Part shown: positions 1 to 64,000 of the stretch, piece by piece | How the letters are laid out: each line of letters starts with the position of its first letter | Numbering within the stretch: the stretch's first letter is position 1 | Assembly: GCA_964430735.1 (NCBI GenBank) | Contig: CAYSFB010000002.1 | Location: 7,390 to 71,389, forward strand | DNA from: an uncultured Planctomycetia bacterium | Lineage (GTDB): Bacteria > Omnitrophota > Gorgyraeia > 2-02-FULL-51-18 > JAGOUK01 | Length of the DNA: 64,000 nt | Direction: 5' to 3' | Notes under the pieces: model-generated | Told to the model about the DNA's origin: nothing | What the model saw: the letters and a program-made list of their open reading frames with translations, nothing else | Databases searched by the model: none | Translations under genes and position numbers: made by a program

Positions 1-117
1 CCGAGGAGGCGTCCCCGCCGACGAGGAGCAAGGAGCGAGCGCGCTTAGTCTTTGACGGCGCGCGAGCGGCTCCGTCCGGAGCAAACAACTCTTTCCGCCT
101 TCGGCGCGGACGACGAT

Positions 118-561
118 CTAGTCTTGTTTACCGGCCGGCGTATGCTTTTTCGCGATCTGGTCGAGCACGCCGTTCACGAAACGGGCGCTCTCGGAGTCGC
201 CGAACTTTTTCGCGAGCTCGATCGCCTCGTTGATGGCGACCTTGTTGGGCACGTCGAACGCGTAAACGATCTCGGCCACGCCCAAGCGCAGGATGTTGCG
301 GTCGACGATGGCCATGCGCTTCATGTCCCAGTGCTCGGCGCAGGCTTCGATCATGTGGTCGATCGGCGCGCGGTTGCGGCGGACGATGTGGACGAGCTCT
401 TCGGAGAACTTCTTGACCTCGTTGTCGATGGGGCCGGCTTCACGGTTTTCGTCGAGCTGTTTCCAGAAGTCGAGCAGCTGCTCTTCGGTGAGATCCTTGA
501 TGATCTCGAACTGGTAGAGGAGCTGGACGGCGTATTCGCGGCTGTGGGAGCGTTTTCTCAT
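118..561 (-). CDS. nusB: Transcription antitermination factor NusB
   Basis: 147-aa ORF with a NusB-like sequence (AVQLLYQFE..., RNRAPIDHMIEA..., DRNILRLGVAEI). It lies immediately downstream of ribH in the classic ribH-nusB arrangement. Confidence 0.85.
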   Translation of the reverse strand: MRKRSHSREYAVQLLYQFEIIKDLTEEQLLDFWKQLDENREAGPIDNEVKKFSEELVHIVRRNRAPIDHMIEACAEHWDMKRMAIVDRNILRLGVAEIVYAFDVPNKVAINEAIELAKKFGDSESARFVNGVLDQIAKKHTPAGKQD

Positions 562-570
562 GGGATTCCT

Positions 571-1044
571 TTAAATTTTTTTCAGTAAATTCGCCATTTC
601 GATCGCGGCGCGCGCGCAGTCGCGGCCCTTGTTGCCGACCTTGCCGCCGGTGCGGTCGATCGCCTGCTTCAAATCGTTGGCCGAAACGACACCGTGGATC
701 ACGGGAATGTCCGACTCCAGCGCCGCCTGCATCGCGCCGCGCGCCGACTCGTCGACCACGTGGTCGAAGTGGCGCGTTTCGCCTTTGATCACCATGCCGA
801 GCGTGATGACCGCGTCGGCGCGGCGCTTGGCGAGGATGCGTTTCACGACGATCGGGAGCTCGAACGCGCCGGGCACATAGTAAACATCAATATTGGAGGG
901 CTTCACGCCGTGACGCGTGAGCGTGTCGATCGCGCCGTCGAGCAGCTTGTTCGTGAAGTACTCGTTGAACTGCGCGACGATGATCGCGATGCGCGTTTTG
1001 CCTGCGGCGAGTCCGCCTTTGATCCGGTTCGGCTGCTTCTTCAT
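571..1044 (-). CDS. ribH: 6,7-dimethyl-8-ribityllumazine synthase
   Basis: The last 157 aa of the 301-aa ORF match lumazine synthase (RIAIIVAQFNEYFT, VPGAFELP, GVVSANDLKQA). The in-frame ATG at 1044 overlaps the ribBA stop as ATGA. The upstream Arg/Pro-rich extension in the ORF track has no homology support. Confidence 0.85.
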   Translation of the reverse strand: MKKQPNRIKGGLAAGKTRIAIIVAQFNEYFTNKLLDGAIDTLTRHGVKPSNIDVYYVPGAFELPIVVKRILAKRRADAVITLGMVIKGETRHFDHVVDESARGAMQAALESDIPVIHGVVSANDLKQAIDRTGGKVGNKGRDCARAAIEMANLLKKI

Positions 1045-2252
1045 GAGTGTTTGAGCTGGTGTCCCATTTTTTTCCGCTTCGTCGCGAGGTACTTGGCGTT
1101 GTGCGGGTTGGGTTTCATTTCGAGCGGTTCGCGGCCGGTGACTTCTAGGCCGTAGCCGCTCAAGCCCACGATCTTCTTGGGATTGTTGGTGAGCAGGCGG
1201 ATCTTTTTGATGCCGAGGTCGGCGAGGATCTGCGCGCCGACGCCGTACTGGCGCAGGTCGGGGCCGAAGCCGAGCGCGAGGTTGGCCTGAACGGTGTCCA
1301 TTCCCCCGTCCTGGAGCGCGTAGGTCTTGAGCTTGTTGAGGAGGCCGATGCCGCGGCCTTCCTGACGCATGTAAAGAACGACGCCGCAGGGCTCTTCCGA
1401 GATCCGCTTCATCGCCGCGTCGAGCTGCGGGCCGCAGTCGCAGCGCATCGAGCCCAGCACGTCGCCGGTGAGGCATTCGGAATGCACGCGGACCAGCACT
1501 TCCTTGTGCTTCTCGGGTTCGCCTTTGACGAGCGCGATGTGCAGGTCCTTGTCGACGGTCGACTCGTACGCGATGAGCTTGAATGTGCCGTAAGGGTTGG
1601 TGATCTGGGTGCGGACCGCGGCGCAGACCAGGTTCTCGGTCTTGCGGCGGTGCTGGATGAGGTCGCGGATCGTGCAGATCTTGAGTTTGTGCTTCTTGGC
1701 GAACTTGCGCAGGTCGTTCAGGCGCGCCATCGTGCCGTCCGGGTTCATGATCTCGCAGATGACGCCGACCGGGCGGCAGCCGGCGAGACGCGCGATATCG
1801 ACGGCAGCTTCGGTGTGGCCGGCGCGGACGAGCACGCCGCCCTCTTTGGCCCGCAGCGGAAACACGTGCCCCGGCTTCACGAAGTCGGACGCGTGGGACT
1901 TGGGATTGGCGAGCAGATGAAAAGTATGCGCCCGGTCCTGCGCCGAAATACCGGTCGAGATGCCGCGCTTGGCGTCGATCGAAACGGTCCAGGCGGTCTT
2001 GAACGTGTCGCCGGATTGACCGACCATCGGATGAATGTCGAGCTCTTCCAGACGCTTGGAGTCCATCGGCGCACAGAGGATGCCGCGGCCGTGCAGGGCC
2101 ATAAAATTGATTTTTTCGGGCGTGGCGAATTCAGCCGCCATCACGAGGTCGCCCTCGTTTTCGCGGTCTTCATCGTCCATGACGATGACCATTTTGCCCT
2201 GCCGGATGTCCTTCAGGATGTCGGGGATCGAATTCAGTTTCATAAGGGTCAA
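1041..2252 (-). CDS. ribBA: Bifunctional 3,4-dihydroxy-2-butanone-4-phosphate synthase / GTP cyclohydrolase II
   Basis: 403 aa. The N-terminal half is DHBP synthase ([12 protein letters not shown]..., [16 protein letters not shown]). The C-terminal half is GTP cyclohydrolase II ([10 protein letters not shown]..., CDCGPQL..., [11 protein letters not shown]). Confidence 0.9.
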
Positions 2253-3043
2253 TAGTATACCTTAAGGAGGGCGAGGCCGTGCGGGGCGGCGGTGCGGCCG
2301 GCCTGGAGGCGGTCCTTGGCCTTGAGGAGGCGCCGGACGTCGGAGGCGGGGCGGCGGCCCTTCCCCACTTCGACCAAAACGCCCATCATGATCCGGATCT
2401 GATGCCGCAGGAAGCTCTTGCCGACGATGTCGCAGACGATACGGTCGCCCGAGCGGCGGATCGCGAACCGGGTGATCGTCCGAACCCGGTCTTCCGCGTC
2501 GTCCGTGAGCGCCGAAAACGACGTGAAGTCGTGGCGGCCGACGAAGGATTGAGCGGCTTCGCGCATCGCGTCGACGTCGAGGTCCGGATGGACCCAAAGC
2601 ACCGTGTCGACGTCGAAGACGGGCTTCGCGCGGCTCGCATGGATCTCGTACCGGTAGTGCTTGGCCTTGGAACCGAACCGGGCGTTGAAGCCGGGCGGCG
2701 CAAAACGGAGGTCGCGGACCGCGACGTCGTCCGGCAGATGGAAGTTGAGCGCTTCTTTGAGCTTGAACAGCGTGAGATTCTTGGAAGGAAAAAGCTCGAA
2801 CTGGACGACTTGTCCCTTGGCGTGGACGCCCGCGTCGGTGCGGGACGCGGCGGTGAGCTTGGGCTCCTGGCCGGACGCTTTTTTGAGCGCCGCCTCAAAA
2901 ACCTGCTGGACCGTCCGCTCCCCCTGCTGCTGCGTCTGCCACCCGGAAAACTTTTTCCCGTGGTAGGCCAGCACCGCCCGGTAGGACCGGGCGGCCGCAG
3001 GTTTATTTTTTCCCGATGAGCTTTTCGGCGATTTGGACTGCAT
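2249..3043 (-). CDS. truA: tRNA pseudouridine synthase A (TruA)
   Basis: TruA-like core ([18 protein letters not shown]..., RTDAGVHA..., HQIRIMMG). The Lys/Ser-rich N-terminus overlaps the asd stop by 40 nt, so the true start may be an alternative codon further downstream. Confidence 0.75.
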
Positions 3044-4055
3044 TGAGCGCCGCGCCCTTGCGGATCTGGTCGCCCGACACGAAAAGACCGATGGTCTTTT
3101 TCGAGAACAGGTCCTGGCGGATGCGGCCGACGAGCACGTCGTCCTGATGCGCCGAATCCACCGGCATCGGGAAATAATTGGCGCCGACCTTGTCGACGAC
3201 CTTCACGCCCGGGGCCTTCGCGAGTACTTTGCGCGCCTGATCGGGCGTGATCGCCTTGTCGAACTTGGCGTAGATTGCCTCGGAATGCGCGCGCATCACC
3301 GGGACGCGGACGCAGGTCACCTGGACCTTGATGTCCTTGTCGCCGAGGATCTTGTGCGTTTCCTTGACCATCTTCATCTCTTCCTCGTTGTACCCTTCCG
3401 GGCCGACGCTGGAATTGTGGCTGAAGACGTTAAACGCGATCTGGTGCTTGAAGATCTTCTTCGTCGGCTTCTTGCCGGCGAGGATTTCGCCCGCCTGCAC
3501 GCGCAGCTCTTCCATCGCCTGCGCACCCGCGCCCGAAGCCGCCTGATACGTCGCGACGTTGAAGCGCTTGAGGCCCGCCGCCTTGTGCAAAGGATACAGC
3601 GCCATGAGAGCGACAATGGTCGAGCAGTTGGGATTGGCGATGATGCGCTTCTTGCCGCTGTTCTTGATTTCGGAGGCGTTGATCTCCGGGATCACGAGCG
3701 GAACTTCGGGGTCCATCCGGAACGCCGAGGTGTTGTCGATCATCACCGCGCCGGCCTTGAGCACCGCCGAGGCGAATTGCTTCGAAATGGAACCGCCCGC
3801 CGAGGCAAGGACGATGTCCACACCCTTGAACGAATCCTGCGTGAGCAGCTGCACCGTGTGGGTCTTGCCGCCAAAGCGGATCTTGCGGCCCGCCGAGCGC
3901 TCGGACGCGAGGAGCTTGATGCTGGCGATCGGGAACTTGCGCTCCTCGAGGATCTGCATCATCTCCACGCCGACGGCGCCGGTGGCGCCCATGATCGCGA
4001 CGTTGTACGCGGGCTTTTTCTTGAAGCGCAGGACTTCTGTCTCTGACTTCGCCAT
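3003..4055 (-). CDS. asd: Aspartate-semialdehyde dehydrogenase
   Basis: The C-terminal 350 aa of the 423-aa ORF match Asd (NVAIMGATGAVG..., NPNCSTI..., SGAG motif). The ATG at 4055 lies 1 nt upstream of the leuB stop. The N-terminal 73-aa extension in the track is low-complexity, out of homology, and rejected. Confidence 0.85.
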   Translation of the reverse strand: MAKSETEVLRFKKKPAYNVAIMGATGAVGVEMMQILEERKFPIASIKLLASERSAGRKIRFGGKTHTVQLLTQDSFKGVDIVLASAGGSISKQFASAVLKAGAVMIDNTSAFRMDPEVPLVIPEINASEIKNSGKKRIIANPNCSTIVALMALYPLHKAAGLKRFNVATYQAASGAGAQAMEELRVQAGEILAGKKPTKKIFKHQIAFNVFSHNSSVGPEGYNEEEMKMVKETHKILGDKDIKVQVTCVRVPVMRAHSEAIYAKFDKAITPDQARKVLAKAPGVKVVDKVGANYFPMPVDSAHQDDVLVGRIRQDLFSKKTIGLFVSGDQIRKGAALNAVQIAEKLIGKK

Positions 4056-4056
4056 T

Positions 4057-5127
4057 TTAGAGTCCTTTGACGACGAGGTCGCCGACTTCGCTGGTGGAAT
4101 AGCCCATCTTGCCGGCGCTCTGGCTCTTGAGCTGGGTGCAGACGTGCATGACGGATTTTTCGATCGCCTGGGCCGAGACGGTTTCGCCGACTTCTTCGAG
4201 CAGCATGCCGCCCGCCGCGATCGCGGCCAGCGGGTTGATGACGCCGAGACCCGTGTACTTGGGTGCGGAACCACCGATGGGTTCGAACATCGACACGCTC
4301 TCGGGGTGGATGTTGCCGCCCGCCGCGATGCCCATGCCGCCCTGGATCATGGCGCCCAGGTCGGTGATGATGTCACCGAACATGTTGTCGGTCACGATGA
4401 CGTCAAACCATTCGGGGTTCTTCACCATCCACATGCAGGTGGCGTCCACGTGCGCGTAGTCGGTGGTGACGTCCGGATATTCTTTGGCGACTTCCTGGAA
4501 CACGCGCCACCAGAGGTCATGCGCGTAGGTCAGAACGTTGGTCTTGGCGCAGAGCGTGAGCTTCTTACGCTTGTTGCGCTTGCGCGTAAATTCGAACGCG
4601 TAGCGGATGCAGCGCTCGACGCCCTTGCGGGTGTTGCGAGAGACCTGCAGCGCGACTTCCTGGGGCGTGCCCTTGTCGATGAACTGGCCTTCGCCGACGT
4701 AGAGGCCTTCGGTGTTTTCGCGGACGACGACGAAGTCGATGTCCTTGGGGCCCTTGTCCTTGAGCGGCGTATCGACGCCGGGATACAGGCGGACCGGGCG
4801 CAGGTTGATGTACTGGTCGAGGCCGAAGCGGGTCTTGAGCAGGATGCCGCGCTCGAGAATGCCGGGGGCGACGTCGGGGTGGCCGATCGCGCCGAGCAGG
4901 ATCGCGTCATACTTCTTCAGGTCCTGAACTTCCTGATCGGAAATGGTCTGCTTGGTCTTGAGATAGCGCTCGCCGCCGTAGTCGAGCATCGTGTAGTTGA
5001 GCTTGAATCCGTTTTTCTTGGCCGAGGCGTTCATCACCTTGATGGCTTCGCGCACGACTTCCGGGCCGGTGCCGTCGCCGCCGATGACGGCGATGTTGTA
5101 ATTGCGGGAGGTGTTCTTGGGTTTCAT
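4057..5127 (-). CDS. leuB: 3-isopropylmalate dehydrogenase family enzyme (LeuB-like; tartrate/isocitrate DH not excluded)
   Basis: 356 aa with signatures of the beta-decarboxylating dehydrogenase family (GGDGTGPEV, NLRPV, VRENTEGLYVG, NMFGDIITDL). Confidence 0.7.
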   Translation of the reverse strand: MKPKNTSRNYNIAVIGGDGTGPEVVREAIKVMNASAKKNGFKLNYTMLDYGGERYLKTKQTISDQEVQDLKKYDAILLGAIGHPDVAPGILERGILLKTRFGLDQYINLRPVRLYPGVDTPLKDKGPKDIDFVVVRENTEGLYVGEGQFIDKGTPQEVALQVSRNTRKGVERCIRYAFEFTRKRNKRKKLTLCAKTNVLTYAHDLWWRVFQEVAKEYPDVTTDYAHVDATCMWMVKNPEWFDVIVTDNMFGDIITDLGAMIQGGMGIAAGGNIHPESVSMFEPIGGSAPKYTGLGVINPLAAIAAGGMLLEEVGETVSAQAIEKSVMHVCTQLKSQSAGKMGYSTSEVGDLVVKGL

Positions 5128-5151
5128 GTGGGTTTCCTTGGTGTAAAACTC

Positions 5152-5185
5152 GGGGACATGTTAGCGTCCTCGCTAACGTGTCCCC
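5152..5185. repeat. Imperfect palindrome GGGGACATGTTAGCG-tcct-CGCTAACGTGTCCCC (REP-like hairpin, possible thiG terminator / leuB leader structure)
   Basis: Two 15-nt arms with a 4-nt loop, read directly. It lies in the 71-nt spacer between the thiG stop (5199) and the leuB start (5127). A second copy of the same arm sequence is at 22374..22407. Confidence 0.6.
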
Positions 5186-5198
5186 TTTGATTAAAAGT

Positions 5199-5990
<792 letters not shown>

Positions 5991-6056
5991 GATTTTTTGG
6001 AAGCCAAGATTATATAGCCCTTGAGAGGGGGAAGCAAGAAATCCCCTCGAAGAGGT

Positions 6057-6455
6057 TTAGCGGATAAAGCGGACCTTGATCTGGCCGCGGACGGACTCAA
6101 AGTCCCGGTCGGCGGTCAGGAGTTCTCCGCCGCTAAATTGGGCGAGCGCGGCGGCGAAGCCGTCGGCATAAGCTAGTTTTCCTGAGGATTTAAATTCAGC
6201 GGCAGACTCCGAAGATTCTTTGTCGGCGGGTACGATGTCGATGGGAAACGAGGCGGTTGCCTGCAGGATCAAGCGGGCTTTTTCAGCCCCCATGTCACGC
6301 TCCATGACATAAGACACCTCGCCCCAATTGACGGCGGATATCAGAAGCGTGTCATCTTCAGTATAAGCAAGATCCAAGGCCTTGACGACTTCACCGTATC
6401 CGGGTTCCCGGCGCAAATAGGCCAATAAGGCCGACGCGTCCAGGACCCGCTTCAT
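6057..6455 (-). CDS. vapC: PIN-domain toxin (VapC-like)
   Basis: 132 aa with the PIN-fold pattern (N-terminal D in VLDASALLAYL, conserved acidic residues, C-terminal LLTADRDF). It overlaps the upstream antitoxin gene by 4 nt. Confidence 0.7.
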   Translation of the reverse strand: MKRVLDASALLAYLRREPGYGEVVKALDLAYTEDDTLLISAVNWGEVSYVMERDMGAEKARLILQATASFPIDIVPADKESSESAAEFKSSGKLAYADGFAAALAQFSGGELLTADRDFESVRGQIKVRFIR

Positions 6456-6712
6456 ACTCCGAACCTTCTGAGCTTGGCATCTTCTCGGCGCTTCTCACGG
6501 GCTTTTTCCTCAAACAGAATCTTGGTCAAGCTGCCCTTGCCGGCCGCCATTCCCGCCATCCGCTCGAAGTAGCCGCGAGTCAGCGGCTGGATCACGATCT
6601 GCCCCCCTTGCTCAAAAACGTTGAGCCGTGTCCCTGCACCGATATTCAGATGCTTGCGGATCGCGGCCGGAATTACGATCTGGCCTTTACTGGTGATCAC
6701 GGTGGTTGTCAT
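6452..6712 (-). CDS. vapB: AbrB/MazE-type (swapped-hairpin) antitoxin, VapB-like
   Basis: 86 aa. The N-terminus (VITSKGQIVIPAAIRKHLNIGAGTRLNVFEQGGQIVIQPL) is a typical SpoVT/AbrB DNA-binding fold. It is 4-nt overlap-coupled to the PIN gene. Confidence 0.65.
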   Translation of the reverse strand: MTTTVITSKGQIVIPAAIRKHLNIGAGTRLNVFEQGGQIVIQPLTRGYFERMAGMAAGKGSLTKILFEEKAREKRREDAKLRRFGV

Positions 6713-6793
6713 GAGAGCCTCCTGTTTCTTAGCGAAAGTATGCCCAAAACAGGAAGGTAAGTCAATATTTACAAACGTATTACTTATTAGTCT

Positions 6794-9700
6794 TTAGGCG
6801 GATATTTCAGAGAGGCGGGCGCCGCGGCGGAAGAAGTCGAGCATTTGGCTGACGGAAAGGCCCGCCGGAAGCGCCTTGAAGGCGTAGGTCCGGCGTTCGG
6901 CTACGGACGCGGTTCCGGCGACGATCCGTCCGGCGACGTCCGCTGGCACGTGAACGACCCGGGCTAGGGCGGCCCAGGCCTCTAGAAGCGGCTGGGGCAA
7001 ATGAGCAGGATCCTCTGCCCGCGCGATCGCGGCCGCCAAAAGAACCGCTGCGCGGATCGCCGGGGTCTCGCTTTCGCGCAAGCGCTGTTCGTAGAGGTTG
7101 TTGCCTTTGAAGCGGACCGTCACGTCGTCGGACAGATAGCCATGCGCCGCGCCCTTAGGCGCCTGAATGGAAAAAAGTTCCTTGCCGATTTTTTTGGCCG
7201 CCTCGATCATTTCCGGATCCAATGCGGGATTTTCGTCCAACTCAAAAAACAGTTGCGTGTCCGCACGGCGAAGTACGATCAGCTGCCTCACCCGGTATTC
7301 GACCGAAGCGATCGCCGCCGCTCTCCCCCTGGGAGTGCTCAAGAGGCCTGGATCCGCACCGATCGTCACCCGGATCGCCACGTCCTTGTCGGCCGATATC
7401 CCGGCCGATTCCGCAATCTTTTGAATCACAAAGTTCAGGAGGTTTGTTTCCGATTTTTCAGCAAAATCAACCGCATCCTGTGAGGTTTTCTTAGACTCGC
7501 GGGATGAACGGTCGTCGGCCGGGATTGGACTTAACGCTTCCCGGACGTCGCCAACAAGAAGTGTCCGACCTTCAATCTGACCCGTCACATACCACTCCGC
7601 CGCACCAGGCCCCGCCAGACTCACCGAACCTTCTAAATTGGATCCGCGCGCAATCACCGAATAGTCCTCGATCATTCGACGACGATTCTCTTCAGAAAGG
7701 TCCGACCAACCGACAGAACCCATCTGATTGAATCCTGCTGTCGATGATGTCGCCAGCCGCGCGCCTTTGTCAGAGCCTGATTCGGACAATGGCGCTGCAG
7801 GATTAAAAATAGCTTTTAACCGGTCCAAATATTCCGCGCGGATACTTCCCTGCGCCGCAAGCTCCAGAGCTTCAAAATCTTCCGCACGGTCGAGCTCCGA
7901 TTCGATTTGGTCGGCGTTTTTTCTGTCCCCGAGATACTCTGCGATCACCTTGGCCGCGGCCTCCAGCTGATGCCGCGTGACATCTGCGCGAATCCCTTCC
8001 AAATAAACGACCAACGGCGTCTTGTCTCTCACGAACAAGCCATTTTTGCGGTCCCCTTCGAACACGAAGGCGTTGCCCATAAAATCGTCCCGCTCCGCCA
8101 CCATGACCAAGGCATGCTCCGAAATGCTCGCAAGCAGCTTGATCAACAATTCCCCGGGACGCGTGTGGAAACCCCGTTTGCCGGTGCGAAGAATTGCGGG
8201 AGCGGCCGCCTTGGCGGTCTCCGGGAGCAACCGGGCCCGCAACTGAGCAAAATTGCCTTCAACATCCCCGCGGTCCGATGCCAGTTTATTGGCGTTGGTC
8301 AACCGGATCAAACCCCGATCCAAATCCGCGCGGTTGATCCCCTCCAGTTTCAGCACCAGGTAATCAAGCAGCAATCTAAATTCGGCTTCGTCGTCACCGG
8401 CCCGATGATCCAAAAACTTTTGATAATCCCCGAAGTACTGAAGATTCGCCACGCGATCGCTTTTCTCGTACCGGGCCATCTCGGACAACGCGTTGAACTC
8501 ATCGTCGGTCAACGGGCTTGCCGAAAGCACGAACTCTGACTCCGGCGCGTCAAGCATCGCTTCTTCTTCGCGCATGCCGGCAATCACGTCGGCAAATTCC
8601 CTAGGAGAATCGTTGGCGATGTGCTCGATGCCCGTCGCGATGGCCAGCGCCATATCGGCTCTGTCCCGGATGCCGTAAGCGTAGGTCTTAAGACCCGATT
8701 TCCGGATTTGATCCACCGTCGGAGGATCCTTCCAATCGCTCAGGTGCAGGTCCAAGCCTTCGATGCCGTGTTCCTTCGCGTAACGGATGTGTTGATCGAT
8801 GGACCGGATCGGATAAAGCTTTTCTTCCGCGTCAAGTGTGTCCGGCGGGTAAACGGAGCCGTCCTGGGGCATCGTGATCAAGGCCGTTTGGATGCGCGGA
8901 GCGAGCCGCTTCAATTCGGCGAGATACTCCGGAATGAACGAAATGACGATCGCCTGGTCCAAAAAGTCCATGCGGGTAAGCGTCTCGATCAACTTCGGAA
9001 CGATGCCGTCCCCTGACTTGATCTCGATCTGCAGCGGAACGTTCGCCTGCTTGGCGACGTCGATCACCTCTTCAAGCGTCGGAATCGTGCCGCTGGGCAT
9101 CCACTTCTCATGAAGGCTGATCGACTGGAGCTCGGCTAGCGTCAGATCCTCGGCTTTGTCTGACCGCTTTCCCTGCGTCATGCGGTGCAGGTCCAGGTCA
9201 TGGAACACAAATATTTTTCCGTCCGCGCTCAGCCGGATATCGCACTCCAGCTCTTCCGCGCCGGCGGCGACCGCCGACTTGAACGCCGGCACTGTGTTTT
9301 CCACCTGGCCGTCACCCCGGCCCCGATGCCCTACGTTTCGCGAAGTCAACGCCAACCGCGCACCCTGGGCTTTGGATTGATCGTTTTGGGTATCGGGGAG
9401 CAGGATGTCCCTGAGATAATTCTGCCGGGTGATGAGATTCTCGATTTCGCCGTTCGGGCTTTGGAAAAATCTCTCGACCGCGGGCCGGACGCGGGCGACG
9501 GCCGCCGGGTCGTTCCGCAGGATGGAAACCAGTTTTAATTCGAGCTTGTCCCCTTTTTCGATATTGATCGACAGTATTTGAATGGGATCGTCGGCCTCAG
9601 CAGTTCTGCCATTTTTGAGATTTTTTACCCAAATCTGAACCTGATGGTCCTGCATGATCCAATTGGCCAAATGAGCGCTCCGCTGCGAAGGATGGAGATG

Positions 9701-12700
9701 CACGCCCCCCTTATTGGCGTGTGTGACTTGGAACGTTTCGGAGAATTCCGCCAGGCGGGCGGCGGAAGGATCTGACGGAACCGCAGCCGGGACAGGACGG
9801 ACGGCATAGGACTTGAGCACATTGCCGTCTTTCAGGTTCAGCTGATGCAGGCGCCTCGTGTGTTCGAGTCTTTGCAAGCGCCCCTGCGCATCGGCTTCCA
9901 CTTCGATGGAAGCATACACCGTGCGGCGAAGGTCCGCGTCGTAATATCTGCTTAATTCGTACCACCGGTTCGGCGCGCCAAGCGCGAAGATCGCCCGAAA
10001 AGGGTCGTCTCCTCCTTTGGCCTGAAAATTCTTCGCACCCACCGCATTGGAGCGGGTATAGAGCCCCTCAAAGGGCGCCGGGTGAGCGGGGCTTTCGGGT
10101 TCGGCCGAACGAATATGCGCGGCGAGGAGCGGCTTGATCTTCGCGGCATCTTCCGCAACCACTGCCTGACGGCGGAATGCATCCGGATCGATCCTTCTGG
10201 GCGTCACCCGCGTCCGGTCCCTGCCTCCGAGCTCTGCCGTAAAGACCCGCAGATCCAGGTGACCATCACGGATTTGCGGATCGCCCGTCGAGTCGAGGGC
10301 GATGAAAGTGAAGATAGGCCGTCCACGGGCATCGTCCCACGTGCGCCGCATCCAAAAGGCTTGACCCGGCTCGAAGCCCAGGACGAACAGCGCCGGCCGC
10401 CTGTTTTTGACGGTGATGTTCCCCCGGTCGTTCGCGGCATAATAGACCTCCATGTCCCGATGCGTGCCGGAAGCGCCCAAATCTTCGCTGTCGAACTGCG
10501 CCGTCAATTCGGGATAGGCGGCCTCCCACCCGAACCGGTGGCGCAGCGGCGTCGGATGGATCACGGTCTTGATCAGATTCTCGGCGTCCAGGTCCGGGCG
10601 CCCGGAAGCGTTTCTTTTGACCTCGAAGGTCCTCGAGAACGTTTGTCCGGTGTCGGCGTCCACGTAGGAAAGGATGAATTCATAGGCAAAAGTTGTCGGC
10701 TGGTACACACGCCTGAACAGGACCTCGGCGGGCCGTTTGGTCTGGAGGTCGAAAATGAGCTTCCTGACATTTCCCCGGGCGTCCGTGAATGCAAAAGAGA
10801 TCCGGCCCGACCGGCTCGACATCAGCCTCGCCGTCAAATCACCCCACTCCGGGGAATCGATTCGGCCGCTCTTAAACTGAGCGACGATGGCCTCCCTCGC
10901 CTGCTTGAGGCTCAACGGCGCATCAACGCCCTTCACCGGGCGACGGGTTGACTCTTGGTGCATTTGGACGAGAATTTTTTGGGCGTCCTGGCCAAAGGCT
11001 GTCCGCGGCTCAAAGCGGAGCGTTGCTTTTTGCTGGATGTCTGCCCGTTTCAGAAGAGCCCCCGCTTCGAATTGCCTGCCCTCGGCTGACAATCGGCGGG
11101 CTGCCTTTATGCTGTCGTCGATGGAGACCGCTTTTTCAACGAATCCGTTGCGCCGCGCCGTTGCCCACACTTCGGCATACGGCGCTTGTTCCGCCAGGAG
11201 CGCCGGCAGACGGGACAATTCGCTCAGCACCAGATCCCCCGCGCCCAGATCGCACAGCTCCAGCAAATGCTCCGCCGTGATCGCCGTGCGGCTTTGATAG
11301 GAAGCTGCCTGATGAATGCCGTCGATCCGCTGGATCGTTTTCCGCGCTTCCGACGGGTCGAGCTCGTCGGTGGACGCCAACTCGAGCGCCTCGTCCAGTA
11401 TCTGGAGAACATTGTTTTTTCGGCGAGCCCCTGCCTTTTCCTGCCAATTTGAGATCAGGTTGTGGAAGCGCCTCCTTTCCATACCCGTCAAAATATCAGG
11501 CATGGCCGCCAGCATACCGAGCAGATGGAGGCCCGCGTCCGCAAGTCGGTCTGTTTGCAGGATCGACGCAAATTCCCTCACTCTCTCTTCAAATTCCGCC
11601 AGCCGGGCACCGGCGGGTTGAGGCTCCGCGAAGACGGTCACGACGTCCCAGCCGCTTCGACGCAGCAAATCCGCGAATCGCGTGGAGGGGTAATTGTTGG
11701 CCAGGTCGGAAAAGCGATCAGGCAGCGCTTCAGATCCGGCCGCCCTCAGGTCAATCGGAGCCTGTGCCGTGAACCCGGTCTCCGCCAGAATCCGCAGGGC
11801 CAGCGGAACGCTGTCGATCTTGCCGGGCCCCGGCCGGCGCACGAGCTCGTCGATCGACTGAACAACCGCCTCACCCGCCTTGGGCCGCTGGATCACAAGA
11901 ACAAGCCTTCCCTCCGGCTTGAGAATCCGGCGCGCTTCGCGCATCATGCCGGGCAGCACCGACTCAAGCGTACCCGGACTTGGCATGTTGATCGTGACCA
12001 CATCGACCGAGCCGCTTCCAAGACCGGTCGATTCGGCGCCTTGCAGGACCAACCGGCCCGGGAGATCTTCCAAAGCAACCGGTGTCATCGGCGGAAGATC
12101 GTAACTGATGAATCGTGCGTTCTTCAGCCAGGCGCCCGCGTCGACCTTATTCGCGAATTCGGCATCCAGGCCCCCCATATCCACACCCTTCACAACACCG
12201 GATAACTGCTCAAAATCGCGGATGATCCGCTGATTTCGTTCCGCCACGGCATCCTGGTCATCGGTCAAGACGGTCTCGTTGCTGTCTTGTGTCGACGCCA
12301 GCCGTGCGCCTTCGGCAATGAGCCGGCCGGTGGCGCTGGTTTGGGTTGCGTCTCCGGCGGTCGCCTGCAACTCAAAGAAATGAACGCCCGGCGCGAGCGG
12401 CCGCAAACGAATCGCCCACCGGGAAACGTCATCCGGCAAACCGGCCTGATCGTCGATCCGGCGCATCTCAAAGGTCTGTCCGGCTGTGTCCGCTTCGTTC
12501 CATACACGGACCGCAACCCGCTCAACGGACCGGCGGGTGTAAACCTCTACATCGAACGGCTCGGCGGATTCGGATCCGTCTGCCGGAATCCGGCGGCGCT
12601 GGACGACGCCGCTTTGGACATCGGGATTGGCACGCAGCAGAAGCCGGTCCGCGGGAACCGCGAAGACTTGATTCCTCGCGGCGACGAGATCCTTCAGCAA

Positions 12701-15700
12701 GCGCACGGCGGATTCCGCCGCAACCGTGGACGCCTCGCCGCGGGCCGCGGCCGTCAGCTCCTGCACGGTCGAGGGCAGGCGCTTGCGCCACTGTCCGGTC
12801 GACACGCCTGGAACGTTGAACCGGTGTTCCTCGCCAAGGCCGAAAACGTCGAACCAAGTCGGGATCGCCAGAAGCGCTTTGGACAAAAACACCTGCTCAA
12901 GCAGTTTTTGGTGCACCTGCGGAGTGAGGGACGCGCGGTGCGCGGCGCGCTCGGACTCGGGCAGGCCCGGAAGCAGCTGATCGAGGACGCGGTTTTTTTC
13001 ATCGTCGGACATTTCCTTTTCCCAGCGGGTCCGGATGTTGGACGCGTCGTGCAGACCGAATGTAGCCATCGAGTTCGGGGTGTGGCGCGAGGCGTGGTAG
13101 GCGCTTTCGGGACTCAAGCCCCACATGACAGGAAAATAATTGTATCCGGCGAGCTGGACGACGAAGTCCTGAATCTCCTGCGGCACGGTGCCGAGCGTTT
13201 CAAATATGACCGTAGTCCCCTTTGCCTGAGCCAGCGCCAAGAAGTCAGAAAGAATCGACGGCATGGTGGGTTTGAAGTACGACAGTCGCACGCTGTCTCC
13301 CGTTTGCGGGCCTTCGCCGTTGAACAAATACTCTTCGAAGAAGCCGGCATCCCCCGCCCCGGCGCTCGGCGTGAGCCGCAAATAATCCCACACGGGCTTT
13401 TCCAAATGAACCTTGGCTTCGACGACCTCGCTGCGCCGGTCCCAATGAGACCCTTCCGGCACCGGCAGTCCATACTGATCCCGCGGAGTCTCCCTTGCGA
13501 TCGTGACCGCAGCATCCGGTGTCAGCCCGCCGTCGGGCCCAAACAGGTATCGGACCGCATCTTCCGGCAGACCGAACGCCGCCGGATCGAGGCCGCGGAG
13601 ACGCTCATAGAGAACCTTGCGCGCCTGCTCCACGGCTTCCGCCCGGATGCGCCCGGCGTCCTGCGGCGAACCGGCGGCCTGCGAGACGGCCGTTCCTCGA
13701 ATCCGGCGGAACGCATCGTCCAAACCCAGCCGTCCCAGCGTCATCTGCGCGGCAACGTCTTCCGTGAACAGATAGTGACGGAAAAATCCGAGTACGTGGT
13801 CCAGCCGGATATACGTCGCGCGGTTCTGATGAAACGCGAACAGCCGCTTCAGGTAATCGGCGGTGGCGGGGTTCGACCAGTCGTACGGATAAAACTGCCA
13901 GTACTGGCCCGCCGGATACGCGGGCTCCGCGGGCACCCCCTGGGTGACCAGGCGCCGGTAGCCGTTTTCCTTGCGAAGCCCGAAGACGGTGTCCTTATGG
14001 ATCCAGACGTCGGCCCCGTCGCGGGCGAACGGAATGTCGACGGCAATCTCCGAACCGTTGGCGCGCGCATGACCCTTCATTGTTTGGAACTGCCGATCCG
14101 CAACGAATTGCACGAACATGTAGAAGTCGAGCCGGTCTCTCAGACGGGCCTTGGCCGACGCGATCGCGCCGGGCTCACGGTCGCGAAGCCCCGTTTCCCA
14201 GGTCCGCCAATCCCAGCCGTTCATGGGCTTGCGCTCCAGATTTTCTTCCTTGAGAAGCACGTAGAGCATGTGGTCTTCCAGCCAGTCGGCATTGGATTCG
14301 AGGAAGCTGCGGTGCGCGAGACCCAAAGCGGTTCCGTCCGCCGCGGGCGCGCTGCGGTAGGCCCGCCACAGGAGCTCCAGCGCTTCCATTTTGAGACCGA
14401 TCACGGCCATATGGTCGATCTCCGAAGCTTCCCGCAGGGCGCGGATGCGGCCAGCGTTGCGGCTCAAGAAATCGCGGACAGGCGCCAGGTCCACCGCCGC
14501 CGACTCGTCGCGAACCATCCTCTCCATGTCGTCGATCAGCATCGGCACGCTGATGTAACGCGGATCGATCGCGCGCGAACTGTTCTCGGCATACGGCGAG
14601 TCAAACGCGCCCGACCAGCTCAGAGGCAAGTGCTGCTGCACCTTGAGCCCGAGGTCCCGGTACAGATCCGATGCGGCCATCGCGCTCTCAAAGTCGCCGA
14701 CCCCCCAGTCGCCCCGGCCCGTCACCGGATCATGGGACCTCTGGAAGTGGAAAGGAAAAAACGCCCCGCTCACAGATTCCATCCACGCAACCGGCGCCAC
14801 AAATTCCTTCGAAACGGGCTCTTCCGCAAGCGCGACATCCACCGCGAGCCTGGCGGCTTGCGTTTCGGCGGGGAGCTTGTCACGGAAAAACCTTGCGGTG
14901 CGCGCAAAAGCGCGGCTCTTTCTATTTCCAAAAAAGTAATGCCGGCCGGATGGATCATAGTAGACGGGTCCGCTGTCCTCGCCGATCAATTCGCGCAGAC
15001 GCAGTCCGTCGGAATGCGACACGTCGCTGTCCGCGCCGCCCTGGATGTACATGAAGTCCGAAAAATTCATATCCCGGTCCAGCGAGGACACCGAAATACT
15101 GAAACCCGCCGCGATGTCGCGGATCTTTTCGAGGTCATTCTCTCCAAATACGTACCCGAGAAATTCCCGGTGCCGGCCGATCGCCCGGCGGTCCAAAAAG
15201 GTCTTTTCCAGAGGAGGGTTCATCGACACGACGGCAAACAGCCGCCCGCGCAACTCGGTGCTGAGATACGCCCTCAGCGCCGCATTACCCCCGAAGCTAA
15301 ATCCAAAAAGACCCGCGGAACCGAATGAATAATCGGGGTTTGTCTCCAGGTAATTCAGGCACGCGGCCGTGAATTCATTGAGCTCCGCCGCGGCCTTGAT
15401 CGGCTCATGATTGCGGCCATGTCCCGGCAGATCGGGCCGCAGTACCGCGAACCCGCGCCGCACCAGCATGTGCTCGAGCTCATCAAAGTAGGGCTGCTGC
15501 CCTCCGTTGGTGAGTCCCGCATAGATGATGATGACGGGCATTGCCTTCCGCCTAAGTTTGCCGCTGGTTGGTATCGTTAACTGGGCCGGAATGGGCTGGT
15601 GTCCAGGCCTCGGGATGCGGATATCCAAGAGAACCGGCGCGCTGGAGGCGCCGTTGTATCCGGCGCGATGGGCCTGGGAATAAATCGCGTCGAACTTGGA

Positions 15701-18700
15701 TCGAAGCCTCTCAAAATCGGGGTTGACGCCGCCGTCCGGCCGCCGCGGTACCTGGAATCCCATTGCGATATACCAGTAGGCTGCCCGCTCCCTCACATCC
15801 TGCGCTGCGTCGCCCATCCCTTCCCAATATTCAAGCCAGGTGCTGCGCCAGGGAAAAATAACGCCCCGAGCATCCCGCCATGGCATCCGGCGCAAAATCC
15901 GGCGCATCGCCGTGTCGGCTGCGGCTTCGGTCGAGGATGCTGCTGCAAAATCCCGCAGCTTGATTCCGTCGTTCAGAGCGAGAACCATCTGCTTGAGATC
16001 GCGGTTCATGTCGGCAAAGATCTCGCTCATCATCCCGGCCAGCCGAGCGCCCTTCGAGCCCCGATATTCCCTGTCGGTGCGCACGCGGATGCTGCGCGGC
16101 GCGGTGACGCTCAGCTTTAATTTTTCGTCCGTAAAGTCGATGGCTTTGATCACGATTTCTTTTCCGTTGATCCGCAGCTCAGACTGGCGCAGCAAATCCT
16201 CCAGCGTCGGACGATGAGGCGCGACCTTCATGTGCACCAACTTTCCGCTTGGCTTAGCGTCGGGGTTCTGGCGCGCAAAGCGCCGGTATTCGATGGACGG
16301 AATGGCGCGGCTCGATGGCTCGGTGGGTCCGTCAACCGGAATGCGCATGTCTGCAGAAACAACGAGATCAGCCTTGAGATTCAGCTGATCCCAATCCACG
16401 ACATGCACCACGACCTGAGCGCCCGATCCGATGACCAGCTTCTCCCCCTCGCCGAGGGTAAGCATCCGATGGCCCTTCCCGTCCGCACTCAAAGGCTTCT
16501 TCTCCCCGCCCGCCAACCGCGCGCCGTCGGCCTCAAACAACGCGCGGACATCCGCGCCGTGGATGCCGGCCGCTGGCAGTAAGCGCTCAAACAAAAGCAC
16601 GTACGGATCGTCCGATCGGACTCCCGCGGTCTCCCTCGAAGGCTGCATGGCGCCTTCGAGCGGGGCCCATGAATAATTCATGTGGTTCCGCCGGGTCACG
16701 ATCAGCGATTGAAAAATCAGGCCGATCAAATATTTCGCGTCATCCGACAACTCCGGCTCCGTGACCAACTCTGACTCCAGATCCATGGTCAACTTTAGAA
16801 CTTCTTCATAACGCCGGCCTAAAGTGGCCGCGATGAAGCCGTCGTTCAAGACCGAGATGTCCTGCGTCAGGTGTCCGCGAAGTTCAGAAACCATCGACCG
16901 CAAGGACGCCGCGTCAACCGGAGCCGCGTCGTCGGCCGGATCTTCCAGATAACTGACCGTCAATCCTTCCTGATCGATCGCGTCTTGAGCCATGATGTGG
17001 TGAGTGACCAATTCGCGGGATATCTTCAGATGAACGTCTTCAGTGAACATCAGATCCGCGAGGAGGTGATTGTAAGCTTCCCGGTCCGACGGGAGAACCA
17101 TCGAATCGGCTGTCATCATTTCAAAAACCATGACCATCCGCCGCATTTTTACGAGATAAAAATTCAGATCGTGAGCCAACGCCAAAAGCCTCTCGTCGCT
17201 CACGCTGCCGTTGTTCTGCCAGGCCTTCACCCTGTCTCGAAGCTCACGTCGGCGGGCCACAAAAACTCGCTTAAAAAGCGTCAAAGGATCGATCTGACGG
17301 GTCTGGATGCGTTTATAGAGCGAAGGATCTTGCGCCAGACGCTCCAAACCGATCTGTTGAAGCGTCTGGGTTGAGGTCTCCGGATTCGATTCCCGCAAGG
17401 GCCTGGTCAGGATCCGGAAGTAATGAGCGAGTCCTGCCGCCAGATCTTGCCGCTGACCAAATTCCTGTCCCGGCCAACTCTCGAGCCATGCGTCCATAGC
17501 ATCGGCAATGTTGGCGACAAGTTCTTCGCGCTCGGATGCGACAGCCTTCGTTTTGACCGTTTTAGAGTCTGCACCCGAAGGTGACTTCGGAGCGGACGCT
17601 GTCAAATATTCCCGCCACTCGGAGGCGTCCGCCATCTGGGAAGGCGCCAAGTTCACATCCAAAACACCCAATGCGACCGAAAGAGTCTCGCGCAGCGCCG
17701 GGTCTGCCGGGAACTCCATCACGCGCGGCCCTGAAGACCATGCGTCGAGCGTCGTCACATCGATCAACACATCCCCCGTCCGAAGACCCGCTGCAAGCGA
17801 ACTCACAACCGCCTGCATTTTGGCCGTGTTGTCCAGCACACGCGGTTCAACCGCCGATCGGATAGTGGCACTGAACTGCTGGTTGTAGCTTCTTCGCAAG
17901 ATAATATCGGGCAAACCCGCTTCGCGCATCCCCCTGAGCGTCAAGGTCAGATCGAGTCCGGACAGGCTCATCGACTCGATCCTGCTCTGCTCGATCAGAC
18001 TGGCAATTTCTGCGGCAATTTCGGCGTCGCCTCCGCGCTTGACCATGAATCCCAGGTCCGCGAGCGCGTCACGCTCAAACCGCGTGCCGACTTCCACGGT
18101 GGCATACAACTTTTGGTCCGGCTCCAAAGCGCTGACAGCAGGTAAAAATAGTTCTGCAATCCGGCGTTCAACCTGCGCCGCATCAGCCGCATTGCCTTCG
18201 AGACGAAACGCTTCATATCGAACCGAAGCGAGCCGCGCGGCCTGCTTGGGGCCGTTTAAAAGATGTTGTTTGATCAGTCCGATTTGCCGGTCATTCATCC
18301 AGGCGCTGACCGACGACAAGCCGTCCATGATCAGCTGGCCCCGGTAAGCCGTAACTTCCGTCGTATTGAGGTAAAAAGGCGGGACTTTTGCGAACGACCT
18401 CAGAATATCTTCAAGAAGATTGCTGCTGGAGGCGGCATCGGCACGCCATTCGCCGGCGCCGCGCAAACTCGATAGAAGCTTGTCGAGAGATGACTGGGCA
18501 GGCGGCGACTGAATGAAATCGAGGGGCATCACCCCTTCTCTCCGCATCGCAGCACGGAAGTCACCGGCGTCTAAATGGTCCAAAAGATCCTTCATCGCGC
18601 CGCGCTCGGGGTCAATCGGCAGCTCGGTCGGATCCAACGCAAATTGTGTTTGGAGAACCCATTGGGCCAATTCCCTCATGCGAGAATGATTGCCCCGACC

Positions 18701-25058: not shown

Positions 25059-26687
25059 TCACGAAAGTTCGAAGCGGGTGTATTTGCGATCGGCCGGCGG
25101 TACGTCCCAATCGATGAAGCGGTAACCGAGGCCGATGGGCGTCACGTCGACGTTTTGGAAGCGCTTATGCACCACCGGCAGCGCGTCGGCGACATAGATA
25201 AAGAGATAGGGCTTGTCCGCCGCGATCAACGCATGGATGCGGCGGCAGATCCGCGCACGCTCGTCCCGGTCAAAATTCCGCTGCGCCTCCAGGATGAGCC
25301 GGTCCACCTCGTCATTTTTGTAGCCAATGAAGTTGAATTCCCCCGGCCCCGTCTTGGACGAATGCCAGATGTCGTACGGGTCCGGGTCGCGCGAAAGCCC
25401 CCACGCCAACAGCACCATATCGAACTTCCGCGCGTCGACGACATTCTTCAGGAAGGAGCTCCACTCGATGATTTTGATCCGCATCTTCACACCCACGTCC
25501 GCGAACCGCCGCTGCAGGATCTCGGCGATCATCTGGCGCTGGACCACACCCTGGTTGGTGACGATCGTGAACTCGAACGGCTTGCCGTCCTTTTCGCGCA
25601 CACCGTCGCCGTCCGTGTCGCGCCAACCGGCCTCCTCGAGCAGCCGCCGGGCCTCCGCCGGATCAAACGGGCTCGGCTTCACGTCGGGATTATAAGCCCA
25701 CGAATCGGGGCTGAAAGGGCCCGTGACGGGCCTCCCGAGGCCCAGGAGGACCCCGTCGATGATCTCCTGCCGGTCGATGGCCATATCCAGCGCCTGCCGA
25801 ACCCGCGCGTCGGCAAACAACGGGCTCGCCAGGTTAAACGCCGCAAACGTATAACCGAAGCTCGGGTAGCGGTACTTGCCGTAGGTTTTTTTAAAAAAAT
25901 CCGAATCCGTCAGCCGCGCATACTGCAAAGGCGTCAAAGCCGTCGAGTCGATCGATTCCTGATGCAGCTCCAGAAACGTCGTCGCCGGATCGGGCACGAC
26001 CCGGATTACGATCCGGTCGATGCCCGGCCGGCCCTCGTGATAATCCGGGTTCGCGTACAATTCGACCCGGTCCCCCGATACCCAGCGTCCGAACCGGTAA
26101 GGGCCGGTCCCGACCGGCCGGCGCGCGAATTCGGTCTTCATCAGGTTTTCGTTCTCGAGCAGATGCTTGGGCACGATGGACATCCCCCAGCTCGAGAGCG
26201 CCGGGCTGTACGGCTCGTCGTAATGGACCCGGACGGTGAACGCGTCCGGCGTTTCGAGCTTCGAGACGCGCTTGAAGTCGCTGCCGTACGGCGTGGGAAG
26301 ATCGGGGTCGGTGAGCTTGGCGAAGGTAAACGCGACGTCGGCCGACGTGAACGGTCTGCCGTCATGCCAGCGCACGTCCTTGCGCAGATGAAAAACGAAG
26401 GTCCGGCCCCCGTCGAGGGTTTCCCAGGATTCGGCGAGGTCTCCCTCGAGCTCCAGCTGCGGATTGTAACGGACAAGGCCGTTGAAGATGCGTTCGGCCG
26501 CGTCGTGCGACGCCGAATCGGTCGCCAAAAACGGAATCAGGTTGGAAGGTTCGGCGCTGGACGCCGTGACGAAGGAATCCCCCGCGCACGCGGACGGGAC
26601 CGGCAGCGCAACCGCCGTCAGAAAAAGAAAAAACGCCGCGAACAGAATTCGCGGCGTTTTTTGAAGACCGGTTCGCTGCGTGCGCAA
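25059..26687 (-). CDS. oppA: ABC transporter substrate-binding protein, family 5 (OppA/DppA-like), secreted
   Basis: 542 aa. A signal peptide runs MRTQRTGLQKTPRILFAAFFLFLTAVALPVPSACAG. The family-5 SBP core is present (YRFGRWVSGDRVELYANPDYHEG..., NQGVVQRQMIAE). Confidence 0.8.
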   Translation of the reverse strand: MRTQRTGLQKTPRILFAAFFLFLTAVALPVPSACAGDSFVTASSAEPSNLIPFLATDSASHDAAERIFNGLVRYNPQLELEGDLAESWETLDGGRTFVFHLRKDVRWHDGRPFTSADVAFTFAKLTDPDLPTPYGSDFKRVSKLETPDAFTVRVHYDEPYSPALSSWGMSIVPKHLLENENLMKTEFARRPVGTGPYRFGRWVSGDRVELYANPDYHEGRPGIDRIVIRVVPDPATTFLELHQESIDSTALTPLQYARLTDSDFFKKTYGKYRYPSFGYTFAAFNLASPLFADARVRQALDMAIDRQEIIDGVLLGLGRPVTGPFSPDSWAYNPDVKPSPFDPAEARRLLEEAGWRDTDGDGVREKDGKPFEFTIVTNQGVVQRQMIAEILQRRFADVGVKMRIKIIEWSSFLKNVVDARKFDMVLLAWGLSRDPDPYDIWHSSKTGPGEFNFIGYKNDEVDRLILEAQRNFDRDERARICRRIHALIAADKPYLFIYVADALPVVHKRFQNVDVTPIGLGYRFIDWDVPPADRKYTRFELS

Positions 26688-26705
26688 CGCCGTGTCGATG
26701 TCCCG

Positions 26706-27200
26706 TTACTGCTTCGGCGCTTCCGGAGCGGCCGGCGAGGAAGGAGCCGAGGCGGTTGCGGCGGCCTGGACCTTCTTGGCAGCTTCCTTGACGGCGTCTT
26801 CGGCCGAGATCAGGGTCTTTTCCCCGGCGGCCTGACTTTCCTTGGCCTGAGCAGCGAGCGCCTTGACGGCGTCTTCGAGGGCCTTCTGGTCGAGTTGCTT
26901 GCCTTCGGGGGTCGTCGTGTCAAAAATCGGCTGGATCCGCGCGCCTTCCATGAGCGACTTGGACCGGCGCGAGGTCATGAGCACCAGCGAAATCGACGTG
27001 ATGAGGAACGCGATCGCGCAGTACGACGTGAACTTCATCAGAAGCGCGTTCGTCTGCGTGCCGAACATCTTCTGCGTCTGCTGGGCGCCGCCGCCGGCCA
27101 TTTCGGAGAGACCTCCGCCCCGCCCCGACTGGAGCAGGATGACCGCGATCAGTACCAGGCACGCGATGATATGAAAAAAAACAAAAATACCGTAGATCAT
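26706..27200 (-). CDS. secG: Preprotein translocase subunit SecG with a C-terminal Ala/Glu/Lys-rich extension
   Basis: The N-terminal 95 aa match SecG (ILLQSGRGGGLSEMAGGG...FG and a second TM). This is the classic tpiA-secG order. It is 164 aa against about 110 typical, with a roughly 65-aa low-complexity tail. Confidence 0.75.
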   Translation of the reverse strand: MIYGIFVFFHIIACLVLIAVILLQSGRGGGLSEMAGGGAQQTQKMFGTQTNALLMKFTSYCAIAFLITSISLVLMTSRRSKSLMEGARIQPIFDTTTPEGKQLDQKALEDAVKALAAQAKESQAAGEKTLISAEDAVKEAAKKVQAAATASAPSSPAAPEAPKQ

Positions 27201-27967
27201 GACACCACCTGAGCTTGAGCCGCGCGGATGATCCCGGCGAACGAAGCGACTTCGAGGCTCGCTCCGCCCACGAGGGCTCCGTCGACATCCGGCTGGCGGA
27301 GGATCTCGGCGGCGTTTTCGGGCTTCACCGAACCGCCGTACAGCATCGGCAGTTCCTGCGCCAGGCCCGGGAAATACAATTGACCGATGAGCGTGCGGAT
27401 GAACAAATGCGCTTCCTGCGCCTGCTCGGGCGTCGCCACCTTGCCGGTGCCGATGGCCCAGACGGGCTCATACGCGATGTAGCAGCCGGCCGCGTCTTCG
27501 GGCGAAACGCCCGCGAACGCGCCCTTGATCTGCTTCTCGAGAACTTCGTTGGTCTTGCCGGCCTCGCGCTCCTTGAGCGTTTCGCCGACGCAGACGATCG
27601 GGGTGAGACCCACGCCGACCGCGGACTGGATGCGCTTGTTGACGGTCGCATCCGTCTCGCCGAACAGCTGACGCCGTTCGGAGTGGCCGATGATCGCGAA
27701 TTCGCAGCCGGTATCCTTGAGGAGCACGCCGGAGACTTCACCCGTAAACGCGCCCTTGTCTTCCCAGTAGAGGTTCTGCGCGCCGAGCTTGATCTCGGAG
27801 TCGCCGATCGCGTCATAGACGGCCGACAGCGCCGTGAACACGGGGCACAGGATGATTTCCGGCGCGTCGTCGCCGAAATTTTCGCGCTTGAGCAGGGTCG
27901 TAAATTTGACGGCTTCGCCGATGGTCTTCTGGAGCTTCCAGTTGCCTGCGATGACTTTCTTTCTCAT
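27197..27967 (-). CDS. tpiA: Triosephosphate isomerase
   Basis: 257 aa from the ATG at 27967 (MRKKVIAGNWKLQ..., catalytic HSERR, AYEPVWAIGTG). The 42-aa N-terminal extension in the ORF track overlaps pgk and is rejected. Confidence 0.9.
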   Translation of the reverse strand: MRKKVIAGNWKLQKTIGEAVKFTTLLKRENFGDDAPEIILCPVFTALSAVYDAIGDSEIKLGAQNLYWEDKGAFTGEVSGVLLKDTGCEFAIIGHSERRQLFGETDATVNKRIQSAVGVGLTPIVCVGETLKEREAGKTNEVLEKQIKGAFAGVSPEDAAGCYIAYEPVWAIGTGKVATPEQAQEAHLFIRTLIGQLYFPGLAQELPMLYGGSVKPENAAEILRQPDVDGALVGGASLEVASFAGIIRAAQAQVVS

Positions 27968-27969
27968 GG

Positions 27970-29154
27970 CTATTTTTTCTCCGGTAAAAGGTCGATGCCG
28001 GGGAGCTTTTTTCCCTCGAGATATTCGAGAGAAGCGCCGCCGCCGGTGGAAATGTGGGACATCTTGGGCGCCAGACCGAGCAGGGTCACGCACGCCGCCG
28101 TGTCTCCCCCACCGATGATCGACACGCAGTTGGGGTTATTGGCCAGCGCCTGGGCGACGCCCAGCGAGCCGTTCTTGAAGTTCTTCATTTCGAACACGCC
28201 CATCGGGCCGTTCCAGACGACCGTCTTGGCGCTCTTGAGGGCCTCGGCGAAGAGTTGGGTGGTCTTGGGGCCGATATCGACGCCGTCCCAGCCTTCCTGG
28301 ATGCCTTCCTGGATCTGGAAGGGCGCGTCTTCGCGGAATTCCTGGACGACCACATGGTCGACGGGAAGCAGGACCTTGACGCCCTGGGCGGCGGCCTTCT
28401 TGAGGATTTCGCCGGCGAGCTCGACCTTGTCCTTTTCGAACCGGGACTTGCCGATCGGGTAGCCGGTGACCTTGGCGAACGTGTAGGCCATGGCGCCGCC
28501 GATCACGATCATGTCGACCTTCGGGATCATGTTCTCGATGAGGCCGATCTTGTCGGAGACTTTGGCGCCGCCGAGGATGAGGACGAAGGGCTTGGCGGGG
28601 TTCTTGGTGGCTCCGCCGATGTACTTGATCTCCTTGCCGAGCAGGAAGCCCGCGCCGGACGGCAGGTGCGCGACGATGCCCGCGACCGACGCGTGCGCGC
28701 GGTGGCTGGTGCCGAAGGCGTCGTTGACGTACACGTCGCCGTTGGCCGACAGGGCCTTGGCAAAATTGGGTTCGTTCTTCTCTTCTTCGGCGTGGAAGCG
28801 CAGGTTCTCGAGCAGGATCACCGCGTCTTTGGGGGCCTTGGCGATTTCGGCGGCGACGTTCGGGCCGACGCAATCGGAGGCCTGCACGACCGGGCGGCCG
28901 AGGAGCTTGGAAAGGTGGTCGGCCACGGGCTTCAGGCTCATCGCGGAGTTGGGCTTGCCGTCGGGGCGGCCCAAGTGGCTCATCAGGATGACGCGCGAGG
29001 CGCCCTTGTCGAGCGCGTACTTGATCGTCGGCAGCGACTCGCGAACGCGGGTGTCGTCGGTGATTTTTTGATTGGCATCGAGCGGAACGTTGAAGTCCAC
29101 GCGGATCAGGACGCGCTTGCCGTTGAGCTGAAGGTCTTCGATGGTCTGTTTCAT
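27970..29154 (-). CDS. pgk: Phosphoglycerate kinase
   Basis: 394 aa with Pgk signatures (RVDFNVPLD, SHLGRP, GGGASLE). Confidence 0.9.
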   Translation of the reverse strand: MKQTIEDLQLNGKRVLIRVDFNVPLDANQKITDDTRVRESLPTIKYALDKGASRVILMSHLGRPDGKPNSAMSLKPVADHLSKLLGRPVVQASDCVGPNVAAEIAKAPKDAVILLENLRFHAEEEKNEPNFAKALSANGDVYVNDAFGTSHRAHASVAGIVAHLPSGAGFLLGKEIKYIGGATKNPAKPFVLILGGAKVSDKIGLIENMIPKVDMIVIGGAMAYTFAKVTGYPIGKSRFEKDKVELAGEILKKAAAQGVKVLLPVDHVVVQEFREDAPFQIQEGIQEGWDGVDIGPKTTQLFAEALKSAKTVVWNGPMGVFEMKNFKNGSLGVAQALANNPNCVSIIGGGDTAACVTLLGLAPKMSHISTGGGASLEYLEGKKLPGIDLLPEKK

Positions 29155-29196
29155 GAAAAAGTTTTTTCCTTAAGAAATGCTCGCGAAACGTTCGTT

Positions 29197-29240
29197 CGAA
29201 AAAAAGCCCGGCCGCCCTTCTGAAGGGCGCGGCCGGGCTT
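29197..29240 (-). terminator. Rho-independent terminator/attenuator hairpin between gap and pgk
   Basis: A GC-rich inverted repeat (AAGCCCGGCCGCCCTTC tga AGGGCGCGGCCGGGCTT) is followed on the minus-strand transcript by a U7 run (plus-strand A7 at 29197..29203). It lies between the gap stop (29253) and the pgk start (29154). Confidence 0.7.
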
Positions 29241-29252
29241 GAAGATCAGATC

Positions 29253-30281
29253 CTAGCGGACGCCTGCTTCGACCGGCAGTTTTTTGCCGATGAATTTGCA
29301 GAGGTCGACGACGCGGCTCGAATAGCCCCACTCGTTGTCGTACCAGCTGAACACCTTGACCAGGCGCTTGTTCAGTACGCTCGTCATCTGGGAGTCGATG
29401 ATCGAGGAGTGCGGATTGCCGTTGAAGTCCTTGGAGACCAGCGGCAGGTCGCAAACTTCCAGGATGCCCTTGAGTTCGGCGCCGGCGGCGCGCTTGAGTT
29501 CGGCGTTGATCTCTTCCTTGGTCGTGTCCTTCTCGACTTCGCAGACGAGGTCGACGAGCGACACGTTCGGGGTCGGGACGCGGATCGCGCAGCCGTCGAT
29601 CAGGCCTTTGACTTCCGGGAGCACGAGCGACACGGCCTTGGCGGCGCCGGTCGTGGTCGGGATCATCGAAAGGGCCGCGGCGCGGGAGCGGCGCAGGTCC
29701 TTGTGACCGAGGTCGAGCACCTGCTGGTCGTTGGTGTAGGAATGGATGGTGGTCATGAAGCCCTGCTTGAAGCCGAAGCGGTTGCGCAGGACCTTGACGA
29801 ACGGCGCGAGGCAGTTCGTCGTGCAGGACGCGTTCGAGATGACGTGGTGGTTCGCCGCGTCGTACTTCTCTTCGTTGACGCCGAGCACGATGGTGATGTC
29901 CTCGTTCGTCGCGGGGGCCGAGATGATGACTTTCTTGGCTCCGCCCTTCAGATGCGCGGCGGCCTTCTCTTTATCGGTGAACACGCCGGTCGATTCGACG
30001 ACGATGTCGACCTTGTGCTGGCCCCAGGGGATCTGCGCCGGGTCGCGGAACGAGAGCATCGCGATCTCGCGGCCGTTGACGACGAGGTTGGTGTCCTTCA
30101 CGCGGACCTCGCCCGGGAAAATGCCGAGGATGGAATCGTACTTCAGAAGATGCGCGTGCGTCTCGATGGGCACGGGCAGGTCGTTGATCGCAACGATCTG
30201 AATATCCGGGTTGCTCTGTGCGGCGCGGAAAATGTTGCGCCCGATGCGTCCAAAACCATTGATGCCTACACGAATCGCCAT
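29253..30281 (-). CDS. gap: Glyceraldehyde-3-phosphate dehydrogenase (type I)
   Basis: 342 aa ([15 protein letters not shown]..., [10 protein letters not shown]..., catalytic Cys context). Confidence 0.9.
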
Positions 30282-30376
30282 GATGTTCCTCCTTGAAAAA
30301 GCTTGTAATAAGAAAGCGGAATTATACCCCCGACCCGGTCCGGAGGCAAGTCAAACAAGGGTTTGGCGAAGGTCGG

Positions 30377-33300
30377 CTAGGAAGCGGAGCGGCCCGTCGG
30401 CAGGGTCGACTTGACCCCTCCGGAGGCGTCTTGGAGCTGGATGGACCGGCCGTCCGAGGATAGGCCGATTGTGGAAACACCTTCAACCTCGATCGTCTCT
30501 TCAGCGGTACCGGTTTTGGTGTTGATCTTGGAGACCGTGCCGTCCAGGCGGTTGAAGACAAAGAGGAAGTTGCCGTCCGGAGTTAACACGATGCGGGAGG
30601 GTTGTGAACCCGTCTTAAAGGTATTGACGACATCCCCTGTCGTGGAGCTCACCGCCACAATGGAGTCGCTGATCCCGTCAGCGATGTAAATGACGCCGCT
30701 GGAGCCGTCCATCACCAGGTCGGTGGTGGAATCCGTGATGTGCGATTCGATGAGTTCCACGATAGCAGGATCGAGGCCGGCAAGCTGTGCGGTCACGTAA
30801 GGATCAGCTGCGGGTCCGGAATTTTCATTTCCCCCATCCAAAGAACCGCCCGAACCGGACGAGCCGCCGCCGAATCCGCCGGAATCGCCGGTAGTCTGGA
30901 TCGCGGCCTGCAGCTCGTTGGTGATCGTCTCTTCGGTCACGACCGTCGCCGCCGGCGCTTCAGCTCCAAAGTCCCATCCAAGGTTGTTACCTCCATCCAC
31001 GGCATTTGTCGCCACCGGCTCAAGACCGCCCGTTGCATCGGAATCGGTGATCTCGATCCAATCCACATCGAAGGTGCCGCTGGCAACCAAATCCCAGCGA
31101 GTACCGGGATTCGACGACAGAAGATTCACGCGGTCATCCGCATCGATGCCGTTGATGGTCAGGAGTCCCGTGACGGTGAACGTGGATCCGGCTTCGAACG
31201 TCAGGGATACGTCCGTGCTGTCATCTGCCGCGTCGATCTTGGTGAGATCATAGAACGTGGTGTCCCCCGCCAAGGACTGGTCTCCGCCGTCGAACACCAC
31301 GCTGCCTGCCTGGGCAGTGAAGGTTCCGTTATTCGTCCAGTCTCCGGCGATGTTGATCTGGTAGTTGGAACCCGAAACATCCAGCGTGGAACCTGCGTCG
31401 ATTGTGAGAGTCAAATCAACATCAAGATTGCTCGCCAGAGTCACAGTGCTGTTGTTGGAGATCTGGAGGTTGTAAAAAGTACCGCCGTTCAGGGCGCCGG
31501 AGCCGTCCAGGACCACAAGACCGTTCCGCGCCGTAAAAGTTCCAGCGTTGTTAAAATCACTGCCGACATTCACTTGATAGTCGGATCCCGAAACATCGAG
31601 CGTGGACCCGGCGTCGATCGTGAGGCTCATATCGACGTCCAAGGCGCTGTTCAAGGTCACGGTGCTGTTGTTGGACAGTTGGACATCATAAAACGACTGT
31701 CCGCCCGGAATGAGCGTAGTCGTGCCGTTGAACACCACAAGACTCGTCCCCGCCGTGAACGTGCCGCCCACTTCCCAAAGACCTCCGACCGTGACGGTAT
31801 TAGCTCCGGGCGAGAAGGTTCCGGCGGCAGCGATGAGCATATTAGTTGTCGTGACGTCTCCGCCGGGGGTAAAGGTGCCGCTCATAACCGCAAGGCCATT
31901 GCTCCCCGCCATCGTCAGATCTCCGCCTGAGACCCCGTAGATGGCGGAGATATCCCCGTCCCCATTCGCGTCGGCGGTGTTGAGCGTCGTGTTCGTAGCG
32001 GGGCCTGTCCCGTCCTGACGGATAAGCAGATAGTTCTGGTAGACGTCCAGTCCGGTGTAAGTAGCTGCATCGTTGATCTGGACCGTGACACCCTGCTCAG
32101 CTTCCCCATCGATGTAGATCGTGATGATGTCCCCGTCAACCAGAGCAGTGGAAAGAGTGATCGAGTATGCGCCCGATCCGTCCGTATCGTCCGTCCCGTC
32201 CGCAGCAGCTCCGTTGATCGAGATGGCAATAGTCTTGCCGGCCCCGATATTGGTCACACCGAAGTCAGTAAAGACCGTGCCGGTGATCGTGGGGCCGGAC
32301 ACGAAGTCCCAATTGGTGTTGTTGCCGCTGTCGACGCTGGTACCGTCGGTTGCATCGATCACCGTCGCATGAATGTTATTGGAATCAATGACGTCGACAT
32401 TCGAGATCGTCCTCGTGCCTTGAGGGTCAATCGACCATTGAGTGCCGCCTGAATCGCTCTGGAGGACAAGGTCGGCTACCCCGTCGCCTTGAAGGGTCAA
32501 AGCACCCAAGATCGTCTGAGTGCTGCCGTTGGCAAAGGTGATCGAACCTCCGGAGCCGGTCTTGGTGAGGTTATAGAAGGTGGTGCTGCCGTTGATGGTT
32601 TGATCGTCACCCTGAAAAGTCACGGTCCCTTGCTGGGCGGTAAATGTACCGTTGTTGGTCCAGCTCCCATCGATGAGGATCTGATGATCATCTCCCGAGA
32701 CGTCCAACTCCGATCCTGCGTCAATGGTGAGCAGGTGCGCAACTTCGATCCCGATCCCCAACACCACCGTCGTGTTGTTCGAGATTTGCAGGTCGTAAAA
32801 ACCGCCGCCGAGAATGATAATTGAGGAGCCTCCTCCGTCAAAGATCACTGCGCCCTGCTGAAAACTAAAAGTACCGCCGTTCGACCAATCCCCGCCGACA
32901 TTGATCTGCCAGTCGGCTCCCGAAACATCCAGCGTCGAACCGGAATCGATGGACAGATCATTGCCTACGACCAGCGCCCCGCCTAGCGTTACGGTGGTGT
33001 TATTTGATATCTGGAAGTCGGTGAAGTTGCCTCCCGTGACGGTGGACGTACTACCGCCGTCAAAAACCACCAGCCCTCCCTGCGCGACGAAGGTGCCGGC
33101 GTTGGCAAAGTCCGCGCCGATATTCACCTGATAATTGGAACCCGACACCCCGAGGGTGGATCCCGTATCGATCGTCAGACCACCATCCAGATCCAAAGCG
33201 CCCGTCAAAGTGATCGTGGTGTTGCTCGAAAGCTGAAGGTTGAAAAAGCTTCCTTCCAGTGTGATCGCCTGTCCGCCGTCGAAGACAACAAGACCACTCC

Positions 33301-36300
33301 GGGCGTTGAAAGTGCCGGCGTTCGCGAAATCCCCCGCCACATTGATCTGATAATCCGAGCCGGAGACATCCAACGTCGACCCGGCGTCAATGGTCAGATC
33401 GTTTTGGACGGTGATGGCGCTGCCCAGCGTCAAGACGGCATTATTCGAGACCTGGAGACTGTAGAAGTCGGCCGAAGTGGACGTCCCGGGGCCGTCATAG
33501 ACCACCAGACCGCTCCGGAAAGCAAAGGTTCCGGAATTTGTAAAATCACCGCTGATATTCATCTGATAGTTGGATCCCGAAACATCCAGGGTCGACCCGG
33601 AATCGATGGTCAGTGCGTGAGCGCTCATCGCCCCGCCCAAAGTCATCGTGCTGTTGCCGGAAATCTGGAGATCGTAGAACGAACCGCCCACAACGGTGGC
33701 TGAGCCGGTAAATATCGTCAAACCGGTCTGGCTCGAAAAGGTGCCGCTATTGGTCCAATCCCCGCTGACGCTGATCTGATAGCTCGAACCCGAAACATCC
33801 AGGGTCGATCCCGCGTCGATCGTGAGCGCATGCACCGATATTGCGGCCCCAAGCGTCACCGAGCTGTTATTGGAGATCTGAAGGTCGTAAATACTCAGAC
33901 CCGGGGCCGTTATCGTTTGACCTCCGTCAAACACCAGGAGGCCGCTGCGAGCCGTAAAGGTACCCGACTTGATAAAGTCTCTTCCGATATAGACCTGGTA
34001 ATTCGAACCCGACACATCCAGCGTGGAACCCGCGTCAATAGTCAGATCATTGTCCACATCAAGATTGCTGCCGAGGGTCATGGTGCTGTTGTTGGATATC
34101 TGGAGGTTGTAGAAGGTGCCTCCGGTGATGCCCTCTGAGACGTTGAAGACGACCAGGCCGTTCCGGGGATTAAAAGTGCCGTTGTTGGTAAAACCGCTCG
34201 AGAGGTCCAATTGAAAGTTCGACGCCGACACGTCCAGCGTGGAACCGGCGTCGATATTGATCCCGTGAAGCGTGATGGCAGCCCCCAGGGTCAGGGTCGT
34301 GCTATTGGTCAAATAAAGGTCGTAGACGTTGAAGTCCAGAGATGTGGACTGTCCTCCGTCAAAGTACAGAACTCCCGCCTGCGCATTAAAGGTACCGGCC
34401 TTCGAGAAGCCCCCTCCGACATTGATCTGATAATTGGATCCCGAAACATCCAGCGTCGATCCGGCGTCGATCGTGAGGTCATTATCCACGTCAAAATTGC
34501 TTCCAAGCGTTGCAGTGCTGTTGTTGGAGACCTGGAAATTGTAAAAAGTTCCTCCCGACACTGAGCCGCTTCCGTCCAGCACCACAGAACCGTTCCGCGG
34601 ATTAAAAGTACCGGCATTAATCCAACTGGCCCCGACATTGATCTGATGGTTCGACCCGGAGACGTCCAGTGTGGAACCCGCGTCGATCGTGAGATCATTG
34701 TTGACGTCAAGCGCGCCCCCCAACGTCACCGTGCTGTTGTTGGAAATCTGAAGGGCATAAAAATTACCGCCAGTCACCGTACCGGCTCCGTCCAGAACGA
34801 CCAACCCCGCGTTCGGAATAAAAGTACCGTTATTGATCCAATCAACCCCCACGTTGATCTGATAACTGGCGCCCGAAAGGTCCAGCAATGAGCCGGCGTC
34901 GATCGTCAGCGAACCATCGATGTCCAATGCAGCCGACGGGTTGATCGTGGTGTTGTTGGACAGCTGCAAGTCATAAAAGTTCCCCTGAAGCGCGGTGGTT
35001 TGACCGCCGTCAAAGACGACTGTTGCAATATTGGGAGTAAATGTGCCGGCGTTCGACCAATCCCCTCCAATAGTGATATTAGAACCCCCCGCATTCAAAG
35101 TCGCCCCCGCATCGATCGTGATATCGTTGTCGGCGTCCAAGACACTACCCAAAGTCACCGTGCCGCCACTCGCGATCTGAAAATCATAAAAAGTGCCTCC
35201 GGTGACGGTACTGGTCCCGTCGATCACGACCAGACCGCCCCGCGGGATAAAGGAACCGGAATTGGCGAAGTCTCCGGCAACGTTCAGCTGATAATTGGAT
35301 CCTGAGACATCCAGGGTCGATCCCGCGCCGATGTTGAGAGCGCCGTTCACATCCAAAGGCGCATCCAGCGTGATCGTGGTGTTATTGCTGAGCTCCAGAA
35401 GGTAGAAGTTGCCGTTCAACGCGGTGGACTGGCCGCCGTCAAAGACCACGGCCCCGGTTTGATACGTGAAGGTCCCGCTATTGGACCAGTCGCCTCCAAC
35501 AGCAATGTCATAATTCGACCCCGAAACGTCCAAGGTCGCTGTTCCACCGATCGTGAGATCGTTATCCACGTCCAAGTTGCTGCCCAGGGTCGCCGTGCAG
35601 CCGGCCGAGATCTGAAGGTCATAAAAATTCCCTCCGGCAATGGTGCCCGTGCCGTCAAAGACCACAATTCCCGACCGAGGCACAAAGGTGCCGGAATTGT
35701 CCCAGCCGGTCGCGACGTTGATCTGAAAATTAGACCCGCTCTTGACGTCCACCGTCGCTCCGGCGGCAATGGTGATCGTTCCGTCGGCGTTCAGGGCGCT
35801 CTGGAACTCATACGTCGGACTGCCGCCGCCGTTTTCGAAGCTGATATTTCCATAGGTCGACGCGCCAAAGTTGAGTGTCTTGGTCCCCGAAACGGCGTTG
35901 AAGTGAAGCGTCGGACTCAGATCCGTGTTCAACGTTCCGCCGGAGGCGTCCCAATTCCCGGTGATATACATCGACCATCCGGCGGCGTTCGTGTCGAGAG
36001 TGCCTGTGAGCGTTAAATCGTTGTCCACGTGGAAATCGGCGTCGAGCGTGTAAGACCCCGACACGACAAGGTTATAAAATCCGTTCGCGCCTCCGGAAAA
36101 GCTCCCGGTTCCGGACAACGTGACCGTGCTCGAGTTGGCCGTAAACGTCCCGGCGTTGGTCCAATCCCCCGCCACGTCGACCGAATAATTGCTTCCCGAA
36201 GTGTCCAGCGTAGAACCCGCGTCGATGACGAGGTCGCCGTCCAGATCCAGATTTGCCCCCAACGTCATGGTGGTGTTCCCGGAAAGCCGGAGACTGTAAA

Positions 36301-39300
36301 AAGTGATGCCCGTCGGCAAGGTAAGGGTCTGCCCCCCGTCAAACACGACCAGTCCGTTCTGGGCAGATAAGGTTCCCGAATTCGCCCAAGTTCCACCGAC
36401 ATTGACCTGGTAATGCGAACCCGACACCTCCAGCGTGGAACCCGCGTCAATGGTCAGATCATTGTCCACATCAAGATTGCTGCCGAGGGTCATGGTGCTG
36501 TTGTTGGATATCTGGAGGTTGTAGAAGGTGCCTCCGGTGATGCCCTCTGAGACGTTGAAGACGACCAGGCCGTTCCGGGGATTAAAAGTGCCGTTGTTGG
36601 TAAAACCGCTCGAGAGGTCCAATTGAAAGTTCGACGCCGACACGTCCAGCGTGGAACCGGCGTCGATATTGATCCCGTGAAGCGTGATGGCAGCCCCCAG
36701 GGTCAGGGTCGTGCTATTGGTCAAATAAAGGTCGTAGACGTTGAAGTCCAGAGATGTGGACTGTCCTCCGTCAAAGTACACAACTCCCGCCTGCGCATTA
36801 AACGTACCGGAATTCGAGAAGTCCCCCCCGACATTGATCTGATAATTCGATCCCGAGACGTCCAGCGTCGATCCGGAGTCGATCGTGAGGTCATTGCTGA
36901 CGGTGATGGCGCTACCCAGCGTCAAGGTGGAATTGTTCGAGACCTGGAGGTTGTAGAAGTTGGCTGAAGTGGCCGTCCCGGTGCCATCATAGACCACCAG
37001 GCCGCTTCGGAATGTGAAGGTTCCGGAATTTATAAAGTCGCCGTTGATGTTCATCTGATAGTGGGATGCCGAAACATCCAGGGTCGACCCGGAATCGATG
37101 GTGAGGGTATGAGCCGACATTCCGCTGTTCAACGTCATCGTGGCATTGTTCGAGATCTGCATATCATAAAAAGCACCGCCGGTGATGGCGCCATTGGCAT
37201 CAAAGACGACCAGTCCGGCTTGACACATAAAAGTACCCAGACCATTCCAATCCCCGCCGACATTAACCTGATAATTGGACACCGAAACATCCAGCGTCGA
37301 ACCTGAATCGATCGTAAGGTCACCGTCAACATCAAAAGCGCTGTCCAGCGTGGCCGTGGTGTTATTGGATAATTGGAAATGGTAAAAGTAGTTGCCGCTC
37401 ATTGCGATCGATCCTCCGCCGTCGAAGACGACGAGTCCGTTTCGCTTGGTGAAGGCGCCGGACATGATCCAGGAGCCTCCAACATTAATCTGATAGTTGG
37501 ATCCCGAAACATCCAAAGTGCCGGCGGCAATGTTCATCCCGGCAATATCCAAAGCGGAGCCCAGTGTCCAGGTATTACCGGCAGCATTGACCTCAAAGTC
37601 ATTAAATGCACTTGAGCTGGTGATGGTTCCGCCAGTACCCTGGAAGCTGACGGCGCCGGTTCCGGCGGTAAAGGTTCCTCCGGTCTGATTCCAGCTGCTC
37701 CCCCCCACTATGATATTAAAGGTCGACGCATTCAGCGTCCCGTTCGCGATGGACATATTGCCCACCGTGATACCAACCCCCAGCGTGATCGTTCCCGTAT
37801 ATCCCGAAGCGATTGTGAAGTTGCCTCCCGACCACGTCCCCACGTTGTCGATCGTGATGTTGCCGGTGTACGTTCCATTAAAGAGGACTGCGTCTTGGTT
37901 ATCCGGAAGCGTGTCTCCGTCCCAGTTATTCGCATCCGACCAATTGGTTCCATCCCCACCCCCGTCAAAGGTCGGGTCGAAGAGGACGTTGGAGTTGTTG
38001 CTGCCGTTCACACCATGTTCAATAAAGAGGTAGTGGATGAGGTTCATATCCCGGGCATTGATTCGGTTCAAGTTAAGGCGTGATGCATAGGCGGAAGGGT
38101 CGCCAAAGTCCAGGAAGTATTGGGTGCCGGGGTTAGAAGACCTGAACTTGATGTGCTGTTCCCCGCCCTGGGCCTGGGGAAGGTCGGGGGCGCCGAGGAT
38201 GGTGACGTTATTAAGGAAGGTGTAGGTCTGACCTGCTTCCCAGGTCACTTCAAGGTCAGGAACGGTCAACGTGAAGTTGTAAAACGACCGGGAACCGTCG
38301 ATTGTTATGTTGGACTGAATATCCACTGAGTCATAAGACCCGGGGACAAAGCCGCCTGACCAGTTCAGGGGATCGGAATAGAGCGTGGAGGATGAGCCGT
38401 CAAATACGAGGGCTTGGAACAAGAGACCGGAGTTGTTCTGGAGATTCATCGAGTGGAGAAGTTCCAAGCTCGGCGGACCGTTGGAATCGAAGTACACCGT
38501 GTCTTGGACTGCCGTATAGATAAAGTTGTGATTTGAGACTTGTCCAATCATCCAGGGAACGCCCGCCTGGGTGGACCTTACGCTCAAGAGATGGCCATAG
38601 GAACCTTGAAGCGAGAGGGTTCCAGTGAAGCTCTGGCTAGCGCCTGATTCGAACTCGACCGTCTTCTCAGGGGCTATCACATAGAAGTCATGGAAGGCAT
38701 TGGATCCGAGGATATGGGAATCTTCCGATCCTTCAAGCTCGACTCTTGAGTCGCCTGACAGGAAGCTTCCCCCATTCACCCAGTCTCTTTGAAGAGTAAA
38801 AAGAACTGAATAGTCAGGGTTAGCGATAGGGTCTTGGGTGGCGGGGGCCTGAAGGGTTGCACCCTGACCTATGATGAGGGAGTCGACTGTGATGTTTGAA
38901 CCCTCGACTACCCTATATAAGGCACCCTGGCCGCTTAAGGTCAGGTTGCCGGTCACGTTCATGCTCTTGAGATCTGAAGTTTGAGTGGTATGAAGCGTGA
39001 TGTTGCCTTCGACATTAAGGTTGTCGGTGACCTGGACGGAGTTGGCTTCAACGGTCACTTCATCCGCCTTAAGGGTTCCTTCCAGCCGGGCTTCATCCGC
39101 AACGATCTCGATCACGCCGTCACGCTCAACCACATGCGTCGCTTCGATGACCCCGGTGTTGTTTACGACCCCTTCAAAGATGTTGTCCAGAGCTTTGGCG
39201 GTAAGGACCACTTTGTTGGAACGAATGGTTCCGTCGTTCTTGACGTTGGGGTTGGATGAGTACTGTTGAACGAGAGCTTGATCGATCGATACGCTCACCA

Positions 39301-39916
39301 ACCCTTCGCTGTCAAAAGAGAGGGTTGCTTTTTCGCAAGCGGCGATCTCGACGGTTCCGAGTTGGGCTTCGATCAAACCGGTGTTTAAGATTTCTTGGGA
39401 AAGAAGGACCACGTTCTTGGCGGAGATGTGTCCGGCATTGTGGATGAAGGAGGCGCCGGATTCGTTTTCGAACACGAATTGATTGGATGCAAAAAGGGCG
39501 TTTGAGATGTCCAAAGTTGAGACTGCCAAAGACCCGGCTGAGATATTGGCGTTCTGTCCGATATTAAAACCATTTGCATTCACCAAAAAGATCTGACCAT
39601 TCGCGTTCAGAGTTCCGAAGATCTCGGAGACTGAGCCGCCGGTGACGCGGGACAGAAGGGTGGATGCTTCGGAAGCTTGGATGAAGTTGACGGTCTGGTT
39701 TTCTGCAATCGAGAAGGAGTCGAAGTTGATGATGGCGCCGTCTGAGGCGGTGATGGTTAAAAGATCCGGAGTTGAGTCATCAACTGTTACCGAACCATTC
39801 TCGACCGTCCAGCCGGATGGAAGTGCGTAAGCTGAAGCAGAACCCAATAAGCATAGCCCTCCCAGGAGTCCCAGGAGAGAGATGCGGCCTATGAGGGTGT
39901 TCTGCAAGCGTTTCAT
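30377..39916 (-). CDS. Two-partner-secretion exoprotein (TpsA; filamentous-haemagglutinin-like beta-helix adhesin, 3,179 aa)
   Basis: A signal peptide (MKRLQNTLIGRISLLGLLGGLCLLGSASAYA) is followed by a TPS/haemagglutination-activity-like domain (NFIQASEASTLLSRVTGGSVSEIFGTLNANGQIFLVNANGFNIG). Then come about 30 tandem ~70-aa beta-helix repeats of the type GSTLDVSGSNYQINVGGDWSNSGTF...FYDLQISNNST. A TpsB gene is adjacent. Confidence 0.8.
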   Translation of the reverse strand: MKRLQNTLIGRISLLGLLGGLCLLGSASAYALPSGWTVENGSVTVDDSTPDLLTITASDGAIINFDSFSIAENQTVNFIQASEASTLLSRVTGGSVSEIFGTLNANGQIFLVNANGFNIGQNANISAGSLAVSTLDISNALFASNQFVFENESGASFIHNAGHISAKNVVLLSQEILNTGLIEAQLGTVEIAACEKATLSFDSEGLVSVSIDQALVQQYSSNPNVKNDGTIRSNKVVLTAKALDNIFEGVVNNTGVIEATHVVERDGVIEIVADEARLEGTLKADEVTVEANSVQVTDNLNVEGNITLHTTQTSDLKSMNVTGNLTLSGQGALYRVVEGSNITVDSLIIGQGATLQAPATQDPIANPDYSVLFTLQRDWVNGGSFLSGDSRVELEGSEDSHILGSNAFHDFYVIAPEKTVEFESGASQSFTGTLSLQGSYGHLLSVRSTQAGVPWMIGQVSNHNFIYTAVQDTVYFDSNGPPSLELLHSMNLQNNSGLLFQALVFDGSSSTLYSDPLNWSGGFVPGSYDSVDIQSNITIDGSRSFYNFTLTVPDLEVTWEAGQTYTFLNNVTILGAPDLPQAQGGEQHIKFRSSNPGTQYFLDFGDPSAYASRLNLNRINARDMNLIHYLFIEHGVNGSNNSNVLFDPTFDGGGDGTNWSDANNWDGDTLPDNQDAVLFNGTYTGNITIDNVGTWSGGNFTIASGYTGTITLGVGITVGNMSIANGTLNASTFNIIVGGSSWNQTGGTFTAGTGAVSFQGTGGTITSSSAFNDFEVNAAGNTWTLGSALDIAGMNIAAGTLDVSGSNYQINVGGSWIMSGAFTKRNGLVVFDGGGSIAMSGNYFYHFQLSNNTTATLDSAFDVDGDLTIDSGSTLDVSVSNYQVNVGGDWNGLGTFMCQAGLVVFDANGAITGGAFYDMQISNNATMTLNSGMSAHTLTIDSGSTLDVSASHYQMNINGDFINSGTFTFRSGLVVYDGTGTATSANFYNLQVSNNSTLTLGSAITVSNDLTIDSGSTLDVSGSNYQINVGGDFSNSGTFNAQAGVVYFDGGQSTSLDFNVYDLYLTNSTTLTLGAAITLHGINIDAGSTLDVSASNFQLDLSSGFTNNGTFNPRNGLVVFNVSEGITGGTFYNLQISNNSTMTLGSNLDVDNDLTIDAGSTLEVSGSHYQVNVGGTWANSGTLSAQNGLVVFDGGQTLTLPTGITFYSLRLSGNTTMTLGANLDLDGDLVIDAGSTLDTSGSNYSVDVAGDWTNAGTFTANSSTVTLSGTGSFSGGANGFYNLVVSGSYTLDADFHVDNDLTLTGTLDTNAAGWSMYITGNWDASGGTLNTDLSPTLHFNAVSGTKTLNFGASTYGNISFENGGGSPTYEFQSALNADGTITIAAGATVDVKSGSNFQINVATGWDNSGTFVPRSGIVVFDGTGTIAGGNFYDLQISAGCTATLGSNLDVDNDLTIGGTATLDVSGSNYDIAVGGDWSNSGTFTYQTGAVVFDGGQSTALNGNFYLLELSNNTTITLDAPLDVNGALNIGAGSTLDVSGSNYQLNVAGDFANSGSFIPRGGLVVIDGTSTVTGGTFYDFQIASGGTVTLGSVLDADNDITIDAGATLNAGGSNITIGGDWSNAGTFTPNIATVVFDGGQTTALQGNFYDLQLSNNTTINPSAALDIDGSLTIDAGSLLDLSGASYQINVGVDWINNGTFIPNAGLVVLDGAGTVTGGNFYALQISNNSTVTLGGALDVNNDLTIDAGSTLDVSGSNHQINVGASWINAGTFNPRNGSVVLDGSGSVSGGTFYNFQVSNNSTATLGSNFDVDNDLTIDAGSTLDVSGSNYQINVGGGFSKAGTFNAQAGVLYFDGGQSTSLDFNVYDLYLTNSTTLTLGAAITLHGINIDAGSTLDVSASNFQLDLSSGFTNNGTFNPRNGLVVFNVSEGITGGTFYNLQISNNSTMTLGSNLDVDNDLTIDAGSTLDVSGSNYQVYIGRDFIKSGTFTARSGLLVFDGGQTITAPGLSIYDLQISNNSSVTLGAAISVHALTIDAGSTLDVSGSSYQISVSGDWTNSGTFSSQTGLTIFTGSATVVGGSFYDLQISGNSTMTLGGAMSAHALTIDSGSTLDVSGSNYQMNISGDFTNSGTFAFRSGLVVYDGPGTSTSADFYSLQVSNNAVLTLGSAITVQNDLTIDAGSTLDVSGSDYQINVAGDFANAGTFNARSGLVVFDGGQAITLEGSFFNLQLSSNTTITLTGALDLDGGLTIDTGSTLGVSGSNYQVNIGADFANAGTFVAQGGLVVFDGGSTSTVTGGNFTDFQISNNTTVTLGGALVVGNDLSIDSGSTLDVSGADWQINVGGDWSNGGTFSFQQGAVIFDGGGSSIIILGGGFYDLQISNNTTVVLGIGIEVAHLLTIDAGSELDVSGDDHQILIDGSWTNNGTFTAQQGTVTFQGDDQTINGSTTFYNLTKTGSGGSITFANGSTQTILGALTLQGDGVADLVLQSDSGGTQWSIDPQGTRTISNVDVIDSNNIHATVIDATDGTSVDSGNNTNWDFVSGPTITGTVFTDFGVTNIGAGKTIAISINGAAADGTDDTDGSGAYSITLSTALVDGDIITIYIDGEAEQGVTVQINDAATYTGLDVYQNYLLIRQDGTGPATNTTLNTADANGDGDISAIYGVSGGDLTMAGSNGLAVMSGTFTPGGDVTTTNMLIAAAGTFSPGANTVTVGGLWEVGGTFTAGTSLVVFNGTTTLIPGGQSFYDVQLSNNSTVTLNSALDVDMSLTIDAGSTLDVSGSDYQVNVGSDFNNAGTFTARNGLVVLDGSGALNGGTFYNLQISNNSTVTLASNLDVDLTLTIDAGSTLDVSGSNYQINIAGDWTNNGTFTAQAGSVVFDGGDQSLAGDTTFYDLTKIDAADDSTDVSLTFEAGSTFTVTGLLTINGIDADDRVNLLSSNPGTRWDLVASGTFDVDWIEITDSDATGGLEPVATNAVDGGNNLGWDFGAEAPAATVVTEETITNELQAAIQTTGDSGGFGGGSSGSGGSLDGGNENSGPAADPYVTAQLAGLDPAIVELIESHITDSTTDLVMDGSSGVIYIADGISDSIVAVSSTTGDVVNTFKTGSQPSRIVLTPDGNFLFVFNRLDGTVSKINTKTGTAEETIEVEGVSTIGLSSDGRSIQLQDASGGVKSTLPTGRSAS
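39000..39830 (-). other. Domain: TPS (haemagglutination activity) secretion domain of TpsA
   Basis: The N-terminal ~280 aa after the signal peptide carry the NxxNG(F/I) and LLSRVTGG-type motifs of TpsA secretion domains. Confidence 0.6.
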
Positions 39917-40061
39917 ATAATTGTCTAATATTAGATAACATTGTATGGTTACAGACCTATTTTGGCAAGTTTATTTATTTTATTTATATGGTTGTCAATT
40001 TTGAATTGGAATACACCAATGGAGAGGGCAATAAGAGGCGGGAGATCTTTTTTGTGGTGGG

Positions 40062-41375
40062 CTAAATGCTGGCGAGGCCGATGAGGTCGGCGGCGGTGAG
40101 GGTGCCGACGATCTTGCCGTGCTTGTTCACGATGATGATGATTTCGCTTTTGGACTCCTTGAACTTGCGGACGGCAGCGGCGAGCTGTTCCCCATCCTCA
40201 AGGACGACGAAGTTTTTCTTCGCGACTTCACGGATGGGCTGGTCCCATTCTTGAAGCGCGATCTCGGGGACTGACAGCGCGTCCAGACGACGCACGTTCA
40301 TGAGGCGGCGCTTGATATAGGTATACAACTGGGCATTCGGGATCTGCTTGTACCCTACCGGGATCGGCGGGACCGGCTGACCTTGAGCGAAGGCCAGATG
40401 CGATTCAAACGCGCTCATCTTGAATTGATTGGCCGTCGTCAAAAGATACCGGAGCGAGCTGTCCGGCACGAGCTCCTCTTCCGCTTCCGGGATCGAGGCC
40501 AGGAAACACATCTCGTACGCGTCGTCCATCGTCAGCTTGAGTTCTTTGTATCCGCGGCCGATGAAGTATGCGAGCTCCTGGTCCTGATCCTTGAACTCCG
40601 TCGAATATTTTTCGAGCGTGTCGATCGCGTCCGCCAGGAACATGCCCAGGGCGACGTCGATGTTGTATAGGATCCCCGCCATCACGATCGCCGCGTCATC
40701 CGACTGGCCCGGCCCGACCCGGTGCCGGATATAGAAGTAACGGATGAGGTCGCCCATGTCCGGGTCGTACTCCTCCATGATGAGCCCGACGCGCTTGAAC
40801 TCCTCAATCTCATGTTCATGCGGGTCATGCGCCAGATGCTCGCCGTCCAGCCCCATGCTCGTCATCACATTCGCGTTGACGAAGTACAACTTGCCGCCGC
40901 CGATCTTGATCTGGTAGCGGGCTTCCGTTTCTTTGCGGACGTCGATGTTGTCGCGCAGGCCGCCCAAAAAAATTCCGCGCAGAATGTCGCGCGCGTTCAC
41001 GCGCCGGTCACGGAACAGTTCGATCCCGAGAAACGGCTCGCCGCGGTGATTGACCAGCCGGTCGAGCTTTTCGCCGTGCATCGTGGTCTTCACGAAATCG
41101 ATGATGTCGTTGATCAGACCCTGGCGGTATTGCTTGGTTTTGACCGGGTCGCGCTTGAGCGCCCGGACGATGTCGTCGATATTGGTGTTGACGTAGGCGC
41201 GTTTGTTGAAGACTCCGGCGCCGTTATGCGCCCGACCTTCGATGGATTGGACGAAGATCATATCAGCGACGTCGTTGGAAGCGATCAATTGTTCGTGGGA
41301 ACGGATGAGCTCGAAGTCCTTTCGGATGAGCTCCGCGGGGGCGATGTCTTTCCTAAAATCCCGGGGTGTGTCCAT
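40062..41375 (-). CDS. Hypothetical protein with C-terminal CBS domain
   Basis: 437-aa ORF with an ATG at 41375. The C-terminal ~60 aa form a CBS motif (VVLEDGEQLAAAVRKFKESKSEIIIIVNKHGKIVGTLTAADLIG). I recognise no family for the N-terminal 370 aa. GC is lower than the window average. Confidence 0.5.
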   Translation of the reverse strand: MDTPRDFRKDIAPAELIRKDFELIRSHEQLIASNDVADMIFVQSIEGRAHNGAGVFNKRAYVNTNIDDIVRALKRDPVKTKQYRQGLINDIIDFVKTTMHGEKLDRLVNHRGEPFLGIELFRDRRVNARDILRGIFLGGLRDNIDVRKETEARYQIKIGGGKLYFVNANVMTSMGLDGEHLAHDPHEHEIEEFKRVGLIMEEYDPDMGDLIRYFYIRHRVGPGQSDDAAIVMAGILYNIDVALGMFLADAIDTLEKYSTEFKDQDQELAYFIGRGYKELKLTMDDAYEMCFLASIPEAEEELVPDSSLRYLLTTANQFKMSAFESHLAFAQGQPVPPIPVGYKQIPNAQLYTYIKRRLMNVRRLDALSVPEIALQEWDQPIREVAKKNFVVLEDGEQLAAAVRKFKESKSEIIIIVNKHGKIVGTLTAADLIGLASI

Positions 41376-41465
41376 GCTTGAACCAAGTATACACTAGTAA
41401 TACACGGTTAATCAAAAACTCATAATTACAAACAATTCAATAAGTATTGAACCAGCTCCGACAAT

Positions 41466-43235
41466 GTGCCAAAATGCTTCATGCACTCAAACCGCAGGTT
41501 CGCTATTGCAGCCTTTTTAACGGCTTTTCATGTCCTATTGCTCACCCGGGGTACGGATTCCGTCGCCTTAGCCGCAGATAACGACCCTTCCCTCGCAGAC
41601 GCCGTTCAACAACAGACCAGCCAGGCCGAAGAATTCCGCCGTCAAACGGAGGCCCGCGAAGCTGAACCTCCCGCCCAAAGCCCTTTAGCGCCGGCTGAAG
41701 CCGAGTCGGAAAAGGCAACGGGGCCCGACGCCGGTCCCCGCTTCCAGGTCAGCAAGATCCTTTTTGAGGGAAATACGGTCTTCCCTTCTTCCGACTTCGA
41801 CCCTTACGTCAAGATACATGAAGGTGAGACGGTCAGTCTCGAGGACCTCAAACTCGCCGCCAAGGCGGTCACACTCCATTACCGCGCCCGCGGATACCTG
41901 ACCAGCCGCGCTTACATCAAACCCCAGAAGATCGTGAACGGCGTCGTCACGATCCAGGTGCTCGAAGGCCGGTTGGACAAAACGGTCGTTGAAGGCAACC
42001 GGTATTTTTCGACCAAATTTTTTGAAGAAGCGGCGGCCATGCCCAAGGACAAGCCGTTCCGGTACTCGGAACTCGAGCGCCGCCTGCGCTTCGTGAACCG
42101 GAACCCCGACTTCCATATCGCCGCGGTCCTCGCCCCCGGTCAGACGCCGGAGACGTCCGACCTGCACCTCAAGATCGACGACGGCCTGCCGATGCACGCG
42201 TATTACGAGTTCAACAACCGCGGCTCCAAACTCACCCACCGGTCGCGTCACATGGTCACCGGCGTTCACAATAATTTCCTCGGCAAGGCGGATTCCCTGT
42301 CGGTCACCGGCTCTATCGCCGAAGAAGATGCGTTCCGCGCGCTGTCGGCGTCGTGGTCGCTGCCGATGTGGCAGACCGGCACAACCTTCATGATGTCGGG
42401 CAGCTACGTCGACAGCAGGCTCGTCAAACACCTCAAACCCCTGGACATCGAGGGCCTTTACACCAGCGTCACGCCGGCCATCTCGCAGGAACTCGTCATC
42501 ACGCAGAAGGACCAGCTGTCCTGGTACGCCGGCCTTGAGATCAAGGATTCCAAGTCCACGATCAGCGACACCAAGACCAGTCTCGACCGGATGCGCGTCC
42601 TGGTCACCGGCCCGCGCTGGACGCATCTGGGCGGCGGCGGACGGACCAGCCTTTCGGGCGATGTGCATTGGGGTATTCCGGGTCTCCTGGGCGGATCTGA
42701 AGCGGAGGATCTCAACGCTTCGCGGAACGGTTCGGGCGGGGATTTTATTTATTACACCGGTTCCGCTTCTCGGATCCAGCGCCTGCCGCTGGGACTCACA
42801 GGCGTGCTGCGCGGCGAAGGCCAATGGACCGACGACACCCTGACGGCGGTCGAACTGATGCGTCTCGGGGGTTACTCCGGTGTGCGCGGCTATCCGGAAT
42901 CAGACTCGCAAGGCGACTACGGGTTCATGGGAACGATGGAGCTGGTCGCCCCGACCCCCCTGCCCGACAGCATCAAGTTCCCTTTTACGAAGGACCCCTT
43001 CAGCAAGTCGGTTGATTGGCTCGTGTTCTTTGACGGGGGAAAAGTTTTTGCCCAGGAACGCGGCGCCCGGACCGACGTCAAGGATCGGATGTTATTGGGC
43101 ATCGGCGGCGGTCTTCGCGTTCACTTGAAGCAGAATATTTCCGCCCAGCTCGATTACGGCTGGCCCGTCGGCGACGACTCCACCGATACGGACAACCAAC
43201 CCCAAGCCCACTTCTCGATCCGAGTCGGTCTCTAA
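41466..43235 (+). CDS. Two-partner-secretion outer-membrane transporter TpsB (ShlB/FhaC/HecB family)
   Basis: A POTRA region (PRFQVSKILFEGNTVFPSSDF..., VTLHYRARGYLTSRAYIKPQKIVNGVVTIQVLEGRLDKTVVEGNRYF) is followed by a C-terminal beta-barrel. The ORF track begins at GTG 41466. An in-frame ATG at 41481 gives a clean signal peptide (MHSNRRFAIAAFLTAFHVLLLTRGTDSVALA). Confidence 0.8.
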   Translation: MPKCFMHSNRRFAIAAFLTAFHVLLLTRGTDSVALAADNDPSLADAVQQQTSQAEEFRRQTEAREAEPPAQSPLAPAEAESEKATGPDAGPRFQVSKILFEGNTVFPSSDFDPYVKIHEGETVSLEDLKLAAKAVTLHYRARGYLTSRAYIKPQKIVNGVVTIQVLEGRLDKTVVEGNRYFSTKFFEEAAAMPKDKPFRYSELERRLRFVNRNPDFHIAAVLAPGQTPETSDLHLKIDDGLPMHAYYEFNNRGSKLTHRSRHMVTGVHNNFLGKADSLSVTGSIAEEDAFRALSASWSLPMWQTGTTFMMSGSYVDSRLVKHLKPLDIEGLYTSVTPAISQELVITQKDQLSWYAGLEIKDSKSTISDTKTSLDRMRVLVTGPRWTHLGGGGRTSLSGDVHWGIPGLLGGSEAEDLNASRNGSGGDFIYYTGSASRIQRLPLGLTGVLRGEGQWTDDTLTAVELMRLGGYSGVRGYPESDSQGDYGFMGTMELVAPTPLPDSIKFPFTKDPFSKSVDWLVFFDGGKVFAQERGARTDVKDRMLLGIGGGLRVHLKQNISAQLDYGWPVGDDSTDTDNQPQAHFSIRVGL

Positions 43236-43237
43236 TT

Positions 43238-43290
43238 AAATAGGGACACGTACTATTTAATTTGAAATAAATAGTACGTGTCCCTATTTA
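43238..43290. terminator. Palindrome AAATAGGGACACGTACTATTTA-(8 nt)-TAAATAGTACGTGTCCCTATTTA between convergent tpsB and fmt (bidirectional terminator / REP-like)
   Basis: Near-perfect ~22-nt arms in a 69-nt AT-rich spacer between the tpsB stop (43233..43235) and the fmt stop (43305..43307). Confidence 0.65.
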
Positions 43291-43304
43291 TTATTTTGTT
43301 CGGA

Positions 43305-44243
43305 TTAGATGAGTGTTTCGCCGGGCTTGAGCGAGCTGCCGTTCAGGTAGTCCTGGTGGGACATGATGCGGCCGCCTTCGGGCTGGATCTGTTTGAGAAA
43401 AAGCGTTCCCGATCCCGTCTGCACCCGTATCCCCTCTCCTTTTAAAAGTTCCATCACCTCGCCCGGCTTCCCTTTGACGGGGCCGTCTGCGGCCGCGATG
43501 CGCGTTTCGAGGATGCGGAGCGCTTTGCCGTTGCGGCGCGTGACCGCGCCCGGCCAGACCACGAGGGCGCGGACCTGGCTGTGGATCTCGGAAGCGGTCC
43601 GGGTCCAGTCGATGAGCGAAGCGTCTTTTTTGATCTTGGCGCAGTACGTCGCCCTGGAAGCGTCTTGCGGGGTTCGGGTCGCGCGGCCGGCTTCGATCAG
43701 ATCCAGCGCCTGAACCGTCATGCGTCCGCCGATGCCGGCCAGGCGATCCGTGAGCTCTCTTGCGTTCTCGTCGGCGCCCACCCCGAAACGCTCCTGCAGA
43801 AGAATGTCCCCCGCGTCGAGCTCCAGCGCCATCGCCATGATCGTCATTCCCGTTTCCGTCCGGCCGTCGAGCAGCGTCTGGACGATCGGCGAAGCGCCGC
43901 GGTACAGCGGCAGGAGCGACGGATGCACATTGATGCAGCCACGCGGAGGGACGGCCAGAACGTCTTTGGAAAGAAGGGCGCCGTACGATGCGACCACAAA
44001 CACGTCGGCGTCGGCCTGGCGCAGATCGGCCAAAGATTCGGGGGTGTTGATTTTGAGAGGGGTCAGGACCGGGATGCCGTGCGGCTGGGCCCAGGTCTTG
44101 ATCGGCGACGGGGTCATGACCCGGCCGCGGCCGGTCGGCTTGTCGGACGCGGTCACGACCGCGGCCAGCGTGTGGCGCGACGCACGGATCGCGTCGAGCA
44201 CGGGAAGACCGAAGGTTCCCGAGCCCATGAACAGAATTTTCAT
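43305..44243 (-). CDS. fmt: Methionyl-tRNA formyltransferase
   Basis: 312 aa (MKILFMGSGTFGLPVL..., NVHPSLLPLYRGASPI...). It is overlap-coupled (ATGA) to the upstream def. Confidence 0.9.
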   Translation of the reverse strand: MKILFMGSGTFGLPVLDAIRASRHTLAAVVTASDKPTGRGRVMTPSPIKTWAQPHGIPVLTPLKINTPESLADLRQADADVFVVASYGALLSKDVLAVPPRGCINVHPSLLPLYRGASPIVQTLLDGRTETGMTIMAMALELDAGDILLQERFGVGADENARELTDRLAGIGGRMTVQALDLIEAGRATRTPQDASRATYCAKIKKDASLIDWTRTASEIHSQVRALVVWPGAVTRRNGKALRILETRIAAADGPVKGKPGEVMELLKGEGIRVQTGSGTLFLKQIQPEGGRIMSHQDYLNGSSLKPGETLI

Positions 44244-44764
44244 TTGGAAGGCGCGGAGAGTTTTTTAAGGATCTTGCGGCGTTTGAGCCAGCCCAGGCGT
44301 TCGACGAAGATCATGCCGTTCAGGTGGTCCATCTCGTGCTGGAAAATCCGCGCGAGCAGGCCCTTGGCCGCGACTTCGACGGTCTTCCCATCGAGCGTCG
44401 TCGCCCGCAGCGTCACTTCGCGGAAGCGTTTGACCGGCTCGTACGCTTCGCGGACGCTCAAGCACCCTTCGAAGTCGCGGACTTCGCCGGACTGGCGGAT
44501 GATCTCGGGATTGATGTAAACGAGCTCCCTGCCTTTGACGCCGTCGGCGGACGCGACGAAGATGCGCTTCGCGACGCCGACCTGATTGGCCGCGAGCCCG
44601 ACGCCCTTTTCCTCGTGCATCGTCTCGATCATATCGGCGACGAAGTTGCGTTCCCAGTCGCCGATCGACGTGACCTCTTCCGTCCGTGTCTGCAGCACCG
44701 GATGCGGGTATTGGACGACTTTGAGTCTAGCCACCGACGCATTCCTTGAGCGTCTGGACCTCAT
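44240..44764 (-). CDS. def: Peptide deformylase
   Basis: GVGLAANQVG, EGCLS and HEMDHLNG metal-binding motifs are present. A GTG at 44734, 5 nt after the rsuA stop, is a more likely start than the ATG at 44764. Confidence 0.85.
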   Translation of the reverse strand: MRSRRSRNASVARLKVVQYPHPVLQTRTEEVTSIGDWERNFVADMIETMHEEKGVGLAANQVGVAKRIFVASADGVKGRELVYINPEIIRQSGEVRDFEGCLSVREAYEPVKRFREVTLRATTLDGKTVEVAAKGLLARIFQHEMDHLNGMIFVERLGWLKRRKILKKLSAPSK

Positions 44765-45443
44765 CCGCGGACAGGGGGCGGTATTCGCCGGGCTTGAGGC
44801 GCCCGAGTTTGAGCGGACCGTACTCGAAGCGGTGAATTTCTTTGCAGTGGCGGCCCAGAATCTCCATCATCTTGCGGATCTGGCGGTTCTTGCCTTCGTG
44901 CAGAACGACCTCGTACGCGAAGCCGCGCTTGTCGACGGGGCCATGGTCGGTGATCTTGCAGGTGGAGGTCGTCTGACCTTCGATCTTGAGGCCTTTTTGG
45001 AACTTCATCATCTGCTCGGGACCCAGCGGACCGTCGAGCAGCACGGCATAGCGTTTTTCGACGCCCTTCGACGGGTGCATGAGGCCGTTCGCGAGCGCAC
45101 CGTCGTTGGTCATGACCAGAAGTCCCGTGGAGTTCCGGTCGAGGCGTCCCACCGGAAACACACGCGCTTTGACTTTGGTGAAAAAGTCGGTGACTTTCTT
45201 GCGGCCCTGCTCGTCCGCCGCGGTCGTGATCACGTTCATCGGCTTGTAAAAAAGGTAATACTCGCAGGCTTCCGGCTCGACCTTGCGGCCCTTGAATTCG
45301 ACCGTGTCCTTGCCGGGGTCGACCGGATGCCCGGCGGCTTTGACGACGGTGCCGTTCACCTTTACGAGCCCCTGCTCGATCAGTTCGGCCGATTTGCGGC
45401 GGCTCGCGACACCCGCGTCCGCGAGATACGATTGGAGTCTCAT
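44727..45443 (-). CDS. Pseudouridine synthase, RsuA/RluB family (S4 domain + catalytic domain)
   Basis: An N-terminal S4 region (MRLQSYLADAGVASRRKSAELIEQGLVKVNG) is followed by the catalytic block VGRLDRNSTGLLVMTNDG and RQIRKMMEILG. Confidence 0.75.
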   Translation of the reverse strand: MRLQSYLADAGVASRRKSAELIEQGLVKVNGTVVKAAGHPVDPGKDTVEFKGRKVEPEACEYYLFYKPMNVITTAADEQGRKKVTDFFTKVKARVFPVGRLDRNSTGLLVMTNDGALANGLMHPSKGVEKRYAVLLDGPLGPEQMMKFQKGLKIEGQTTSTCKITDHGPVDKRGFAYEVVLHEGKNRQIRKMMEILGRHCKEIHRFEYGPLKLGRLKPGEYRPLSADEVQTLKECVGG

Positions 45444-45985
45444 TTTTTCCTCAGATCAAAATACCGGTATAAACCGATGATGGATTTGGCGTCGCAGATA
45501 CGGCCGGACTTGAGCATGCGCTTCACCTGGGCCGTACTGAACTCGCCGACGGTGATATGCTCGTCGGCGTCGAGGTTCATTCTGCCCTTTGTCACGCCGG
45601 ATATCAAATAAAGGTAGGTCACTTCGTCGCTGCCGGCCGGAGCGCCGGCGTACCAGCCGAGGCTGACGACCTTGCCCGGGATCCAGCCGGTCTCTTCCTG
45701 ACATTCCCGAACCGCGCACGTCCTGGGCGATTCACCCGCGTCCACGGTCCCGGCGGGCAGCTCCCACAGGGTCTTGTTGATCCCGTACCGGTACTGCCGG
45801 ACGAGCACGAACCGGTCCGGCGCGCGCAGGACGACCATCGCGCTCACGCGCGGCCGGCGGATCCAGACTTTTTCGGACACGCGGCCGCCGCCACCGGGCA
45901 TTTTTGCCCGGTCGCGGAGGACCGTGAGCCGCTTCGACTCGAAGACGAGGGTGCGCTGAACGCGCGGGCGGGTATCCGAAGCCAA
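45440..45985 (-). CDS. NUDIX hydrolase
   Basis: Nudix box GTVDAGESPRTCAVRECQEETGW; 181 aa. Confidence 0.8.
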   Translation of the reverse strand: MASDTRPRVQRTLVFESKRLTVLRDRAKMPGGGGRVSEKVWIRRPRVSAMVVLRAPDRFVLVRQYRYGINKTLWELPAGTVDAGESPRTCAVRECQEETGWIPGKVVSLGWYAGAPAGSDEVTYLYLISGVTKGRMNLDADEHITVGEFSTAQVKRMLKSGRICDAKSIIGLYRYFDLRKK

Positions 45986-45986
45986 G

Positions 45987-46676
45987 TTACGCGTACTGAG
46001 CCAGCGTCTCGATGAGTTCCTTGCCCTTGTCGGAGGCCTGGACCGAACGCTTCATCAGGATCGATTCGGAGTTGGAGCCGGCGCCGTAATAGGAGCTGTT
46101 GGCGTCCCGGTCTTCGTTGATCGCCATGCCGTCCAGCGCCACGCCGGCAAAGAGGCCGCGCGAACGCGAGTACGAATAGACGCTCGACTTCATCTGCCAG
46201 TCGGTCTTGCCTTCGGCGTCGCGGCCCACGGGACCCGCGGCGACCGACGCGTCCACGCCGAGCGTGAACTTGTTCTCGAGGAAGCCGCGCACGCCGCGCT
46301 CATTGGTGATCACGAGCACCGCGTCGGAGGCCTGACCGCCGATCTGGAAGCCCACGCTGCCGCCGGACATGCGGTAAAACGCCGGAGCGCTCCACTTGCC
46401 GGTCGCTTCGTCGCGCACCAGCACCACGCCGTTGCCGTACTGGCCGGCAACGACGAATCCCGCCTTCACCATGCTCGGAAAAATCGCGATCGCCTTGGCG
46501 CTCTTGAGGAGGCTCGAAGGAATCCGGTCCTGCTCCGGCATCTGCATATATTCCTTCAGAATCTCTTTTGATTCCCAAATTCGGTTGTCCAAATCCGCCG
46601 CCTGCGCCGCAACCGGCATCGTCACGATCGCTGCCACCACCATCATTTTGCTGAACGTCTTCATGTTGTTTGCCAT
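45987..46676 (-). CDS. Secreted SYLF/Ysc84 (DUF500) domain protein
   Basis: A signal peptide (MKTFSKMMVVAAIVTMPVAAQA) is followed by the glycine-rich GGSVGFQIGGQASDAVLVI / GAGSNSESIL pattern typical of SYLF lipid-binding domains. Confidence 0.55.
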   Translation of the reverse strand: MANNMKTFSKMMVVAAIVTMPVAAQAADLDNRIWESKEILKEYMQMPEQDRIPSSLLKSAKAIAIFPSMVKAGFVVAGQYGNGVVLVRDEATGKWSAPAFYRMSGGSVGFQIGGQASDAVLVITNERGVRGFLENKFTLGVDASVAAGPVGRDAEGKTDWQMKSSVYSYSRSRGLFAGVALDGMAINEDRDANSSYYGAGSNSESILMKRSVQASDKGKELIETLAQYA

Positions 46677-46682
46677 TCCCTC

Positions 46683-48545
46683 TTATTTAACGATACCGTT
46701 CTCGAGCCAGGTGTATTTTCCGTCGAAGACCTCGCGTCCGACTTTGTAGACGGTGTCGTCGTCGTTCCACAGCACGTCTTCCAGCGCCCGGTCGATCCGG
46801 GTGCGGGCCTGGCGGCAGAACAGGTCGCAGAGCGCGACCGCGTTGGCCGCGCCGGCGTCGCCTTGCTTGGCTAGGTGCGACGCGTGCGAGATCGCGCAGC
46901 TCATCGCGAAGATGTCGGTGCCGACGTCGACGAGGCGGGCCAGCACGTTCTGCCGGCGTTCGAGCTTCGACTGGTGGATCGCCATCGCATGGAACATGTT
47001 CCGCGCGGTGCGCCGGGAGAGACGCTCGCAGGCCTTGAGGTGCCCCTTGAGCTTGCCCGGAACGCCGCTGGCGTTGACGAAGTTCGGAAGAAGCCACAGC
47101 TTCGGGTACCAGGTCGCGTACTTGAGACCCAGCTTGAGGAAGGCGCCGAGCTTCACGCCCAGGCTCCCCTTGCCGAAGAGCGGCGAGGCGAGCTTCAGAT
47201 GCCAGTCCATCGCCTCGCGCGCGATGAAGAGGTGCATGATGTCGCTGGTGCCTTCGATGATGATGTTGATGCGGCAGTCGCGCAGGATGCGCTCGGCCGG
47301 GATCGGATCTTCTCCGCCGCGGCCGCGCAGCGAGTCCGCCGTCTCATACCCGCGTCCGCCGCGGATCTGGACGGTGTCGTCCGCGATGCGCCAGGCGTGT
47401 TCGGTGCAGAACAGCTTCGACATCGCGGCTTCGAGGCGCATGTCGGTCTTGCCGGAATCGGCGACCGCCGATACGTACCAAGTCATCGCTTCCATCGCGA
47501 ACGTGTTCGCGGTCATGGTCGCGATTTTGGAGGCGACGGCTTCGTGCTTGCCGATCTCCGCGCCCCACTGCTTGCGCTTGACCGACCATTCGCGGACGAT
47601 CTTGACGCAGAGCTTGGCCATCGCGCTCGTCGCCGCCGGGACCGTCAGACGTCCCGTGTTCAGCGTGATGAGGGCGAGCTTCAAGCCCTGCCCCTCGCCG
47701 AGGAGGATGTTCTCGCGCGGGACGCGGACGTTTTCGAACTTGATGAGACCGTTCTGAATGCCGTGCAGGCCCATGAAGCTGCAGCGATGCAGGACCTTGA
47801 TGCCGGGCATGTTCTTTTCGACGATGAACGCCGTGATCTGTTTGCGTTCCTTGCCCTTGATGACCTTCGGGGGCGTCTGGGCCATGACGATGAGGATGTC
47901 CGCGATCGGACCGTTCGTGCACCAGAGCTTGGTTCCATTGATCAGGAAGTCCTTGCCGTCCTCGGTCGGAGTGGCCATGGTCGACATCTTGGCGGGGTCC
48001 GAACCGACTTCCGGCTCGGTCAGCGCAAACGCCGAGATGTACCGGCCCGCGAAGCGCGGGAGGAATTTTTTCTTCTGCTCGGGCGTTCCGAAGAGCTTGA
48101 GGGGCTGGGGCACGCCGATCGACTGATGCGCCGACAGCATCACGGCCGTCGAACCGCAATAGCTGGAGACGAGACCGACGATGCGGTTGTAATTGATCTG
48201 GCTCAAGCCCTGGCCGCCGTACTCCTTGGGGATCTTGAGGGCGAAAAGGCCCATCTGGGCGAAGCCTTCGTAGACTTTTTCGGGGATGATGCCGGTGCGG
48301 TCGACCTCGTCCGGATCGAGGTTTTCTTTGAGGAACTTCTCGACCTTCGCGACGAACGCGTCGCCGATGGCGCGGTCCTCGGCGGACTGCGCGGGATACG
48401 GATGCAGGAGCTTCCAGTCGAACTTGCCTTCGAACACCTGGGCAACGAAGCTCGGCAGCTTCCAGTCGGATTCGCGCGCCGATTCCGCGACGTCGAGCGC
48501 CGCGCGTTTGTCGGCGGACATTTTCATTGCGTCAAACATTTCCAT
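46683..48545 (-). CDS. Acyl-CoA dehydrogenase (long FadE/ACAD9-like form)
   Basis: 620 aa. ACAD core motifs are present (FALTEPEVGSD..., INGTKLWCTNGPIADI..., IRGGRGYET). Confidence 0.8.
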   Translation of the reverse strand: MEMFDAMKMSADKRAALDVAESARESDWKLPSFVAQVFEGKFDWKLLHPYPAQSAEDRAIGDAFVAKVEKFLKENLDPDEVDRTGIIPEKVYEGFAQMGLFALKIPKEYGGQGLSQINYNRIVGLVSSYCGSTAVMLSAHQSIGVPQPLKLFGTPEQKKKFLPRFAGRYISAFALTEPEVGSDPAKMSTMATPTEDGKDFLINGTKLWCTNGPIADILIVMAQTPPKVIKGKERKQITAFIVEKNMPGIKVLHRCSFMGLHGIQNGLIKFENVRVPRENILLGEGQGLKLALITLNTGRLTVPAATSAMAKLCVKIVREWSVKRKQWGAEIGKHEAVASKIATMTANTFAMEAMTWYVSAVADSGKTDMRLEAAMSKLFCTEHAWRIADDTVQIRGGRGYETADSLRGRGGEDPIPAERILRDCRINIIIEGTSDIMHLFIAREAMDWHLKLASPLFGKGSLGVKLGAFLKLGLKYATWYPKLWLLPNFVNASGVPGKLKGHLKACERLSRRTARNMFHAMAIHQSKLERRQNVLARLVDVGTDIFAMSCAISHASHLAKQGDAGAANAVALCDLFCRQARTRIDRALEDVLWNDDDTVYKVGREVFDGKYTWLENGIVK

Positions 48546-49194
48546 GAGTCAGCTCCTCCCATTGCCGGGGGTTATCGAACACGCGAAAACTGCCGTCGCG
48601 CGTCACTGTGTCGTAACCGTAAGTCACCCATCCAAACTTGATACCGGCGTTCACCGCCGTCTGCCGGTCGATCTCGCTGTCGCCGATCAAAATCGTCTTG
48701 GCCGGATCCGCGCCGTATTGCGCGACCGCCGCGAGCACCCCTTCTCCGGACGGCTTGGCCGCATATTTCCAGCCGGTGCCGATCACCGGGTCGAAGATCC
48801 CGTCGAGTCCGACCTCTTTGAGCAGCCGGTCCGTCAGCACATGCGGCTTGTTTGTCACGATCGCCTTCGCGAACCGGCCCAGAGGACCCAGCAGCATGTC
48901 GGTCACGCCCGGGTACTCGACCGAATGCACCACGAGGTTGTCCACGTAATGCGACCGGTACAGCTCGCAGGCCCGCTCCAACGCCTCGCCCGCAAGCGGC
49001 TCGCGCCCCTGCGTCGCGGCGCTCAATTGATTCAGCAGCTCGTGCACGCCGCGGCCGATCGCGTGCTTCACTTCCGCCAGGTCGCGCTCACGGTACCCCG
49101 TCTCGCGCAGCACGAAGTTCGCGCTGGCCATGATGTCGGGGGCCGTATCCACGAGCGTTCCGTCCAGGTCAAAGATCAAAAGGTCGTAGCTCAA
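48532..49194 (-). CDS. HAD-superfamily hydrolase (phosphoglycolate-phosphatase-like)
   Basis: Motif I (LLIFDLDGTLVDT), motif II (VTNKP), and motif III/IV (K...GDSEID). Confidence 0.75.
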   Translation of the reverse strand: MSYDLLIFDLDGTLVDTAPDIMASANFVLRETGYRERDLAEVKHAIGRGVHELLNQLSAATQGREPLAGEALERACELYRSHYVDNLVVHSVEYPGVTDMLLGPLGRFAKAIVTNKPHVLTDRLLKEVGLDGIFDPVIGTGWKYAAKPSGEGVLAAVAQYGADPAKTILIGDSEIDRQTAVNAGIKFGWVTYGYDTVTRDGSFRVFDNPRQWEELTHGNV

Positions 49195-49202
49195 AACAAA
49201 GG

Positions 49203-49538
49203 TTATTTCTTTTTGCTTCCGCGGCTGAACTGAAGGACCGTGGCCTTGGCTTTTTCGACCTCAGCCTCGTCCTTCATGCCTTTTTTCATATAAAAAACCG
49301 ACAAATTCACATGCGCCATGAGCGACTCGGGGTCCTTTTCGGCCAGGCGCTTCATCAGATCGATCGCTTCGTCGAGACGGCCGAGCTTGCTGTAAACCAC
49401 CGCGAGGCTCTCGTACGTTTCCAGGAAGTCCGGTGCGTCGGCGAGGATTGCCTCGAGCTCTGCCGCGCACGCCTCGGGCTTCTTTTGGATCAAGAGCTCC
49501 AGCGCCGCTCCCAGGCGGCGCCGAAGTTCATCGGACAT
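49203..49538 (-). CDS. TPR-repeat protein
   Basis: 111 aa with 2-3 TPR-like helical repeats (ETYESLAVVYSKLGRLDEAIDLMKRLAEKDP). Confidence 0.5.
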   Translation of the reverse strand: MSDELRRRLGAALELLIQKKPEACAAELEAILADAPDFLETYESLAVVYSKLGRLDEAIDLMKRLAEKDPESLMAHVNLSVFYMKKGMKDEAEVEKAKATVLQFSRGSKKK

Positions 49539-50025
49539 ACGCCGCGTCGACGCTGCACGCGCCGAAGCCCGGCCGGGCGCGCATCCCCAGAACCACCAGC
49601 GCCGTCAGAACCAAATCCATCGCAAAAACACCCGGCAGCGGAATCGAGATCAGCTCGCCGAAACATCCACATTCGTCCATCGGCAGCCGGCGCACGAGCG
49701 CCTGACCGACCGCGACCAAAAAAATCCCGAACATCGCCAGGATTGCCTTGCCCGAGACACGGGTCCACAGTCCCAGCATGAAAAAAACGCCAGCGACGAG
49801 CTCAAGCCACGGAAGTGTCTGCGCCAACAATGCCGCGCGCCCGCCGCCGATCATCTGATACTGCTCGATCACGTACGCAAAATTCTGATAAGGCCCGATC
49901 AACTTCTCAAAACCGGAGACGGCGAACATGAACCCGACTCCGACACGGACGGCGGTCCAAAGGTCCGGTCGTGCCGGCGGAAGCGCGGCCGGCCGCTTCC
50001 CTTGCCTGGCGTGCTTAGTGGGCAT
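49528..50025 (-). CDS. DoxX/MauE-like integral membrane protein (redox partner of the adjacent thioredoxin-fold protein)
   Basis: 165 aa with four predicted TM helices. A Cys pair (DECGCFGEL) lies in a periplasmic loop. It overlaps the downstream DsbA-like gene by 11 nt. Confidence 0.45.
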   Translation of the reverse strand: MPTKHARQGKRPAALPPARPDLWTAVRVGVGFMFAVSGFEKLIGPYQNFAYVIEQYQMIGGGRAALLAQTLPWLELVAGVFFMLGLWTRVSGKAILAMFGIFLVAVGQALVRRLPMDECGCFGELISIPLPGVFAMDLVLTALVVLGMRARPGFGACSVDAAYVR

Positions 50026-50725
50026 GTCCGGCGTGCGGATCCGCTCCGGCAGCTGCGGGTCTCGGCGCGGTATTGTCGGCCGGCAGCACGATCGTGGCCG
50101 CGTCGGGGAATCGCTTGGTCATCTCCGCCGACATCGCCTGAAAGCCCACAATCATGGTCCCGTTGATGAAAAAAGTGGGGGTCGACTTGAGGCCCAGCTG
50201 AAGCCCTTCATTCCGGTCCGCGAGGATCCGCTGCTCGGCGGAAGGATCGGCCTGGCACCGGTCGAGCTCGGTCATATTGACTCCCGACTGATGGGCCGCT
50301 TGACGCAAAATGGCCGTGGCGTCGGCCAGGTCCCGCCAAGAAGGCTGGGACAGCATGACCGCGTTGTGCGTGGGCCAGAACTTCCCCTGCATCCGGGAGC
50401 ACTCGACCAGCTTGGCGGCAACCATGCTATGCGCGTGACCGCGCAGCGGGAAGTATTTGACTTCGATGTAGATGTCCTGAGGATGACGCTTGGCGAGTTC
50501 GTGGAGGAAGTAGGAGCTTTTGGCACAGGAGGGACACTGGTAATCGATGAATTCGACGATGCGGACGGGAGCGGACACATCACCCATGGCTTTGGGCGCC
50601 GCCATCATGGCCTGCCTGGGCTGATCCGCCGCAGTCCCCCGAGCCGTCCGAACTCCGTAAACGCCGCCGACCAGAACCGAGACCACCAAAACGGAAAGTA
50701 GTGTTTTTGATATTTTCATCAGCAT
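50015..50725 (-). CDS. Secreted DsbA-like thiol:disulfide oxidoreductase (thioredoxin fold)
   Basis: A signal peptide (MLMKISKTLLSVLVVSVLVGGVYG) is followed by the CPSC active site (DYQCPSCAK) in a DsbA-like context. Confidence 0.65.
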   Translation of the reverse strand: MLMKISKTLLSVLVVSVLVGGVYGVRTARGTAADQPRQAMMAAPKAMGDVSAPVRIVEFIDYQCPSCAKSSYFLHELAKRHPQDIYIEVKYFPLRGHAHSMVAAKLVECSRMQGKFWPTHNAVMLSQPSWRDLADATAILRQAAHQSGVNMTELDRCQADPSAEQRILADRNEGLQLGLKSTPTFFINGTMIVGFQAMSAEMTKRFPDAATIVLPADNTAPRPAAAGADPHAGHAH

Positions 50726-50795
50726 AATATAGCAATTCTAACCGATTTTTACCACCCCCGACTGTTTTGGGTGAAAAAGCGGTCAAATCGACGCG

Positions 50796-53700
50796 TTATG
50801 CTGAGATCGCCGCCAACCGGATAGCCGTCAGGATTTGCTGAAAAACCTCCCAGGCCCGGCGCATCGGCCGGAGCTTATGGAGGTTCAAAACCTCCCGCTC
50901 GGCCGCTTCCTGAGGAACCCGCTGGACCTTGGCTAGAATTGCGACCGGCAGTTCGACACCAAAAAGCGTGCTCAGTACCGACGTGCAGATCGGGTCCGCG
51001 GCCAAGGAGGCGGCGCCCCCTTCCCAGCGCGCCAGCCGCGCGCCTGCCAGAACCGCCCTGATCACGTCCGGGTTCGGATCCGATACAAATCCCACGGCGC
51101 CAGGCTTAAGATCTGCAGCATTCAAGGCGATGACCGCTTCGGAATAATCGGCCGCATCCGGAGCCGGAACCCGGCCCGTGAAGTTCTCGACCTGGCTCAG
51201 TTCCAAATAAATCCCCCGAACTGCCAGCCGAGCCGCAGCCGCAGCCAGCACCTCGCTCTGCTCGAACCTCCTGGCCGGATCAATCGCGAGGACGCCGCGC
51301 TCCAGCCGGACCAATACCCGGCGCTCCGAACCGGCCTCGGCCCCCTTCAACAGATCTGACAACTGCGACAGAGCCCGTTCGCCTTCCGCTTCTGAAGCAT
51401 ACGCCAGGGCGCCGGCGACCGGCTTCCATCCCGACAATCCAAAGAACTGCATGAAAGAATCCGGCCAGCCCGCCAGCCGCGCGCCGCTCTTGCTTTCCTG
51501 CAATGCGCGCAAGTCCAGGATGGCTTTTTGAACTGGCTTGACCGCGCTGGGCCTAAAACGGTGAATCCAGTTCTTGATGCTCTTGTCGCTCCGATCGCCG
51601 AAACGGGCGTCGTGCTTTTGGAGCTCCTGCAGAAGCCTGTCAAAATCCTCCGGATGCGCATCGGGATCCATCAAAACACGGTCCAATGATGCCGACAGGT
51701 GCGGGTTGGCCAGCGCAGCCGCTTCAACCGTGAAGAGAAGCCCCAACCTCCATGCGTTGGGCATCCTGTTGCTTGGGGCGTTCCGGAGCATGCCCTCCTG
51801 TTCGGTCAGAATTTGGATCAGCCGGTCCGCACGATCGGCGAACCACTCATAGCCGGGTTTCCACGCATCTTTCCGGTCCTTGTAATACTGGCGGTCTTCC
51901 AGCCAGATCAATCTGCCCCGAAGCAGTCCGGCCGGCTGAACAGCGGCCAGGAATCGGCCGATGGCTTGGTGCAAACGCCCGCGCAAAGCAGGATTGTTCG
52001 TTTGCGCTTCAAGCGCCCGGCGCAGCGACGGCATGTACATGTGGATGTCAAAAAAATCCCGCTTGTGGTTCAGGTGCGCTGCCCCGAAAAGCAGATCGGT
52101 CGCCACCGCCTCAAGTCCGGCGTCGCCCGGAAGCAGGACGAGATTGCGCGAAAGCCGCTGATACCCTTCAATCAGGCGCTTATCATTAGCATCCACGAAG
52201 TAGGAGAGATTCAAGACCAGAAGGAGCGGCAAGGAAAGAGGGCCCGCCGATTCGTACCATCTTCCGCTTTGAACATCCGAATTATACCGATCGACCAATC
52301 GTCCAACGGCGGCCATCTCCTCCGGGTCGGCGCTGCCTCCTCGCTCAAGCAAGTACATCGCCGAGGTCATCAATAGCCGCACGGCGTCCGTCGATCCGTC
52401 CCGCGCGGACTTCAGCTTCAAGCGATCCAGATTGAGCAGCAGCAGCTGCCGGCCTTCGTCCGACAGGACGGATTCCAGAAGATTGGATGCACGGGCGCTG
52501 GCCTCTGATCTCCAGTCATAATCCGGGTCTGCGGCGGAGACTGCTGCTCGAATCAATTCAGCGCGGACATCCACGATCCCGGCGCCTGCCTGACCTTGAT
52601 TCGCCAGCCGCGCGCCCTCCAAGGGGGACTCCGCAGGCCGTTCCGCCGTGAGGACGCGCAGAAACTCGCGGTTCTTCGCTTCGGCACCGGCAAACGGATC
52701 CCGCTGGTCTACTTGAAAGCCGGAATGCTGATAGCGGGTCCGGTTCTGCTGCATGGCGATGCGATGAGCCCATTCATCAACAAAACCCGGATCCGTCGTG
52801 TATCCGCCGTGAATAACGCGGCGAACTTGCGGGTGGTTGGAGGCGATGCGGGAGATCGCGGCATCCGGATGATCATCCGGCCGTTGGTCCAATCGGTCGA
52901 TTGGTCCATAAATCTGCCAGGGCCCCATGTCGGCGACGATGCCGGTCAGGGGCGCCCCGATCACATGCATCGCTGTCTCGAGCTTGCCGTCAAATTCTTC
53001 CGCCGTCACGTCGCCGGGAAGCTCCAAATAATCCGGATTCACCCCGCGACCCGGGGCGTTCCAGGACTCTTTCCAAAGATAGGCGCGCGAGACCTCAAGC
53101 CCCCTCTCCTCCTTTTCGACCAGCACGGCCTTGCGGTTCATACGCATCAGGATGCGCGACAGGACGGCGTCTTCGCCTGATCCGACATCCAGCCACCATC
53201 CCTCCGGCAGCCGGCCCTGACGCCAATCGTCCAGCAGTTGACCGATCATCACCGCGGTGAACATGCTCATGGACATGCCCGGATACTTTTTCATTTCCAT
53301 CGCGGCGAAAGAGGACGGATGAATCAGCAGGATGTTGCCGGAGTGCTTTTCATACACGTCTCCAAGCAAGCGGATCAAGCGGTCCATTTCGCGGCGCACC
53401 GCCAGCGAGTCCCGGCCATTGCCCGAGAAGCCTTCGGTGAGATTGACAAAAATCAGCGGTCCGACACGAATCACATGCGCGTACGGGGCCAGATGGGAAT
53501 GCCCCGGAACCCGGAACCCCTCTCGGCTCAAGACGATCGGAACCGTCCGTCCCGGTCCGAACGTCATGACATGTACGGGCTCGAATTGCGATTCCGGATC
53601 CCCATAATCAGGAACGATTTTTTTCAGAACCTCGCGGGCCAGTCGGTCGGCTTCCGCTTCAGTAAGATCGTGCAGCGGCGCTGCTGGGACAACCCTCATC

Positions 53701-56700
53701 GGCGCAACGTCAGTCGCGCGGCGCTTGAGCCAGTCCGGAAGGATCCGCTTCCACCCGCTCTGCGCCAGCCGCGCGCCGGACCGAGCTGCAGGGCTCAGTT
53801 GATAGACGCTCGGTGATTCAGATCGCCCGGGCCGGCCGCCCATCAGCGTCGGGTCCAACGCGAGGGATGGGTCAAAATAGACCGAGCGGGCATGCGGCAT
53901 CCATAACCGATGCCACTCATTGAGCTCCCGGACACGCTGGTCAAAGATCGGCTTCACTTCCCCGGCGATCTGCGCAATGGCGTAGAGCGATTGATGAGCG
54001 ACGGCCCGCAGCTGCGCCGAGCTGCTGTTCAGCAGCACGAATGCCCATTCAGCAAGATCCGCGATCGATTCCGCGGCGTCCGGATCCCCCGGCTCCGAGG
54101 ACTCAAGCTCCACACGCATTTCCTCAAGCACCTGCAGCATCGCTTTGAGCTCCGCCCGACGCTTCACTTCCTTAATAGCCCGAACCAGCGGAAGGGCCGT
54201 GACCGCAAACATCGGGTGAAGCCAAACCGAGGCCGCAAGAACCGGCATCGCGAATCCCGCAATCAGGAACGCGGGGCCGCTGACCCGGTCCGCTTCCGGA
54301 TGACTCCGACGAAAGGCTGTGATCAAACGCGGCAGAATCTGCCGAGCTACTTCAACCGGCTGAACCGCTGCAACCATTTCGGGTGTGATCTCGACCTTCG
54401 CCGCATGCGGGGCCTCTTTGCCCAGCCGGCGGAAAAGCCGCTCCCGTTCGATCTCCGAGTCCCTTAACAGCTGCTCAAACCCTTCCGACCCACCCGTTCC
54501 CGCCAACCGCGCGCCGGCCGCAAAATCGACCGGAAGATCGATCTCGAGGCGCGTGCCCCAAGAAGGGTCTGAATCGATCTGCAGGAGACCGCGATGCTCG
54601 GCGATCGTCTCAACCGCCGTCGGCATTCCGATACCTCTGCCGCCAAAATAAACGCCCTGCTCGGACCGGTCCCTGGAATAAGCGAATTTGAATATGTCCG
54701 GAATGTCTTCGGGTTTCATTCCCACGCCGTTGTCCTCGATCGTCACCCGGACATGCTGCGTCTCCGCCATAAATTGAGCTTTGACCAGGATCCGGGACCG
54801 GCTCCGGTAACTGAAGTAGCTTCTTCCTTCCCGGACGATCGAAGCGAACACCGCATTGCGGATCAATTCGCGAAAAGCGTTCAACAGACGCACACGGTCG
54901 CCCGTCATCGACGGCAGGCCGTTTTCGAAGTCGGTCTCGATCTCCACCGGCCTATGATGCTCCGGATGACGACCGCGCTCGCGCTCAATCGCTTCCTCCA
55001 GCAGCCGGCCCGCGTCGATCGACGGATCAATAATTCCCGAGTAACTGCCGCTGGTGTCCTTGAGCAGGATTTCCAAATGCTCCGACAGCCTCCACATCCA
55101 TCGGCGCAGAGCAGAAATCTGCACCAGAACGGACTGCACCTCGTCGGACGCGAGCAATTCCGGCTGAAGCTGGATTTGCCTGAGCGGTTGGTCATAAATG
55201 CTGGTGTTGGAAAAATCCTTGAGAAAACCCGAGACAGACTTCAGAGACGCTTCAGATCGGACGTCCTCCTTGACTTCGAGACCCGCGCGCATCCGCTCGA
55301 TCGCTTCGGAATTCCGGACGGCGTGGTCGCTGCCCGCGAGACGATCCAGCCCGCGTAGAAGCTCAAGGTAGTCCGAAAGACCTGACCGGGTCTGGGTCAC
55401 AACGAACTTCGCATACTCCGCAATCCCCCGTTCCGGGTCAGCCGCAATCGTTTCCCGCAAACGGACAAAATAATTGAGGCCCTGAGCCAGCCGCGCGCCA
55501 ACGGCCGGCATTCTCCGGATCAGGGCGAGGTTCTTGGTTTTTTCGATCACGAATAAGCCGTACGCGCCGCTCTCGACGATGCGGTAGGGGTTCCTCAAAC
55601 CGCTTACTTCCCCTTGATAGGAAAAAGCGTCGTCGTACAGAATCAGCCGATGATTGTATCCATAACTGCGGATCTCGCTCTTGAGCTTCAGCTCCGGATC
55701 AAACACCAAGACCCGGTTGCTGTGCTCGTCTCCGACCAGAATAAGGCCGTTGGGGTCCACATTGATCGCGGTCACGCTGTTCATCAATGATAATAACCGC
55801 GTCTTTTTAAGCTCCGGATCATAAATGGCGATCCGTCCCCCGCCGCCGGTGATCCAATTGCCTTCGCGATCCGCCGCAATGACGTCGATCGGCAGGTCGG
55901 CCTGCATCTGATGGAGCTTGCGGCCGGTGACGATATCATAAATCGCCATCGAATGATCGGCCGAATCCGAGTTCGAAGTTCTGACGGCCAAACGACCCTC
56001 GTCGTTCAGCGCCCAAACCGGAACCGTCTGGATTCCGCCCAAAAACGGATTTGATATTCTTTGGATCAAATCGAGATCAGGGCCATAAACCAGAACGTCT
56101 CCGGACGCAACGTCGGCCAGGACGATCCTGTTCCCGGGGTCCGATTCGATGGAAGGATGGAATCTACCGATGATCCCGCCTGTCTTGCGCAGCGCAGCAT
56201 CGTACGCCGTCAGGCCTCCGACGCTCACCGTCCAAATCCGTCCGTCGGTTCCGGCGGTAACCGCCTCGGGCGATTCCTCCGCCCGGATCTCGCGTAGAAC
56301 CCTAAGGTCCGATCCCAGCACCTTGATCGTTCCGTCCCGCCAGGACTTCCGGATCAGCCTTCCGGCCGGGTCGGATATGAGTTCGTCGGACCGGTATCCG
56401 TCGGGGGCCTTGAGCCACCGCTCCTTCACCGCTCCATACGCGCTGCTGCTCCGCAAAGCCTGCAATAAAGACTCGGTCAGATCGACAAGATGCTTGAGCG
56501 ACGTGTCCGAACGGGTTGCTGAAGGAACTTCGAGTCGGTCGCCCTGCCATTCGGTCTGGAACTTTTTGAGGAATTGCCTCAATACAGGCCGCAGCGGCTC
56601 CGGATCCGTTCCGATTCCCGTCAACGCGTAAAAAATCCCGTACCCGTTCATGAGAATATTTTCGATCTGCGCCCGGGTGAGGCCGTTGATGAAGCCCGCA

Positions 56701-59700
56701 TAGGCGACGGCGATCAGCCACTCCACCATCTCCTGACCCATCGCAAAATCGAGATTCGTGTTCTCGTTGACCGCGTCAAAATGCTCGTAGTCGTCGATCC
56801 CGGATCTGCGGAGATTCACATAGCGCATGCTCTCCTGAAGATTCTGAACCTCGCCGATAGGATCCACGTTCCAGAACCATTTTTCTCCGAAGGCTTCCGA
56901 ATGCGTCAGCGGCGTCAGCGACGTGTGGATCCGTCCGTGGAGCATGCCCAGACTCAGATCGCGCACCGCCTTTCCGGAAAATTCATCGAGCGCTTTTCCG
57001 CGCAGCGCGGGATCGATATCGGTGTAACGGCGGGTCAGGTACTGACGGGAGGTTTTTTTGGCCCTGAACTTGAGAACATGCTCCGGATTGAGGTTGGTCG
57101 GGTACTTTCCGATGATGTCATTGAGTTTTCCGACCTCCGCCAGCGGCTCAGGCGCATCGGGGATGCCGATCCGGCGGGCCGCGAGCATGTTCTGATACTG
57201 ACTGATAAGCTTTTTACCGCCGGGGTCATCGCCGTTGGCGAACTTGTAACCGATCAGATACTCACCGCCCGGCTCTTCCTCGATCAGGTAGGTCCGCCCC
57301 TGCCAAAATGCCCGTCGAATAGACGGATGTTTGACGCTTGTCTCATTCAAGATCGAATCCCCTTCTTGTCCGCTGAAGTCAGGGACTCCATGCCGGGATC
57401 CGTCCCGATGCCGGGTGACAAATGCGATCGCCGTGGTAAACGCCGATTTCAACCGGCCCATCAAAGTCGTTTTGACTTCCTCGTTCGAAACATCTGCCAG
57501 CCGCGCGCCGTCGGCGCGGCGCGCTTCGCGAACCGAATCTTCAAGCTTCTTCAGCGTCCGGTTGTAGACAGCCTTTATGCCTTCGGGCTGATAGGTGTTC
57601 AGGCGGCGGAGCTCTCCCGGGCGATCCGGGTCAACGGCGTCGACGGACATGCTTTGGGGGGTGACGTTGACCATGAAGCTCGTCGCCGGATCGACGGTGA
57701 ACAGAAAAACGCGGCCCCTGTCGATCCTTCCGAGCGGCTCGACGGTGCGATAAGCCTTTTTCCTGAGGACCAGCGAAAGGTCTTCGATCGTCGGCATCGC
57801 CGCGGTGTTTTGGCCGGTCAGACGCGCCACGGCCTCGGACAAAGCCAGGTCTTTTGCCTTTATGGCCGGTGCGGCCGGCAAAACGGGGGGTAGTTTTTCC
57901 AGCTCGGGCACGCCCGCCTCCAGGCGCTTCTGGATTTTGATCAATTCGCTTTTTGACTTCTTGTGAGGGCCGAGCATGCGGATGTGGATCTGTTTCTTTT
58001 TGATGCTGATGTGAGAAACGATCGCTTTGTCGCGCCGCGCCAGATCCAGCGCCTGCGCAATCACTTCCGGTCCGACGCCCATTTTTAAATATGCCTGCCA
58101 ATAGGGAAATTGCGGTCCGGACAGCGTGATTTGCCGGGTGTCGGCCGTCTGGAGGCGCCGTCCCAAAATTTCGAGCGTCCGAACGGACAGGTTCTTGATA
58201 ACGATCTGCGGGTCGACCGGCGGGACCGGCGTCCGCACCGGGAGCGGCGGCAACGTGCCCTGCCGCTCCGTGATCGCCGCCAGAGTCTTCAACGCAAGAT
58301 CGAAGCTGTACATCCGCAGCATCAGCTCCGCGTCCTTTTGCATGGATGCAATGCGTTCATCGCTCAGCGCGTCGTGGGCATTTTCCAGGCCCGCCATGCG
58401 CCGGAACCGGACAAATTCAGTTTTGCGGACGGGGCCGGCGAGGATGCTCCTGCCGTCCGAGAAGACCCAGTGGACGATCCGCCGCACATCCGACGGCATG
58501 TTGTCCGGCCGTCGACTGCCCGCCACAAAATGATGGCGCCGCTTGTACAGTTTGGCGAGCAGCACCCGGGCGAACCCGAATCGGCTCATGCTGCGATGCC
58601 CGCGTTCCTTGCGGGCGATCTGGCTGCGGTACCAGTCCGCGAGCGCAAGCGCGGTGACGAATTCCGGAGTCTCGCCGGGAAATAAACGGGTATACAGGTC
58701 AATGGTCTCGTTTTGAGTCTTGAGCACGCGGTTCAAAAAGCGGGCCTCGCCGTCTGTGGCGAAGTGAATGAACAGCTCATAACGCTTCAAGGGCGGGCCG
58801 TGCCGGTCGCGAGAATCCGCGAGATACCGCCGTAAACGGCGGTGCTGACGGCTCAGCGTCTCGGTAAACGCTTCGCCGGGTTTGCGGGCCTGCTCGTCCA
58901 GCGCAGTAGGAGAGACCGAGGCCCATTCGCGCAAGGCCTCCTTTGCCGGAATCGCGACGAGTCCGTTTTGATCCGCCCGGACCCGCTGCTCGAACCGGCC
59001 GTCGCGGCGCCACCGCACCGTATACACGGGCGGCGATCCGGCCGAGGCCTGCCGGCTCAGGATCAGGCCGGTCGGAGAATCGGGCCCGAGCTTCACAAAA
59101 TCCCCCGGCTTGAATCCGTCGTCCCGTCCGACGGACGCCAGCCGCGCGCCGGCCGAACGGCGCTGCCGCAGCGCCAGATCGAAGCCGTAATGGAGTTCGT
59201 CGTCGGTCCGATGATGCGCCTGAAAAATATTACGGCGGGCCTTGAACCCGGCCTCGGTATATCGGCGAAGCTCGTCGCTGAACGACCTCTCCGATGCAAA
59301 TCCCAAATCCTGAAGCGGCGCCTGGAACGAACGGCTCTCGTAAACCGAGCCGTCGTAATTCGTGTCGTCCGTCATCAGGAATCCGCCTTCGCGCACGGAC
59401 GCCGCCAGCTCCGGTAAAAAGCGGGGGTACCACGACGCCATGTCCCACGGGGCCCGCTGGTAATAAATGTCGATTTTGCGGGCCAGGGCTTTTTTGAGAA
59501 CGTCCGGATAAAGCTCCGACTCCACCACATTGGCCTGGATCAGCGTGATCGAATAGCGCTTTTCGCGGAGCCCGGGATAGGCCCAGCGGAACGTCACGGT
59601 CGCGGCGCCCGAATCGGAATGGATTCGGATCGAATCCTTCCGAACCCCGATCGCCTGGAGCTCTCCCAGGAATTTTTGGGCGGGAGAGATCAGGCCGGCG

Positions 59701-64000: not shown

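Follow-up and report, generated by a model that had tools for sequence, protein, structure and literature searches.

What are the four hairpins with a common GGGACAC stem base that recur in this stretch of DNA, and how did they come to lie where genes end? We use 'the window' for the whole stretch of 64,000 nucleotides that was analyzed. The four inverted pairs that the original prediction had located in it are all present, and they fall into two subfamilies. In subfamily 1, site 1 (5152–5185) reads GGGGACATGTTAGCG-tcct-CGCTAACGTGTCCCC, with 15-bp arms and a 4-nt loop; on its sense strand, the minus strand, it is GGGGACACGTTAGCG-AGGA-CGCTAACATGTCCCC. Site 2 (22374–22407), GGGGACATGTTGACG-ctca-CGCCAACGTGTCCCC, shares this layout, and 13 of the 15 arm positions are identical in the two sites. 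Subfamily 2 comprises site 3 (25002–25048), TAGGGACACACAC..GTGTGTGTCCCTA, in which a TAGGGACAC core has AT-rich flanks, and site 4 (43238–43290), AAATAGGGACACGTACTATTTA..TAAATAGTACGTGTCCCTATTT, the arms of which span about 23–26 bp (26 nt and 96% complementary in the inverted-repeat listing). The stems of sites 3 and 4 are longer and AT-richer than those of sites 1 and 2 and are headed by (A/T)TAGGGACAC. The four copies measure 34, 34, 47 and 53 bp, with arms of 13–26 bp and folding energies of −24 to −35 kcal/mol (−33.9 and −34.8 kcal/mol for the two strands of site 4).

Could such a set arise by chance? The pattern GGGACA-N6-36-TGTCCC occurs four times in the window, about once per 16 kb, versus 0.13 ± 0.37 times in shuffled sequence, and none of 100 shuffles contained four or more. 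The heptamer GGGACAC alone is not enriched in the window (10 observed, 8.35 expected), so the signal resides in the inverted pairing. The two bases preceding the heptamer are GG or NG in sites 1 and 2 and TA in sites 3 and 4. A longer sequence, GGGACA(C/T)G, had been claimed for all four copies; that claim fails at site 3, which reads GGGACACA, leaving GGGACAC alone as common to all. This stem base would be the conserved recognition part of the family. The window copies are singlets, without REPIN or BIME doublets, and neither target-site duplications nor flanking direct repeats were found at any of the four. A gathering-score search of the window and eight loci matched no family of Rfam 15, three Rfam E-value searches with short stretches returned generic hairpin and miRNA matches only, and a literature search with 9–12-mers of the element gave primers and unrelated matches only.

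The positions of the hairpins with respect to genes are strikingly uniform. Gene calls and family scans place all four at gene ends, no more than 14 nt from a stop codon; three are intergenic, 2–14 nt past stop codons, and the fourth straddles a stop and a start. Site 1 lies 13 nt past the stop of a ThiG-like gene and 24 nt ahead of the leuB ATG. The upstream gene had been named thiG; a Pfam ThiG match is on record and the NCBIfam matches are weak, and 'ThiG-like' is as far as the name holds. Site 2 sits at the junction of an oppD-like and an oppF-like cistron. The oppD TGA (22392–22390) is in its loop, its left arm encodes, on the sense strand, the last OppD residues SGDTLA, and its right arm contains a candidate oppF ATG (22381–22379), a second candidate ATG being at 22366–22364; the copy does overlap the oppD stop and the oppF start and lies partly in coding sequence, as had been predicted. 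Site 3 lies between the gene for a substrate-binding protein (stop 25061–25059, 10 nt away) and the first of the permease genes. Its loop contains the ATG of this permease (25027–25025) and its right arm an in-frame GTG (25012–25010); together, these two segments encode the N-terminus that the permease has in the window, MKIISVCP... Site 4 separates the convergent Omp85-like (plus-strand) and fmt (minus-strand) genes, 2–14 nt from their stops.

Are the same junctions occupied by hairpins in related genomes? The window is from a Candidatus Omnitrophota bacterium: its LeuB and GAPDH belong to clusters at 90% identity in which the named members are so labelled. To the window we compared the syntenic relatives L127/L128 (LeuB 96.9% identical), L129 and L130/L131, together with the more distant L120 and L123 (OppD 69–70% identical). 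Five related Omnitrophota contigs, which together provide about 90 kb of syntenic DNA, contain no GGGACA..TGTCCC pair, and all three orthologous junctions (ThiG-like–leuB, oppD–oppF and binding protein–permease) are free of hairpins. At the first, both flanks align in L127 and L129 and the hairpin region is replaced. At the second, L120, L123, L128 and L130 have an overlapping or 19-nt junction, to which the window adds some 45 extra bases that are made of the hairpin. At the third, the relatives have a gap of 2 or 29 nt, and their permease begins MFKFIAKRLL. At site 4 the neighboring Omp85-like gene itself (41466–43235, plus strand) is absent from L128 and L130. Such presence and absence between related genomes is a sign of mobility in REP/RAYT systems. 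The comparison shows that the hairpins are recent, lineage-specific insertions, located either 2–14 nt past a stop codon or directly upon one. The one at oppD–oppF provides a new OppD stop codon, and the one between binding protein and permease a new start region for the permease.

Other differences between the window and its relatives concern whole genes. A pair encoding an AbrB/MazE-type antitoxin and a PIN/VapC toxin (6057–6712), between a gene of 4896 aa and the ThiG-like gene, is missing at the same place in L127 and L129. The window contains three giant ORFs, of 4896, 3179 and 3866 aa. The 3179-aa gene (30377–39916, minus strand) is absent from L128 and L130, in which fmt, a CBS-domain gene and the GAPDH gene are directly adjacent.

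Where else, then, do these cores occur? A scan of one genome per species (596 Gb) for GGGGACAYGTT-N4-20-AACRTGTCCCC gave at least 116 loci; by rough arithmetic, about 2–5 would be expected by chance. Among the loci listed, at least 36 belong to one Caulobacteraceae MAG, at least 13 to one Planctomycetota MAG and at least 8 to one Hydrogenedentes MAG; others come from several Caulobacter species and low-GC Omnitrophota, and from single Acidobacteriota, SAR324 and Riflebacteria MAGs. At the listed loci they are accompanied by at least 60 more GGGACA..TGTCCC hairpins whose inner stems differ, and some genomes have copies inserted into ORFs. A scan of metagenomes for TAGGGACACRY..RYGTGTCCCTA yielded at least 120 loci of TAGGGACAC..GTGTCCCTA hairpins, nearly all of them true hairpins. 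The consensus of the matches listed is A-tract-TAGGGACACATCCCATTT-loop-AAATGGGATGTGTCCCTA-T-tract, and site 4 has this same architecture (A-tract-TAGGGACAC..GTGTCCCTA-T-tract). Among the matches listed, both tracts are present in 73 of 124 metagenome copies, and 4 of the 111 classified copies are inside ORFs. Unpaired cores show no enrichment in 577 kb of the metagenome loci (35 against 46 expected). With the exact inner stem of the window type, the metagenome scan gave no match; nor did the subfamily-1 pattern in 2.9 million viral contigs, from which we take the element not to be phage-borne. One contig, L193, carries copies headed by CGGGGACAC and others headed by TAGGGACAC on a common inner stem, which makes the two subfamilies variants of one family. 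Judged by these matches, the same cores form dispersed multi-copy families in many phyla.

Several of these loci have peculiarities of their own. In the Caulobacteraceae MAG SMAG_U6002 (L004, L009, L016, L018, L023, L026 and others) the hairpins form fixed inverted doublets 14–25 nt apart, hairpin A being GGGGACATGATCC..GGTTCGTGTCCCC and hairpin B ctggaGGGGACACGTTCC..GGAACATGTCCCC, the latter with a conserved CTGGA on one side only; by analogy, the doublets resemble a REPIN/BIME arrangement. In L009, from this MAG, a doublet adjoins a ZMP/ZTP riboswitch (4167–4250, minus strand; 66.5 bits). In L057, from the SAR324 MAG, three identical tandem copies of aaaattgGGGGACATGTTCTTTTTTGTAACGTGTCCCCtaatttt (6143–6331) stand 91 and 67 nt apart between two response-regulator genes. 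In Hydrogenedentes UBA2224, NN or longer runs of N fall exactly in the hairpin loops (L012 5396–5424 and L073 4402–4434; also L030, L032, L043, L068, L099 and L113), which suggests either population heterogeneity, such as inversion of the loop between the arms, or assembler ambiguity at palindromes.

A different situation is met in low-GC (43%) Omnitrophota MAGs. There a GGGGACATGTTC..GAACGTGTCCCC hairpin lies inside one paralogous family of 500–2400-aa proteins (for example L014 2097–2130 and 2616–2649; also L002, L020, L022, L025, L055, L080, L089, L090, L111 and others), always in the linker between the motifs DYLxxxKNQ and IxREIVIPxLEKE. No Pfam family matches the N-terminal domain of these proteins, and their C-terminal parts are diverse (methyltransferase, NmrA). 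The hairpin is read as PTRGHV..NVSPSTLPSE, as QPGDMF..TCPQAGCQP or as a mixture of the two; since the frame differs between copies, conservation is at the nucleotide and not the protein level. An orientation bias with respect to transcription, 34 of 34 in the low-GC Omnitrophota, was set aside, as it stems from one homologous gene family and not from independent insertions. With the core confined there to one paralogous family, not every occurrence of the core can be counted as a recent transposition.

What kind of enzyme might move such elements? In L200, an ORF of 254 aa (3725–4489) matches Pfam Y1_Tnp at 37 bits (cut-off 23), has HUH and tyrosine motifs and has GTAGGGACACACAC..GTGTGTGTCCCTAC hairpins on both sides; NCBI labels the protein as from Caulobacter sp. 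A very different Y1_Tnp gene in L170 (695–1285, 28.7 bits) is followed, 21 nt past its stop, by a TAGGGACAC hairpin, and homologues of its product bear the JGI name 'REP element-mobilizing transposase RayT'. In L059 a long CCGGGGACAC-headed hairpin, CCGGGGACACTATATAG..CTATATAGTGTCCCCGG, with a GGGGACAC core, lies 55–160 nt upstream of a RAYT gene whose product is a homologue of the L200 protein. A Planctomycetota homologue of RAYT, in L252, has a GGGGACATGAACC..GGTTCGTGTCCCC hairpin 2.2 kb off. For the proteins of L200, L170, L059 and L252 the best NCBIfam match is the REP-associated tyrosine transposase, at 48–71 bits, below the 80-bit equivalog cut-off. A cyanobacterial relative, L253, has GTAGGGGCGGGTTT repeats on either side, which indicates that stem bases of the GTAGGG type persist in this enzyme family and that the remainder is variable. 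On this evidence, genes of RAYT type adjoin such hairpins, or are flanked by them, in other genomes. The window itself contains no Y1 transposase ORF by hmmsearch; beside the clustered copies in L107, L057 and L038 there are ordinary genes only and no transposases; and the one ORF at the listed genome loci that has hairpins on both sides is not a transposase.

We conclude, with a probability of about three in four, that the four hairpins are non-autonomous copies of a REP-type repeat family, dispersed by a Y1 (HUH) tyrosine transposase of the RAYT/TIRYT type that works on the hairpin folded as a single strand. The suggestion that they are REP-like had been part of the original prediction, and it gains support from their absence from the relatives' junctions and the roughly 90 kb around them, from their dispersal elsewhere and from the RAYT genes beside them in L200, L170 and L059.

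If a transposase recognizes these hairpins, how would it tell one strand from the other? Position 8 of the stem is a C.A mismatch on one strand and a G.T pair on the other. This asymmetry, which the original prediction had noted for the first subfamily, is conserved in 151 of 170 hairpins outside the window, from at least eight lineages, among the matches listed. The accompanying claim, that the plus strand forms a perfect stem with one G-U wobble, is correct for the copy at 5152 and fails for that at 22374. In the latter a second position, 13, is also asymmetric (A.C on plus, G.U on minus); it favors the opposite strand, with the result that both strands fold about equally (−25.8 kcal/mol for plus, −26.9 kcal/mol for minus). 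The substrates of the E. coli enzyme TnpA-REP are REPs folded as single strands; it requires their conserved stem mismatches for activity and processes one strand only (Corneloup et al., PMC8266576). The position-8 asymmetry is consistent with strand-specific recognition of this kind, of a folded single strand.

A sequence of events can be proposed for the REP-type reading. This genome would have, or would once have had, a cognate RAYT. The enzyme would cleave and join beside the hairpin, on the strand on which position 8 is a G.T pair, and would in this way seed new copies just downstream of genes. Once inserted and transcribed, the hairpins may act as RNA elements.

Might they instead be RNA elements from the outset? 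The four could be independent intrinsic terminators or intercistronic mRNA hairpins, the common base being due to a host RNA-binding factor or to convergence. Their uniform closeness to stop codons speaks for this explanation, and the A- and T-tracts in the majority of the metagenome copies listed are in keeping with it. So is site 4, which has an A-rich lead and a T-rich tail on the plus strand and was flagged terminator-like on that strand by the terminator scan, and so is site 3, where UUUAUUU directly follows the hairpin on the sense strand (this copy failed the loop rule of the scanner). Sites 1 and 2, on the other hand, lack a sense-strand U-tract, site 1 being terminator-like on the antisense strand only, and the window uses unrelated conventional terminators at 26628–26662 and 29203–29237. 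Nor would independent terminators be expected to be wholly absent from the related genomes compared, to flank or adjoin RAYT genes, or to conserve a stem mismatch that weakens the RNA stem of the sense strand. We regard this explanation as unlikely. The phrase 'not just a terminator', applied earlier to the family, does not stand as worded; 'also a terminator' suits it better, in view of the full bidirectional anatomy of site 4 and the U-rich sense tail of site 3.

One of the conventional terminators is itself oddly placed. The perfect 15-bp hairpin at 26628–26662, AAAAAACGCCGCGAA..TTCGCGGCGTTTTTT, has A6 and T6 flanks and is terminator-like on both strands; it lies within the first 20 codons of the substrate-binding-protein ORF, as listed here and in public assemblies. 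The true start of that protein may be further downstream than listed.

What roles might be played by the inserted REP-type hairpins once they are transcribed? In E. coli and Salmonella, the REPs at malE–malF and hisJ–hisQ have RNA-level effects within operons, and site 3, between binding-protein and permease genes, mirrors their position. It could serve as a partial terminator or a 3′-exonuclease barrier, attenuating read-through and protecting the upstream binding-protein message, and would thereby raise the output of binding protein over that of permease. Site 4 would be a bidirectional terminator for both convergent transcripts. Site 2, with the oppD stop in its loop, sequesters the first of the candidate oppF starts, so that translation of oppF would depend on oppD ribosomes; it may be a coupling hairpin, hiding the downstream oppF start until ribosomes finishing oppD melt the stem. 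Site 1, having no U-tract on the sense strand, would most likely be an RNA stability element only, an intercistronic stabilizer. REPs no more than about 15 nt from a stop codon can reportedly also cause ribosomes to stall and thereby reduce translation of the gene ahead of them, and all four window copies are that close to a stop.

A second way to account for dispersed palindromes is as MITEs, derived from a DDE-type insertion sequence with terminal repeats starting GGGGACA. The hairpins do resemble terminal inverted repeats, are dispersed and in some genomes stand inside ORFs. Their size, however, extends down to 26–34 bp with 4-nt loops, far under that of MITEs (typically >80 bp), the window copies lack target-site duplications, and beside the copies examined we found no DDE transposase, Y1/HUH enzymes being the only transposases adjacent to any. 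We consider a MITE origin very improbable. Least credible, with a probability close to negligible, is that the hairpins are operator sites of a regulon, bound by a dimeric regulator, or DNA-uptake sequences that occur in pairs: the core is palindromic and conserved, and the uptake sequences of Neisseria and Pasteurellaceae, which often form terminator hairpins, count in favor, but all four copies are at gene 3′ ends or within operons and not at promoters, the flanking genes are functionally unrelated, and the lack of enrichment of the unpaired core, in the window and in the metagenome loci alike, rules out the distribution of an uptake sequence.

Other structured or palindromic elements were considered and rejected: integron attC sites, since no cassette array is present and the GTT/AAC boxes lie elsewhere than at the outer ends; CRISPR, as the spacing is irregular; a tRNA-like minihelix, as a T-loop is lacking; group II intron domain 5, as there is neither an AGC triad nor a bulge; and parS, matS and alphaproteobacterial SOS boxes, the sequences of which differ.

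What follows if the four hairpins are indeed REP-type repeats? Repeats of the REP/RAYT type would be extended to Candidatus Omnitrophota, and the window would offer a clear case of an element reshaping operon junctions, in the form of the oppD stop codon and the N-terminal codons of the permease. For annotation, the family would explain odd gene ends and starts and flag likely intra-operon attenuators. One REP core with one conserved mismatch across very distant phyla bears, moreover, on the question of horizontal movement. RAYT groups occur across numerous classes of bacteria and may have been transferred horizontally on long time scales (Bertels et al., PMC5581495). A bolder proposal, which we hold to be doubtful, is that a single REP/RAYT lineage is spreading horizontally through at least eight phyla with its GGGACAC core and position-8 wobble intact, and that in Omnitrophota it has perhaps also been co-opted, rebuilding cistron junctions with stop and start codons; within the paralogous protein family, nucleotide-level conservation in all three frames would then hint at an RNA-level function that a host factor recognizes. 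If true, such horizontal spread would contradict the prevailing view of REPIN–RAYT systems as vertically inherited and lineage-specific.

How do the hairpins compare with repeats already described? By Di Nocera, De Gregorio and Rocco (2013, BMC Genomics 14:522; PMC3733652), REPs are divided into GTAG-tagged and CGTC-tagged super-families and are described as lying mainly downstream of coding regions and sometimes inside genes. According to that paper, RAYT-like genes in species without GTAG REPs are flanked by inverted repeats sharing GGGGWSAS, some of which form moderately abundant families, often as dimers. The elements described here fit that motif: one arm of sites 1 and 2, GGGGACAC, matches it in full, and the other arm of these sites (GGGGACAT), as well as sites 3 and 4 (AGGGACAC), match at 7 of 8 positions. 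Like the TIRYT/RAYT-like GGGGWSAS repeats (PMC3733652), they flank or adjoin Y1 transposase genes (L059, L200 and L170), make up dispersed families of moderate abundance in which dimers sometimes occur (compare the doublets of the Caulobacteraceae MAG), and are present in Acidobacteria and Planctomycetes, among others. Unlike them, the window copies are not long inverted repeats around a gene; they are compact hairpins of 34–53 bp with the motif in each arm. The portions of the paper available to us make no mention of the host phylum, Omnitrophota, or of the position-8 mismatch.

With the GTAG REPs (the y and z REPs and BIMEs of E. coli, the REPINs of Pseudomonas and the SMAG repeats of Stenotrophomonas) the elements have much in common: both are palindromes, short and imperfect, that tend to stand outside genes and close behind their ends; copies flank a RAYT gene, and those of L200, GTAGGGACAC..GTGTCCCTAC, carry the GTAG tag; an irregularity of the stem marks strand identity; a single genome can carry several variants; and effects at the RNA level are expected within operons. 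They differ in that sites 3 and 4 have ATAG or TTAG before GGACAC, three of the four bases of the tag, and sites 1 and 2 have NGGG and are untagged; the GTAG-tagged form is found among related copies elsewhere (L200, L158, L163, L169 and L186). Unlike REPINs and BIMEs the window copies are singlets, and unlike usual REPs site 2 extends into two coding sequences, in one of which it provides the stop codon; such overlap is unusual, though reported. Classical REP families are usually lineage-specific, whereas the GGGACAC core is common to many phyla.

The palindromic elements of Rickettsia (RPEs) offer a third comparison. Like them, the hairpins are tolerated inside reading frames, as at site 2, in copies of the Planctomycetota MAG and in the protein family of the low-GC Omnitrophota. 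RPEs are 100–150 bp long, CGTC-tagged and without a known transposase (PMC3733652); the elements here are 30–50 bp, have a GGGACAC core and are linked to RAYT genes. The class to which they belong, REP/TIR-type repeats tied to RAYT-like tyrosine transposases, is already known, and no new mechanism is revealed. What is somewhat unusual is the conservation of core and wobble across phyla, together with cistron junctions remodelled by the element itself.

Follow-up and report, generated by a model that had tools for sequence, protein, structure and literature searches.

Giant proteins that string many unrelated enzymes along one chain have been described in the Omnitrophota, where a 'multi-enzyme metabolic cluster' class has already been published (bioRxiv 10.64898/2026.06.07.730766), and further giants of the phylum are treated by West-Roberts et al. 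2023 (bioRxiv 10.1101/2023.11.21.568195) and Seymour et al. 2023 (PMC10066038). In the largest of the multi-enzyme giants, a membrane-topology prediction contradicted the authors' earlier intracellular reading (bioRxiv 10.64898/2026.06.07.730766), and West-Roberts et al. stated that cleavage points were unknown and proposed C39 or S8 peptidase domains for this role. Here, we report that g1, a gene within the 64,000-nucleotide stretch of DNA analysed (the window), encodes such a modular giant protein (Table 1). As in the published giants, many unrelated Pfam enzymes tile a very long chain that carries a signal peptide, the relatives belong to the same phylum, and the recurrent PF08241 methyltransferase, PF02518 HATPase_c, PF00583 GNAT and sugar-metabolism enzymes are represented in g1 and in a second giant of the window, g3. 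The published studies deal with proteins of at least 10,000 aa (or with ORFs longer than 20 kb), whereas g1 has 4.9 kaa, and Pfam finds neither a C39 nor an S8 peptidase in it. Multi-enzyme giants are thus already known, but text searches of the three Omnitrophota papers cited above found no punctuation pentapeptide, no TIKI-like N-terminal domain and no [AS]A tail, which are described here.

The gene is real and intact. It runs for 14.7 kb without a stop in sequence of 60% GC, its codon-position GC (0.65/0.44/0.70) is coding-like, and the protein of an independent assembly, present in an independent collection, is 99.98% identical; the gene caller used there places the likely start at residue 14, giving 4,883 aa. 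Giant ORFs are easily misassembled and the source is a metagenome, but an artefact, whether by chimeric assembly or by reading a decayed pseudogene as a single frame, is scarcely credible in view of these observations, of intact GH77 and GDPD catalytic residues and of an architecture common to thousands of relatives. The initial annotation had described a single 4,896-aa chain with an esterase, a GH77 and a GDPD module in that order, which the ORF and the Pfam matches bear out; the range it gave, 8590-15541, corresponds to g1 residues ~1982-4299 and does contain all three.

Table 1. Features of g1, and location of g3, in the window
Feature	Residues (aa)	Position	Strand	Remarks
Giant ORF g1		6794..21484	minus	4,896 codons from first TTG, uninterrupted
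Predicted Sec signal peptide	14-43	21356..21445	minus	MPGFFSKK / ITLKATAAILLPVWLL / AEAAQA, then AP; heuristic
Family-defining N-domain	~74-500	19985..21265	minus	TIKI/TraB/ChaN/EreA-like fold (predicted), large helical insert
Two AARMA copies	501-505, 525-529	19898..19984	minus	directly after N-domain
M2, M3	530-1081, 1087-1653	16526..19897	minus	no recognisable family
Mark AARLA	1082	18227..18241	minus
Mark GARLA	1654	16511..16525	minus
M4, tandem CsrA-like	1659-1811	16052..16510	minus	Pfam CsrA 28.7 bits (gathering 27), two stretches
Mark GARLA	1812	16037..16051	minus
M5, FrsA-like alpha/beta-hydrolase	1817-2209	14858..16036	minus	nucleophile S2063 (15296-15298)
Mark AARLA	2210	14843..14857	minus
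M6, GH77 4-alpha-glucanotransferase	2215-3058	12311..14842	minus	C-terminal beta-rich extension
Mark GARLA	3059	12296..12310	minus
M7, SAM-type methyltransferase	3064-3291	11612..12295	minus	Methyltransf_11 22.7 bits (gathering 21.2)
Mark GARLA	3292	11597..11611	minus
M8	3297-3907	9764..11596	minus	no recognisable family
Mark AARLA	3908	9749..9763	minus
M9, HPr-like	3913-4040	9365..9748	minus	PTS-HPr 26.2 bits (gathering 23)
Mark GARLA	4041	9350..9364	minus
M10, GDPD plus tail	4046-4573	7766..9349	minus	GDPD (4053-4294); 280-aa tail without assigned family
Mark GARLA	4574	7751..7765	minus
M11 with family C-terminal domain	C-terminal domain: last ~215 aa	6797..7750	minus	ends ...RRGARLSEISA-COOH
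g3, second family member	3,866 aa	50796..62396	minus	same N-domain; ends ...AIRLAAISA

The cargo of g1 comprises a CsrA-like tandem, an esterase, a GH77 enzyme, a methyltransferase, an HPr-like module, a GDPD and four unassigned modules. The strongest matches are those of Glyco_hydro_77 to residues 2257-2904 (E 8e-70) and of GDPD (E 4e-29), while the FrsA-like, Abhydrolase_1 and Abhydrolase_6 matches to residues 1946-2101 are weak, at 27-32 bits against gathering thresholds of 22-26. Alignment to solved amylomaltases assigns the GH77 nucleophile to D2562 (IRLDHV), the acid/base to E2762 (IFETLG) and the third carboxylate to D2813 (GLHDAS); the RDGADVW block, previously taken to hold the acid/base, is instead a conserved GH77 block. 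The GDPD residues H4053-R4054, E4080/D4082, H4095 and E4154-x-K align to 2pz0. Both of these sites are intact, and the esterase serine is likewise present in its GFSFGG nucleophile elbow, aligned to the GxSxG of 2jbw; the rest of that triad, presumably D2152 and H2182, is placed by position only. H3929 of the HPr-like module occupies the position of the phosphorylated His15 of HPr. The tail of M10 holds a GFHTRP motif, and a motif-level resemblance to HPr was checked there and not confirmed. Catalytic residues and domain order are those of MalQ / DPE1 (GH77) and GlpQ/UgpQ (GDPD), which are free enzymes, whereas in g1 their counterparts are parts of one giant chain. The GH77 module further differs from MalQ / DPE1 in its C-terminal extension and in an insertion of ~150 aa between nucleophile and acid/base, and both are found also in P0151, a free-standing GH77 of 883 aa without a signal peptide. 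The stretch of g1 from residue 2216 to 3062, bounded by two marks, can be aligned end to end with P0151 (residues 17-858), unusual insertion included, and on this alignment the module equals a complete free-standing enzyme of cytoplasmic type.

The family to which g1 belongs is very large and almost exclusive to Omnitrophota-type (PVC group) metagenome genomes. Searches with the N-domain at E<1e-3 detected 8,089 representative relatives (2,140 at E<1e-30), with lengths up to 7,894 aa and the domain always N-terminal. Among 197 family loci found, 79 were kept, 42 of them titled Omnitrophota/Omnitrophica and 33 'uncultured Planctomycetia', and several paralogues occur per genome. The organism carrying g1 is assigned through these family relatives. 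The family signatures are a Sec-type signal peptide, the N-domain, variable cargo separated by GAR[L/M]A in short polar linkers, and a C-terminal domain ending in [A/S]-A. All are common to g1 and g3, the latter with 10 GARLA and one AARLA marks, a GNAT module (aa 639-697) and an HATPase_c module (aa 2499-2623). Cargo of other relatives includes FHA, HATPase_c, PCMT, LOG, HD, Pkinase, PP2C and RelA_SpoT. P0005 contains counterparts of both the GH77 (67% identity) and the methyltransferase (38% identity) modules of g1, arranged in another order. The C-terminal domain of g1 recurs at the C-termini of P0005, P0071, P0107 and P0134, and the [AS]A end is found in 110 of 150 relatives; the AF2 model of the C-terminal domain (pLDDT 82.8) gave no fold match. 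The fusion seen in g1, taken as unusual for a GH77 in the initial annotation, is the usual layout both in this family and in the published Omnitrophota multi-enzyme class.

The N-domain, about 450 aa in length and shared by g1 and g3, has no Pfam model. No significant sequence-profile hit was obtained for it among PF01963, PF04187 and PF05139 (lowest E 0.068), nor among PDB chains. The AF2 model (pLDDT 83.7) matches ChaN, HopBA1, a TraB protein, RRSP, Bcr135/136 and EreC, and its predicted fold is that of the TIKI/TraB/ChaN/erythromycin-esterase superfamily, split in the model by a helical insert of ~245 residues. D103-x-H105, E133 and H444 (GGYH) are invariant in every alignment made. The superfamily, PrgY included, shares with the N-domain the [D/E]-x-H, a Glu 28 residues after its His and the His of a C-terminal G-x-x-H, and differs by the helical insert and the lack of a significant profile match. 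In RRSP, an effector of the MARTX toxins with the same predicted fold, E3900-x-H3902, E3930 and H4030 are essential for Ras cleavage (PMC6254334). These residues are mirrored in the N-domain, although the first acidic residue is Asp where RRSP has Glu. D-x-H...E...H corresponds to the catalytic 2His/2Glu residues of endopeptidases of the TIKI family, RRSP among them. The N-domain would be the only universally conserved protease candidate on the chain.

Between the modules stands the pentapeptide GAR[LM]A, which never lies inside a Pfam envelope of g1 or g3. Among 150 relatives GARLA is the commonest 5-mer (317 observed, 2.3 expected) and GARMA occurs 118 times against 0.4 expected; the median spacing from mark to mark is 405 aa. 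No conservation was found in the flanks of the mark in these relatives. The flanks are poorer in hydrophobic residues (0.21 versus 0.31, p about 1e-38) and look like exposed polar linkers. The underlying DNA motif GGCGCGCGGCTGGC, allowing up to one mismatch, occurs 14 times in frame in the window against 0.29 expected, always in g1 or g3. A DNA-level recombination or assembly site that joins and shuffles gene cassettes, with the peptide as a by-product, would agree with the identical 14-mer at 9 of the 10 GARLA sites of g3, with the shuffling of modules between relatives and with preferred codons kept even in genomes of 46-47% GC. It is nevertheless quite improbable as the main explanation. 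All four codons for Gly and for Ala, and all six for Arg and for Leu, occur across sites, and the L/M alternation requires a first-base change. Without exception the mark lies in frame on the coding strand, it is retained where the DNA of the proteins has long diverged, and a joining site would not account for the similar A-R-[LM]-A at the very C-terminus. Since the mark is encoded by all synonymous codons and is present in genomes of 45-66% GC, selection acts on the peptide, and the two explanations are not exclusive.

The N-terminus of g1, MPGFFSKK-ITLKATAAILLPVWLLAEAAQA followed by AP, reads by a heuristic as a positive n-region, a hydrophobic core and an A-x-A site, a layout shared by 115 of 123 complete N-termini of the family; the Sec secretion claimed earlier is thus upheld on a heuristic basis, and the chain would be exported through Sec. 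The initial annotation had gone on to suggest an extracellular toolkit for another cell's surface or for storage polymers. On such a reading the secreted chain would stay uncut, its hydrolases would work next to one another, and the pentapeptide would be just a linker. In its favour, besides the signal-peptide-like N-terminus, digestion of prey surfaces has been proposed in print for Omnitrophota giant proteins, and GH77, GDPD and esterase need no nucleotide cofactors. We consider this unlikely. The same chain has tandem CsrA-like RNA-binding, HPr-like and SAM-type methyltransferase modules, relatives carry kinases, PP2C, RelA/SpoT, FHA, GNAT and HATPase, all intracellular-type proteins without obvious extracellular role, and a free-standing enzyme without a signal peptide is the unfused counterpart of the GH77 module. 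Pfam detected no carbohydrate-binding, adhesin or dockerin domain in g1, and five invariant residues across proteins of ~30% identity are unexpected of a plain linker.

The same cytoplasmic-type modules, and the GH77 homologue without a signal peptide, would suit an uncut, membrane-tethered or cytoplasmic 'metabolon' serving the cell's own metabolism and regulation, with GAR[LM]A as a helix cap, hinge or docking peptide. The AARMA copies beside the N-domain are modelled as helices packed on it (pLDDT about 80) and not as an extended linker, the C-terminal tail has an A-R-[LM]-A helix too, and G-A-R-L-A might begin a helix and serve for structure or docking. A docking partner would have to be common, possibly the helical insert of the N-domain. 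The strict mark is absent in 27 of 100 long family members, about 10 of which lack any variant; the N-domain residues are equally invariant in mark-less members, so that cutting at the mark cannot be the only role of this domain. Even so, a metabolon is doubtful, as most members conserve an export-type N-terminus that follows the positive-inside rule, with A-P after the A-x-A site, the published topology prediction contradicted an intracellular view of the largest multi-enzyme giant, and the flanks of the mark resemble exposed linkers.

Our preferred reading, to which we give about even chances, is that g1 is an exported polyprotein made up of proteins of cytoplasmic type and probably processed at the marks. 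GAR[LM]A would then be where the chain is cleaved, in the simplest case between L/M and A, and the chain would release individual enzymes and regulators. No conserved protease or secretion gene was found beside family members, which fits a self-contained protein. MARTX toxins resemble g1 in a length of thousands of residues, in secretion (predicted for g1), and in conserved ends, shuffled central modules and short separating segments. Their effectors, which act in the cytoplasm, are released by a protease domain that is itself part of the toxin chain and cuts after Leu in unstructured inter-effector segments (PMC2900308, PMC6254334). MARTX has RTX repeats and a C80 cysteine protease domain, whereas g1 has neither and, with no type I secretion signal seen, would use its heuristically predicted Sec signal; MARTX sites are small-Leu-small, the putative site of g1 a strict 5-mer with Arg at P2. 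Viral polyproteins similarly join complete proteins in a single frame, set apart by a short peptide that is strictly conserved while its flanks are not, and encode their protease on the same chain, for which the N-domain would be the candidate counterpart in g1. Unlike these, g1 is a gene of a cellular chromosome among housekeeping genes, and its cargo is metabolic and regulatory, without replication or capsid proteins. Counting against the polyprotein reading, g1 has no recognisable translocation device, pore-forming repeat or domain for host binding. Because the cargo types need ATP, SAM, acetyl-CoA or RNA, the most likely place of action for the released proteins would be the inside of another cell, either a host or a prey cell, which in contrast to that of MARTX would be prokaryotic; there, the cargo of g1 would affect carbon-storage and phospholipid metabolism rather than the outer surface.

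The giant gene g1 is an uninterrupted open reading frame of 4,896 codons, counted from the first TTG, with the codon-position GC of a coding frame (0.65/0.44/0.70). An independent protein collection holds a 99.98% identical copy of 4,883 residues, beginning at residue 14 (MPGFFSKK...), and g1 is therefore not an accident of assembly. The three enzymes that the initial annotation had placed on this one chain are borne out: Pfam finds a GH77, a GDPD and an alpha/beta-hydrolase domain within g1, NCBIfam concurs, and the range then proposed (8590-15541, residues ~1982-4299) takes in all three. The Glyco_hydro_77 match (PF02446) in module M6 extends over residues 2257-2904 and profile positions 7-460 of 465 (E 8e-70, 236-242 bits against a cut-off of 25), and M6 falls below the full-length NCBIfam equivalog thresholds because of an insertion of about 150 residues between D2562 and E2762. 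In an alignment with the solved amylomaltases 1tz7 and 5cpq, YIRLDHVLGF (nucleophile D2562) corresponds to FLRLDHFRGF, VIFETLGTVP (acid/base E2762) to IIAEDLGVIT and FGLHDASNIR (third carboxylate D2813) to SGTHDNDTIR, the catalytic positions being those of the Thermus enzyme (D293/E340/D395). By these aligned residues M6 is a GH77 4-alpha-glucanotransferase with a complete active site and a predicted disproportionating activity on alpha-1,4-glucans; RDGADVW, earlier named as the seat of the acid/base, is a conserved GH77 block, and that role belongs to E2762. The GDPD match (PF03009) in M10 occupies residues 4053-4294 and profile positions 1-242 of 244 (E 4e-29, 103-108 bits against 23.6). H4053-R4054, E4080/D4082, H4095 and E4154-I-K are identical to the aligned residues of 2pz0, by which M10 is a GDPD phosphodiesterase with its active-site residues complete. 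The hydrolase match of M5 (residues 1946-2101) is marginal and covers the N-terminal half of the profiles only, with 27-32 bits for FrsA-like (cut-off 22), 27-31 for Abhydrolase_1 (25.8) and 27-32 for Abhydrolase_6 (26.3). The claim of intact catalytic residues thus stands for GH77, GDPD and the esterase nucleophile S2063 in G-F-S-F-G-G, which aligns with the nucleophile elbow of 2jbw and occupies a position where Vibrio FrsA has Arg; D2152 and H2182, the putative rest of the Ser-Asp-His triad, are proposed by position only.

Scanning of the g1 segments one by one against Pfam thresholds gave three further modules: a tandem CsrA-like module at residues ~1700-1801 (28.7 bits, threshold 27), a methyltransferase (22.7 bits, threshold 21.2) and an HPr-like module (26.2 bits, threshold 23). 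M2, M3, M8 and M11 had no Pfam match as separate segments. CsrA usually acts as a homodimer, and the two tandem repeats of M4 may form a single-chain pseudo-dimer. With CsrA, HPr, an FrsA-like protein, an amylomaltase and a glycerophosphodiesterase among it, the recognisable cargo points in our own reading to a putative theme of carbon storage and phospholipid metabolism. A second HPr-like domain was considered at GFHTRP in the tail of M10, beyond the GDPD domain; the hexapeptide has the form of the HPr active-site signature, and the candidate was not borne out, with no profile or PDB match there and just a BLAST match of 16 residues.

Giant open reading frames are a recognised trait of the Omnitrophota according to Seymour 2023 (PMC10066038), and a 2026 preprint (bioRxiv 10.64898/2026.06.07.730766) defines a class of "multi-enzyme metabolic clusters" and reports signal peptides on many giants. 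The common domains of that class (PF08241, PF02518, PF00583 and sugar-metabolism enzymes) match the content of g1 and of g3, another giant of the window. As in the multi-enzyme giants, several Pfam families (six) lie on the g1 chain and none is dominant; the catalogued giants have at least 10,000 residues, and g1 is shorter. Since such giants have already been described, the fusion in g1 is a smaller member of a published class. It had been put forward as unusual, and among the relatives of g1 fused enzymes are in fact typical.

These relatives are defined by the N-terminal domain (N-domain) that g1 shares with g3, the common part being the first ~450 residues only, at 35% identity. No Pfam model was found for it. 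A profile built from the g1 and g3 copies was used in an exhaustive HMMER search, which returned 8,089 representative proteins at E<1e-3, of which 2,140 also passed E<1e-30; in all of them the domain is N-terminal, and the largest has 7,894 residues. A word-index homology search with a single N-domain sequence or an alignment of 18 found no relatives, and that index evidently overlooks the family. Scanning one genome per species gave 197 N-domain loci, with many paralogues per genome. The 79 loci that were kept come from assemblies titled Omnitrophota or Omnitrophica (42/79) or "uncultured Planctomycetia" (33/79); the Omnitrophota are members of the PVC group, and one locus syntenic with the window (L074) is in an assembly of the latter title. 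Among complete relatives, 115 of 123 have a positively charged start, a hydrophobic core of 11-15 residues and A-x-A|A-P, an arrangement typical of cleavable Sec signals. The chains also end alike: Ala is the last residue in 118 of 150 relatives and [A/S]-A the last pair in 110, the remainder being mostly short fragments, and the final ~100-200 residues form a conserved domain that closes with a-A-R-[LM]-A-x-[RKQ]-A-[VI]-g-x-[AS]-A (RRGARLSEISA in g1). This domain gave a confident model, yet no fold match. In 12-15 of the 79 loci, L009, L022, L032, L055, L067 and L075 among them, the family gene adjoins a nuo operon (NADH dehydrogenase; nuoA, B, CD, H, I, J and L-type subunits), which in our view reflects synteny within a single orthologue group.

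Between the modules of g1 and g3 runs a short mark, G-A-R-[L/M]-A. Counting [G/A]-A-R-L-A and close variants (AARMA; a final GARLS), there are 12 copies in g1 and 11 in g3, and none in the translation of the third giant, g2. At the DNA level 14 copies of GGCGCGCGGCTGGC, with at most one mismatch, are present where 0.29 would be expected, always in frame within g1 or g3, and nine of the ten GARLA marks of g3 share the identical 14-mer. Among all 5-mers of the 150 best relatives GARLA ranks first (317 observed, 2.3 expected), with GARMA following (118 observed, 0.4 expected). Conservation is confined to the five residues, and marks lie a median of 405 residues apart, the length of a normal protein. 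The sites use all synonymous codons, the mark is present in genomes of 45-66% GC, and some members use GTRLA, GSRLA or GAKLA throughout; as judged from these sequences, the mark is a family trait under selection at the protein level. Within ten residues on either side hydrophobic residues are scarcer (0.21 against 0.31, p ~1e-38) and polar ones commoner. The marks of g1 and g3 all lie outside recognised domains: in g1 the GDPD domain begins 8 residues and the HPr domain 6 residues past a mark, and the HATPase_c domain of g3 finishes 5 residues ahead of one.

The segments so delimited resemble whole, movable proteins. The nearest non-giant relative of the GH77 segment, P0151 from a JGI contig, has 883 residues, its own start and stop and no signal peptide. 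Residues 2216-3062 of g1, which extend from two residues past one mark to inside the next, align with its residues 17-858 at 38% identity, including the ~150-residue insertion and a C-terminal extension, and where g1 has the mark AEGARLA, P0151 reads PEGADLN. On this alignment the GH77 module is the equivalent of a complete free-standing protein. A SLATT_2-domain gene adjoins that of P0151. Another family member, P0005, shares the C-terminal domain of g1 and carries a GH77 module 67% identical to that of g1, with a methyltransferase module elsewhere in the order, which argues that modules are shuffled as units.

The features discussed are collected in the following table.

Coordinates of g1, the other giants, their neighbours and a free-standing GH77 relative (window positions unless a locus is named)
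Feature	Position	Strand	Remarks
PIN-domain toxin	6057-6455	-	4-bp overlap with antitoxin candidate
AbrB/SpoVT-like antitoxin candidate	6452-6712	-	86 aa, MTTTVITSKGQIVIPAAIRK...
g1, giant ORF	6794-21484	-	modules M2-M11 behind the N-domain
GFHTRP motif	8165-8182	-	g1 aa ~4438-4443
M4, two CsrA-type repeats	16052-16510	-	g1 aa 1659-1811
Opp/Dpp-type importer	21608-26687	-	SBP_bac_5, two permeases, two ATPases; 124 bp from g1 start
g2, two-partner-secretion exoprotein	30377-39916	-	3,179 aa; N-terminal TPS domain
ShlB/FhaC-type TpsB transporter	41466-43235	+	near g2, divergent
DsbA-like thioredoxin and MauE/DoxX membrane protein	49528-50725	-	70 bp downstream of g3
g3, second family member	50796-62396	-	3,866 aa; GNAT and HATPase_c modules
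P0151, free-standing GH77	L083:145-2796	+	883 aa

Directly upstream of g1 lies a complete peptide ABC importer and directly downstream a toxin-antitoxin pair (6057-6712); oppD/F and asd-leuB-thiG neighbours recur around the family gene at L074. Across all genes of the window, the third-position GC of the three giants (0.68-0.72) is below that of the surrounding housekeeping genes (0.77-0.88). Unlike g1, g3 has two or three internal hydrophobic segments (residues ~2705-2738 and 3803-3824), and the disulfide-bond-forming pair beside it would fit an exported, disulfide-containing product. The TPS domain of g2 is absent from g1 and g3, neither of which is a TpsA protein.

Taken together, g1 is a punctuated giant, probably exported and proposed to be a polyprotein, from a very large family of the Omnitrophota type. 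The chain would be exported through Sec, and cutting at the mark would make of the giant a polyprotein; its own TIKI-like N-domain would be the processing enzyme, and the released modules would act inside another cell. We consider this layered whole evenly poised. The family architecture is in our judgement highly probable, cleavage at the mark has slightly less than even chances, the N-domain is a doubtful candidate for the protease, and action of the released modules in another cell is likewise unlikely. Other roles of such a mark were considered and rejected: a signal peptidase I or II site on finding no hydrophobic segment before it and no Cys, a sortase- or exosortase-type sorting signal on finding no transmembrane segment after it, and 2A-like ribosome skipping on finding no conserved upstream context. 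The nearest mechanistic precedent is the MARTX toxins, where a protease domain belonging to the chain itself cuts arrays of effectors after Leu, within the unstructured segments that separate them (PMC2900308). The modules of g1 have a conserved mark between them, a putative site of cutting; the parts that define MARTX are absent, with no match to RTX or haemolysin-type repeats or to Peptidase_C80, and g1 has an N-terminal Sec-type signal instead.

As to the processing enzyme, the N-domain has a TIKI/TraB/ChaN/EreA alpha/beta fold according to the model predicted from the 18-sequence alignment (pLDDT 83.7, pTM 0.79). Profile searches did not assign it to PF01963, PF04187 or PF05139 (the best score, for PF04187 and the g3 copy only, was E 0.068, 13.6 against 27.7 bits), and the PDB gave no sequence match; since no sequence profile supports the link to TIKI, it rests on the predicted fold and the residue pattern. 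D103-x-H105, E133 and H444 (in G-G-Y-H) are invariant in all alignments made, with an Asp as first acidic residue where the 2His/2Glu set of TIKI has Glu. RRSP, a MARTX effector with a TIKI-type fold, is a site-specific endopeptidase dependent on E3900, H3902, E3930 and H4030, and a relative without a set of this type is inactive (PMC6254334). E133 follows H105 by 28 residues, an RRSP-like spacing along the sequence, and the four g1 residues are a candidate catalytic set. A weakness of the proposed processing, as read from the sequences, is the mark-poor minority, in which the invariant residues of the N-domain persist and the chain still ends in [AS]A: the strict mark is missing in 27 of 100 members of at least 2,000 residues, and about ten lack any trace. 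P0008, P0013, P0014, P0046, P0070, P0078 and the locus set JBLINS01, with few or no GAR[LM]A, belong to this minority, which includes eleven paralogues of one Omnitrophota assembly of 40% GC. The predicted helical state of the AARMA copies adjoining the g1 N-domain also counts against it. Tiki1 is said to cut Wnt3a between Leu and Ala, which carries no weight in this reading.

The site of action also bears on the initial annotation, which saw in g1 an extracellular toolkit and finds support in part. Real enzymes behind an export-type N-terminus agree with it. The types of cargo speak against it: in 13 other members (47.8 kaa) we found FHA, HATPase_c, PCMT, LOG-type, HD, histidine phosphatase, protein kinase, PP2C, RelA/SpoT and methyltransferase domains, the larger share of the sequence being without family assignment, and such domains, like CsrA and HPr, function within cells using ATP, SAM, acetyl-CoA or RNA. 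A search through the first ~3.8 kaa of the 79 related loci for GH77, GDPD and esterase modules found none. Nothing recognisable as a translocation device came to light, and neither tblastn with the window neighbours nor clustering of flanking ORFs across the 79 loci found a recurrent protease, chaperone or secretion gene beside family members.

Giant proteins are a defining yet unexplained trait of the Omnitrophota, which are ultra-small and apparently host-dependent bacteria. Whether and where they are cut is stated not to be known by West-Roberts et al. 2023 (bioRxiv 10.1101/2023.11.21.568195). Text searches of that preprint, Seymour 2023 and the 2026 preprint did not find the pentapeptide, the TIKI-like N-domain or the [AS]A tail, which may be described elsewhere; a literature search for GARLA gave surnames only. 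The three-enzyme fusion as first stated is the more modest result, real and intact as far as described but family-typical. The mark, strict and overwhelming in its statistics, together with protein-sized modules of which one equals a complete free-standing enzyme, offers a way to split giants for annotation and structure prediction, and turns the question of their cutting into a hypothesis open to direct mass-spectrometry experiment, the chain itself carrying a candidate for the processing enzyme. Should modules be released into other cells, this family would offer a large pool of effectors yet to be studied. A phylum-wide polyprotein system, in which thousands of Sec-exported giants are cut at G-A-R-[L/M]-A by their own TIKI-fold enzyme into dozens of enzymes and regulators of cytoplasmic type and deliver these into host or prey, we hold to be rather improbable; if true, it would be a new effector-delivery platform, an analogue of MARTX built from different parts, and the pentapeptide would provide the key that has been lacking for parsing the still unexplained giants of the Omnitrophota.

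Follow-up and report, generated by a model that had tools for sequence, protein, structure and literature searches.

Here we describe a type Vb (two-partner) secretion locus in an uncultivated Omnitrophota bacterium (assembly GCA_964430735.1), contained within an analysed stretch of 64,000 nt, hereafter the window. We consider it likely that this is a real type Vb system producing a beta-helical, adhesin-type fibre, and that its two genes, tpsA and tpsB, are separate accessory insertions and not one cassette. To our knowledge, studies of type Vb secretion have almost all been performed in Proteobacteria, and our full-text literature search combining Omnitrophota with "two-partner secretion" returned no papers. 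The locus provides a clear case from the Omnitrophota and is unusual in two respects, namely a passenger with a 72-residue repeat that is not catalogued and a gene arrangement that varies among relatives.

The interval 30377-43235 contains only three large ORFs, all of them conserved, with 3179, 437 and 589 aa. The exoprotein gene tpsA and the transporter gene tpsB are divergent and lie 1.5 kb apart with one unrelated gene, encoding a CBS-domain protein, in between. The locus is flanked by gap-pgk-tpiA-secG beyond tpsA and by fmt-def beyond tpsB. Its features are as follows:

30321-30349, minus strand: gap promoter-like site TTGCCT-17-TATAAT, overlapping a conserved TTGACT..TATAAT element (motif scan)
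30377-39916, minus strand: tpsA, TpsA exoprotein, intact ORF of 3179 aa (ORF, Pfam TPS, TIGR01901, PDB sequence matches)
30380-30799, minus strand: C-terminal tip after a Gly/Ser linker, aa 3040-3179, about 2.5 YVTN-type propeller blades (phmmer, profiles)
31298-31735, minus strand: 72-aa repeat block 3, aa 2728-2873, 2 units, then a capping module ending GGNNLGWDF
32621-35815, minus strand: 72-aa repeat block 2, aa 1368-2432, 15 units (self-built HMM; DNA repeats)
33984-34483, minus strand: 500-nt intragenic duplicate copy, partner at 36396-36895
36122-37630, minus strand: 72-aa beta-helix repeat block 1, aa 763-1265, 7 units (self-built HMM; DNA repeats of 216-nt period)
39023-39823, minus strand: TPS secretion domain, aa 32-298 (Pfam, TIGR01901, motif scan, PDB)
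39824-39916, minus strand: putative Sec signal peptide, codons 1-31, with MKR, hydrophobic core LLGLLGGLCLLG and ASAYA (read from the translation by eye)
39940-39968, minus strand: tpsA promoter-like site TTGCCA-17-TACAAT, located within the AT-rich spacer 39917-40061 (motif scan)
40062-41375, minus strand: CBS-domain gene, resident, between the TPS genes and outside the TPS system (homologues, synteny, GC3)
41386-41415, minus strand: promoter of the CBS gene itself, TTGATT-18-TATACT with TG, conserved GTGTATACT (motif scan and conservation)
41466-43235, plus strand: tpsB, Omp85-family TpsB transporter, 589 aa (Pfam, PDB matches)
43237-43290, no strand assigned: perfect 23-bp hairpin separating tpsB and fmt, which converge (-33.9 kcal/mol, z -9.7)

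The TPS domain of TpsA is recognized by Pfam (PF05860; residues 32-274, E 1.6e-24, 87.7 bits with a cut-off of 33.5) as well as by TIGR01901 (E 9.8e-17, 60.7 bits with a cut-off of 29.1), and its best PDB sequence matches are EtpA (8cpk; E 1.1e-27), HxuA (1.6e-21) and HMW1 (2odl; 9.3e-17). It is preceded by what is probably a Sec signal peptide, as judged from the translation. TPS domains usually carry conserved NPNL and NPNG(I) motifs. Neither NPNG nor NPNL was found in TpsA, which has NANG at residues 104 and 113 (LVNANGFNIG) in place of the expected NPNG; the equivalent stretch reads LVNPNS in the relative L005 and LVNSNG in L009. The passenger holds 24 copies of the 72-residue repeat with a mean column identity of 65% at the protein level. 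This repeat is widespread among giant surface proteins and has no counterpart in Pfam or NCBIfam, and its last two copies were modelled by AF2 as a right-handed beta-helix. The intragenic duplicate is 97% identical to its partner, including about 340 identical nt, and reflects either recent gene conversion among repeat units or an assembly risk. At the C-terminus, the tip matches 1L0Q (phmmer E 3.6e-12), with sub-threshold matches to TIGR02276 and YNCE, and its AF2 model is of low confidence (pLDDT below 60). The tip is apparently a truncated propeller; in the related TpsA proteins of L009 and L011, the YVTN region is multi-blade and spans roughly 300 aa.

TpsB combines a POTRA_2 domain (aa 93-168, E 2.8e-21), the one POTRA domain seen by Pfam, with a ShlB barrel (230-551, E 7.3e-24) and an Omp85 match (E 1.2e-7). 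The VRGY motif of its L6 loop (V473 R474 G475 Y476) is invariant in an alignment across five close homologues, and PDB sequence matches include CdiB (6wim; 7.6e-20) and FhaC (4qky; 4e-7). Translation probably starts at the ATG at 41481, which would give 584 aa, and the hydrophobic N-terminus ending in VALA, found by eye, is a putative signal. The 47 closest homologues share 38-62% identity, followed by a drop to 31% or less, and the sole taxonomically labelled sequence among them is from Omnitrophota. The ORFs lie where an earlier sequence-only reading of this DNA placed the genes, and the TPS, POTRA_2, ShlB and VRGY matches bear out the two-partner identity that it put forward. Pfam found no FHA-1/FHA-2 repeats (PF05594, PF13332) in TpsA. 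Judging from its family, TpsB would act as an Omp85-type outer-membrane channel. TpsA would be exported by Sec, its TPS domain would be recognized by the periplasmic POTRA domains of TpsB, and TpsB would then thread it to the cell surface. The resulting fibre would consist, in order, of the TPS domain, a long beta-rich region with the 24 repeats, capping modules, the Gly/Ser linker and the YVTN remnant.

The evidence that the two genes were inserted separately begins with the gene between them. The CBS gene is a resident, phylum-conserved member of the def-fmt-CBS-(gap) backbone. Its product has one CBS domain according to Pfam and belongs to a family of more than 580 homologues, and the gene directly follows def-fmt in 50 of the 65 informative Omnitrophota species loci; the earlier label of an orphan is thus mistaken. 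It is kept in every relative compared, including L002 and L007, which have no TPS genes at the site, and a collinear relative has def-fmt-CBS-gap without either TPS gene. This should serve as a caution when calling islands, since a gene located between two accessory genes and AT-rich spacers, in a region of partly lowered GC, is nonetheless among the most conserved of the phylum. Around the CBS gene, four locus states exist in the genus: no TPS genes, tpsB alone (L006, L012 and L094), tpsB|CBS|tpsA as in the window (L001 and L005), and CBS|tpsB|tpsA (L008), in which tpsB lies on the other side of CBS. In L008, L009 and L011, tpsA and tpsB are immediately adjacent. The backbone with no TPS genes, the tpsB-alone state and the joint state downstream of CBS together indicate that tpsA and tpsB are separable insertions.

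The insertion points can be located as well. The tpsB-CBS-tpsA junctions recur in independent assemblies, while the window is the sole example of a tpsA-gap junction, with gap starting 95 nt past the tpsA stop. Conservation of the gap promoter element just 3' of this stop extends to L002, L006 and L007, in which CBS immediately precedes it; retained here, the element delimits the tpsA insertion on its downstream side. Presumably, an ancient backbone of def-fmt-CBS-gap-pgk-tpiA-secG took tpsA and tpsB separately into its intergenic spacers: tpsB would have entered the spacer that runs from the fmt stop to the CBS promoter, and tpsA, which has an AT-rich promoter of its own, the spacer from the CBS stop to the gap promoter. 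Both points are clean and leave the downstream promoters intact. The tpsA genes of L005 and L008 are preceded by a similar ATTGAC..AT-rich element, and the hairpin between tpsB and fmt is a probable bidirectional terminator. With regard to age, the neighbour-joining (NJ) tree and identity ranks of tpsB broadly follow those of def and fmt, although some nodes differ between genes in these single-gene trees of 7-11 fragmentary contigs, and the nearest taxonomically labelled homologues of both TpsB and TpsA are from Omnitrophota. A long history within the genus, marked by losses and rearrangements, fits this better than a recent import does, and tpsB seems to have passed down vertically from the genus ancestor onwards, with repeated loss. 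As the arrangement differs among relatives, accessory surface genes evidently turn over inside a very stable housekeeping block.

A different history is conceivable for tpsA alone, which could be a comparatively recent foreign gain or recombinational replacement in the ancestor of the window and L005, beside a long-resident tpsB. We regard this as possible, though on the unlikely side. It would account for the presence of tpsA at the CBS|gap site in this sister pair only, and for the three tpsB-bearing relatives without it. The passengers also differ wholly between the sisters: TpsA of L005 is 51% identical to that of the window over the first ~730 aa and is unrelated, Gly-rich sequence thereafter, and the passenger region has been replaced between the two lineages. 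Furthermore, no gene in the window is lower in GC than tpsA, and only one ABC gene has a less core-like codon usage. At 55.5% GC (z about -2.9), tpsA falls below the core genes (61.6 +/- 2.1% GC, GC3 0.80 +/- 0.06), and its GC3 is 0.683 compared to the 0.83 expected from core usage. However, much of the drop is due to amino-acid composition (GC1 0.515), and a low GC3 is compatible with weak expression and is also seen in the other two giant ORFs of the window (GC3 0.70 and 0.72) and in some core genes. The CBS gene (58.1% GC, GC3 0.803) is core-like and tpsB (60.5%, 0.752) is intermediate and inside the core range; the AT-richer codon composition once attributed to all three genes is therefore a property of tpsA, and one that other giant ORFs match. 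Being confined to tpsA and shared by other giant genes, composition is weak evidence of foreign origin, and the truly atypical codon usage of tpsA may reflect an older one. Further arguments against a recent gain are that the best N-terminal homologues of TpsA are Omnitrophota TpsA proteins (32-44% identity) and that a related tpsA (45% identity), similar in promoter, adjoins tpsB in L008, which suggests that the two genes have been in the genus equally long.

A more speculative proposal, and a rather doubtful one, concerns what such turnover might achieve. The locus could be a hypervariable cell-recognition module, in which a resident TpsB at the def-fmt|CBS junction serves interchangeable TpsA fibres that set the host or prey range. 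If so, sister lineages would exchange, shorten or lose passengers (72-aa beta-helix or Gly-rich arrays) and propeller tips, similarly to the diversification of phage tail fibres, and genomes with only tpsB would have their TpsA elsewhere. The organisms concerned are ultra-small Omnitrophota, possibly predatory or epibiotic.

The same truncated tip could instead signify that tpsA is decaying or non-functional and that selection retains tpsB only. The remaining ~2.5 blades, the lack of a Shine-Dalgarno sequence upstream of tpsA as judged by eye, the relatives holding tpsB but not tpsA at the site and the weak codon bias of tpsA all agree with such decay. Still, the 9,540-nt frame is uninterrupted in a 60% GC genome, the promoter-like site is conserved and the repeats are well conserved in protein, which makes it quite improbable.

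Less probable again, and by our estimate very unlikely, is that tpsB, CBS and tpsA form a single 13-kb island acquired horizontally between gap and fmt, as the sequence-only reading had suggested. The TPS genes are indeed accessory, being missing at the site in the close relatives L002 and L007 and in 79 of 80 other species loci; tpsA is low in GC and GC3, and the spacers 39917-40061, 41376-41465 and 43236-43304 are as AT-rich as was claimed (32.4, 32.2 and 27.5% GC), the lowest among the window's intergenic spacers. Against import as one block, CBS follows def-fmt across the phylum, also where the TPS genes are missing, and has core-like codon usage; tpsB occurs without tpsA in three relatives and across CBS in L008, and its tree broadly agrees with those of host genes. 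A scan of the locus for mobility hallmarks found no integrase or transposase, no credible tRNA and no direct or inverted border repeat of at least 9 nt. One-block acquisition is thus contradicted by a resident CBS gene and by tpsA and tpsB that vary independently.

Least probable of all is that TpsA is a CdiA-like contact-dependent inhibition (CDI) protein or another toxin-delivering exoprotein, since its great length and the standing of CdiB as the best solved relative of TpsB are opposed by a motif scan that found no VENN, VDNN, [VIL][ED]NN or related motif in TpsA, by the absence of Pfam matches to PT-VENN (PF04829) at E <= 0.01 and to the FHA-1 and FHA-2 repeats, by a C-terminus that resembles a YVTN propeller, and by a 95-nt spacer 3' of tpsA with no credible ORF, only out-of-frame mechanical ORFs and the conserved gap promoter.

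The adhesin-type, non-CDI reading made at the outset holds, given the missing VENN motif and FHA repeats and the lack of space for an immunity gene, and the best TPS matches agree with it. Most likely, TpsA serves to adhere to surfaces or other cells or to recognize them.

Among characterized systems, EtpA/EtpB of enterotoxigenic E. coli and HMW1/HMW1B of Haemophilus influenzae share with the window locus a TPS domain (theirs being its best matches in the PDB), an Omp85 partner with POTRA and barrel, and the lack of a toxin tip. However, the window passenger is about twice as long, carries the 72-aa repeat and ends in a YVTN propeller remnant; its genes are divergent and have an unrelated core gene between them, the locus lacks a glycosyltransferase partner (EtpC or HMW1C), and the host belongs to the Omnitrophota instead of the Proteobacteria. 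FhaB-FhaC of Bordetella pertussis is likewise a type Vb system with an L6 VRGY motif in TpsB and a long beta-helical fibre, whereas TpsA has no Fil_haemagg repeats by Pfam, no recognisable FhaB-type prodomain and NANG for NPNG. CdiB/CdiA/CdiI resembles the window locus in its transporter, CdiB (6wim) being the closest solved homologue, and in the size of the exoprotein, but not in VENN/PT, FHA-1/FHA-2, toxin domain or immunity gene.

Large surface proteins are already known from this phylum. Omnitrophota giant repeat proteins are much larger, multi-domain and encoded next to genes for type II/IV secretion or pili, and a role in adhering to other cells has been proposed for them (West-Roberts et al. 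2023, bioRxiv 10.1101/2023.11.21.568195; 2026 preprint, 10.64898/2026.06.07.730766); neither of these papers mentions hemagglutinin or two-partner secretion. TpsA is similarly large, beta-rich, presumably extracellular and strain-variable, but is predicted to have a dedicated type Vb partner for export. A closer counterpart is the 1011-aa TpsA of L009 (GCA_964606485.1), encoded beside a tpsB of the same clade (43% identity; TPS domain 38%). It likewise has a capping module with a GNN.W-type ending, a Gly-rich linker and YVTN blades, whereas the window gene is parted from tpsB by CBS and its protein retains only ~2.5 blades and is three times longer, owing to the 72-aa repeat arrays.

The interval between the gap operon and fmt encodes a two-partner secretion (TPS) pair, as the sequence-only reading had proposed, and most of what that reading observed proved correct, including the exact positions of all three open reading frames:

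30377-39916, minus strand: tpsA, ORF of 3179 aa, the exoprotein
40062-41375, minus strand: CBS gene, ORF of 437 aa, lying between the two TPS genes
41466-43235, plus strand: tpsB, ORF of 589 aa, the outer-membrane transporter (584 aa in the public annotation, which starts at an ATG five codons downstream)

TpsA carries a TPS secretion domain (PF05860, residues 32-274, E 1.6e-24; TIGR01901, E 9.8e-17), and TpsB combines POTRA_2 (E 2.8e-21) and a ShlB-type barrel (E 7.3e-24) in Pfam with a VRGY motif in the L6 loop (residues 473-476) that is invariant among its close homologues. The CBS-gene protein has one C-terminal CBS domain and no other domain recognisable by Pfam or NCBIfam. The flanking genes, all of them minus-strand, are secG-tpiA-pgk-gap beyond tpsA and fmt-def-rluB-like-NUDIX-Ysc84 beyond tpsB. 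The further proposal that this is an adhesin-type system and not CdiA/CdiI also stands: a motif search of TpsA found no VENN or similar motif, Pfam found no PT-VENN, FHA-1 or FHA-2 domain, no toxin domain was detected in the protein, and there is no space for an immunity gene 3' of tpsA, with gap starting 95 nt after its stop. By sequence, a CdiB is the closest solved relative of TpsB (E 7.6e-20), a closeness that reflects transporter phylogeny only.

The same reading had treated the three genes as a single 13-kb block with the CBS gene as an orphan, and here the comparisons point elsewhere. The CBS gene has more than 580 homologues (52-88% identity), the named ones labelled Omnitrophica or Omnitrophota. 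When its loci were scanned with one genome per species (80 loci, nearly all of them carrying an Omnitrophota label or coming from unclassified MAGs), fmt was directly upstream in 50 of the 65 loci having enough upstream sequence and gap was within 7 kb downstream in 26 of the 54 having enough downstream sequence, with a TPS gene nearby in only 1 of the 80 (L012). These counts indicate that def-fmt-CBS(-gap-pgk-tpiA-secG) is an old syntenic backbone of the phylum. Among related loci from other assemblies whose CBS protein is 85-91% identical, four gene orders can be distinguished:

State A: def, fmt, CBS gene, gap (L002, L007)
State B: def, fmt, tpsB on the opposite strand, CBS gene, gap, no tpsA (L006, L012, L094)
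State C: def, fmt, tpsB, CBS gene, tpsA (the window, L001, L005)
State D: def, fmt, CBS gene, tpsB, tpsA (L008)

L013 and L037 are listed under state A on the basis of fmt directly upstream of the CBS gene and no tpsB, both contigs ending inside the CBS gene, and L001 is an independent assembly of the window's strain (100% identity). L002, an 84.7-kb JGI contig, runs collinear to the part of the window between about 21.6 and 64 kb (nucleotide identity 71-91%) and lacks tpsA, tpsB and the 3866-aa ORF at 50796-62396. It is evident from the four states that tpsA and tpsB are separable and that the CBS gene is the fixed point, so the notion of a single block does not hold. States C and D could possibly have arisen by duplication followed by loss, or by independent insertions.

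Horizontal acquisition of the block, with which the same reading had found the locus compatible, fares little better. TpsB identity between the window and L005, L006 and L008 is 63, 59 and 55%, respectively, the same order as for def and fmt, and the neighbour-joining (NJ) tree of TpsB, ((window, L005), L006) plus (L008, (L012, L094)), agrees in broad outline with those of def and fmt. The 47 closest homologues of TpsB (38-62% identity) group together coherently, and the sole named member of this group is labelled Omnitrophota; beyond them identity is 31% or less, and the named homologue there is labelled Nitrospinae. A metagenome scan with the TpsB alignment yielded only 2 weak loci. The nearest TPS-domain proteins are likewise from Omnitrophota (32-44% identity), as found with an N-terminal 731-aa TpsA query, whose matches were all 1274 aa long or less and included neither the window TpsA itself nor any close full-length TpsA. 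There are no mobility genes and no credible tRNA at the TPS interval, the insertion borders carry no att-like or target-site repeats of at least 9 nt, and there are 0 Rfam matches across the whole window. Elsewhere, a tRNA-Asn predicted by ARAGORN at 23923-24001 (minus strand) falls within an ABC-permease ORF (23208-24044) and has no counterpart in Rfam, so the call is probably false. L008, which has TPS genes, has the TPS-free L002 and L013 as its sisters, so losses explain the pattern more parsimoniously than many separate gains would. Single-gene NJ trees from fragmentary contigs suggest that the insertion into the backbone is old, at the level of the genus, and that rearrangement and repeated loss came after it. 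That tpsA came separately and later, in the ancestor of the window and L005, is less likely but plausible.

Both insertion points are clean: tpsB sits between the fmt stop and the CBS gene's own promoter, a conserved extended -10 element (GTGTATACT), and tpsA, which has its own AT-rich promoter-like region, fills the space from the CBS stop to the promoter of gap, which is conserved too (TTGACT...TATAAT). Between tpsB and fmt, which converge, stands a perfect hairpin of 23 bp (-33.9 kcal/mol, z -9.7). Two intergenic palindromes, at 25002-25048 between the sbp5 and permease genes and at 43241-43286 between tpsB and fmt, share the ends TAGGGACAC...GTGTCCCTA (0 expected by chance); no such palindrome was found in 11 related loci, and the two may belong to a small hairpin family of terminator or REP-like type.

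With regard to composition, the lower GC ascribed to the block was borne out for tpsA only. Across the window's core genes, mean GC is 61.6 +/- 2.1% and mean GC3 0.80 +/- 0.06. The composition of tpsA is truly atypical (55.5% GC, GC3 0.683, GC1 0.515), whereas tpsB is within the core range (60.5%, GC3 0.752) and the CBS gene is core-like in GC3 (58.1%, GC3 0.803). The drop in tpsA is partly due to amino-acid composition, which is rich in Gly/Thr/Ser/Asn/Asp, and partly to weak codon bias, its own amino acids predicting a GC3 of 0.83 under core codon usage. The window's two other giant ORFs have the same GC3 as tpsA (0.70 and 0.72). Furthermore, GC3 is 0.69 in one ABC-transporter gene and highest in the glycolytic genes (0.88), so low GC3 in tpsA may mirror expression level as much as origin. 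The bounding spacers are as AT-rich as described, their 32.4, 32.2 and 27.5% GC being the lowest intergenic values in the window.

Among solved structures, TpsA best matches EtpA (1.1e-27), HxuA (1.6e-21) and HMW1 (9.3e-17) by sequence. Three blocks of its passenger (aa 763-1265, 1368-2432 and 2728-2873) hold a total of 24 full copies of a 72-residue unit, with the consensus VFDGxxTxxGGxFYDLQISNNxTxTLGSALDVDxDLTIDAGSTLDVSGSNYQINVGGDWxNxGTFxxxxGLV, recognised by neither Pfam nor NCBIfam. Among 1.84 billion representatives, a profile of the unit matches 3137 proteins at E <= 1e-3. The best 150 are mostly proteins of 1-7.6 kaa with many copies; a TPS domain is present in only 7 of these 150, and one protein has a T9SS sorting domain at its end. 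The unit is therefore a general extracellular fibre module, joined in the window to a TPS domain. In the sister lineage L005, TpsA shares 51% identity across roughly its first 730 residues and then turns into an unrelated Gly-rich repeat, so the passenger is modular and fast-changing. Within tpsA, 33984-34483 and 36396-36895 form a 500-nt duplicate that is 97% identical (about 340 nt are identical, at about 34040-34385 and 36452-36797) vs 62-80% for other repeat units, reflecting either recent gene conversion between units or a possible assembly collapse/misjoin.

The final ~140 residues of TpsA, preceded by a capping module (…GGNNLGWDF) and a Gly/Ser linker, match YVTN propeller blades, with a match to the Methanosarcina S-layer protein 1L0Q (E 3.6e-12), sub-threshold matches to TIGR02276 and YNCE, and about 2.5 blades by eye. 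In Omnitrophota relatives (L009, L011) the same cap-and-linker layout leads to a ~300-aa multi-blade YVTN end, the 1011-aa L009 TpsA being TPS plus YVTN propeller. No alternative frame extends tpsA, so its propeller looks truncated by deletion. An AF2 model of residues 2728-3179 built without an alignment has a low-confidence tip (below pLDDT 60), and Foldseek against the PDB gave 0 matches at E <= 0.001. Because phmmer with the L009 propeller gave 0 matches at E <= 1e-3 against other TPS proteins and window TpsA, the homology rests on 1L0Q, NCBIfam and tblastn. On the distant Omnitrophota contig L011, two tandem tpsB genes precede a convergent TpsA of >1634 aa with the multi-blade end (6091-9511).

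The best-supported prediction for TpsA is an adhesin or recognition fibre. Giant adhesion-type proteins occur in Omnitrophota, for which a predatory or host-dependent life has been proposed (bioRxiv 10.1101/2023.11.21.568195), and attachment to other cells is a reasonable guess for them. Neither that study nor the 2026 preprint on 176 complete Omnitrophota genomes (10.64898/2026.06.07.730766) mentions two-partner secretion. The kind of system is already known, and the comparative interest of the locus is moderate, lying in its repeat type and its polymorphic, split gene arrangement.

The 72-residue repeat is absent from the window's two other giants, and the representative P0433 (4896 aa), considered as a match to the 4896-aa ORF, is a different protein. 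Missing from the otherwise collinear L002, the 3866-aa ORF (50796-62396, minus strand) is another strain-variable giant gene, inserted between conserved neighbours; its only recognisable domains are GNAT (aa 639-697) and HATPase_c (2499-2623). The 4896-aa ORF (6794-21484, minus strand; GC3 0.70) contains a GH77 4-alpha-glucanotransferase domain (aa 2257-2904), a GDPD phosphodiesterase domain (4053-4294) and an alpha/beta-hydrolase region (~1950-2100). At the equivalent position L002 encodes a different giant gene of 5692 aa with WD40-type propellers.

Follow-up and report, generated by a model that had tools for sequence, protein, structure and literature searches.

A long exact in-frame direct repeat within an old repeat array of an Omnitrophota two-partner-secretion exoprotein gene, a probable footprint of intragenic recombination

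The window, by which we mean the whole 64-kb stretch of DNA analysed here, contains a giant gene, tpsA, whose ORF is uninterrupted across 9.5 kb (Table 1). A reading made earlier from the letters of the DNA (hereafter the sequence-only reading) had assigned this ORF to the TpsA exoproteins, and the assignment was borne out, as PF05860 and TIGR01901 both match within the ORF and a TpsB with POTRA_2 and ShlB domains is encoded nearby. The TPS domain scored 87.7 bits with PF05860 (E 1.6e-24; cutoff 33.5) and 60.7 bits with TIGR01901 (E 9.8e-17; cutoff 29.1). It was the sole match in Pfam and NCBIfam, in which no repeat family matched the passenger. In order, the protein has a putative signal peptide and the TPS domain, then ~72-aa units in three arrays, four ~95-aa inter-array modules, a Gly/Ser linker and a C-terminus with weak YVTN-like similarity. 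At the N-terminus (MKRLQNTLIGRISLLGLLGGLCLLGSASAYA/LP), inspected by eye, a basic n-region, a hydrophobic core and an AxA site can be made out. NPNG and NPNL were absent from the TPS domain, and NANG is found at the equivalent positions, aa 104 and 113. Given that the TPS profiles score well above their cutoffs, NANG in place of NPNG is best read as motif divergence rather than as exclusion from the TPS family.

Table 1. Features of the tpsA locus (positions in the window)
Feature	Position	Strand	Protein position or units	Remarks
tpsA	30377..39916	minus		two-partner-secretion exoprotein, 3179-aa ORF, 9.5 kb; ORF + Pfam TPS
TPS (secretion) domain	39095..39823	minus	aa 32-274	Pfam PF05860 + TIGR01901
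Array 1	36080..37582	minus	aa 779-1279	~72-aa (216-nt) units
Array 2	32582..35815	minus	aa 1368-2445	~72-aa units, 15 units
Array 3	31259..31693	minus	aa 2742-2886	two units
Recent tract, copy A	36403..36899	minus	u987 (3' part), u1060, u1131 (5' part)	497 nt; encodes aa 1047-1162
Recent tract, copy B	33991..34487	minus	u1791 column ~60, whole u1864, to u1935 column ~123	497 nt; encodes aa 1851-1966
Exact core, copy A	36453..36780	minus		N-proximal in the protein
Exact core, copy B	34041..34368	minus		C-proximal in the protein
Older tract, copy A'	36823..37111	minus	u916/u987	abuts and overlaps recent copy A
Older tract, copy B'	33331..33619	minus	u2080/u2151	contains 34-nt exact repeat 33577-33610
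CBS-domain ORF	40062..41375	minus		437 aa; between tpsB and tpsA
tpsB	41466..43235	plus		Omp85-type transporter, POTRA_2 + ShlB barrel; Pfam

The tpsB gene is 1.5 kb away from the start of tpsA and divergent from the CBS-tpsA pair; its product matched PF03865 (E 7e-24, 85.2 bits) and PF08479 (E 3e-21, 75.6 bits). This TpsB is 30% identical over its full length to the TpsB adjoining the TpsA of another Omnitrophota genome (L001), and 54% identical to a syntenic TpsB (L024). The gene downstream of tpsA encodes GAPDH, and the CBS-domain ORF is part of a conserved housekeeping synteny, being kept in relatives without tpsA. At the syntenic site in the nearest relatives tpsA was absent, so that the gene appears as a 9.7-kb presence/absence difference within a conserved fmt-CBS-GAPDH-PGK neighbourhood; some relatives keep an orphan tpsB without tpsA. 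An Rfam scan of the window gave no matches. The GC3 of tpsA (68%) is lower than that of its housekeeping neighbours (80-88%) and near that of the other giant genes (70-72%), and a horizontal origin argued from GC alone was rejected as this value is not diagnostic. A CdiA contact-dependent inhibition toxin was also rejected: VENN, VDNN, ELYN and LYVN were absent, no toxin or PT-VENN Pfam match and no immunity gene were found, and the downstream gene is the GAPDH gene.

The passenger contains about 24 units of ~72 aa (216 nt). Pairwise nucleotide identity among 22 well-defined units averaged 59.6% (SD 5.9), and unit-unit identity at codon positions 1, 2 and 3 was 64, 71 and 42%, respectively. 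The third-position value is near saturation, indicating that the units are old. They are predicted to belong to the right-handed beta-helix fold, giving an elongated, rod-shaped passenger, and this predicted fold and the secretion route suggest an adhesin role for TpsA. The ~72-aa unit is itself a beta-helix repeat with no family in Pfam and a wide distribution, in 4689 representative proteins, some of which exceed 7000 aa and some of which are T9SS-sorted.

No close ortholog of tpsA was found in the genome, metagenome and protein collections searched, and these yielded no related strain carrying tpsA in which the repeat number could be compared. Among 5.8 billion proteins, the best match to the N-terminal 700 aa was 44% identical over 35% of the query (the TPS region only); the matched proteins reach only ~1200 aa, indicating that no orthologs are among them. 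The same query recovered only two Omnitrophota TpsA proteins from 185,579 species-representative genomes (L001 and L002; 31-34% identity), the former with a different passenger and the latter with weak unit matches only. When aa 987-1279 were compared with the protein database, the matches were at most 63% identical and included no fragments of the same gene. In the JGI metagenomes, a 51-nt exact pattern from the repeat described below gave 0 matches, and a unit-alignment scan gave 0 confirmed ones. A lookup of the exact TpsA product in the gene-position index gave no match. The identical TpsA protein (P0134) is, however, contained in a 15-billion-protein collection; it is present at NCBI from a single 293,361-nt contig and forms a singleton 90% cluster.

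The longest exact direct repeat in tpsA is 328 nt, and its two copies are offset by 2412 nt, that is, 804 codons (3 x 804), in frame. The near-identical ~330-nt direct repeat that had been noticed 2.4 kb apart in the sequence-only reading is thus real. This identity is far above chance, since 328 straight matches would have a probability of ~1e-41 even with p = 0.75 per base. The next-longest exact repeat within tpsA is 34 nt, and elsewhere in the window exact repeats do not reach 25 nt. The exact core is embedded in a 497-nt tract with 96.4% identity and 18 mismatches, which are unevenly distributed (0/328 in the core vs 17/168, or ~10%, in the rest of the tract). Beyond the tract, ungapped identity at offset 2412 was only 35-64%, and a gapped alignment of the flanks without the tract gave ~63%, equal to the array background. 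The tract is ~2.3 units long, and both of its ends (unit columns ~60 and ~123) lie inside the most conserved unit segment (DLTIDAGSTLDVSGS), where background identity is highest (mean 65-75%, maximum 97%).

It had also been proposed that a second, separate duplication of a protein block exists in tpsA. A 116-aa block (YFDGGQ...DAGSTL) is indeed found twice, letter for letter. However, it is encoded by 36431-36778 and 34019-34366, the minus strand of the 328-nt DNA repeat; the block is the protein reading of that repeat, and an independent second duplication was rejected because the coordinates coincide. Likewise, the antisense ORFs starting at 34211 and 36623 are present, with identity covering the N-terminal part of their peptides, and were rejected as genes, being a trivial by-product of the repeat. 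A template/variable repeat pair of a diversity-generating retroelement (DGR) was rejected as well: the mismatches are not A-specific, with all four bases in both copies at the 18 tract mismatches and at one just outside (33988), and the neighbouring ORFs that were scanned contained no reverse transcriptase domain.

We consider it likely that the repeat was left by a recent, in-register recombination of a short tract within the gene, most simply by non-reciprocal gene conversion, in an ancient and diverged array. Roughly 0.5 kb (about 2.3 units) at one position would have been overwritten by sequence 804 codons away, in an exchange between two non-adjacent positions of the 216-nt-unit array that encodes the beta-helical TpsA shaft. 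Pairing would have taken place at the most conserved unit segment, where paralogous units are alike enough. Gene conversion would be the event type, and either copy may have been the donor. Judged by divergence, the recent tract appears as the lone recent outlier in the array, and the repeat is an ordinary trace of recombination in a repetitive gene rather than a new kind of element. Identity drops to background right outside the tract, which argues against duplication of a multi-unit block. Specifically, the repeat might be what is left of a tandem segmental duplication of ~11 units (2.4 kb) that has diverged except for a tract kept identical by selection, and the best gapped self-alignment of tpsA does lie at offset 2412 (1266 nt, 76%). 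That alignment, however, falls to ~63% when the 497-nt tract is removed, which is the background of any two units; the neighbouring pairs u916/u1719 and u1206/u2009 are at background in every sub-window, and selection at the protein level cannot hold perfect identity at synonymous sites. A large block duplication is thereby largely refuted, and we regard it as extremely improbable.

A second, older pair of tracts was found in the same arrays (289 nt, 84.4% identity, offset 3492 nt, in frame). It also begins at unit column ~60. In unit u987 the 5' part resembles u2151 and the 3' part resembles u1791, and this mosaic, arising where the older tract overlaps recent copy A, indicates repeated events. 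One might therefore consider contingency-type selected variation, in which the array serves as a library of donor cassettes and frequent conversion, deletion and duplication vary the surface and length of the adhesin for changing hosts or prey, as in cagY. Such a reading fits the mosaic unit and the presence of two or more independent tracts, as well as the recurrence of long internal duplications across the repeat family, the accessory nature of tpsA, whose presence differs among close relatives, and the cagY precedent (PMC2194252). Exact direct repeats in tpsA that measure at least 20 nt are, moreover, all in frame (11/11), but in-frame offsets are an automatic result of in-register units. 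Furthermore, there are only two tracts in about 24 units and the remaining array is at saturation-level divergence, indicating that exchange is rare rather than frequent. No tpsA variants were observed, and the neighbours of tpsA are housekeeping genes, with no gene for a dedicated recombinase, reverse transcriptase or invertase among them. Contingency-type variation is accordingly, in our judgement, unlikely. An extended form of it, in which the degenerate array would be a self-contained cassette library whose recurrent conversion, deletion and duplication yield mosaic and length variants that retune attachment in ultra-small, host- or prey-dependent Omnitrophota, with the 328-nt pair as a currently "armed" switch and the patchy occurrence of tpsA among close relatives as part of the same arms race, is speculative and very unlikely.

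As to the assembly, it was matched at 100% identity, over all 32.3 kb aligned, by independent contigs from Logan (three runs). Within tpsA, contigs of this organism break off at 33606 and 33118, short of the recent tract, one of them exactly where 31-mers turn non-unique at the 34-nt repeat. The expectation that the repeats disrupt assemblies was thus confirmed, as k=31 short-read contigs fragment inside tpsA. The copy number and the exactness of the core both come from one assembly, and copies ~90% alike may have been homogenised by bubble-popping or by polishing with multi-mapped reads, the loop of core plus 2.1 kb may have been miscounted, or the population may have been mixed. Such an artefact would agree with the fragmentation just described, with the abrupt mismatch jump from 0/328 to about 10% and with a TpsA protein known from a single contig. 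On the other hand, the core is bordered by four different flanks, all unique, and its copies are separated by a unique 2.1-kb interval; a linear path through all of these crosses the core at least twice, so that two copies are the minimum. The ORF is open for 9.5 kb with an offset that is a multiple of 3, and the window is identical to the independent contigs wherever they overlap. In addition, exact internal duplications of at least 30 aa are present in 28 of 149 representative proteins with the 72-aa unit, and ones of at least 100 aa in 5, at offsets mostly ranging from hundreds to over 1000 aa; long exact internal duplications therefore also occur in unrelated family members from different assemblies. 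We consider an assembly artefact unlikely. The contrast between the core and the rest of the tract could reflect two nested events or patchy repair, with homogenisation by the assembler or polisher as the alternative.

With recent intragenic recombination as the preferred reading, the perfect 328-nt core would now be a competent substrate for homologous recombination. An exchange between the copies would preserve the reading frame and leave the protein intact; an 804-codon deletion or duplication would result in 2375 or 3983 aa, altering the length of the shaft while keeping the solenoid register. Expansion and contraction had been proposed for these repeats but were not observed; what the evidence supports is a non-tandem, short-tract copy among units that are otherwise old and diverged, rather than recent growth of the array. 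The possible 804-codon change offers a concrete site to test length variation of a secreted beta-helix in uncultured bacteria. The repeat also flags a site where short-read assemblies break or mis-count units, and the length of tpsA is not trustworthy without long reads. More broadly, large surface-protein arrays of Omnitrophota appear mostly ancient with continuing internal sequence exchange, and the repeat may be of less use than two side results, the 72-aa unit family and the presence/absence of tpsA.

Helicobacter pylori cagY is among the closest known systems: in-frame recombination between intragenic direct repeats produces size variants of its surface protein (Aras et al. 2003, PMC2194252), which were demonstrated within hosts and tied to immune evasion (PMC2194252). 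Both are large surface-protein genes rich in direct DNA repeats; every recombination predicted between these repeats is in frame, and deletion or duplication alters, or in tpsA would alter, the size of the protein. However, cagY variants are demonstrated, whereas tpsA is known from one assembly with no variant seen; its array is mostly old and diverged with one long perfect repeat pair only, and its product is a TpsA of a free-living or epibiotic Omnitrophota, not a T4SS component. Unlike in FHA/FhaB, HMW1 and EtpA (PMC5422565; PMC10284417), the 72-aa unit is not an FHA-type repeat. TpsA adhesins of two-partner secretion carry NPNG rather than NANG, and in typical systems tpsB and tpsA form an operon, whereas here tpsB is divergent with a CBS-domain gene in between. 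The weak similarity at the C-terminus is to a YVTN beta-propeller, with no toxin or prodomain. The beta-helix passengers UpaB, pertactin, Ag43 and Vag8 use route Va instead of Vb and are 11-13% identical; Foldseek matches of the TpsA passenger to type Va passengers were not significant. Finally, Omnitrophota long proteins have been described as tandem-repeat scaffolds (bioRxiv 10.64898/2026.06.07.730766; West-Roberts et al. 2023, 10.1101/2023.11.21.568195), and the window likewise encodes several multi-kiloresidue ORFs (3179, 3866 and 4896 aa); the terms TPS, hemagglutinin and two-partner-secretion have 0 occurrences in the text of these two papers. In such proteins the repeat architecture is old and nucleotide-level tandems are largely dissolved (bioRxiv 10.64898/2026.06.07.730766). 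The tpsA array fits this old-repeat pattern, with the recent 0.5-kb tract as an exception to the rule of no recent expansion.

The long direct repeat that the sequence-only reading had pointed out inside tpsA, a TPS exoprotein gene, is real and highly non-random. Two copies were exact over 328 nt, and this core lies within an extended tract of 497 nt with 96.4% identity (18 mismatches), in which mismatch counts were 0/328 for the core and 4/50 and 13/118 for the stretches either side of it. The copies are spaced by 2412 nt, which equals 804 codons, and both are therefore read in one frame of ORF 30377-39916 (minus strand). Beyond the tract, the sequences were 35-64% identical when compared without gaps at this spacing. 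With gaps allowed, the best self-alignment at 2412 nt covered 1266 nt with 76% identity and fell to ~63% once the tract was removed, a pattern that does not fit a large block duplication. All 11 exact direct repeats of at least 20 nt in tpsA were in frame because the units of the encoded protein are in register, and no exact repeat of at least 25 nt was found outside tpsA within the 64-kb window. A further duplication of ~115 aa had been listed separately; however, this 116-aa block is the same repeat seen as protein, and tpsA contains one duplication, not two. The antisense ORFs reported at 34211 and 36623 were both present with an N-terminal sequence common to both, and are a by-product of the repeat.

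Coordinates of features in and around tpsA (window positions in nt, plus-strand numbering; residues of TpsA)
Feature	Window position	TpsA residues	Remark
Exact core	34041-34368 = 36453-36780		328 nt
Recent tract	33991-34487 vs 36403-36899		497 nt
116-aa block	36431-36778; 34019-34366	1047-1162; 1851-1966	
Older tract	33331-33619 vs 36823-37111		289 nt
34-nt exact repeat	33577-33610 = 37069-37102		
~72-aa units	31259-37582	779-1279; 1368-2445; 2742-2886	three arrays, unit HMM
~95-aa module, copy 1	~38417-38704	~405-500	
~95-aa module, copy 2	37982-38290	543-645	
~95-aa module, copy 3	32297-32581	2446-2540	
~95-aa module, copy 4	30962-31258	2887-2985	
TPS secretion domain		32-274	PF05860
YVTN/YncE-like ending	30443-30784	~3045-3158	sub-threshold
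Sigma-70-like site	39968..39940 (-)		TTGCCA-17-TACAAT
Intergenic regions	39917-40061; 41376-41465		flank CBS gene
CBS-domain gene	40062-41375		437 aa; between tpsB and tpsA
tpsB	41466-43235 (opposite to tpsA)		POTRA_2 + ShlB barrel
Compared boundaries	30282-40061		L023 8790-8944; L024 8617-8833; L025 3929-4145
Giant ORF	6794-21484 (-)		4896 aa
Giant ORF	50796-62396 (-)		3866 aa
tRNA-Asn(GTT) call	23923-24001 (-)		79 nt; in ORF 23208-24044

An HMM built from the ~72-aa (216-nt) units of TpsA detected ~24 strong copies, and Pfam and NCBIfam held no repeat family matching them. When 22 units were aligned by codon, pairwise nucleotide identity averaged 59.6% (SD 5.9), with 64, 71 and 42% at codon positions 1, 2 and 3; the last value indicates that synonymous sites are near saturation. 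Five unit pairs stood out above this background: u1060 and u1864 (100%), u987/u1791 (84%), u1131/u1935 (79%), u916/u2080 (80%) and u987/u2151 (75%). Sliding windows resolved them into two tracts. The recent tract, which holds the exact core, touches three units: it enters unit n at ~column 60 (nt within the unit), includes unit n+1 entirely and leaves unit n+2 at ~column 123. The older tract (84.4% identity, offset 3492 nt, in frame) likewise starts at column ~60 and adjoins the recent one, making a mosaic of u987, which is similar to u2151 over its first 60 nt (83-90%) and to u1791 over the rest (87-100%). Columns 60-123, encoding DLTIDAGSTLDVSGS, are the most conserved part of the unit and the part where background DNA identity peaks. 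Units adjoining the tracts did not exceed background identity at the tract offsets and the units are old, which does not fit a recent tandem expansion of the array. Gene conversion within tpsA is the best explanation and a likely one: a recent event would have left a 0.5-kb tract in an old repeat array, predicted to fold as a beta-helix, of an accessory TpsA. Short-tract, in-register recombination between units would account for both tracts, with conversion junctions presumably falling where paralogous units are most alike. A ~95-aa module (FYNLTK...TF.AG.T.T....L.L.G......L.S...G..W......G.......V.DS.......GNN.NWDF) also occurs four times, bracketing the 72-aa arrays; a similar module was seen in a distant Omnitrophota TpsA (L001), and no family assignment was found for it.

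The same organism was found in Logan assemblies of SRR14271365, SRR14271372 and SRR14271373 (four contigs), with 100% identity over 32.3 kb, all that aligned. These contigs terminate within tpsA, at 33606, 33118, 30560 and 38249, and none crosses the 328-nt core. The end at 33606 is the exact point where 31-mers turn non-unique in the 34-nt repeat, supporting the older repeat pair as real and indicating that the repeats of tpsA fragment short-read assemblies. The true core copy number may be above two, the population may be heterogeneous, or copies a few percent apart may have been homogenised in the consensus; however, fewer than two copies are incompatible with the assembled sequence, in which the core has four distinct unique flanks and the cores are separated by 2.1 kb of unique sequence, making two the minimum.

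TpsA (3179 aa) has a putative Sec signal peptide, as read by eye, and a TPS secretion domain (PF05860, 87.7 bits, E 1.6e-24; TIGR01901, 60.7 bits) with NANG where NPNG is canonical. It is not a CdiA, because no VENN-type motif, toxin domain or immunity gene was found for tpsA and the downstream gene encodes GAPDH. After a Gly/Ser-rich linker, its C-terminus showed weak similarity to YVTN/YncE beta-propeller repeats (Pfam YNCE, E 0.0017; TIGR02276, 26.6 bits vs a cutoff of 27.85), an unusual ending for a TpsA. The intergenic regions flanking the CBS gene have 32% GC each vs 60% for the genome. The sigma-70-like site sits shortly before the tpsA ATG; promoter-like sites were no commoner than in shuffled sequence.

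A protein identical to TpsA is recorded once, in NCBI on a single 293,361-nt contig, as a singleton at 90% clustering, and no close ortholog was found in the protein, genome and metagenome collections searched. The PGK encoded nearby has named relatives solely in Omnitrophica/Omnitrophota, the nearest at 92% (ENA contig, L023) and 89% (JGI L024; GCA_018061225.1, L025). These three loci keep fmt-(tpsB)-CBS-GAPDH-PGK-TIM-SecG at 76-91% DNA identity without tpsA, and tblastn with TpsA gave no match in them; tpsA thus accounts for a 9.7-kb presence/absence difference in an otherwise conserved block of housekeeping genes. L024 and L025 have an orthologous tpsB (54% identity), with CBS followed by GAPDH after ~190 nt, and L023 lacks both tpsB and tpsA, CBS again being directly followed by GAPDH. 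One lineage carries an orphan tpsB without an adjacent tpsA. The CBS 3' ends are not alike at the boundary, and a GAPDH promoter-like block (TTGACTTGCC...GGGGTATAATTCC) is conserved ~15 nt past the tpsA stop codon.

Elsewhere in the window, two giant ORFs, one with alpha/beta-hydrolase, GH77 4-alpha-glucanotransferase and GDPD domains (4896 aa; a 5187-aa gene takes its place in L024) and one with GNAT and HATPase_c domains (3866 aa), match the giant multi-enzyme proteins known from Omnitrophota. The tRNA-Asn(GTT) that ARAGORN called within an ABC-transporter permease ORF is probably a false positive, since Rfam had no match there.

A unit profile search over 1.84 billion proteins, counted as representative proteins, matched 4689 at E <= 1e-3 and 251 at E <= 1e-30. 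The unit (consensus FYxLQISNNxTxTLGSALDVDxDLTIDAGSTLDVSGSNYQINVGGDWxNxGTF...GLVVFDG; family P0135-P0282 besides TpsA) lacks a Pfam or NCBIfam model and may merit definition as a new repeat family. Many bearers have 2000-7600 aa (up to 7651 aa) and up to ~50 units; in some the unit occurs together with a T9SS sorting domain or Laminin_G_3, indicating that the unit is not TPS-specific. For the 149 top-ranking members, each protein's longest exact internal repeat had a median length of 12 aa, reaching at least 30 aa in 28 and at least 100 aa in five (589, 229, 224, 195 and, in TpsA, 116 aa), and long repeats mostly lay at offsets from hundreds to >1000 residues. Long exact duplications at dispersed sites therefore recur in a minority of the family, and TpsA is ordinary within its class.

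If the two 328-nt cores underwent homologous recombination, 804 codons would, we infer, be deleted or duplicated in frame, with predicted products of 2375 or 3983 aa that keep the solenoid register. A perfect repeat of 328 nt is well over the minimal length for RecA-dependent recombination, and the repeat-mediated length change that the sequence-only reading proposed, which would be in frame, is a reasonable prediction. The event is of a known kind. According to a 2026 preprint (10.64898/2026.06.07.730766), long Omnitrophota proteins have mostly ancient repeat architectures whose nucleotide tandems have dissolved; the tpsA array fits this picture, and the recent tract is a small, recent exception on top of it. 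H. pylori cagY is a precedent for the in-frame recombination predicted in tpsA: its intragenic direct repeats always recombine without a frameshift, and variants differing in size have been shown to occur inside hosts (PMC2194252).

Follow-up and report, generated by a model that had tools for sequence, protein, structure and literature searches.

What does a 14-nucleotide string do when it recurs nine times, letter for letter, within a single giant gene? The gene, g2, occupies positions 50796–62396 on the minus strand of the window (the whole stretch of 64,000 nucleotides analysed here) and is an ORF of 3866 aa, of which the database gene call (P0001) omits the first 52 codons. Exact copies of GCCAGCCGCGCGCC are found on the plus strand at 51031, 51472, 52603, 53764, 55486, 57496, 59137, 60100 and 60685, together with a one-mismatch copy, a synonymous variant, at 54502. 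A sequence-only reading of the locus had described these ten sites, two of them (51473 and 53765 in that reading) one nucleotide off, and translation confirms that all ten share one frame of the minus-strand ORF, where each encodes GARLA in the contexts that had been quoted.

As had been argued, the pentapeptide is not expected by chance: GARLA occurs 10 times in g2 versus 0.039 expected from composition, and six times versus 0.04 in g1, a second giant gene (6794–21484, minus strand; 4896-aa ORF), which is a paralogue of g2 built on the same architectural frame. g1 also holds the 14-mer, once exactly (7752) and three times with one mismatch (12297, 16038 and 16512). At one mismatch or less, the window contains 14 matches, compared to 0.13 in dinucleotide shuffles; exact or one-mismatch copies are all direct, on one strand, and confined to g1 and g2. 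GARLA itself is absent from 26 ordinary genes (8187 aa) and from the third giant gene of the window, which disposes of the generic oligonucleotide skew that would have refuted the sequence-only reading. The window is GC-rich in composition, and nothing beyond this speaks for chance, codon bias, skew or an assembly artefact, an explanation whose probability we regard as negligible: besides the result of the shuffles and the restriction of the copies to two genes, the identical g2 protein is present on two contigs, in two samples, and no assembler uses a k-mer as short as the shared sequence.

Codon bias is ruled out as the cause of the nucleotide identity within g2. The four codons would all be the preferred ones by chance with a probability of 0.03 per site, and the ten 15-mers of g2 display a mean pairwise difference of 0.58, compared to 3.79 ± 0.32 when simulated from g2 codon usage. 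Nine of the ten sites are nucleotide-identical, a uniformity that is roughly 10 SD off the codon-usage expectation. Intragenic duplication was likewise rejected as the source of the repeat, g2 being devoid of repeated DNA beyond the 14-mer core.

Motif sites and module boundaries

From one end to the other, g2 comprises a signal-like N-terminus, a TIKI/erythromycin-esterase (Ere)-like N-terminal domain (N-domain; aa 60–520, 60837–62219), ten motif-delimited modules and a conserved C-terminal tail made up of the last 45 aa (50799–50933; ...AIRLAAISA-COOH), all features of g1 and g2 given here lying on the minus strand. GARLA stands at aa 567 (60684–60698), the first site past the N-domain; aa 762 (60099–60113), at the end of the GNAT module; aa 1083 (59136–59150); aa 1630 (57495–57509); aa 2300 (55485–55499); aa 2628 (54501–54515), 5 aa past the HATPase_c domain (2499–2623); aa 2874 (53763–53777); aa 3261 (52602–52616); aa 3638 (51471–51485), where a C-terminal module common to P0003 starts (53% identity); and aa 3785 (51030–51044). 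Every site is spelled by the exact 14-mer except that at aa 2628, where Leu is encoded by the synonymous TTG. The GARLA-to-GARLA intervals measure 147–670 aa, and a variant site, AARLA, is found at aa 3721 (51222–51236).

The N-domain of g1 (20030–21250) is 35–40% identical to that of g2, and the g1 cargo includes alpha/beta hydrolase, GH77 4-alpha-glucanotransferase, methyltransferase, HPr-like and GDPD modules. Its motif sites (six GARLA, one GARLS, three AARLA and two AARMA) begin with AARMA at aa 501 (19970–19984), where the N-domain ends, and at aa 525 (19898–19912), followed by AARLA at aa 1082 (18227–18241), GARLA at aa 1654 (16511–16525; Leu codon TTG) and at aa 1812 (16037–16051; Ala codon GCT), and AARLA at aa 2210 (14843–14857), which lies between the alpha/beta hydrolase and GH77 and starts a block shared with P0006. 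GARLA at aa 3059 (12296–12310; Ala codon GCA) marks the end of GH77 and the start of the methyltransferase module, and the GARLA at aa 3292 (11597–11611) is written in codons unlike the 14-mer. Further on, AARLA at aa 3908 (9749–9763) lies 10 aa ahead of the HPr-like domain, GARLA at aa 4041 (9350–9364) lies 12 aa ahead of GDPD, and GARLA at aa 4574 (7751–7765), an exact 14-mer, starts the C-terminal module. Finally, GARLS at aa 4888 (6809–6823) lies in the conserved tail, four residues from the C-terminus (...RR-GARLS-EISA-COOH).

Do these sites coincide with module boundaries? All 11 Pfam domains lie wholly inside single inter-site segments, some of them 5–12 aa from a site, in agreement with the proposal of a deliberate junction that separates modules folding on their own. 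The more specific claim of one recognisable domain per interval stood for GNAT and HATPase_c, which are significant, and not for the NHL propeller, which is sub-threshold (19.1 bits, E 1.3e-3), or the methyltransferase placed at 53764–52603, a segment without any methyltransferase match in Pfam. Among the homology blocks that family members share, 26% have their start and 18% their end no more than 10 aa away from a site, compared to 5% and 4% for randomly placed sites, and 22% of them cross a site, compared to 53%. More specifically, the GH77 module of g1 is 66% identical to its counterpart in P0006 over 860 aa, with a site at both ends in both proteins, in line with the module swaps suggested earlier, and alignment of free-standing GDPD enzymes with g1 puts their start Met at GARLA 4041. 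In the AlphaFold model, this GARLA belongs to a helix entering the GDPD barrel and not to an obviously disordered linker, confidence being low upstream.

Modules sit at different positions in different family proteins, with boundaries exactly at the motif. Since all copies have the same frame and orientation, recombination from junction to junction stays in-frame, which fits the observed module shuffling and need not cause it. Of the cassette-like shuffling driven by a DNA-level hotspot that the sequence-only reading envisaged, the shuffling is supported and the hotspot is not. Note that g1 and g2 do not qualify as two-partner-secretion (TPS) exoproteins, because no N-terminal TPS domain is found in them with Pfam; within the window, this domain is present only in ORF 30377–39916, the third giant gene, which is a TPS exoprotein, with ShlB at 41466–43235. 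The neighbours of g1 and g2 in the window are housekeeping genes, with no recombinase nearby.

The junction signal across the family

The family of proteins with a g1/g2-type N-domain was assembled by an exhaustive HMMER search and a genome scan. The profile search (E ≤ 1e-3) yielded 8078 cluster representatives, in which the N-domain always occupies about residues 55–520, and the profile scan of GTDB genomes yielded 213 loci; nearly all members of both sets belong to the Omnitrophota. Used as a single query, the N-domain gave no match in an index of 5.8 billion proteins, and no close relatives of g2 were found in a scan of JGI metagenome contigs. This very large family is undescribed and unannotated.

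In the best 150 family members, the most over-represented 5-mer is GARLA, with 295 occurrences versus 2.2 expected; GARMA (118 versus 0.4 expected), AARLA (68) and GARLS (63) are enriched as well. The motif takes the family-wide form [GA][AST]R[LMF][AST], with an invariant Arg, L, M or F at position 4 and A, S or T at positions 2 and 5, and its flanks are unconserved. Sites are separated by a median of 333 aa, some by merely 9–40 aa, the first one lying at a median position of 590, and their density reaches 0.91 per 1000 aa in family ORFs, compared to 0.023 in flanking ORFs. For the sequences at hand, these comparisons show a motif that is conserved as a peptide, specific to the family and located at module boundaries.

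The sequence-only reading had placed the constraint at the DNA level and seen a Chi-type hotspot in the GCTGG contained in the 14-mer, in which case the string would be a recombination hotspot or the target or scar of cassette shuffling, and the peptide a by-product. The nucleotide identity of nine g2 sites, the direct, single-frame arrangement of the copies and the exact arrest of module homology at the motif all fit such a signal. So does a moderate site-specific codon preference in relatives (GGC, 43 versus 27 expected; CGG, 28 versus 13; TTG, 30 versus 13.5), and this family-wide preference for GGC, CGG and TTG/CTG is not explained by a peptide reading. However, relatives vary the codons and keep the peptide, using GGA, GGC or GGT, all four GCN codons, six Arg codons and five Leu codons (GC 45–67%); the exact 14-mer occurs only four times in 83 related loci, and the codons of g1, in the same genome, are mixed. 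Substitutions are conservative by amino acid (L/M/F, A/S/T), not by base, and Leu is encoded by TTG as often as by CTG, which destroys GCTGG. Nor do codon differences point to a general homogenisation of junctions within genes, as they amount to 3.23 within genes versus 3.28 between genes, g2 excluded. In addition, RecA-type homology requires more than 14 nt. Short repeats bordering exchangeable coding segments are also found in shufflons, integron cassettes and Chi sites, but there the repeat is kept as a DNA sequence and depends on a recombinase (RecBCD for Chi), the copies of shufflons being inverted, whereas relatives of g1 and g2 do not conserve the 14-mer as DNA, no copy is inverted and no recombinase is adjacent. 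A DNA-level signal is therefore very unlikely.

Judged from these sequences, the junction signal is mainly a peptide-level one, not a DNA-level one, and GGCGCGCGGCTGGC is this genome's spelling of the peptide signal G-A-R-L-A, an example of how a peptide signal can mimic a DNA repeat within a single gene. The peptide explanation leaves the near-perfect nucleotide uniformity of g2 unaccounted for, and this uniformity remains unexplained. Because it is real, past recombination may have taken place at the junctions of g2 specifically.

The N-terminal domain

The TIKI/Ere-like N-domain is the sole candidate protease domain that is universal in family chains. Searches of g1 and g2 with Pfam and NCBIfam detected no known peptidase family, no RTX/GD-rich repeats and no C80 cysteine protease domain. 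These collections gave no significant curated-family match for the N-domain either: 22 of 53 members display weak Pfam matches to ChaN, a member of the TIKI superfamily, the best one (Cofac_haem_bdg, E 2e-4) being under the gathering score, and there are weak Ere and TraB matches besides; NCBIfam yielded none. The N-domain profile retrieved spurious coiled-coil matches only from PDB sequences.

We predicted the structure of the N-domain from an 8-sequence alignment. The model displays a TIKI/Ere-like alpha/beta fold, with a parallel beta-sheet core and a helical lobe as in Ere enzymes, and its top five Foldseek matches are EreC and BcR135. The residues that are invariant in the family are D-A-H, a Glu located 28 residues after the His, and GGYH, corresponding to D85-A-H87, E115 and G472-G-Y-H475 in g2 numbering (D26, H28, E56 and H416 in alignment A2). 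The RRSP/Ere catalytic set comprises E-x-H, a Glu at +28 and a His, the spacing of 28 being that of H3902/E3930 in RRSP and H85/E113 in BcR135 (PMC6254334). The N-domain has the same His-to-Glu spacing, with an Asp in place of the first Glu, a correspondence in spacing and not a residue-level superposition. According to the predicted model, the N-domain thus has a TIKI/erythromycin-esterase-like hydrolase fold and a conserved His/Glu-type residue set.

The best fold match of the model is the TIKI superfamily (Tiki, TraB/PrgY, ChaN, erythromycin esterases, RRSP, HopBA1), whose 2His/2Glu set, with its second His in a GxxH motif, the His...Glu(+28)...His arrangement resembles. Unlike TIKI hydrolases, the N-domain stays under curated similarity thresholds, contains the Asp mentioned above and a helical insertion of ~290 residues, and is followed in the same chain by kilobases of cargo; any activity is putative. 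Tiki reportedly removes eight N-terminal residues of Wnt3a with a cut that falls between Leu and Ala. That erythromycin esterases act as esterases and not as proteases counts against the N-domain being a protease.

Proposed processing at the motif and its alternatives

What, then, is the motif for? We favour, with a probability of about 0.55, the idea that these proteins are modular polyproteins processed at the motif, possibly by their own N-domain, so that the "linker/processing site" half of the earlier proposal becomes its best part. Each chain consists, in this order, of a signal-peptide-like N-terminus, the ~460-aa TIKI/Ere-like domain, an initial copy of the motif, unrelated enzyme modules in a series that varies and has one motif copy between neighbours, and a conserved helix at the C-terminus, whose last residues are [AS]-A-COOH. 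It would be synthesised and exported as a single precursor and then cut at the motif, which would free the modules as separate enzymes. The likeliest scissile bond would be that following the hydrophobic residue, between GAR[L/M/F] and [A/S/T], and the best candidate for the protease would be the N-terminal TIKI-like domain of the protein itself. We infer the cleavage, the bond cut, the cutting enzyme and the status of the modules as exported effectors alike. The strict motif contains no Ser, Thr, Cys or Asn nucleophile; therefore, acyl-shift self-cleavage is impossible and any cleavage needs an enzyme, a self-cleaving motif of the SEA, GPS or Asp-Pro type being ruled out on the same grounds. 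A signal-peptidase-I site was also ruled out, as there is neither a hydrophobic region before the motif nor an A-x-A pattern. Among the observations that count against processing, some giant family members have few or no recognisable motif sites, stand-alone N-domain proteins without cargo occur, for example in Ratteibacteria, and orthologues split into separate genes are not found.

The motif might instead be recognised and left uncut, the mature giant protein staying in one piece. It would then be a short handle for the N-domain, a chaperone, an export machine or a PDZ-type reader, and would organise, tether or thread the modules. In one subfamily, which includes g1, a copy lies four residues from the C-terminus, an odd place for module release and thus a hint at a recognition role; the motif or a degenerate copy of it is found at this place in g1, g2 and several relatives, inside the conserved helix ending in [AS]A. 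The sites spaced by 9–40 aa and the helical conformation predicted by AlphaFold for one site are also consistent with docking. We nevertheless consider docking rather unlikely, given that a lone pentapeptide whose Arg never varies, whose other positions change only conservatively and whose flanks are unconserved, repeated at domain-sized spacing right after a hydrolase, is the classic pattern of polyprotein cleavage, that free-standing module homologues begin at the motif, and that nothing obvious would call for the tethering of enzymes as unrelated as these modules.

Cleavage could also occur in trans, through a periplasmic housekeeping enzyme, a tail-specific/S41 enzyme reading the [AS]A C-terminus or a host or prey protease, while the N-domain serves a different purpose, for example as an anchor or an esterase. 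This possibility, which we hold to be distinctly unlikely, is consistent with the closest structural matches of the N-domain, which include esterases and the non-enzymatic ChaN, with the stand-alone N-domains, and with the [AS]A tail common to family members, whose small apolar end residues presumably resemble signals read by C-terminal processing proteases. Set against it is the fact that the motif "dialect" is strongly protein-specific (heterogeneity chi2 336 on 68 df) and differs among paralogues of one genome (GARMA in L025 versus AARLA in L054; AARLA in L018 versus GARLA in L028), which is unexpected for one shared protease and favours recognition in cis. Moreover, the motif is essentially restricted to N-domain-bearing proteins, and no protease gene is conserved nearby. 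Across 80 loci, we found no conserved accessory gene beside family genes, the sole recurrent neighbours being nuo-like (NADH dehydrogenase-type) membrane-protein genes at a few syntenic loci, an assignment made by eye from their sequences. The recurrent neighbour clusters do not include the peptidyl-arginine/agmatine deiminase gene that lies upstream of g2.

The proposed processing has parallels in known systems. MARTX toxins (multifunctional autoprocessing RTX toxins) of Vibrio and relatives are giant secreted proteins; as in g1 and g2, their conserved N- and C-terminal regions enclose an array of unrelated enzymes that varies and recombines, and their effectors are released by cuts at short inter-effector sites, as proposed here for the motif. 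The consensus of these sites, "small-Leu-small" (PMC2900308), resembles the AR-L-A of the motif, and one MARTX effector, RRSP, is a TIKI-fold endopeptidase (PMC6254334). Unlike MARTX, g1 and g2 have no RTX repeats or C80 domain, the candidate protease is N-terminal and TIKI/Ere-like, and the N-terminus is Sec-signal-like rather than suited to type I secretion, the hosts being Omnitrophota; furthermore, the motif, with its five positions and invariant Arg, allows far less variation and is present at essentially every junction, including that directly after the N-domain. Viral polyproteins, with picornavirus 3C and alphavirus nsP2 sites, also combine one ORF, unrelated units and a strict short junction peptide, together with an in-chain protease as proposed here. 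They differ from the present proteins, which are encoded on a bacterial chromosome, carry a candidate protease of another fold and are predicted to be exported and cleaved.

A broader scenario, tentative and in our view somewhat doubtful, is that Omnitrophota encode thousands of exported "enzyme cartridges", each with its own TIKI-type processor, a private five-residue cut-site dialect and in-frame module swapping. One gene would supply free enzymes in stoichiometric amounts, perhaps to the interior or the surface of a host or prey cell, the constant-frame cut site would double as an in-frame splice point for module swaps between genes, and the nine identical 14-mers of g2 would be the footprint of a recent exchange burst. 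If true, this would be the first rule of general validity on the cut points of giant proteins in Omnitrophota.

The Omnitrophota are marked by their giant genes, and the question of whether the products act as single chains or are cut into pieces has been raised explicitly. The strict, family-wide junction peptide provides concrete cut points that can be put to the test in over 8000 protein clusters: termini between GAR[LM] and [AS] can be sought in metaproteomes, giant ORFs can be divided in silico at the motif for module annotation and folding, and the N-domain can be tested as a new TIKI-fold processing enzyme with five-residue specificity, which could become a biotechnological tool. Published Omnitrophota giants (West-Roberts et al. 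2023, bioRxiv 10.1101/2023.11.21.568195; Seymour et al. 2023, PMC10066038; a 2026 complete-genome survey, 10.64898/2026.06.07.730766) are likewise multi-enzyme giant ORFs with signal peptides from the same phylum; g1 and g2, at 4–5 kaa, are not in the range above 30 kaa. These papers pose cleavage as an open question, invoking C39 and S8 peptidase domains, and West-Roberts et al. state that information on cleavage points is lacking. GARLA, TIKI and TraB are not mentioned in any of the three, and a literature search for the GARLA motif returned only surnames and unrelated text. The "Dockerin-type" proteins that they describe carry HATPase_c, NUDIX, Lysine_decarbox and HAD domains, an assortment similar to that of the present family, among whose modules Lysine_decarbox and HATPase_c domains are also found.

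The GARLA motif in two giant genes and their family

The 14-mer GCCAGCCGCGCGCC occurs exactly on the plus strand of the window at 51031, 51472, 52603, 53764, 55486, 57496, 59137, 60100 and 60685, with a single-mismatch copy at 54502. All ten belong to the same reading frame of the giant gene g2, a minus-strand ORF (50796–62396, 3866 aa), and read G-A-R-L-A, a pentapeptide expected 0.04 times in g2 from composition. The repeated in-frame 14-mer announced by a sequence-only reading is thus confirmed, most of its positions being exact and two being off by one nucleotide. Altogether, 14 copies with at most one mismatch are seen in the window, versus 0.13 in dinucleotide shuffles. The same reading placed the motif in g2 alone, whereas the giant gene g1 (6794–21484, minus strand, 4896 aa) carries it too, as one exact 14-mer (7752), three one-mismatch copies, two GARLA with other codons, and the variants AARLA (three), AARMA (two) and GARLS (one, four residues before the C-terminus). 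GARLA is absent from the third giant gene and from 26 ordinary genes. An assembly artefact is excluded for g2, as two contigs and two samples yield the identical protein; the genes of the window also recur on contigs of runs SRR14271365, SRR14271366 and SRR14271372.

g1 and g2 share an N-terminal domain of ~460 aa (35% identity), referred to as the N-domain, which defines a family of giant proteins. A profile of this domain retrieved 8078 cluster representatives at E ≤ 1e-3 (2120 at E ≤ 1e-30) from 1.84 billion proteins, always at about residues 55–520, many members being 2–8 kaa long. In GTDB species genomes it retrieved 213 loci, nearly all of which carry an Omnitrophota label; a genome often has several paralogues. 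Among the 150 best representatives (P0001–P0150), GARLA is the most over-represented pentapeptide (295 versus 2.2 expected), ahead of GGYHT, a signature of the N-domain itself; GARMA (118 versus 0.4 expected), AARLA (68) and GARLS (63) also occur. One-substitution scans gave the consensus [GA]-[AST]-R-[LMF]-[AST], in which the arginine is invariant, with flanks that are unconserved except that S or A is weakly preferred at −1; where a member lacks GARLA, G[TS]RL[AS] takes its place. The first site lies just past the N-domain (median position 590) and sites are spaced by a median of 333 aa. Across 80 loci, motif density per 1000 aa is 0.91 in family ORFs versus 0.023 in neighbouring ORFs.

The N-domain also exists alone, without cargo, as proteins of ~480–580 aa in Omnitrophota and Ratteibacteria (loci L034, L041, L042, L045 and L079; proteins P0151–P0156). 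In the flank of the family gene at locus L071, an exact 14-mer encoding GARLA (8149–8162, minus strand) lies in a 638-aa ORF on the opposite strand, which may be part of a further family member.

Motif sites and module boundaries

In g1, g2 and two relatives, all 11 Pfam domains detected fall inside a single inter-site segment, and no two share a segment: GNAT and HATPase_c in g2; alpha/beta hydrolase, GH77, methyltransferase, HPr and GDPD in g1; HATPase_c, His_Phos_1 and RelA_SpoT in P0103; Lysine_decarbox in P0082. Some of these domains begin or end 5–12 residues from the nearest site. Among the domains that the sequence-only reading had assigned to g2, GNAT and HATPase_c were recovered, the NHL propeller gave a sub-threshold match only and the methyltransferase was not detected.

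Homology blocks outside the N-domain, obtained by comparing the 150 proteins all against all with BLAST, were set against those expected with randomly placed sites: 26% of block starts lie within 10 aa of a site (5% random), as do 18% of block ends (4% random), and 22% of blocks cross a site (53% random). More specifically, the GH77 modules of g1 and P0006 are 66% identical over 860 aa, although their positions differ, and both ends of the alignment fall on motif sites in both proteins. Likewise, GARLA 4041 of g1 is the point at which the start methionine of free-standing GDPD enzymes aligns; in the AlphaFold model of this junction, confidence is low upstream and climbs exactly at the motif, which forms a helix end. 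That the sites bracket domains and that homology blocks end at them supports the proposal that the motif is a junction or processing site.

Peptide versus DNA signal

The exact repetition of the 14-mer in g2 had been read as a DNA-level constraint, possibly a Chi-type recombination hotspot. In relatives (GC 45–67%), however, the codons used at 71 GARLA sites vary widely, and 83 loci contain just four exact copies of the 14-mer. With g2 left out, junction 15-mers show as much divergence inside one gene (3.23) as from one gene to another of similar GC (3.28). It is therefore the peptide that is under selection. The Chi sequence of E. coli is GCTGGTGG; it has only GCTGG in common with the 14-mer, and this core is gone wherever leucine is encoded by TTG. 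Apart from the 14-mer, whose copies are all direct, g2 contains no repeated DNA, and there is no recombinase among the neighbours of g1 and g2 in the window. A DNA-level recombination signal is thus not supported.

Two nucleotide-level observations remain. First, the sites of relatives moderately prefer certain codons (GGC 43 versus 27 expected, CGG 28 versus 13, TTG 30 versus 13.5) beyond gene-wide usage (p 3e-4 to 6e-8), a preference for GGC, CGG and TTG/CTG seen across relatives of very different GC (L012, L031, L054, L074 and others); it might reflect pausing of translation where modules meet or common ancestry of the junctions. Second, g2 is an extreme outlier, with a mean pairwise 15-mer difference of 0.58 versus 3.79 ± 0.32 in simulations; the value for g1, from the same genome, is 2.20. 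This uniformity lies beyond these readings.

A candidate processing enzyme and the common frame

An isolated strict pentapeptide, domain-sized spacing, a first copy right after a hydrolase domain and boundaries at the termini of free enzymes together form the pattern typical of sites where polyproteins are processed, and we predict that the motif is cleaved. In its strict form it has no nucleophile and would thus need an enzyme to be cut; one alternative is a docking element that stays uncut. In MARTX toxins, 'small-Leu-small' sites lie in unstructured segments that separate effectors (PMC2900308). The hydrophobic-then-small pair of our motif resembles them, which favours cleavage after the hydrophobic residue, at GAR[LMF]|[AST].

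The N-domain has weak Pfam matches that consistently point to the TIKI superfamily (ChaN in 22 of 53 members, also Erythro_esteras and TraB), besides a weak match to DUF5694, possibly a TIKI family too. Its invariant residues (D-A-H, a glutamate 28 residues on, a second glutamate, an arginine and GGYH) sit at the C-terminal ends of the predicted core strands in an AlphaFold model (pLDDT 76). In arrangement, the D-A-H, Glu (+28) and GGYH resemble the residues with which RRSP and Ere enzymes carry out catalysis, namely E-x-H, Glu (+28) and His (PMC6254334). The N-domain thus likely belongs to the TIKI fold superfamily, and we infer that it has protease activity.

Motif dialects are strongly protein-specific (χ2 336 on 68 df), and paralogues from a single genome can use different ones (L025 versus L054; L018 versus L028); among P0039, P0107, P0043 and P0116, single proteins show Met at position 4 in 11/11 copies, G[ST]RL in 13/13 or the L-type in 14/14. 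A protease could instead act in trans, but no accessory gene is conserved beside family genes at 80 loci, which, together with the dialects, favours recognition in cis. We therefore favour the N-domain, the only universal candidate, as the enzyme that would recognize and cut the motif in cis.

The family also shares its extremities. N-termini are signal-peptide-like, and in 104 of the 150 representatives a conserved amphipathic helix precedes a terminal [AS]-A-COOH, with the tail pattern ..phi..A..[RKQ]A[VI]xx[AS]A (window 50799–50933 in g2, 6797–6931 in g1). In one subfamily a motif copy lies four residues from the end (...RR-GARLS-EISA in g1, degenerate ...AIRLAAISA in g2). Possible roles of this tail are sorting, secretion or recognition by a protease. 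The common plan is therefore a signal, then the N-domain, a variable cargo and the conserved tail. No Pfam or NCBIfam model covers the N-terminal or C-terminal frame, and the Omnitrophota giant-gene literature searched mentions neither GARLA nor TIKI or TraB; knowledge of their cleavage points is stated to be lacking (West-Roberts et al. 2023, bioRxiv 10.1101/2023.11.21.568195). Within the searchable literature and Pfam/NCBIfam, the frame and junction motif are undescribed. Conceptually, the nearest kind is that of autoprocessed multi-effector proteins, with processing predicted here.

In the database, g2 (P0001) is called from a start 52 codons into the longest ORF (window 62241–62396); a start there would drop the signal-peptide-like segment (..RRFLLRWTALTLAILLSAHEVCLAAAQ), and either start is possible. 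g2 has hydrophobic, transmembrane-like stretches at aa 2705–2738 (about window 54183–54284), in the sixth inter-motif segment (aa 2628–2873), and at aa 3803–3824, in the last module; the only hydrophobic stretch of g1 is N-terminal.

The window is bacterial chromosome and carries gap-pgk-tpi-secG, fmt-def, ribBA-ribH, an Opp/Dpp-type ABC transporter and a two-partner-secretion pair. Directly upstream of g2 and in the same orientation lies a Porphyromonas-type peptidyl-arginine/agmatine deiminase gene (62565–63944, minus strand), intriguing beside the invariant arginine of the motif; this family is absent among the recurrent neighbour clusters of the other 80 family loci. Directly downstream of g2, DsbA-like thioredoxin and MauE/DoxX genes (49528–50725, minus strand) may form an envelope disulphide-forming pair, and a toxin-type PIN-domain gene (6057–6455, minus strand) lies just downstream of g1. 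The third giant gene (30377–39916, minus strand) encodes a two-partner-secretion exoprotein with a TPS domain, divergent from a ShlB/FhaC-type transporter gene (41466–43235, plus strand) ~1.5 kb away, with a CBS-domain gene (40062–41375) between them. This exoprotein gene has a lower GC (0.51–0.59) and its product an odd PTSIIA_gutA-like match at aa 2172–2222.
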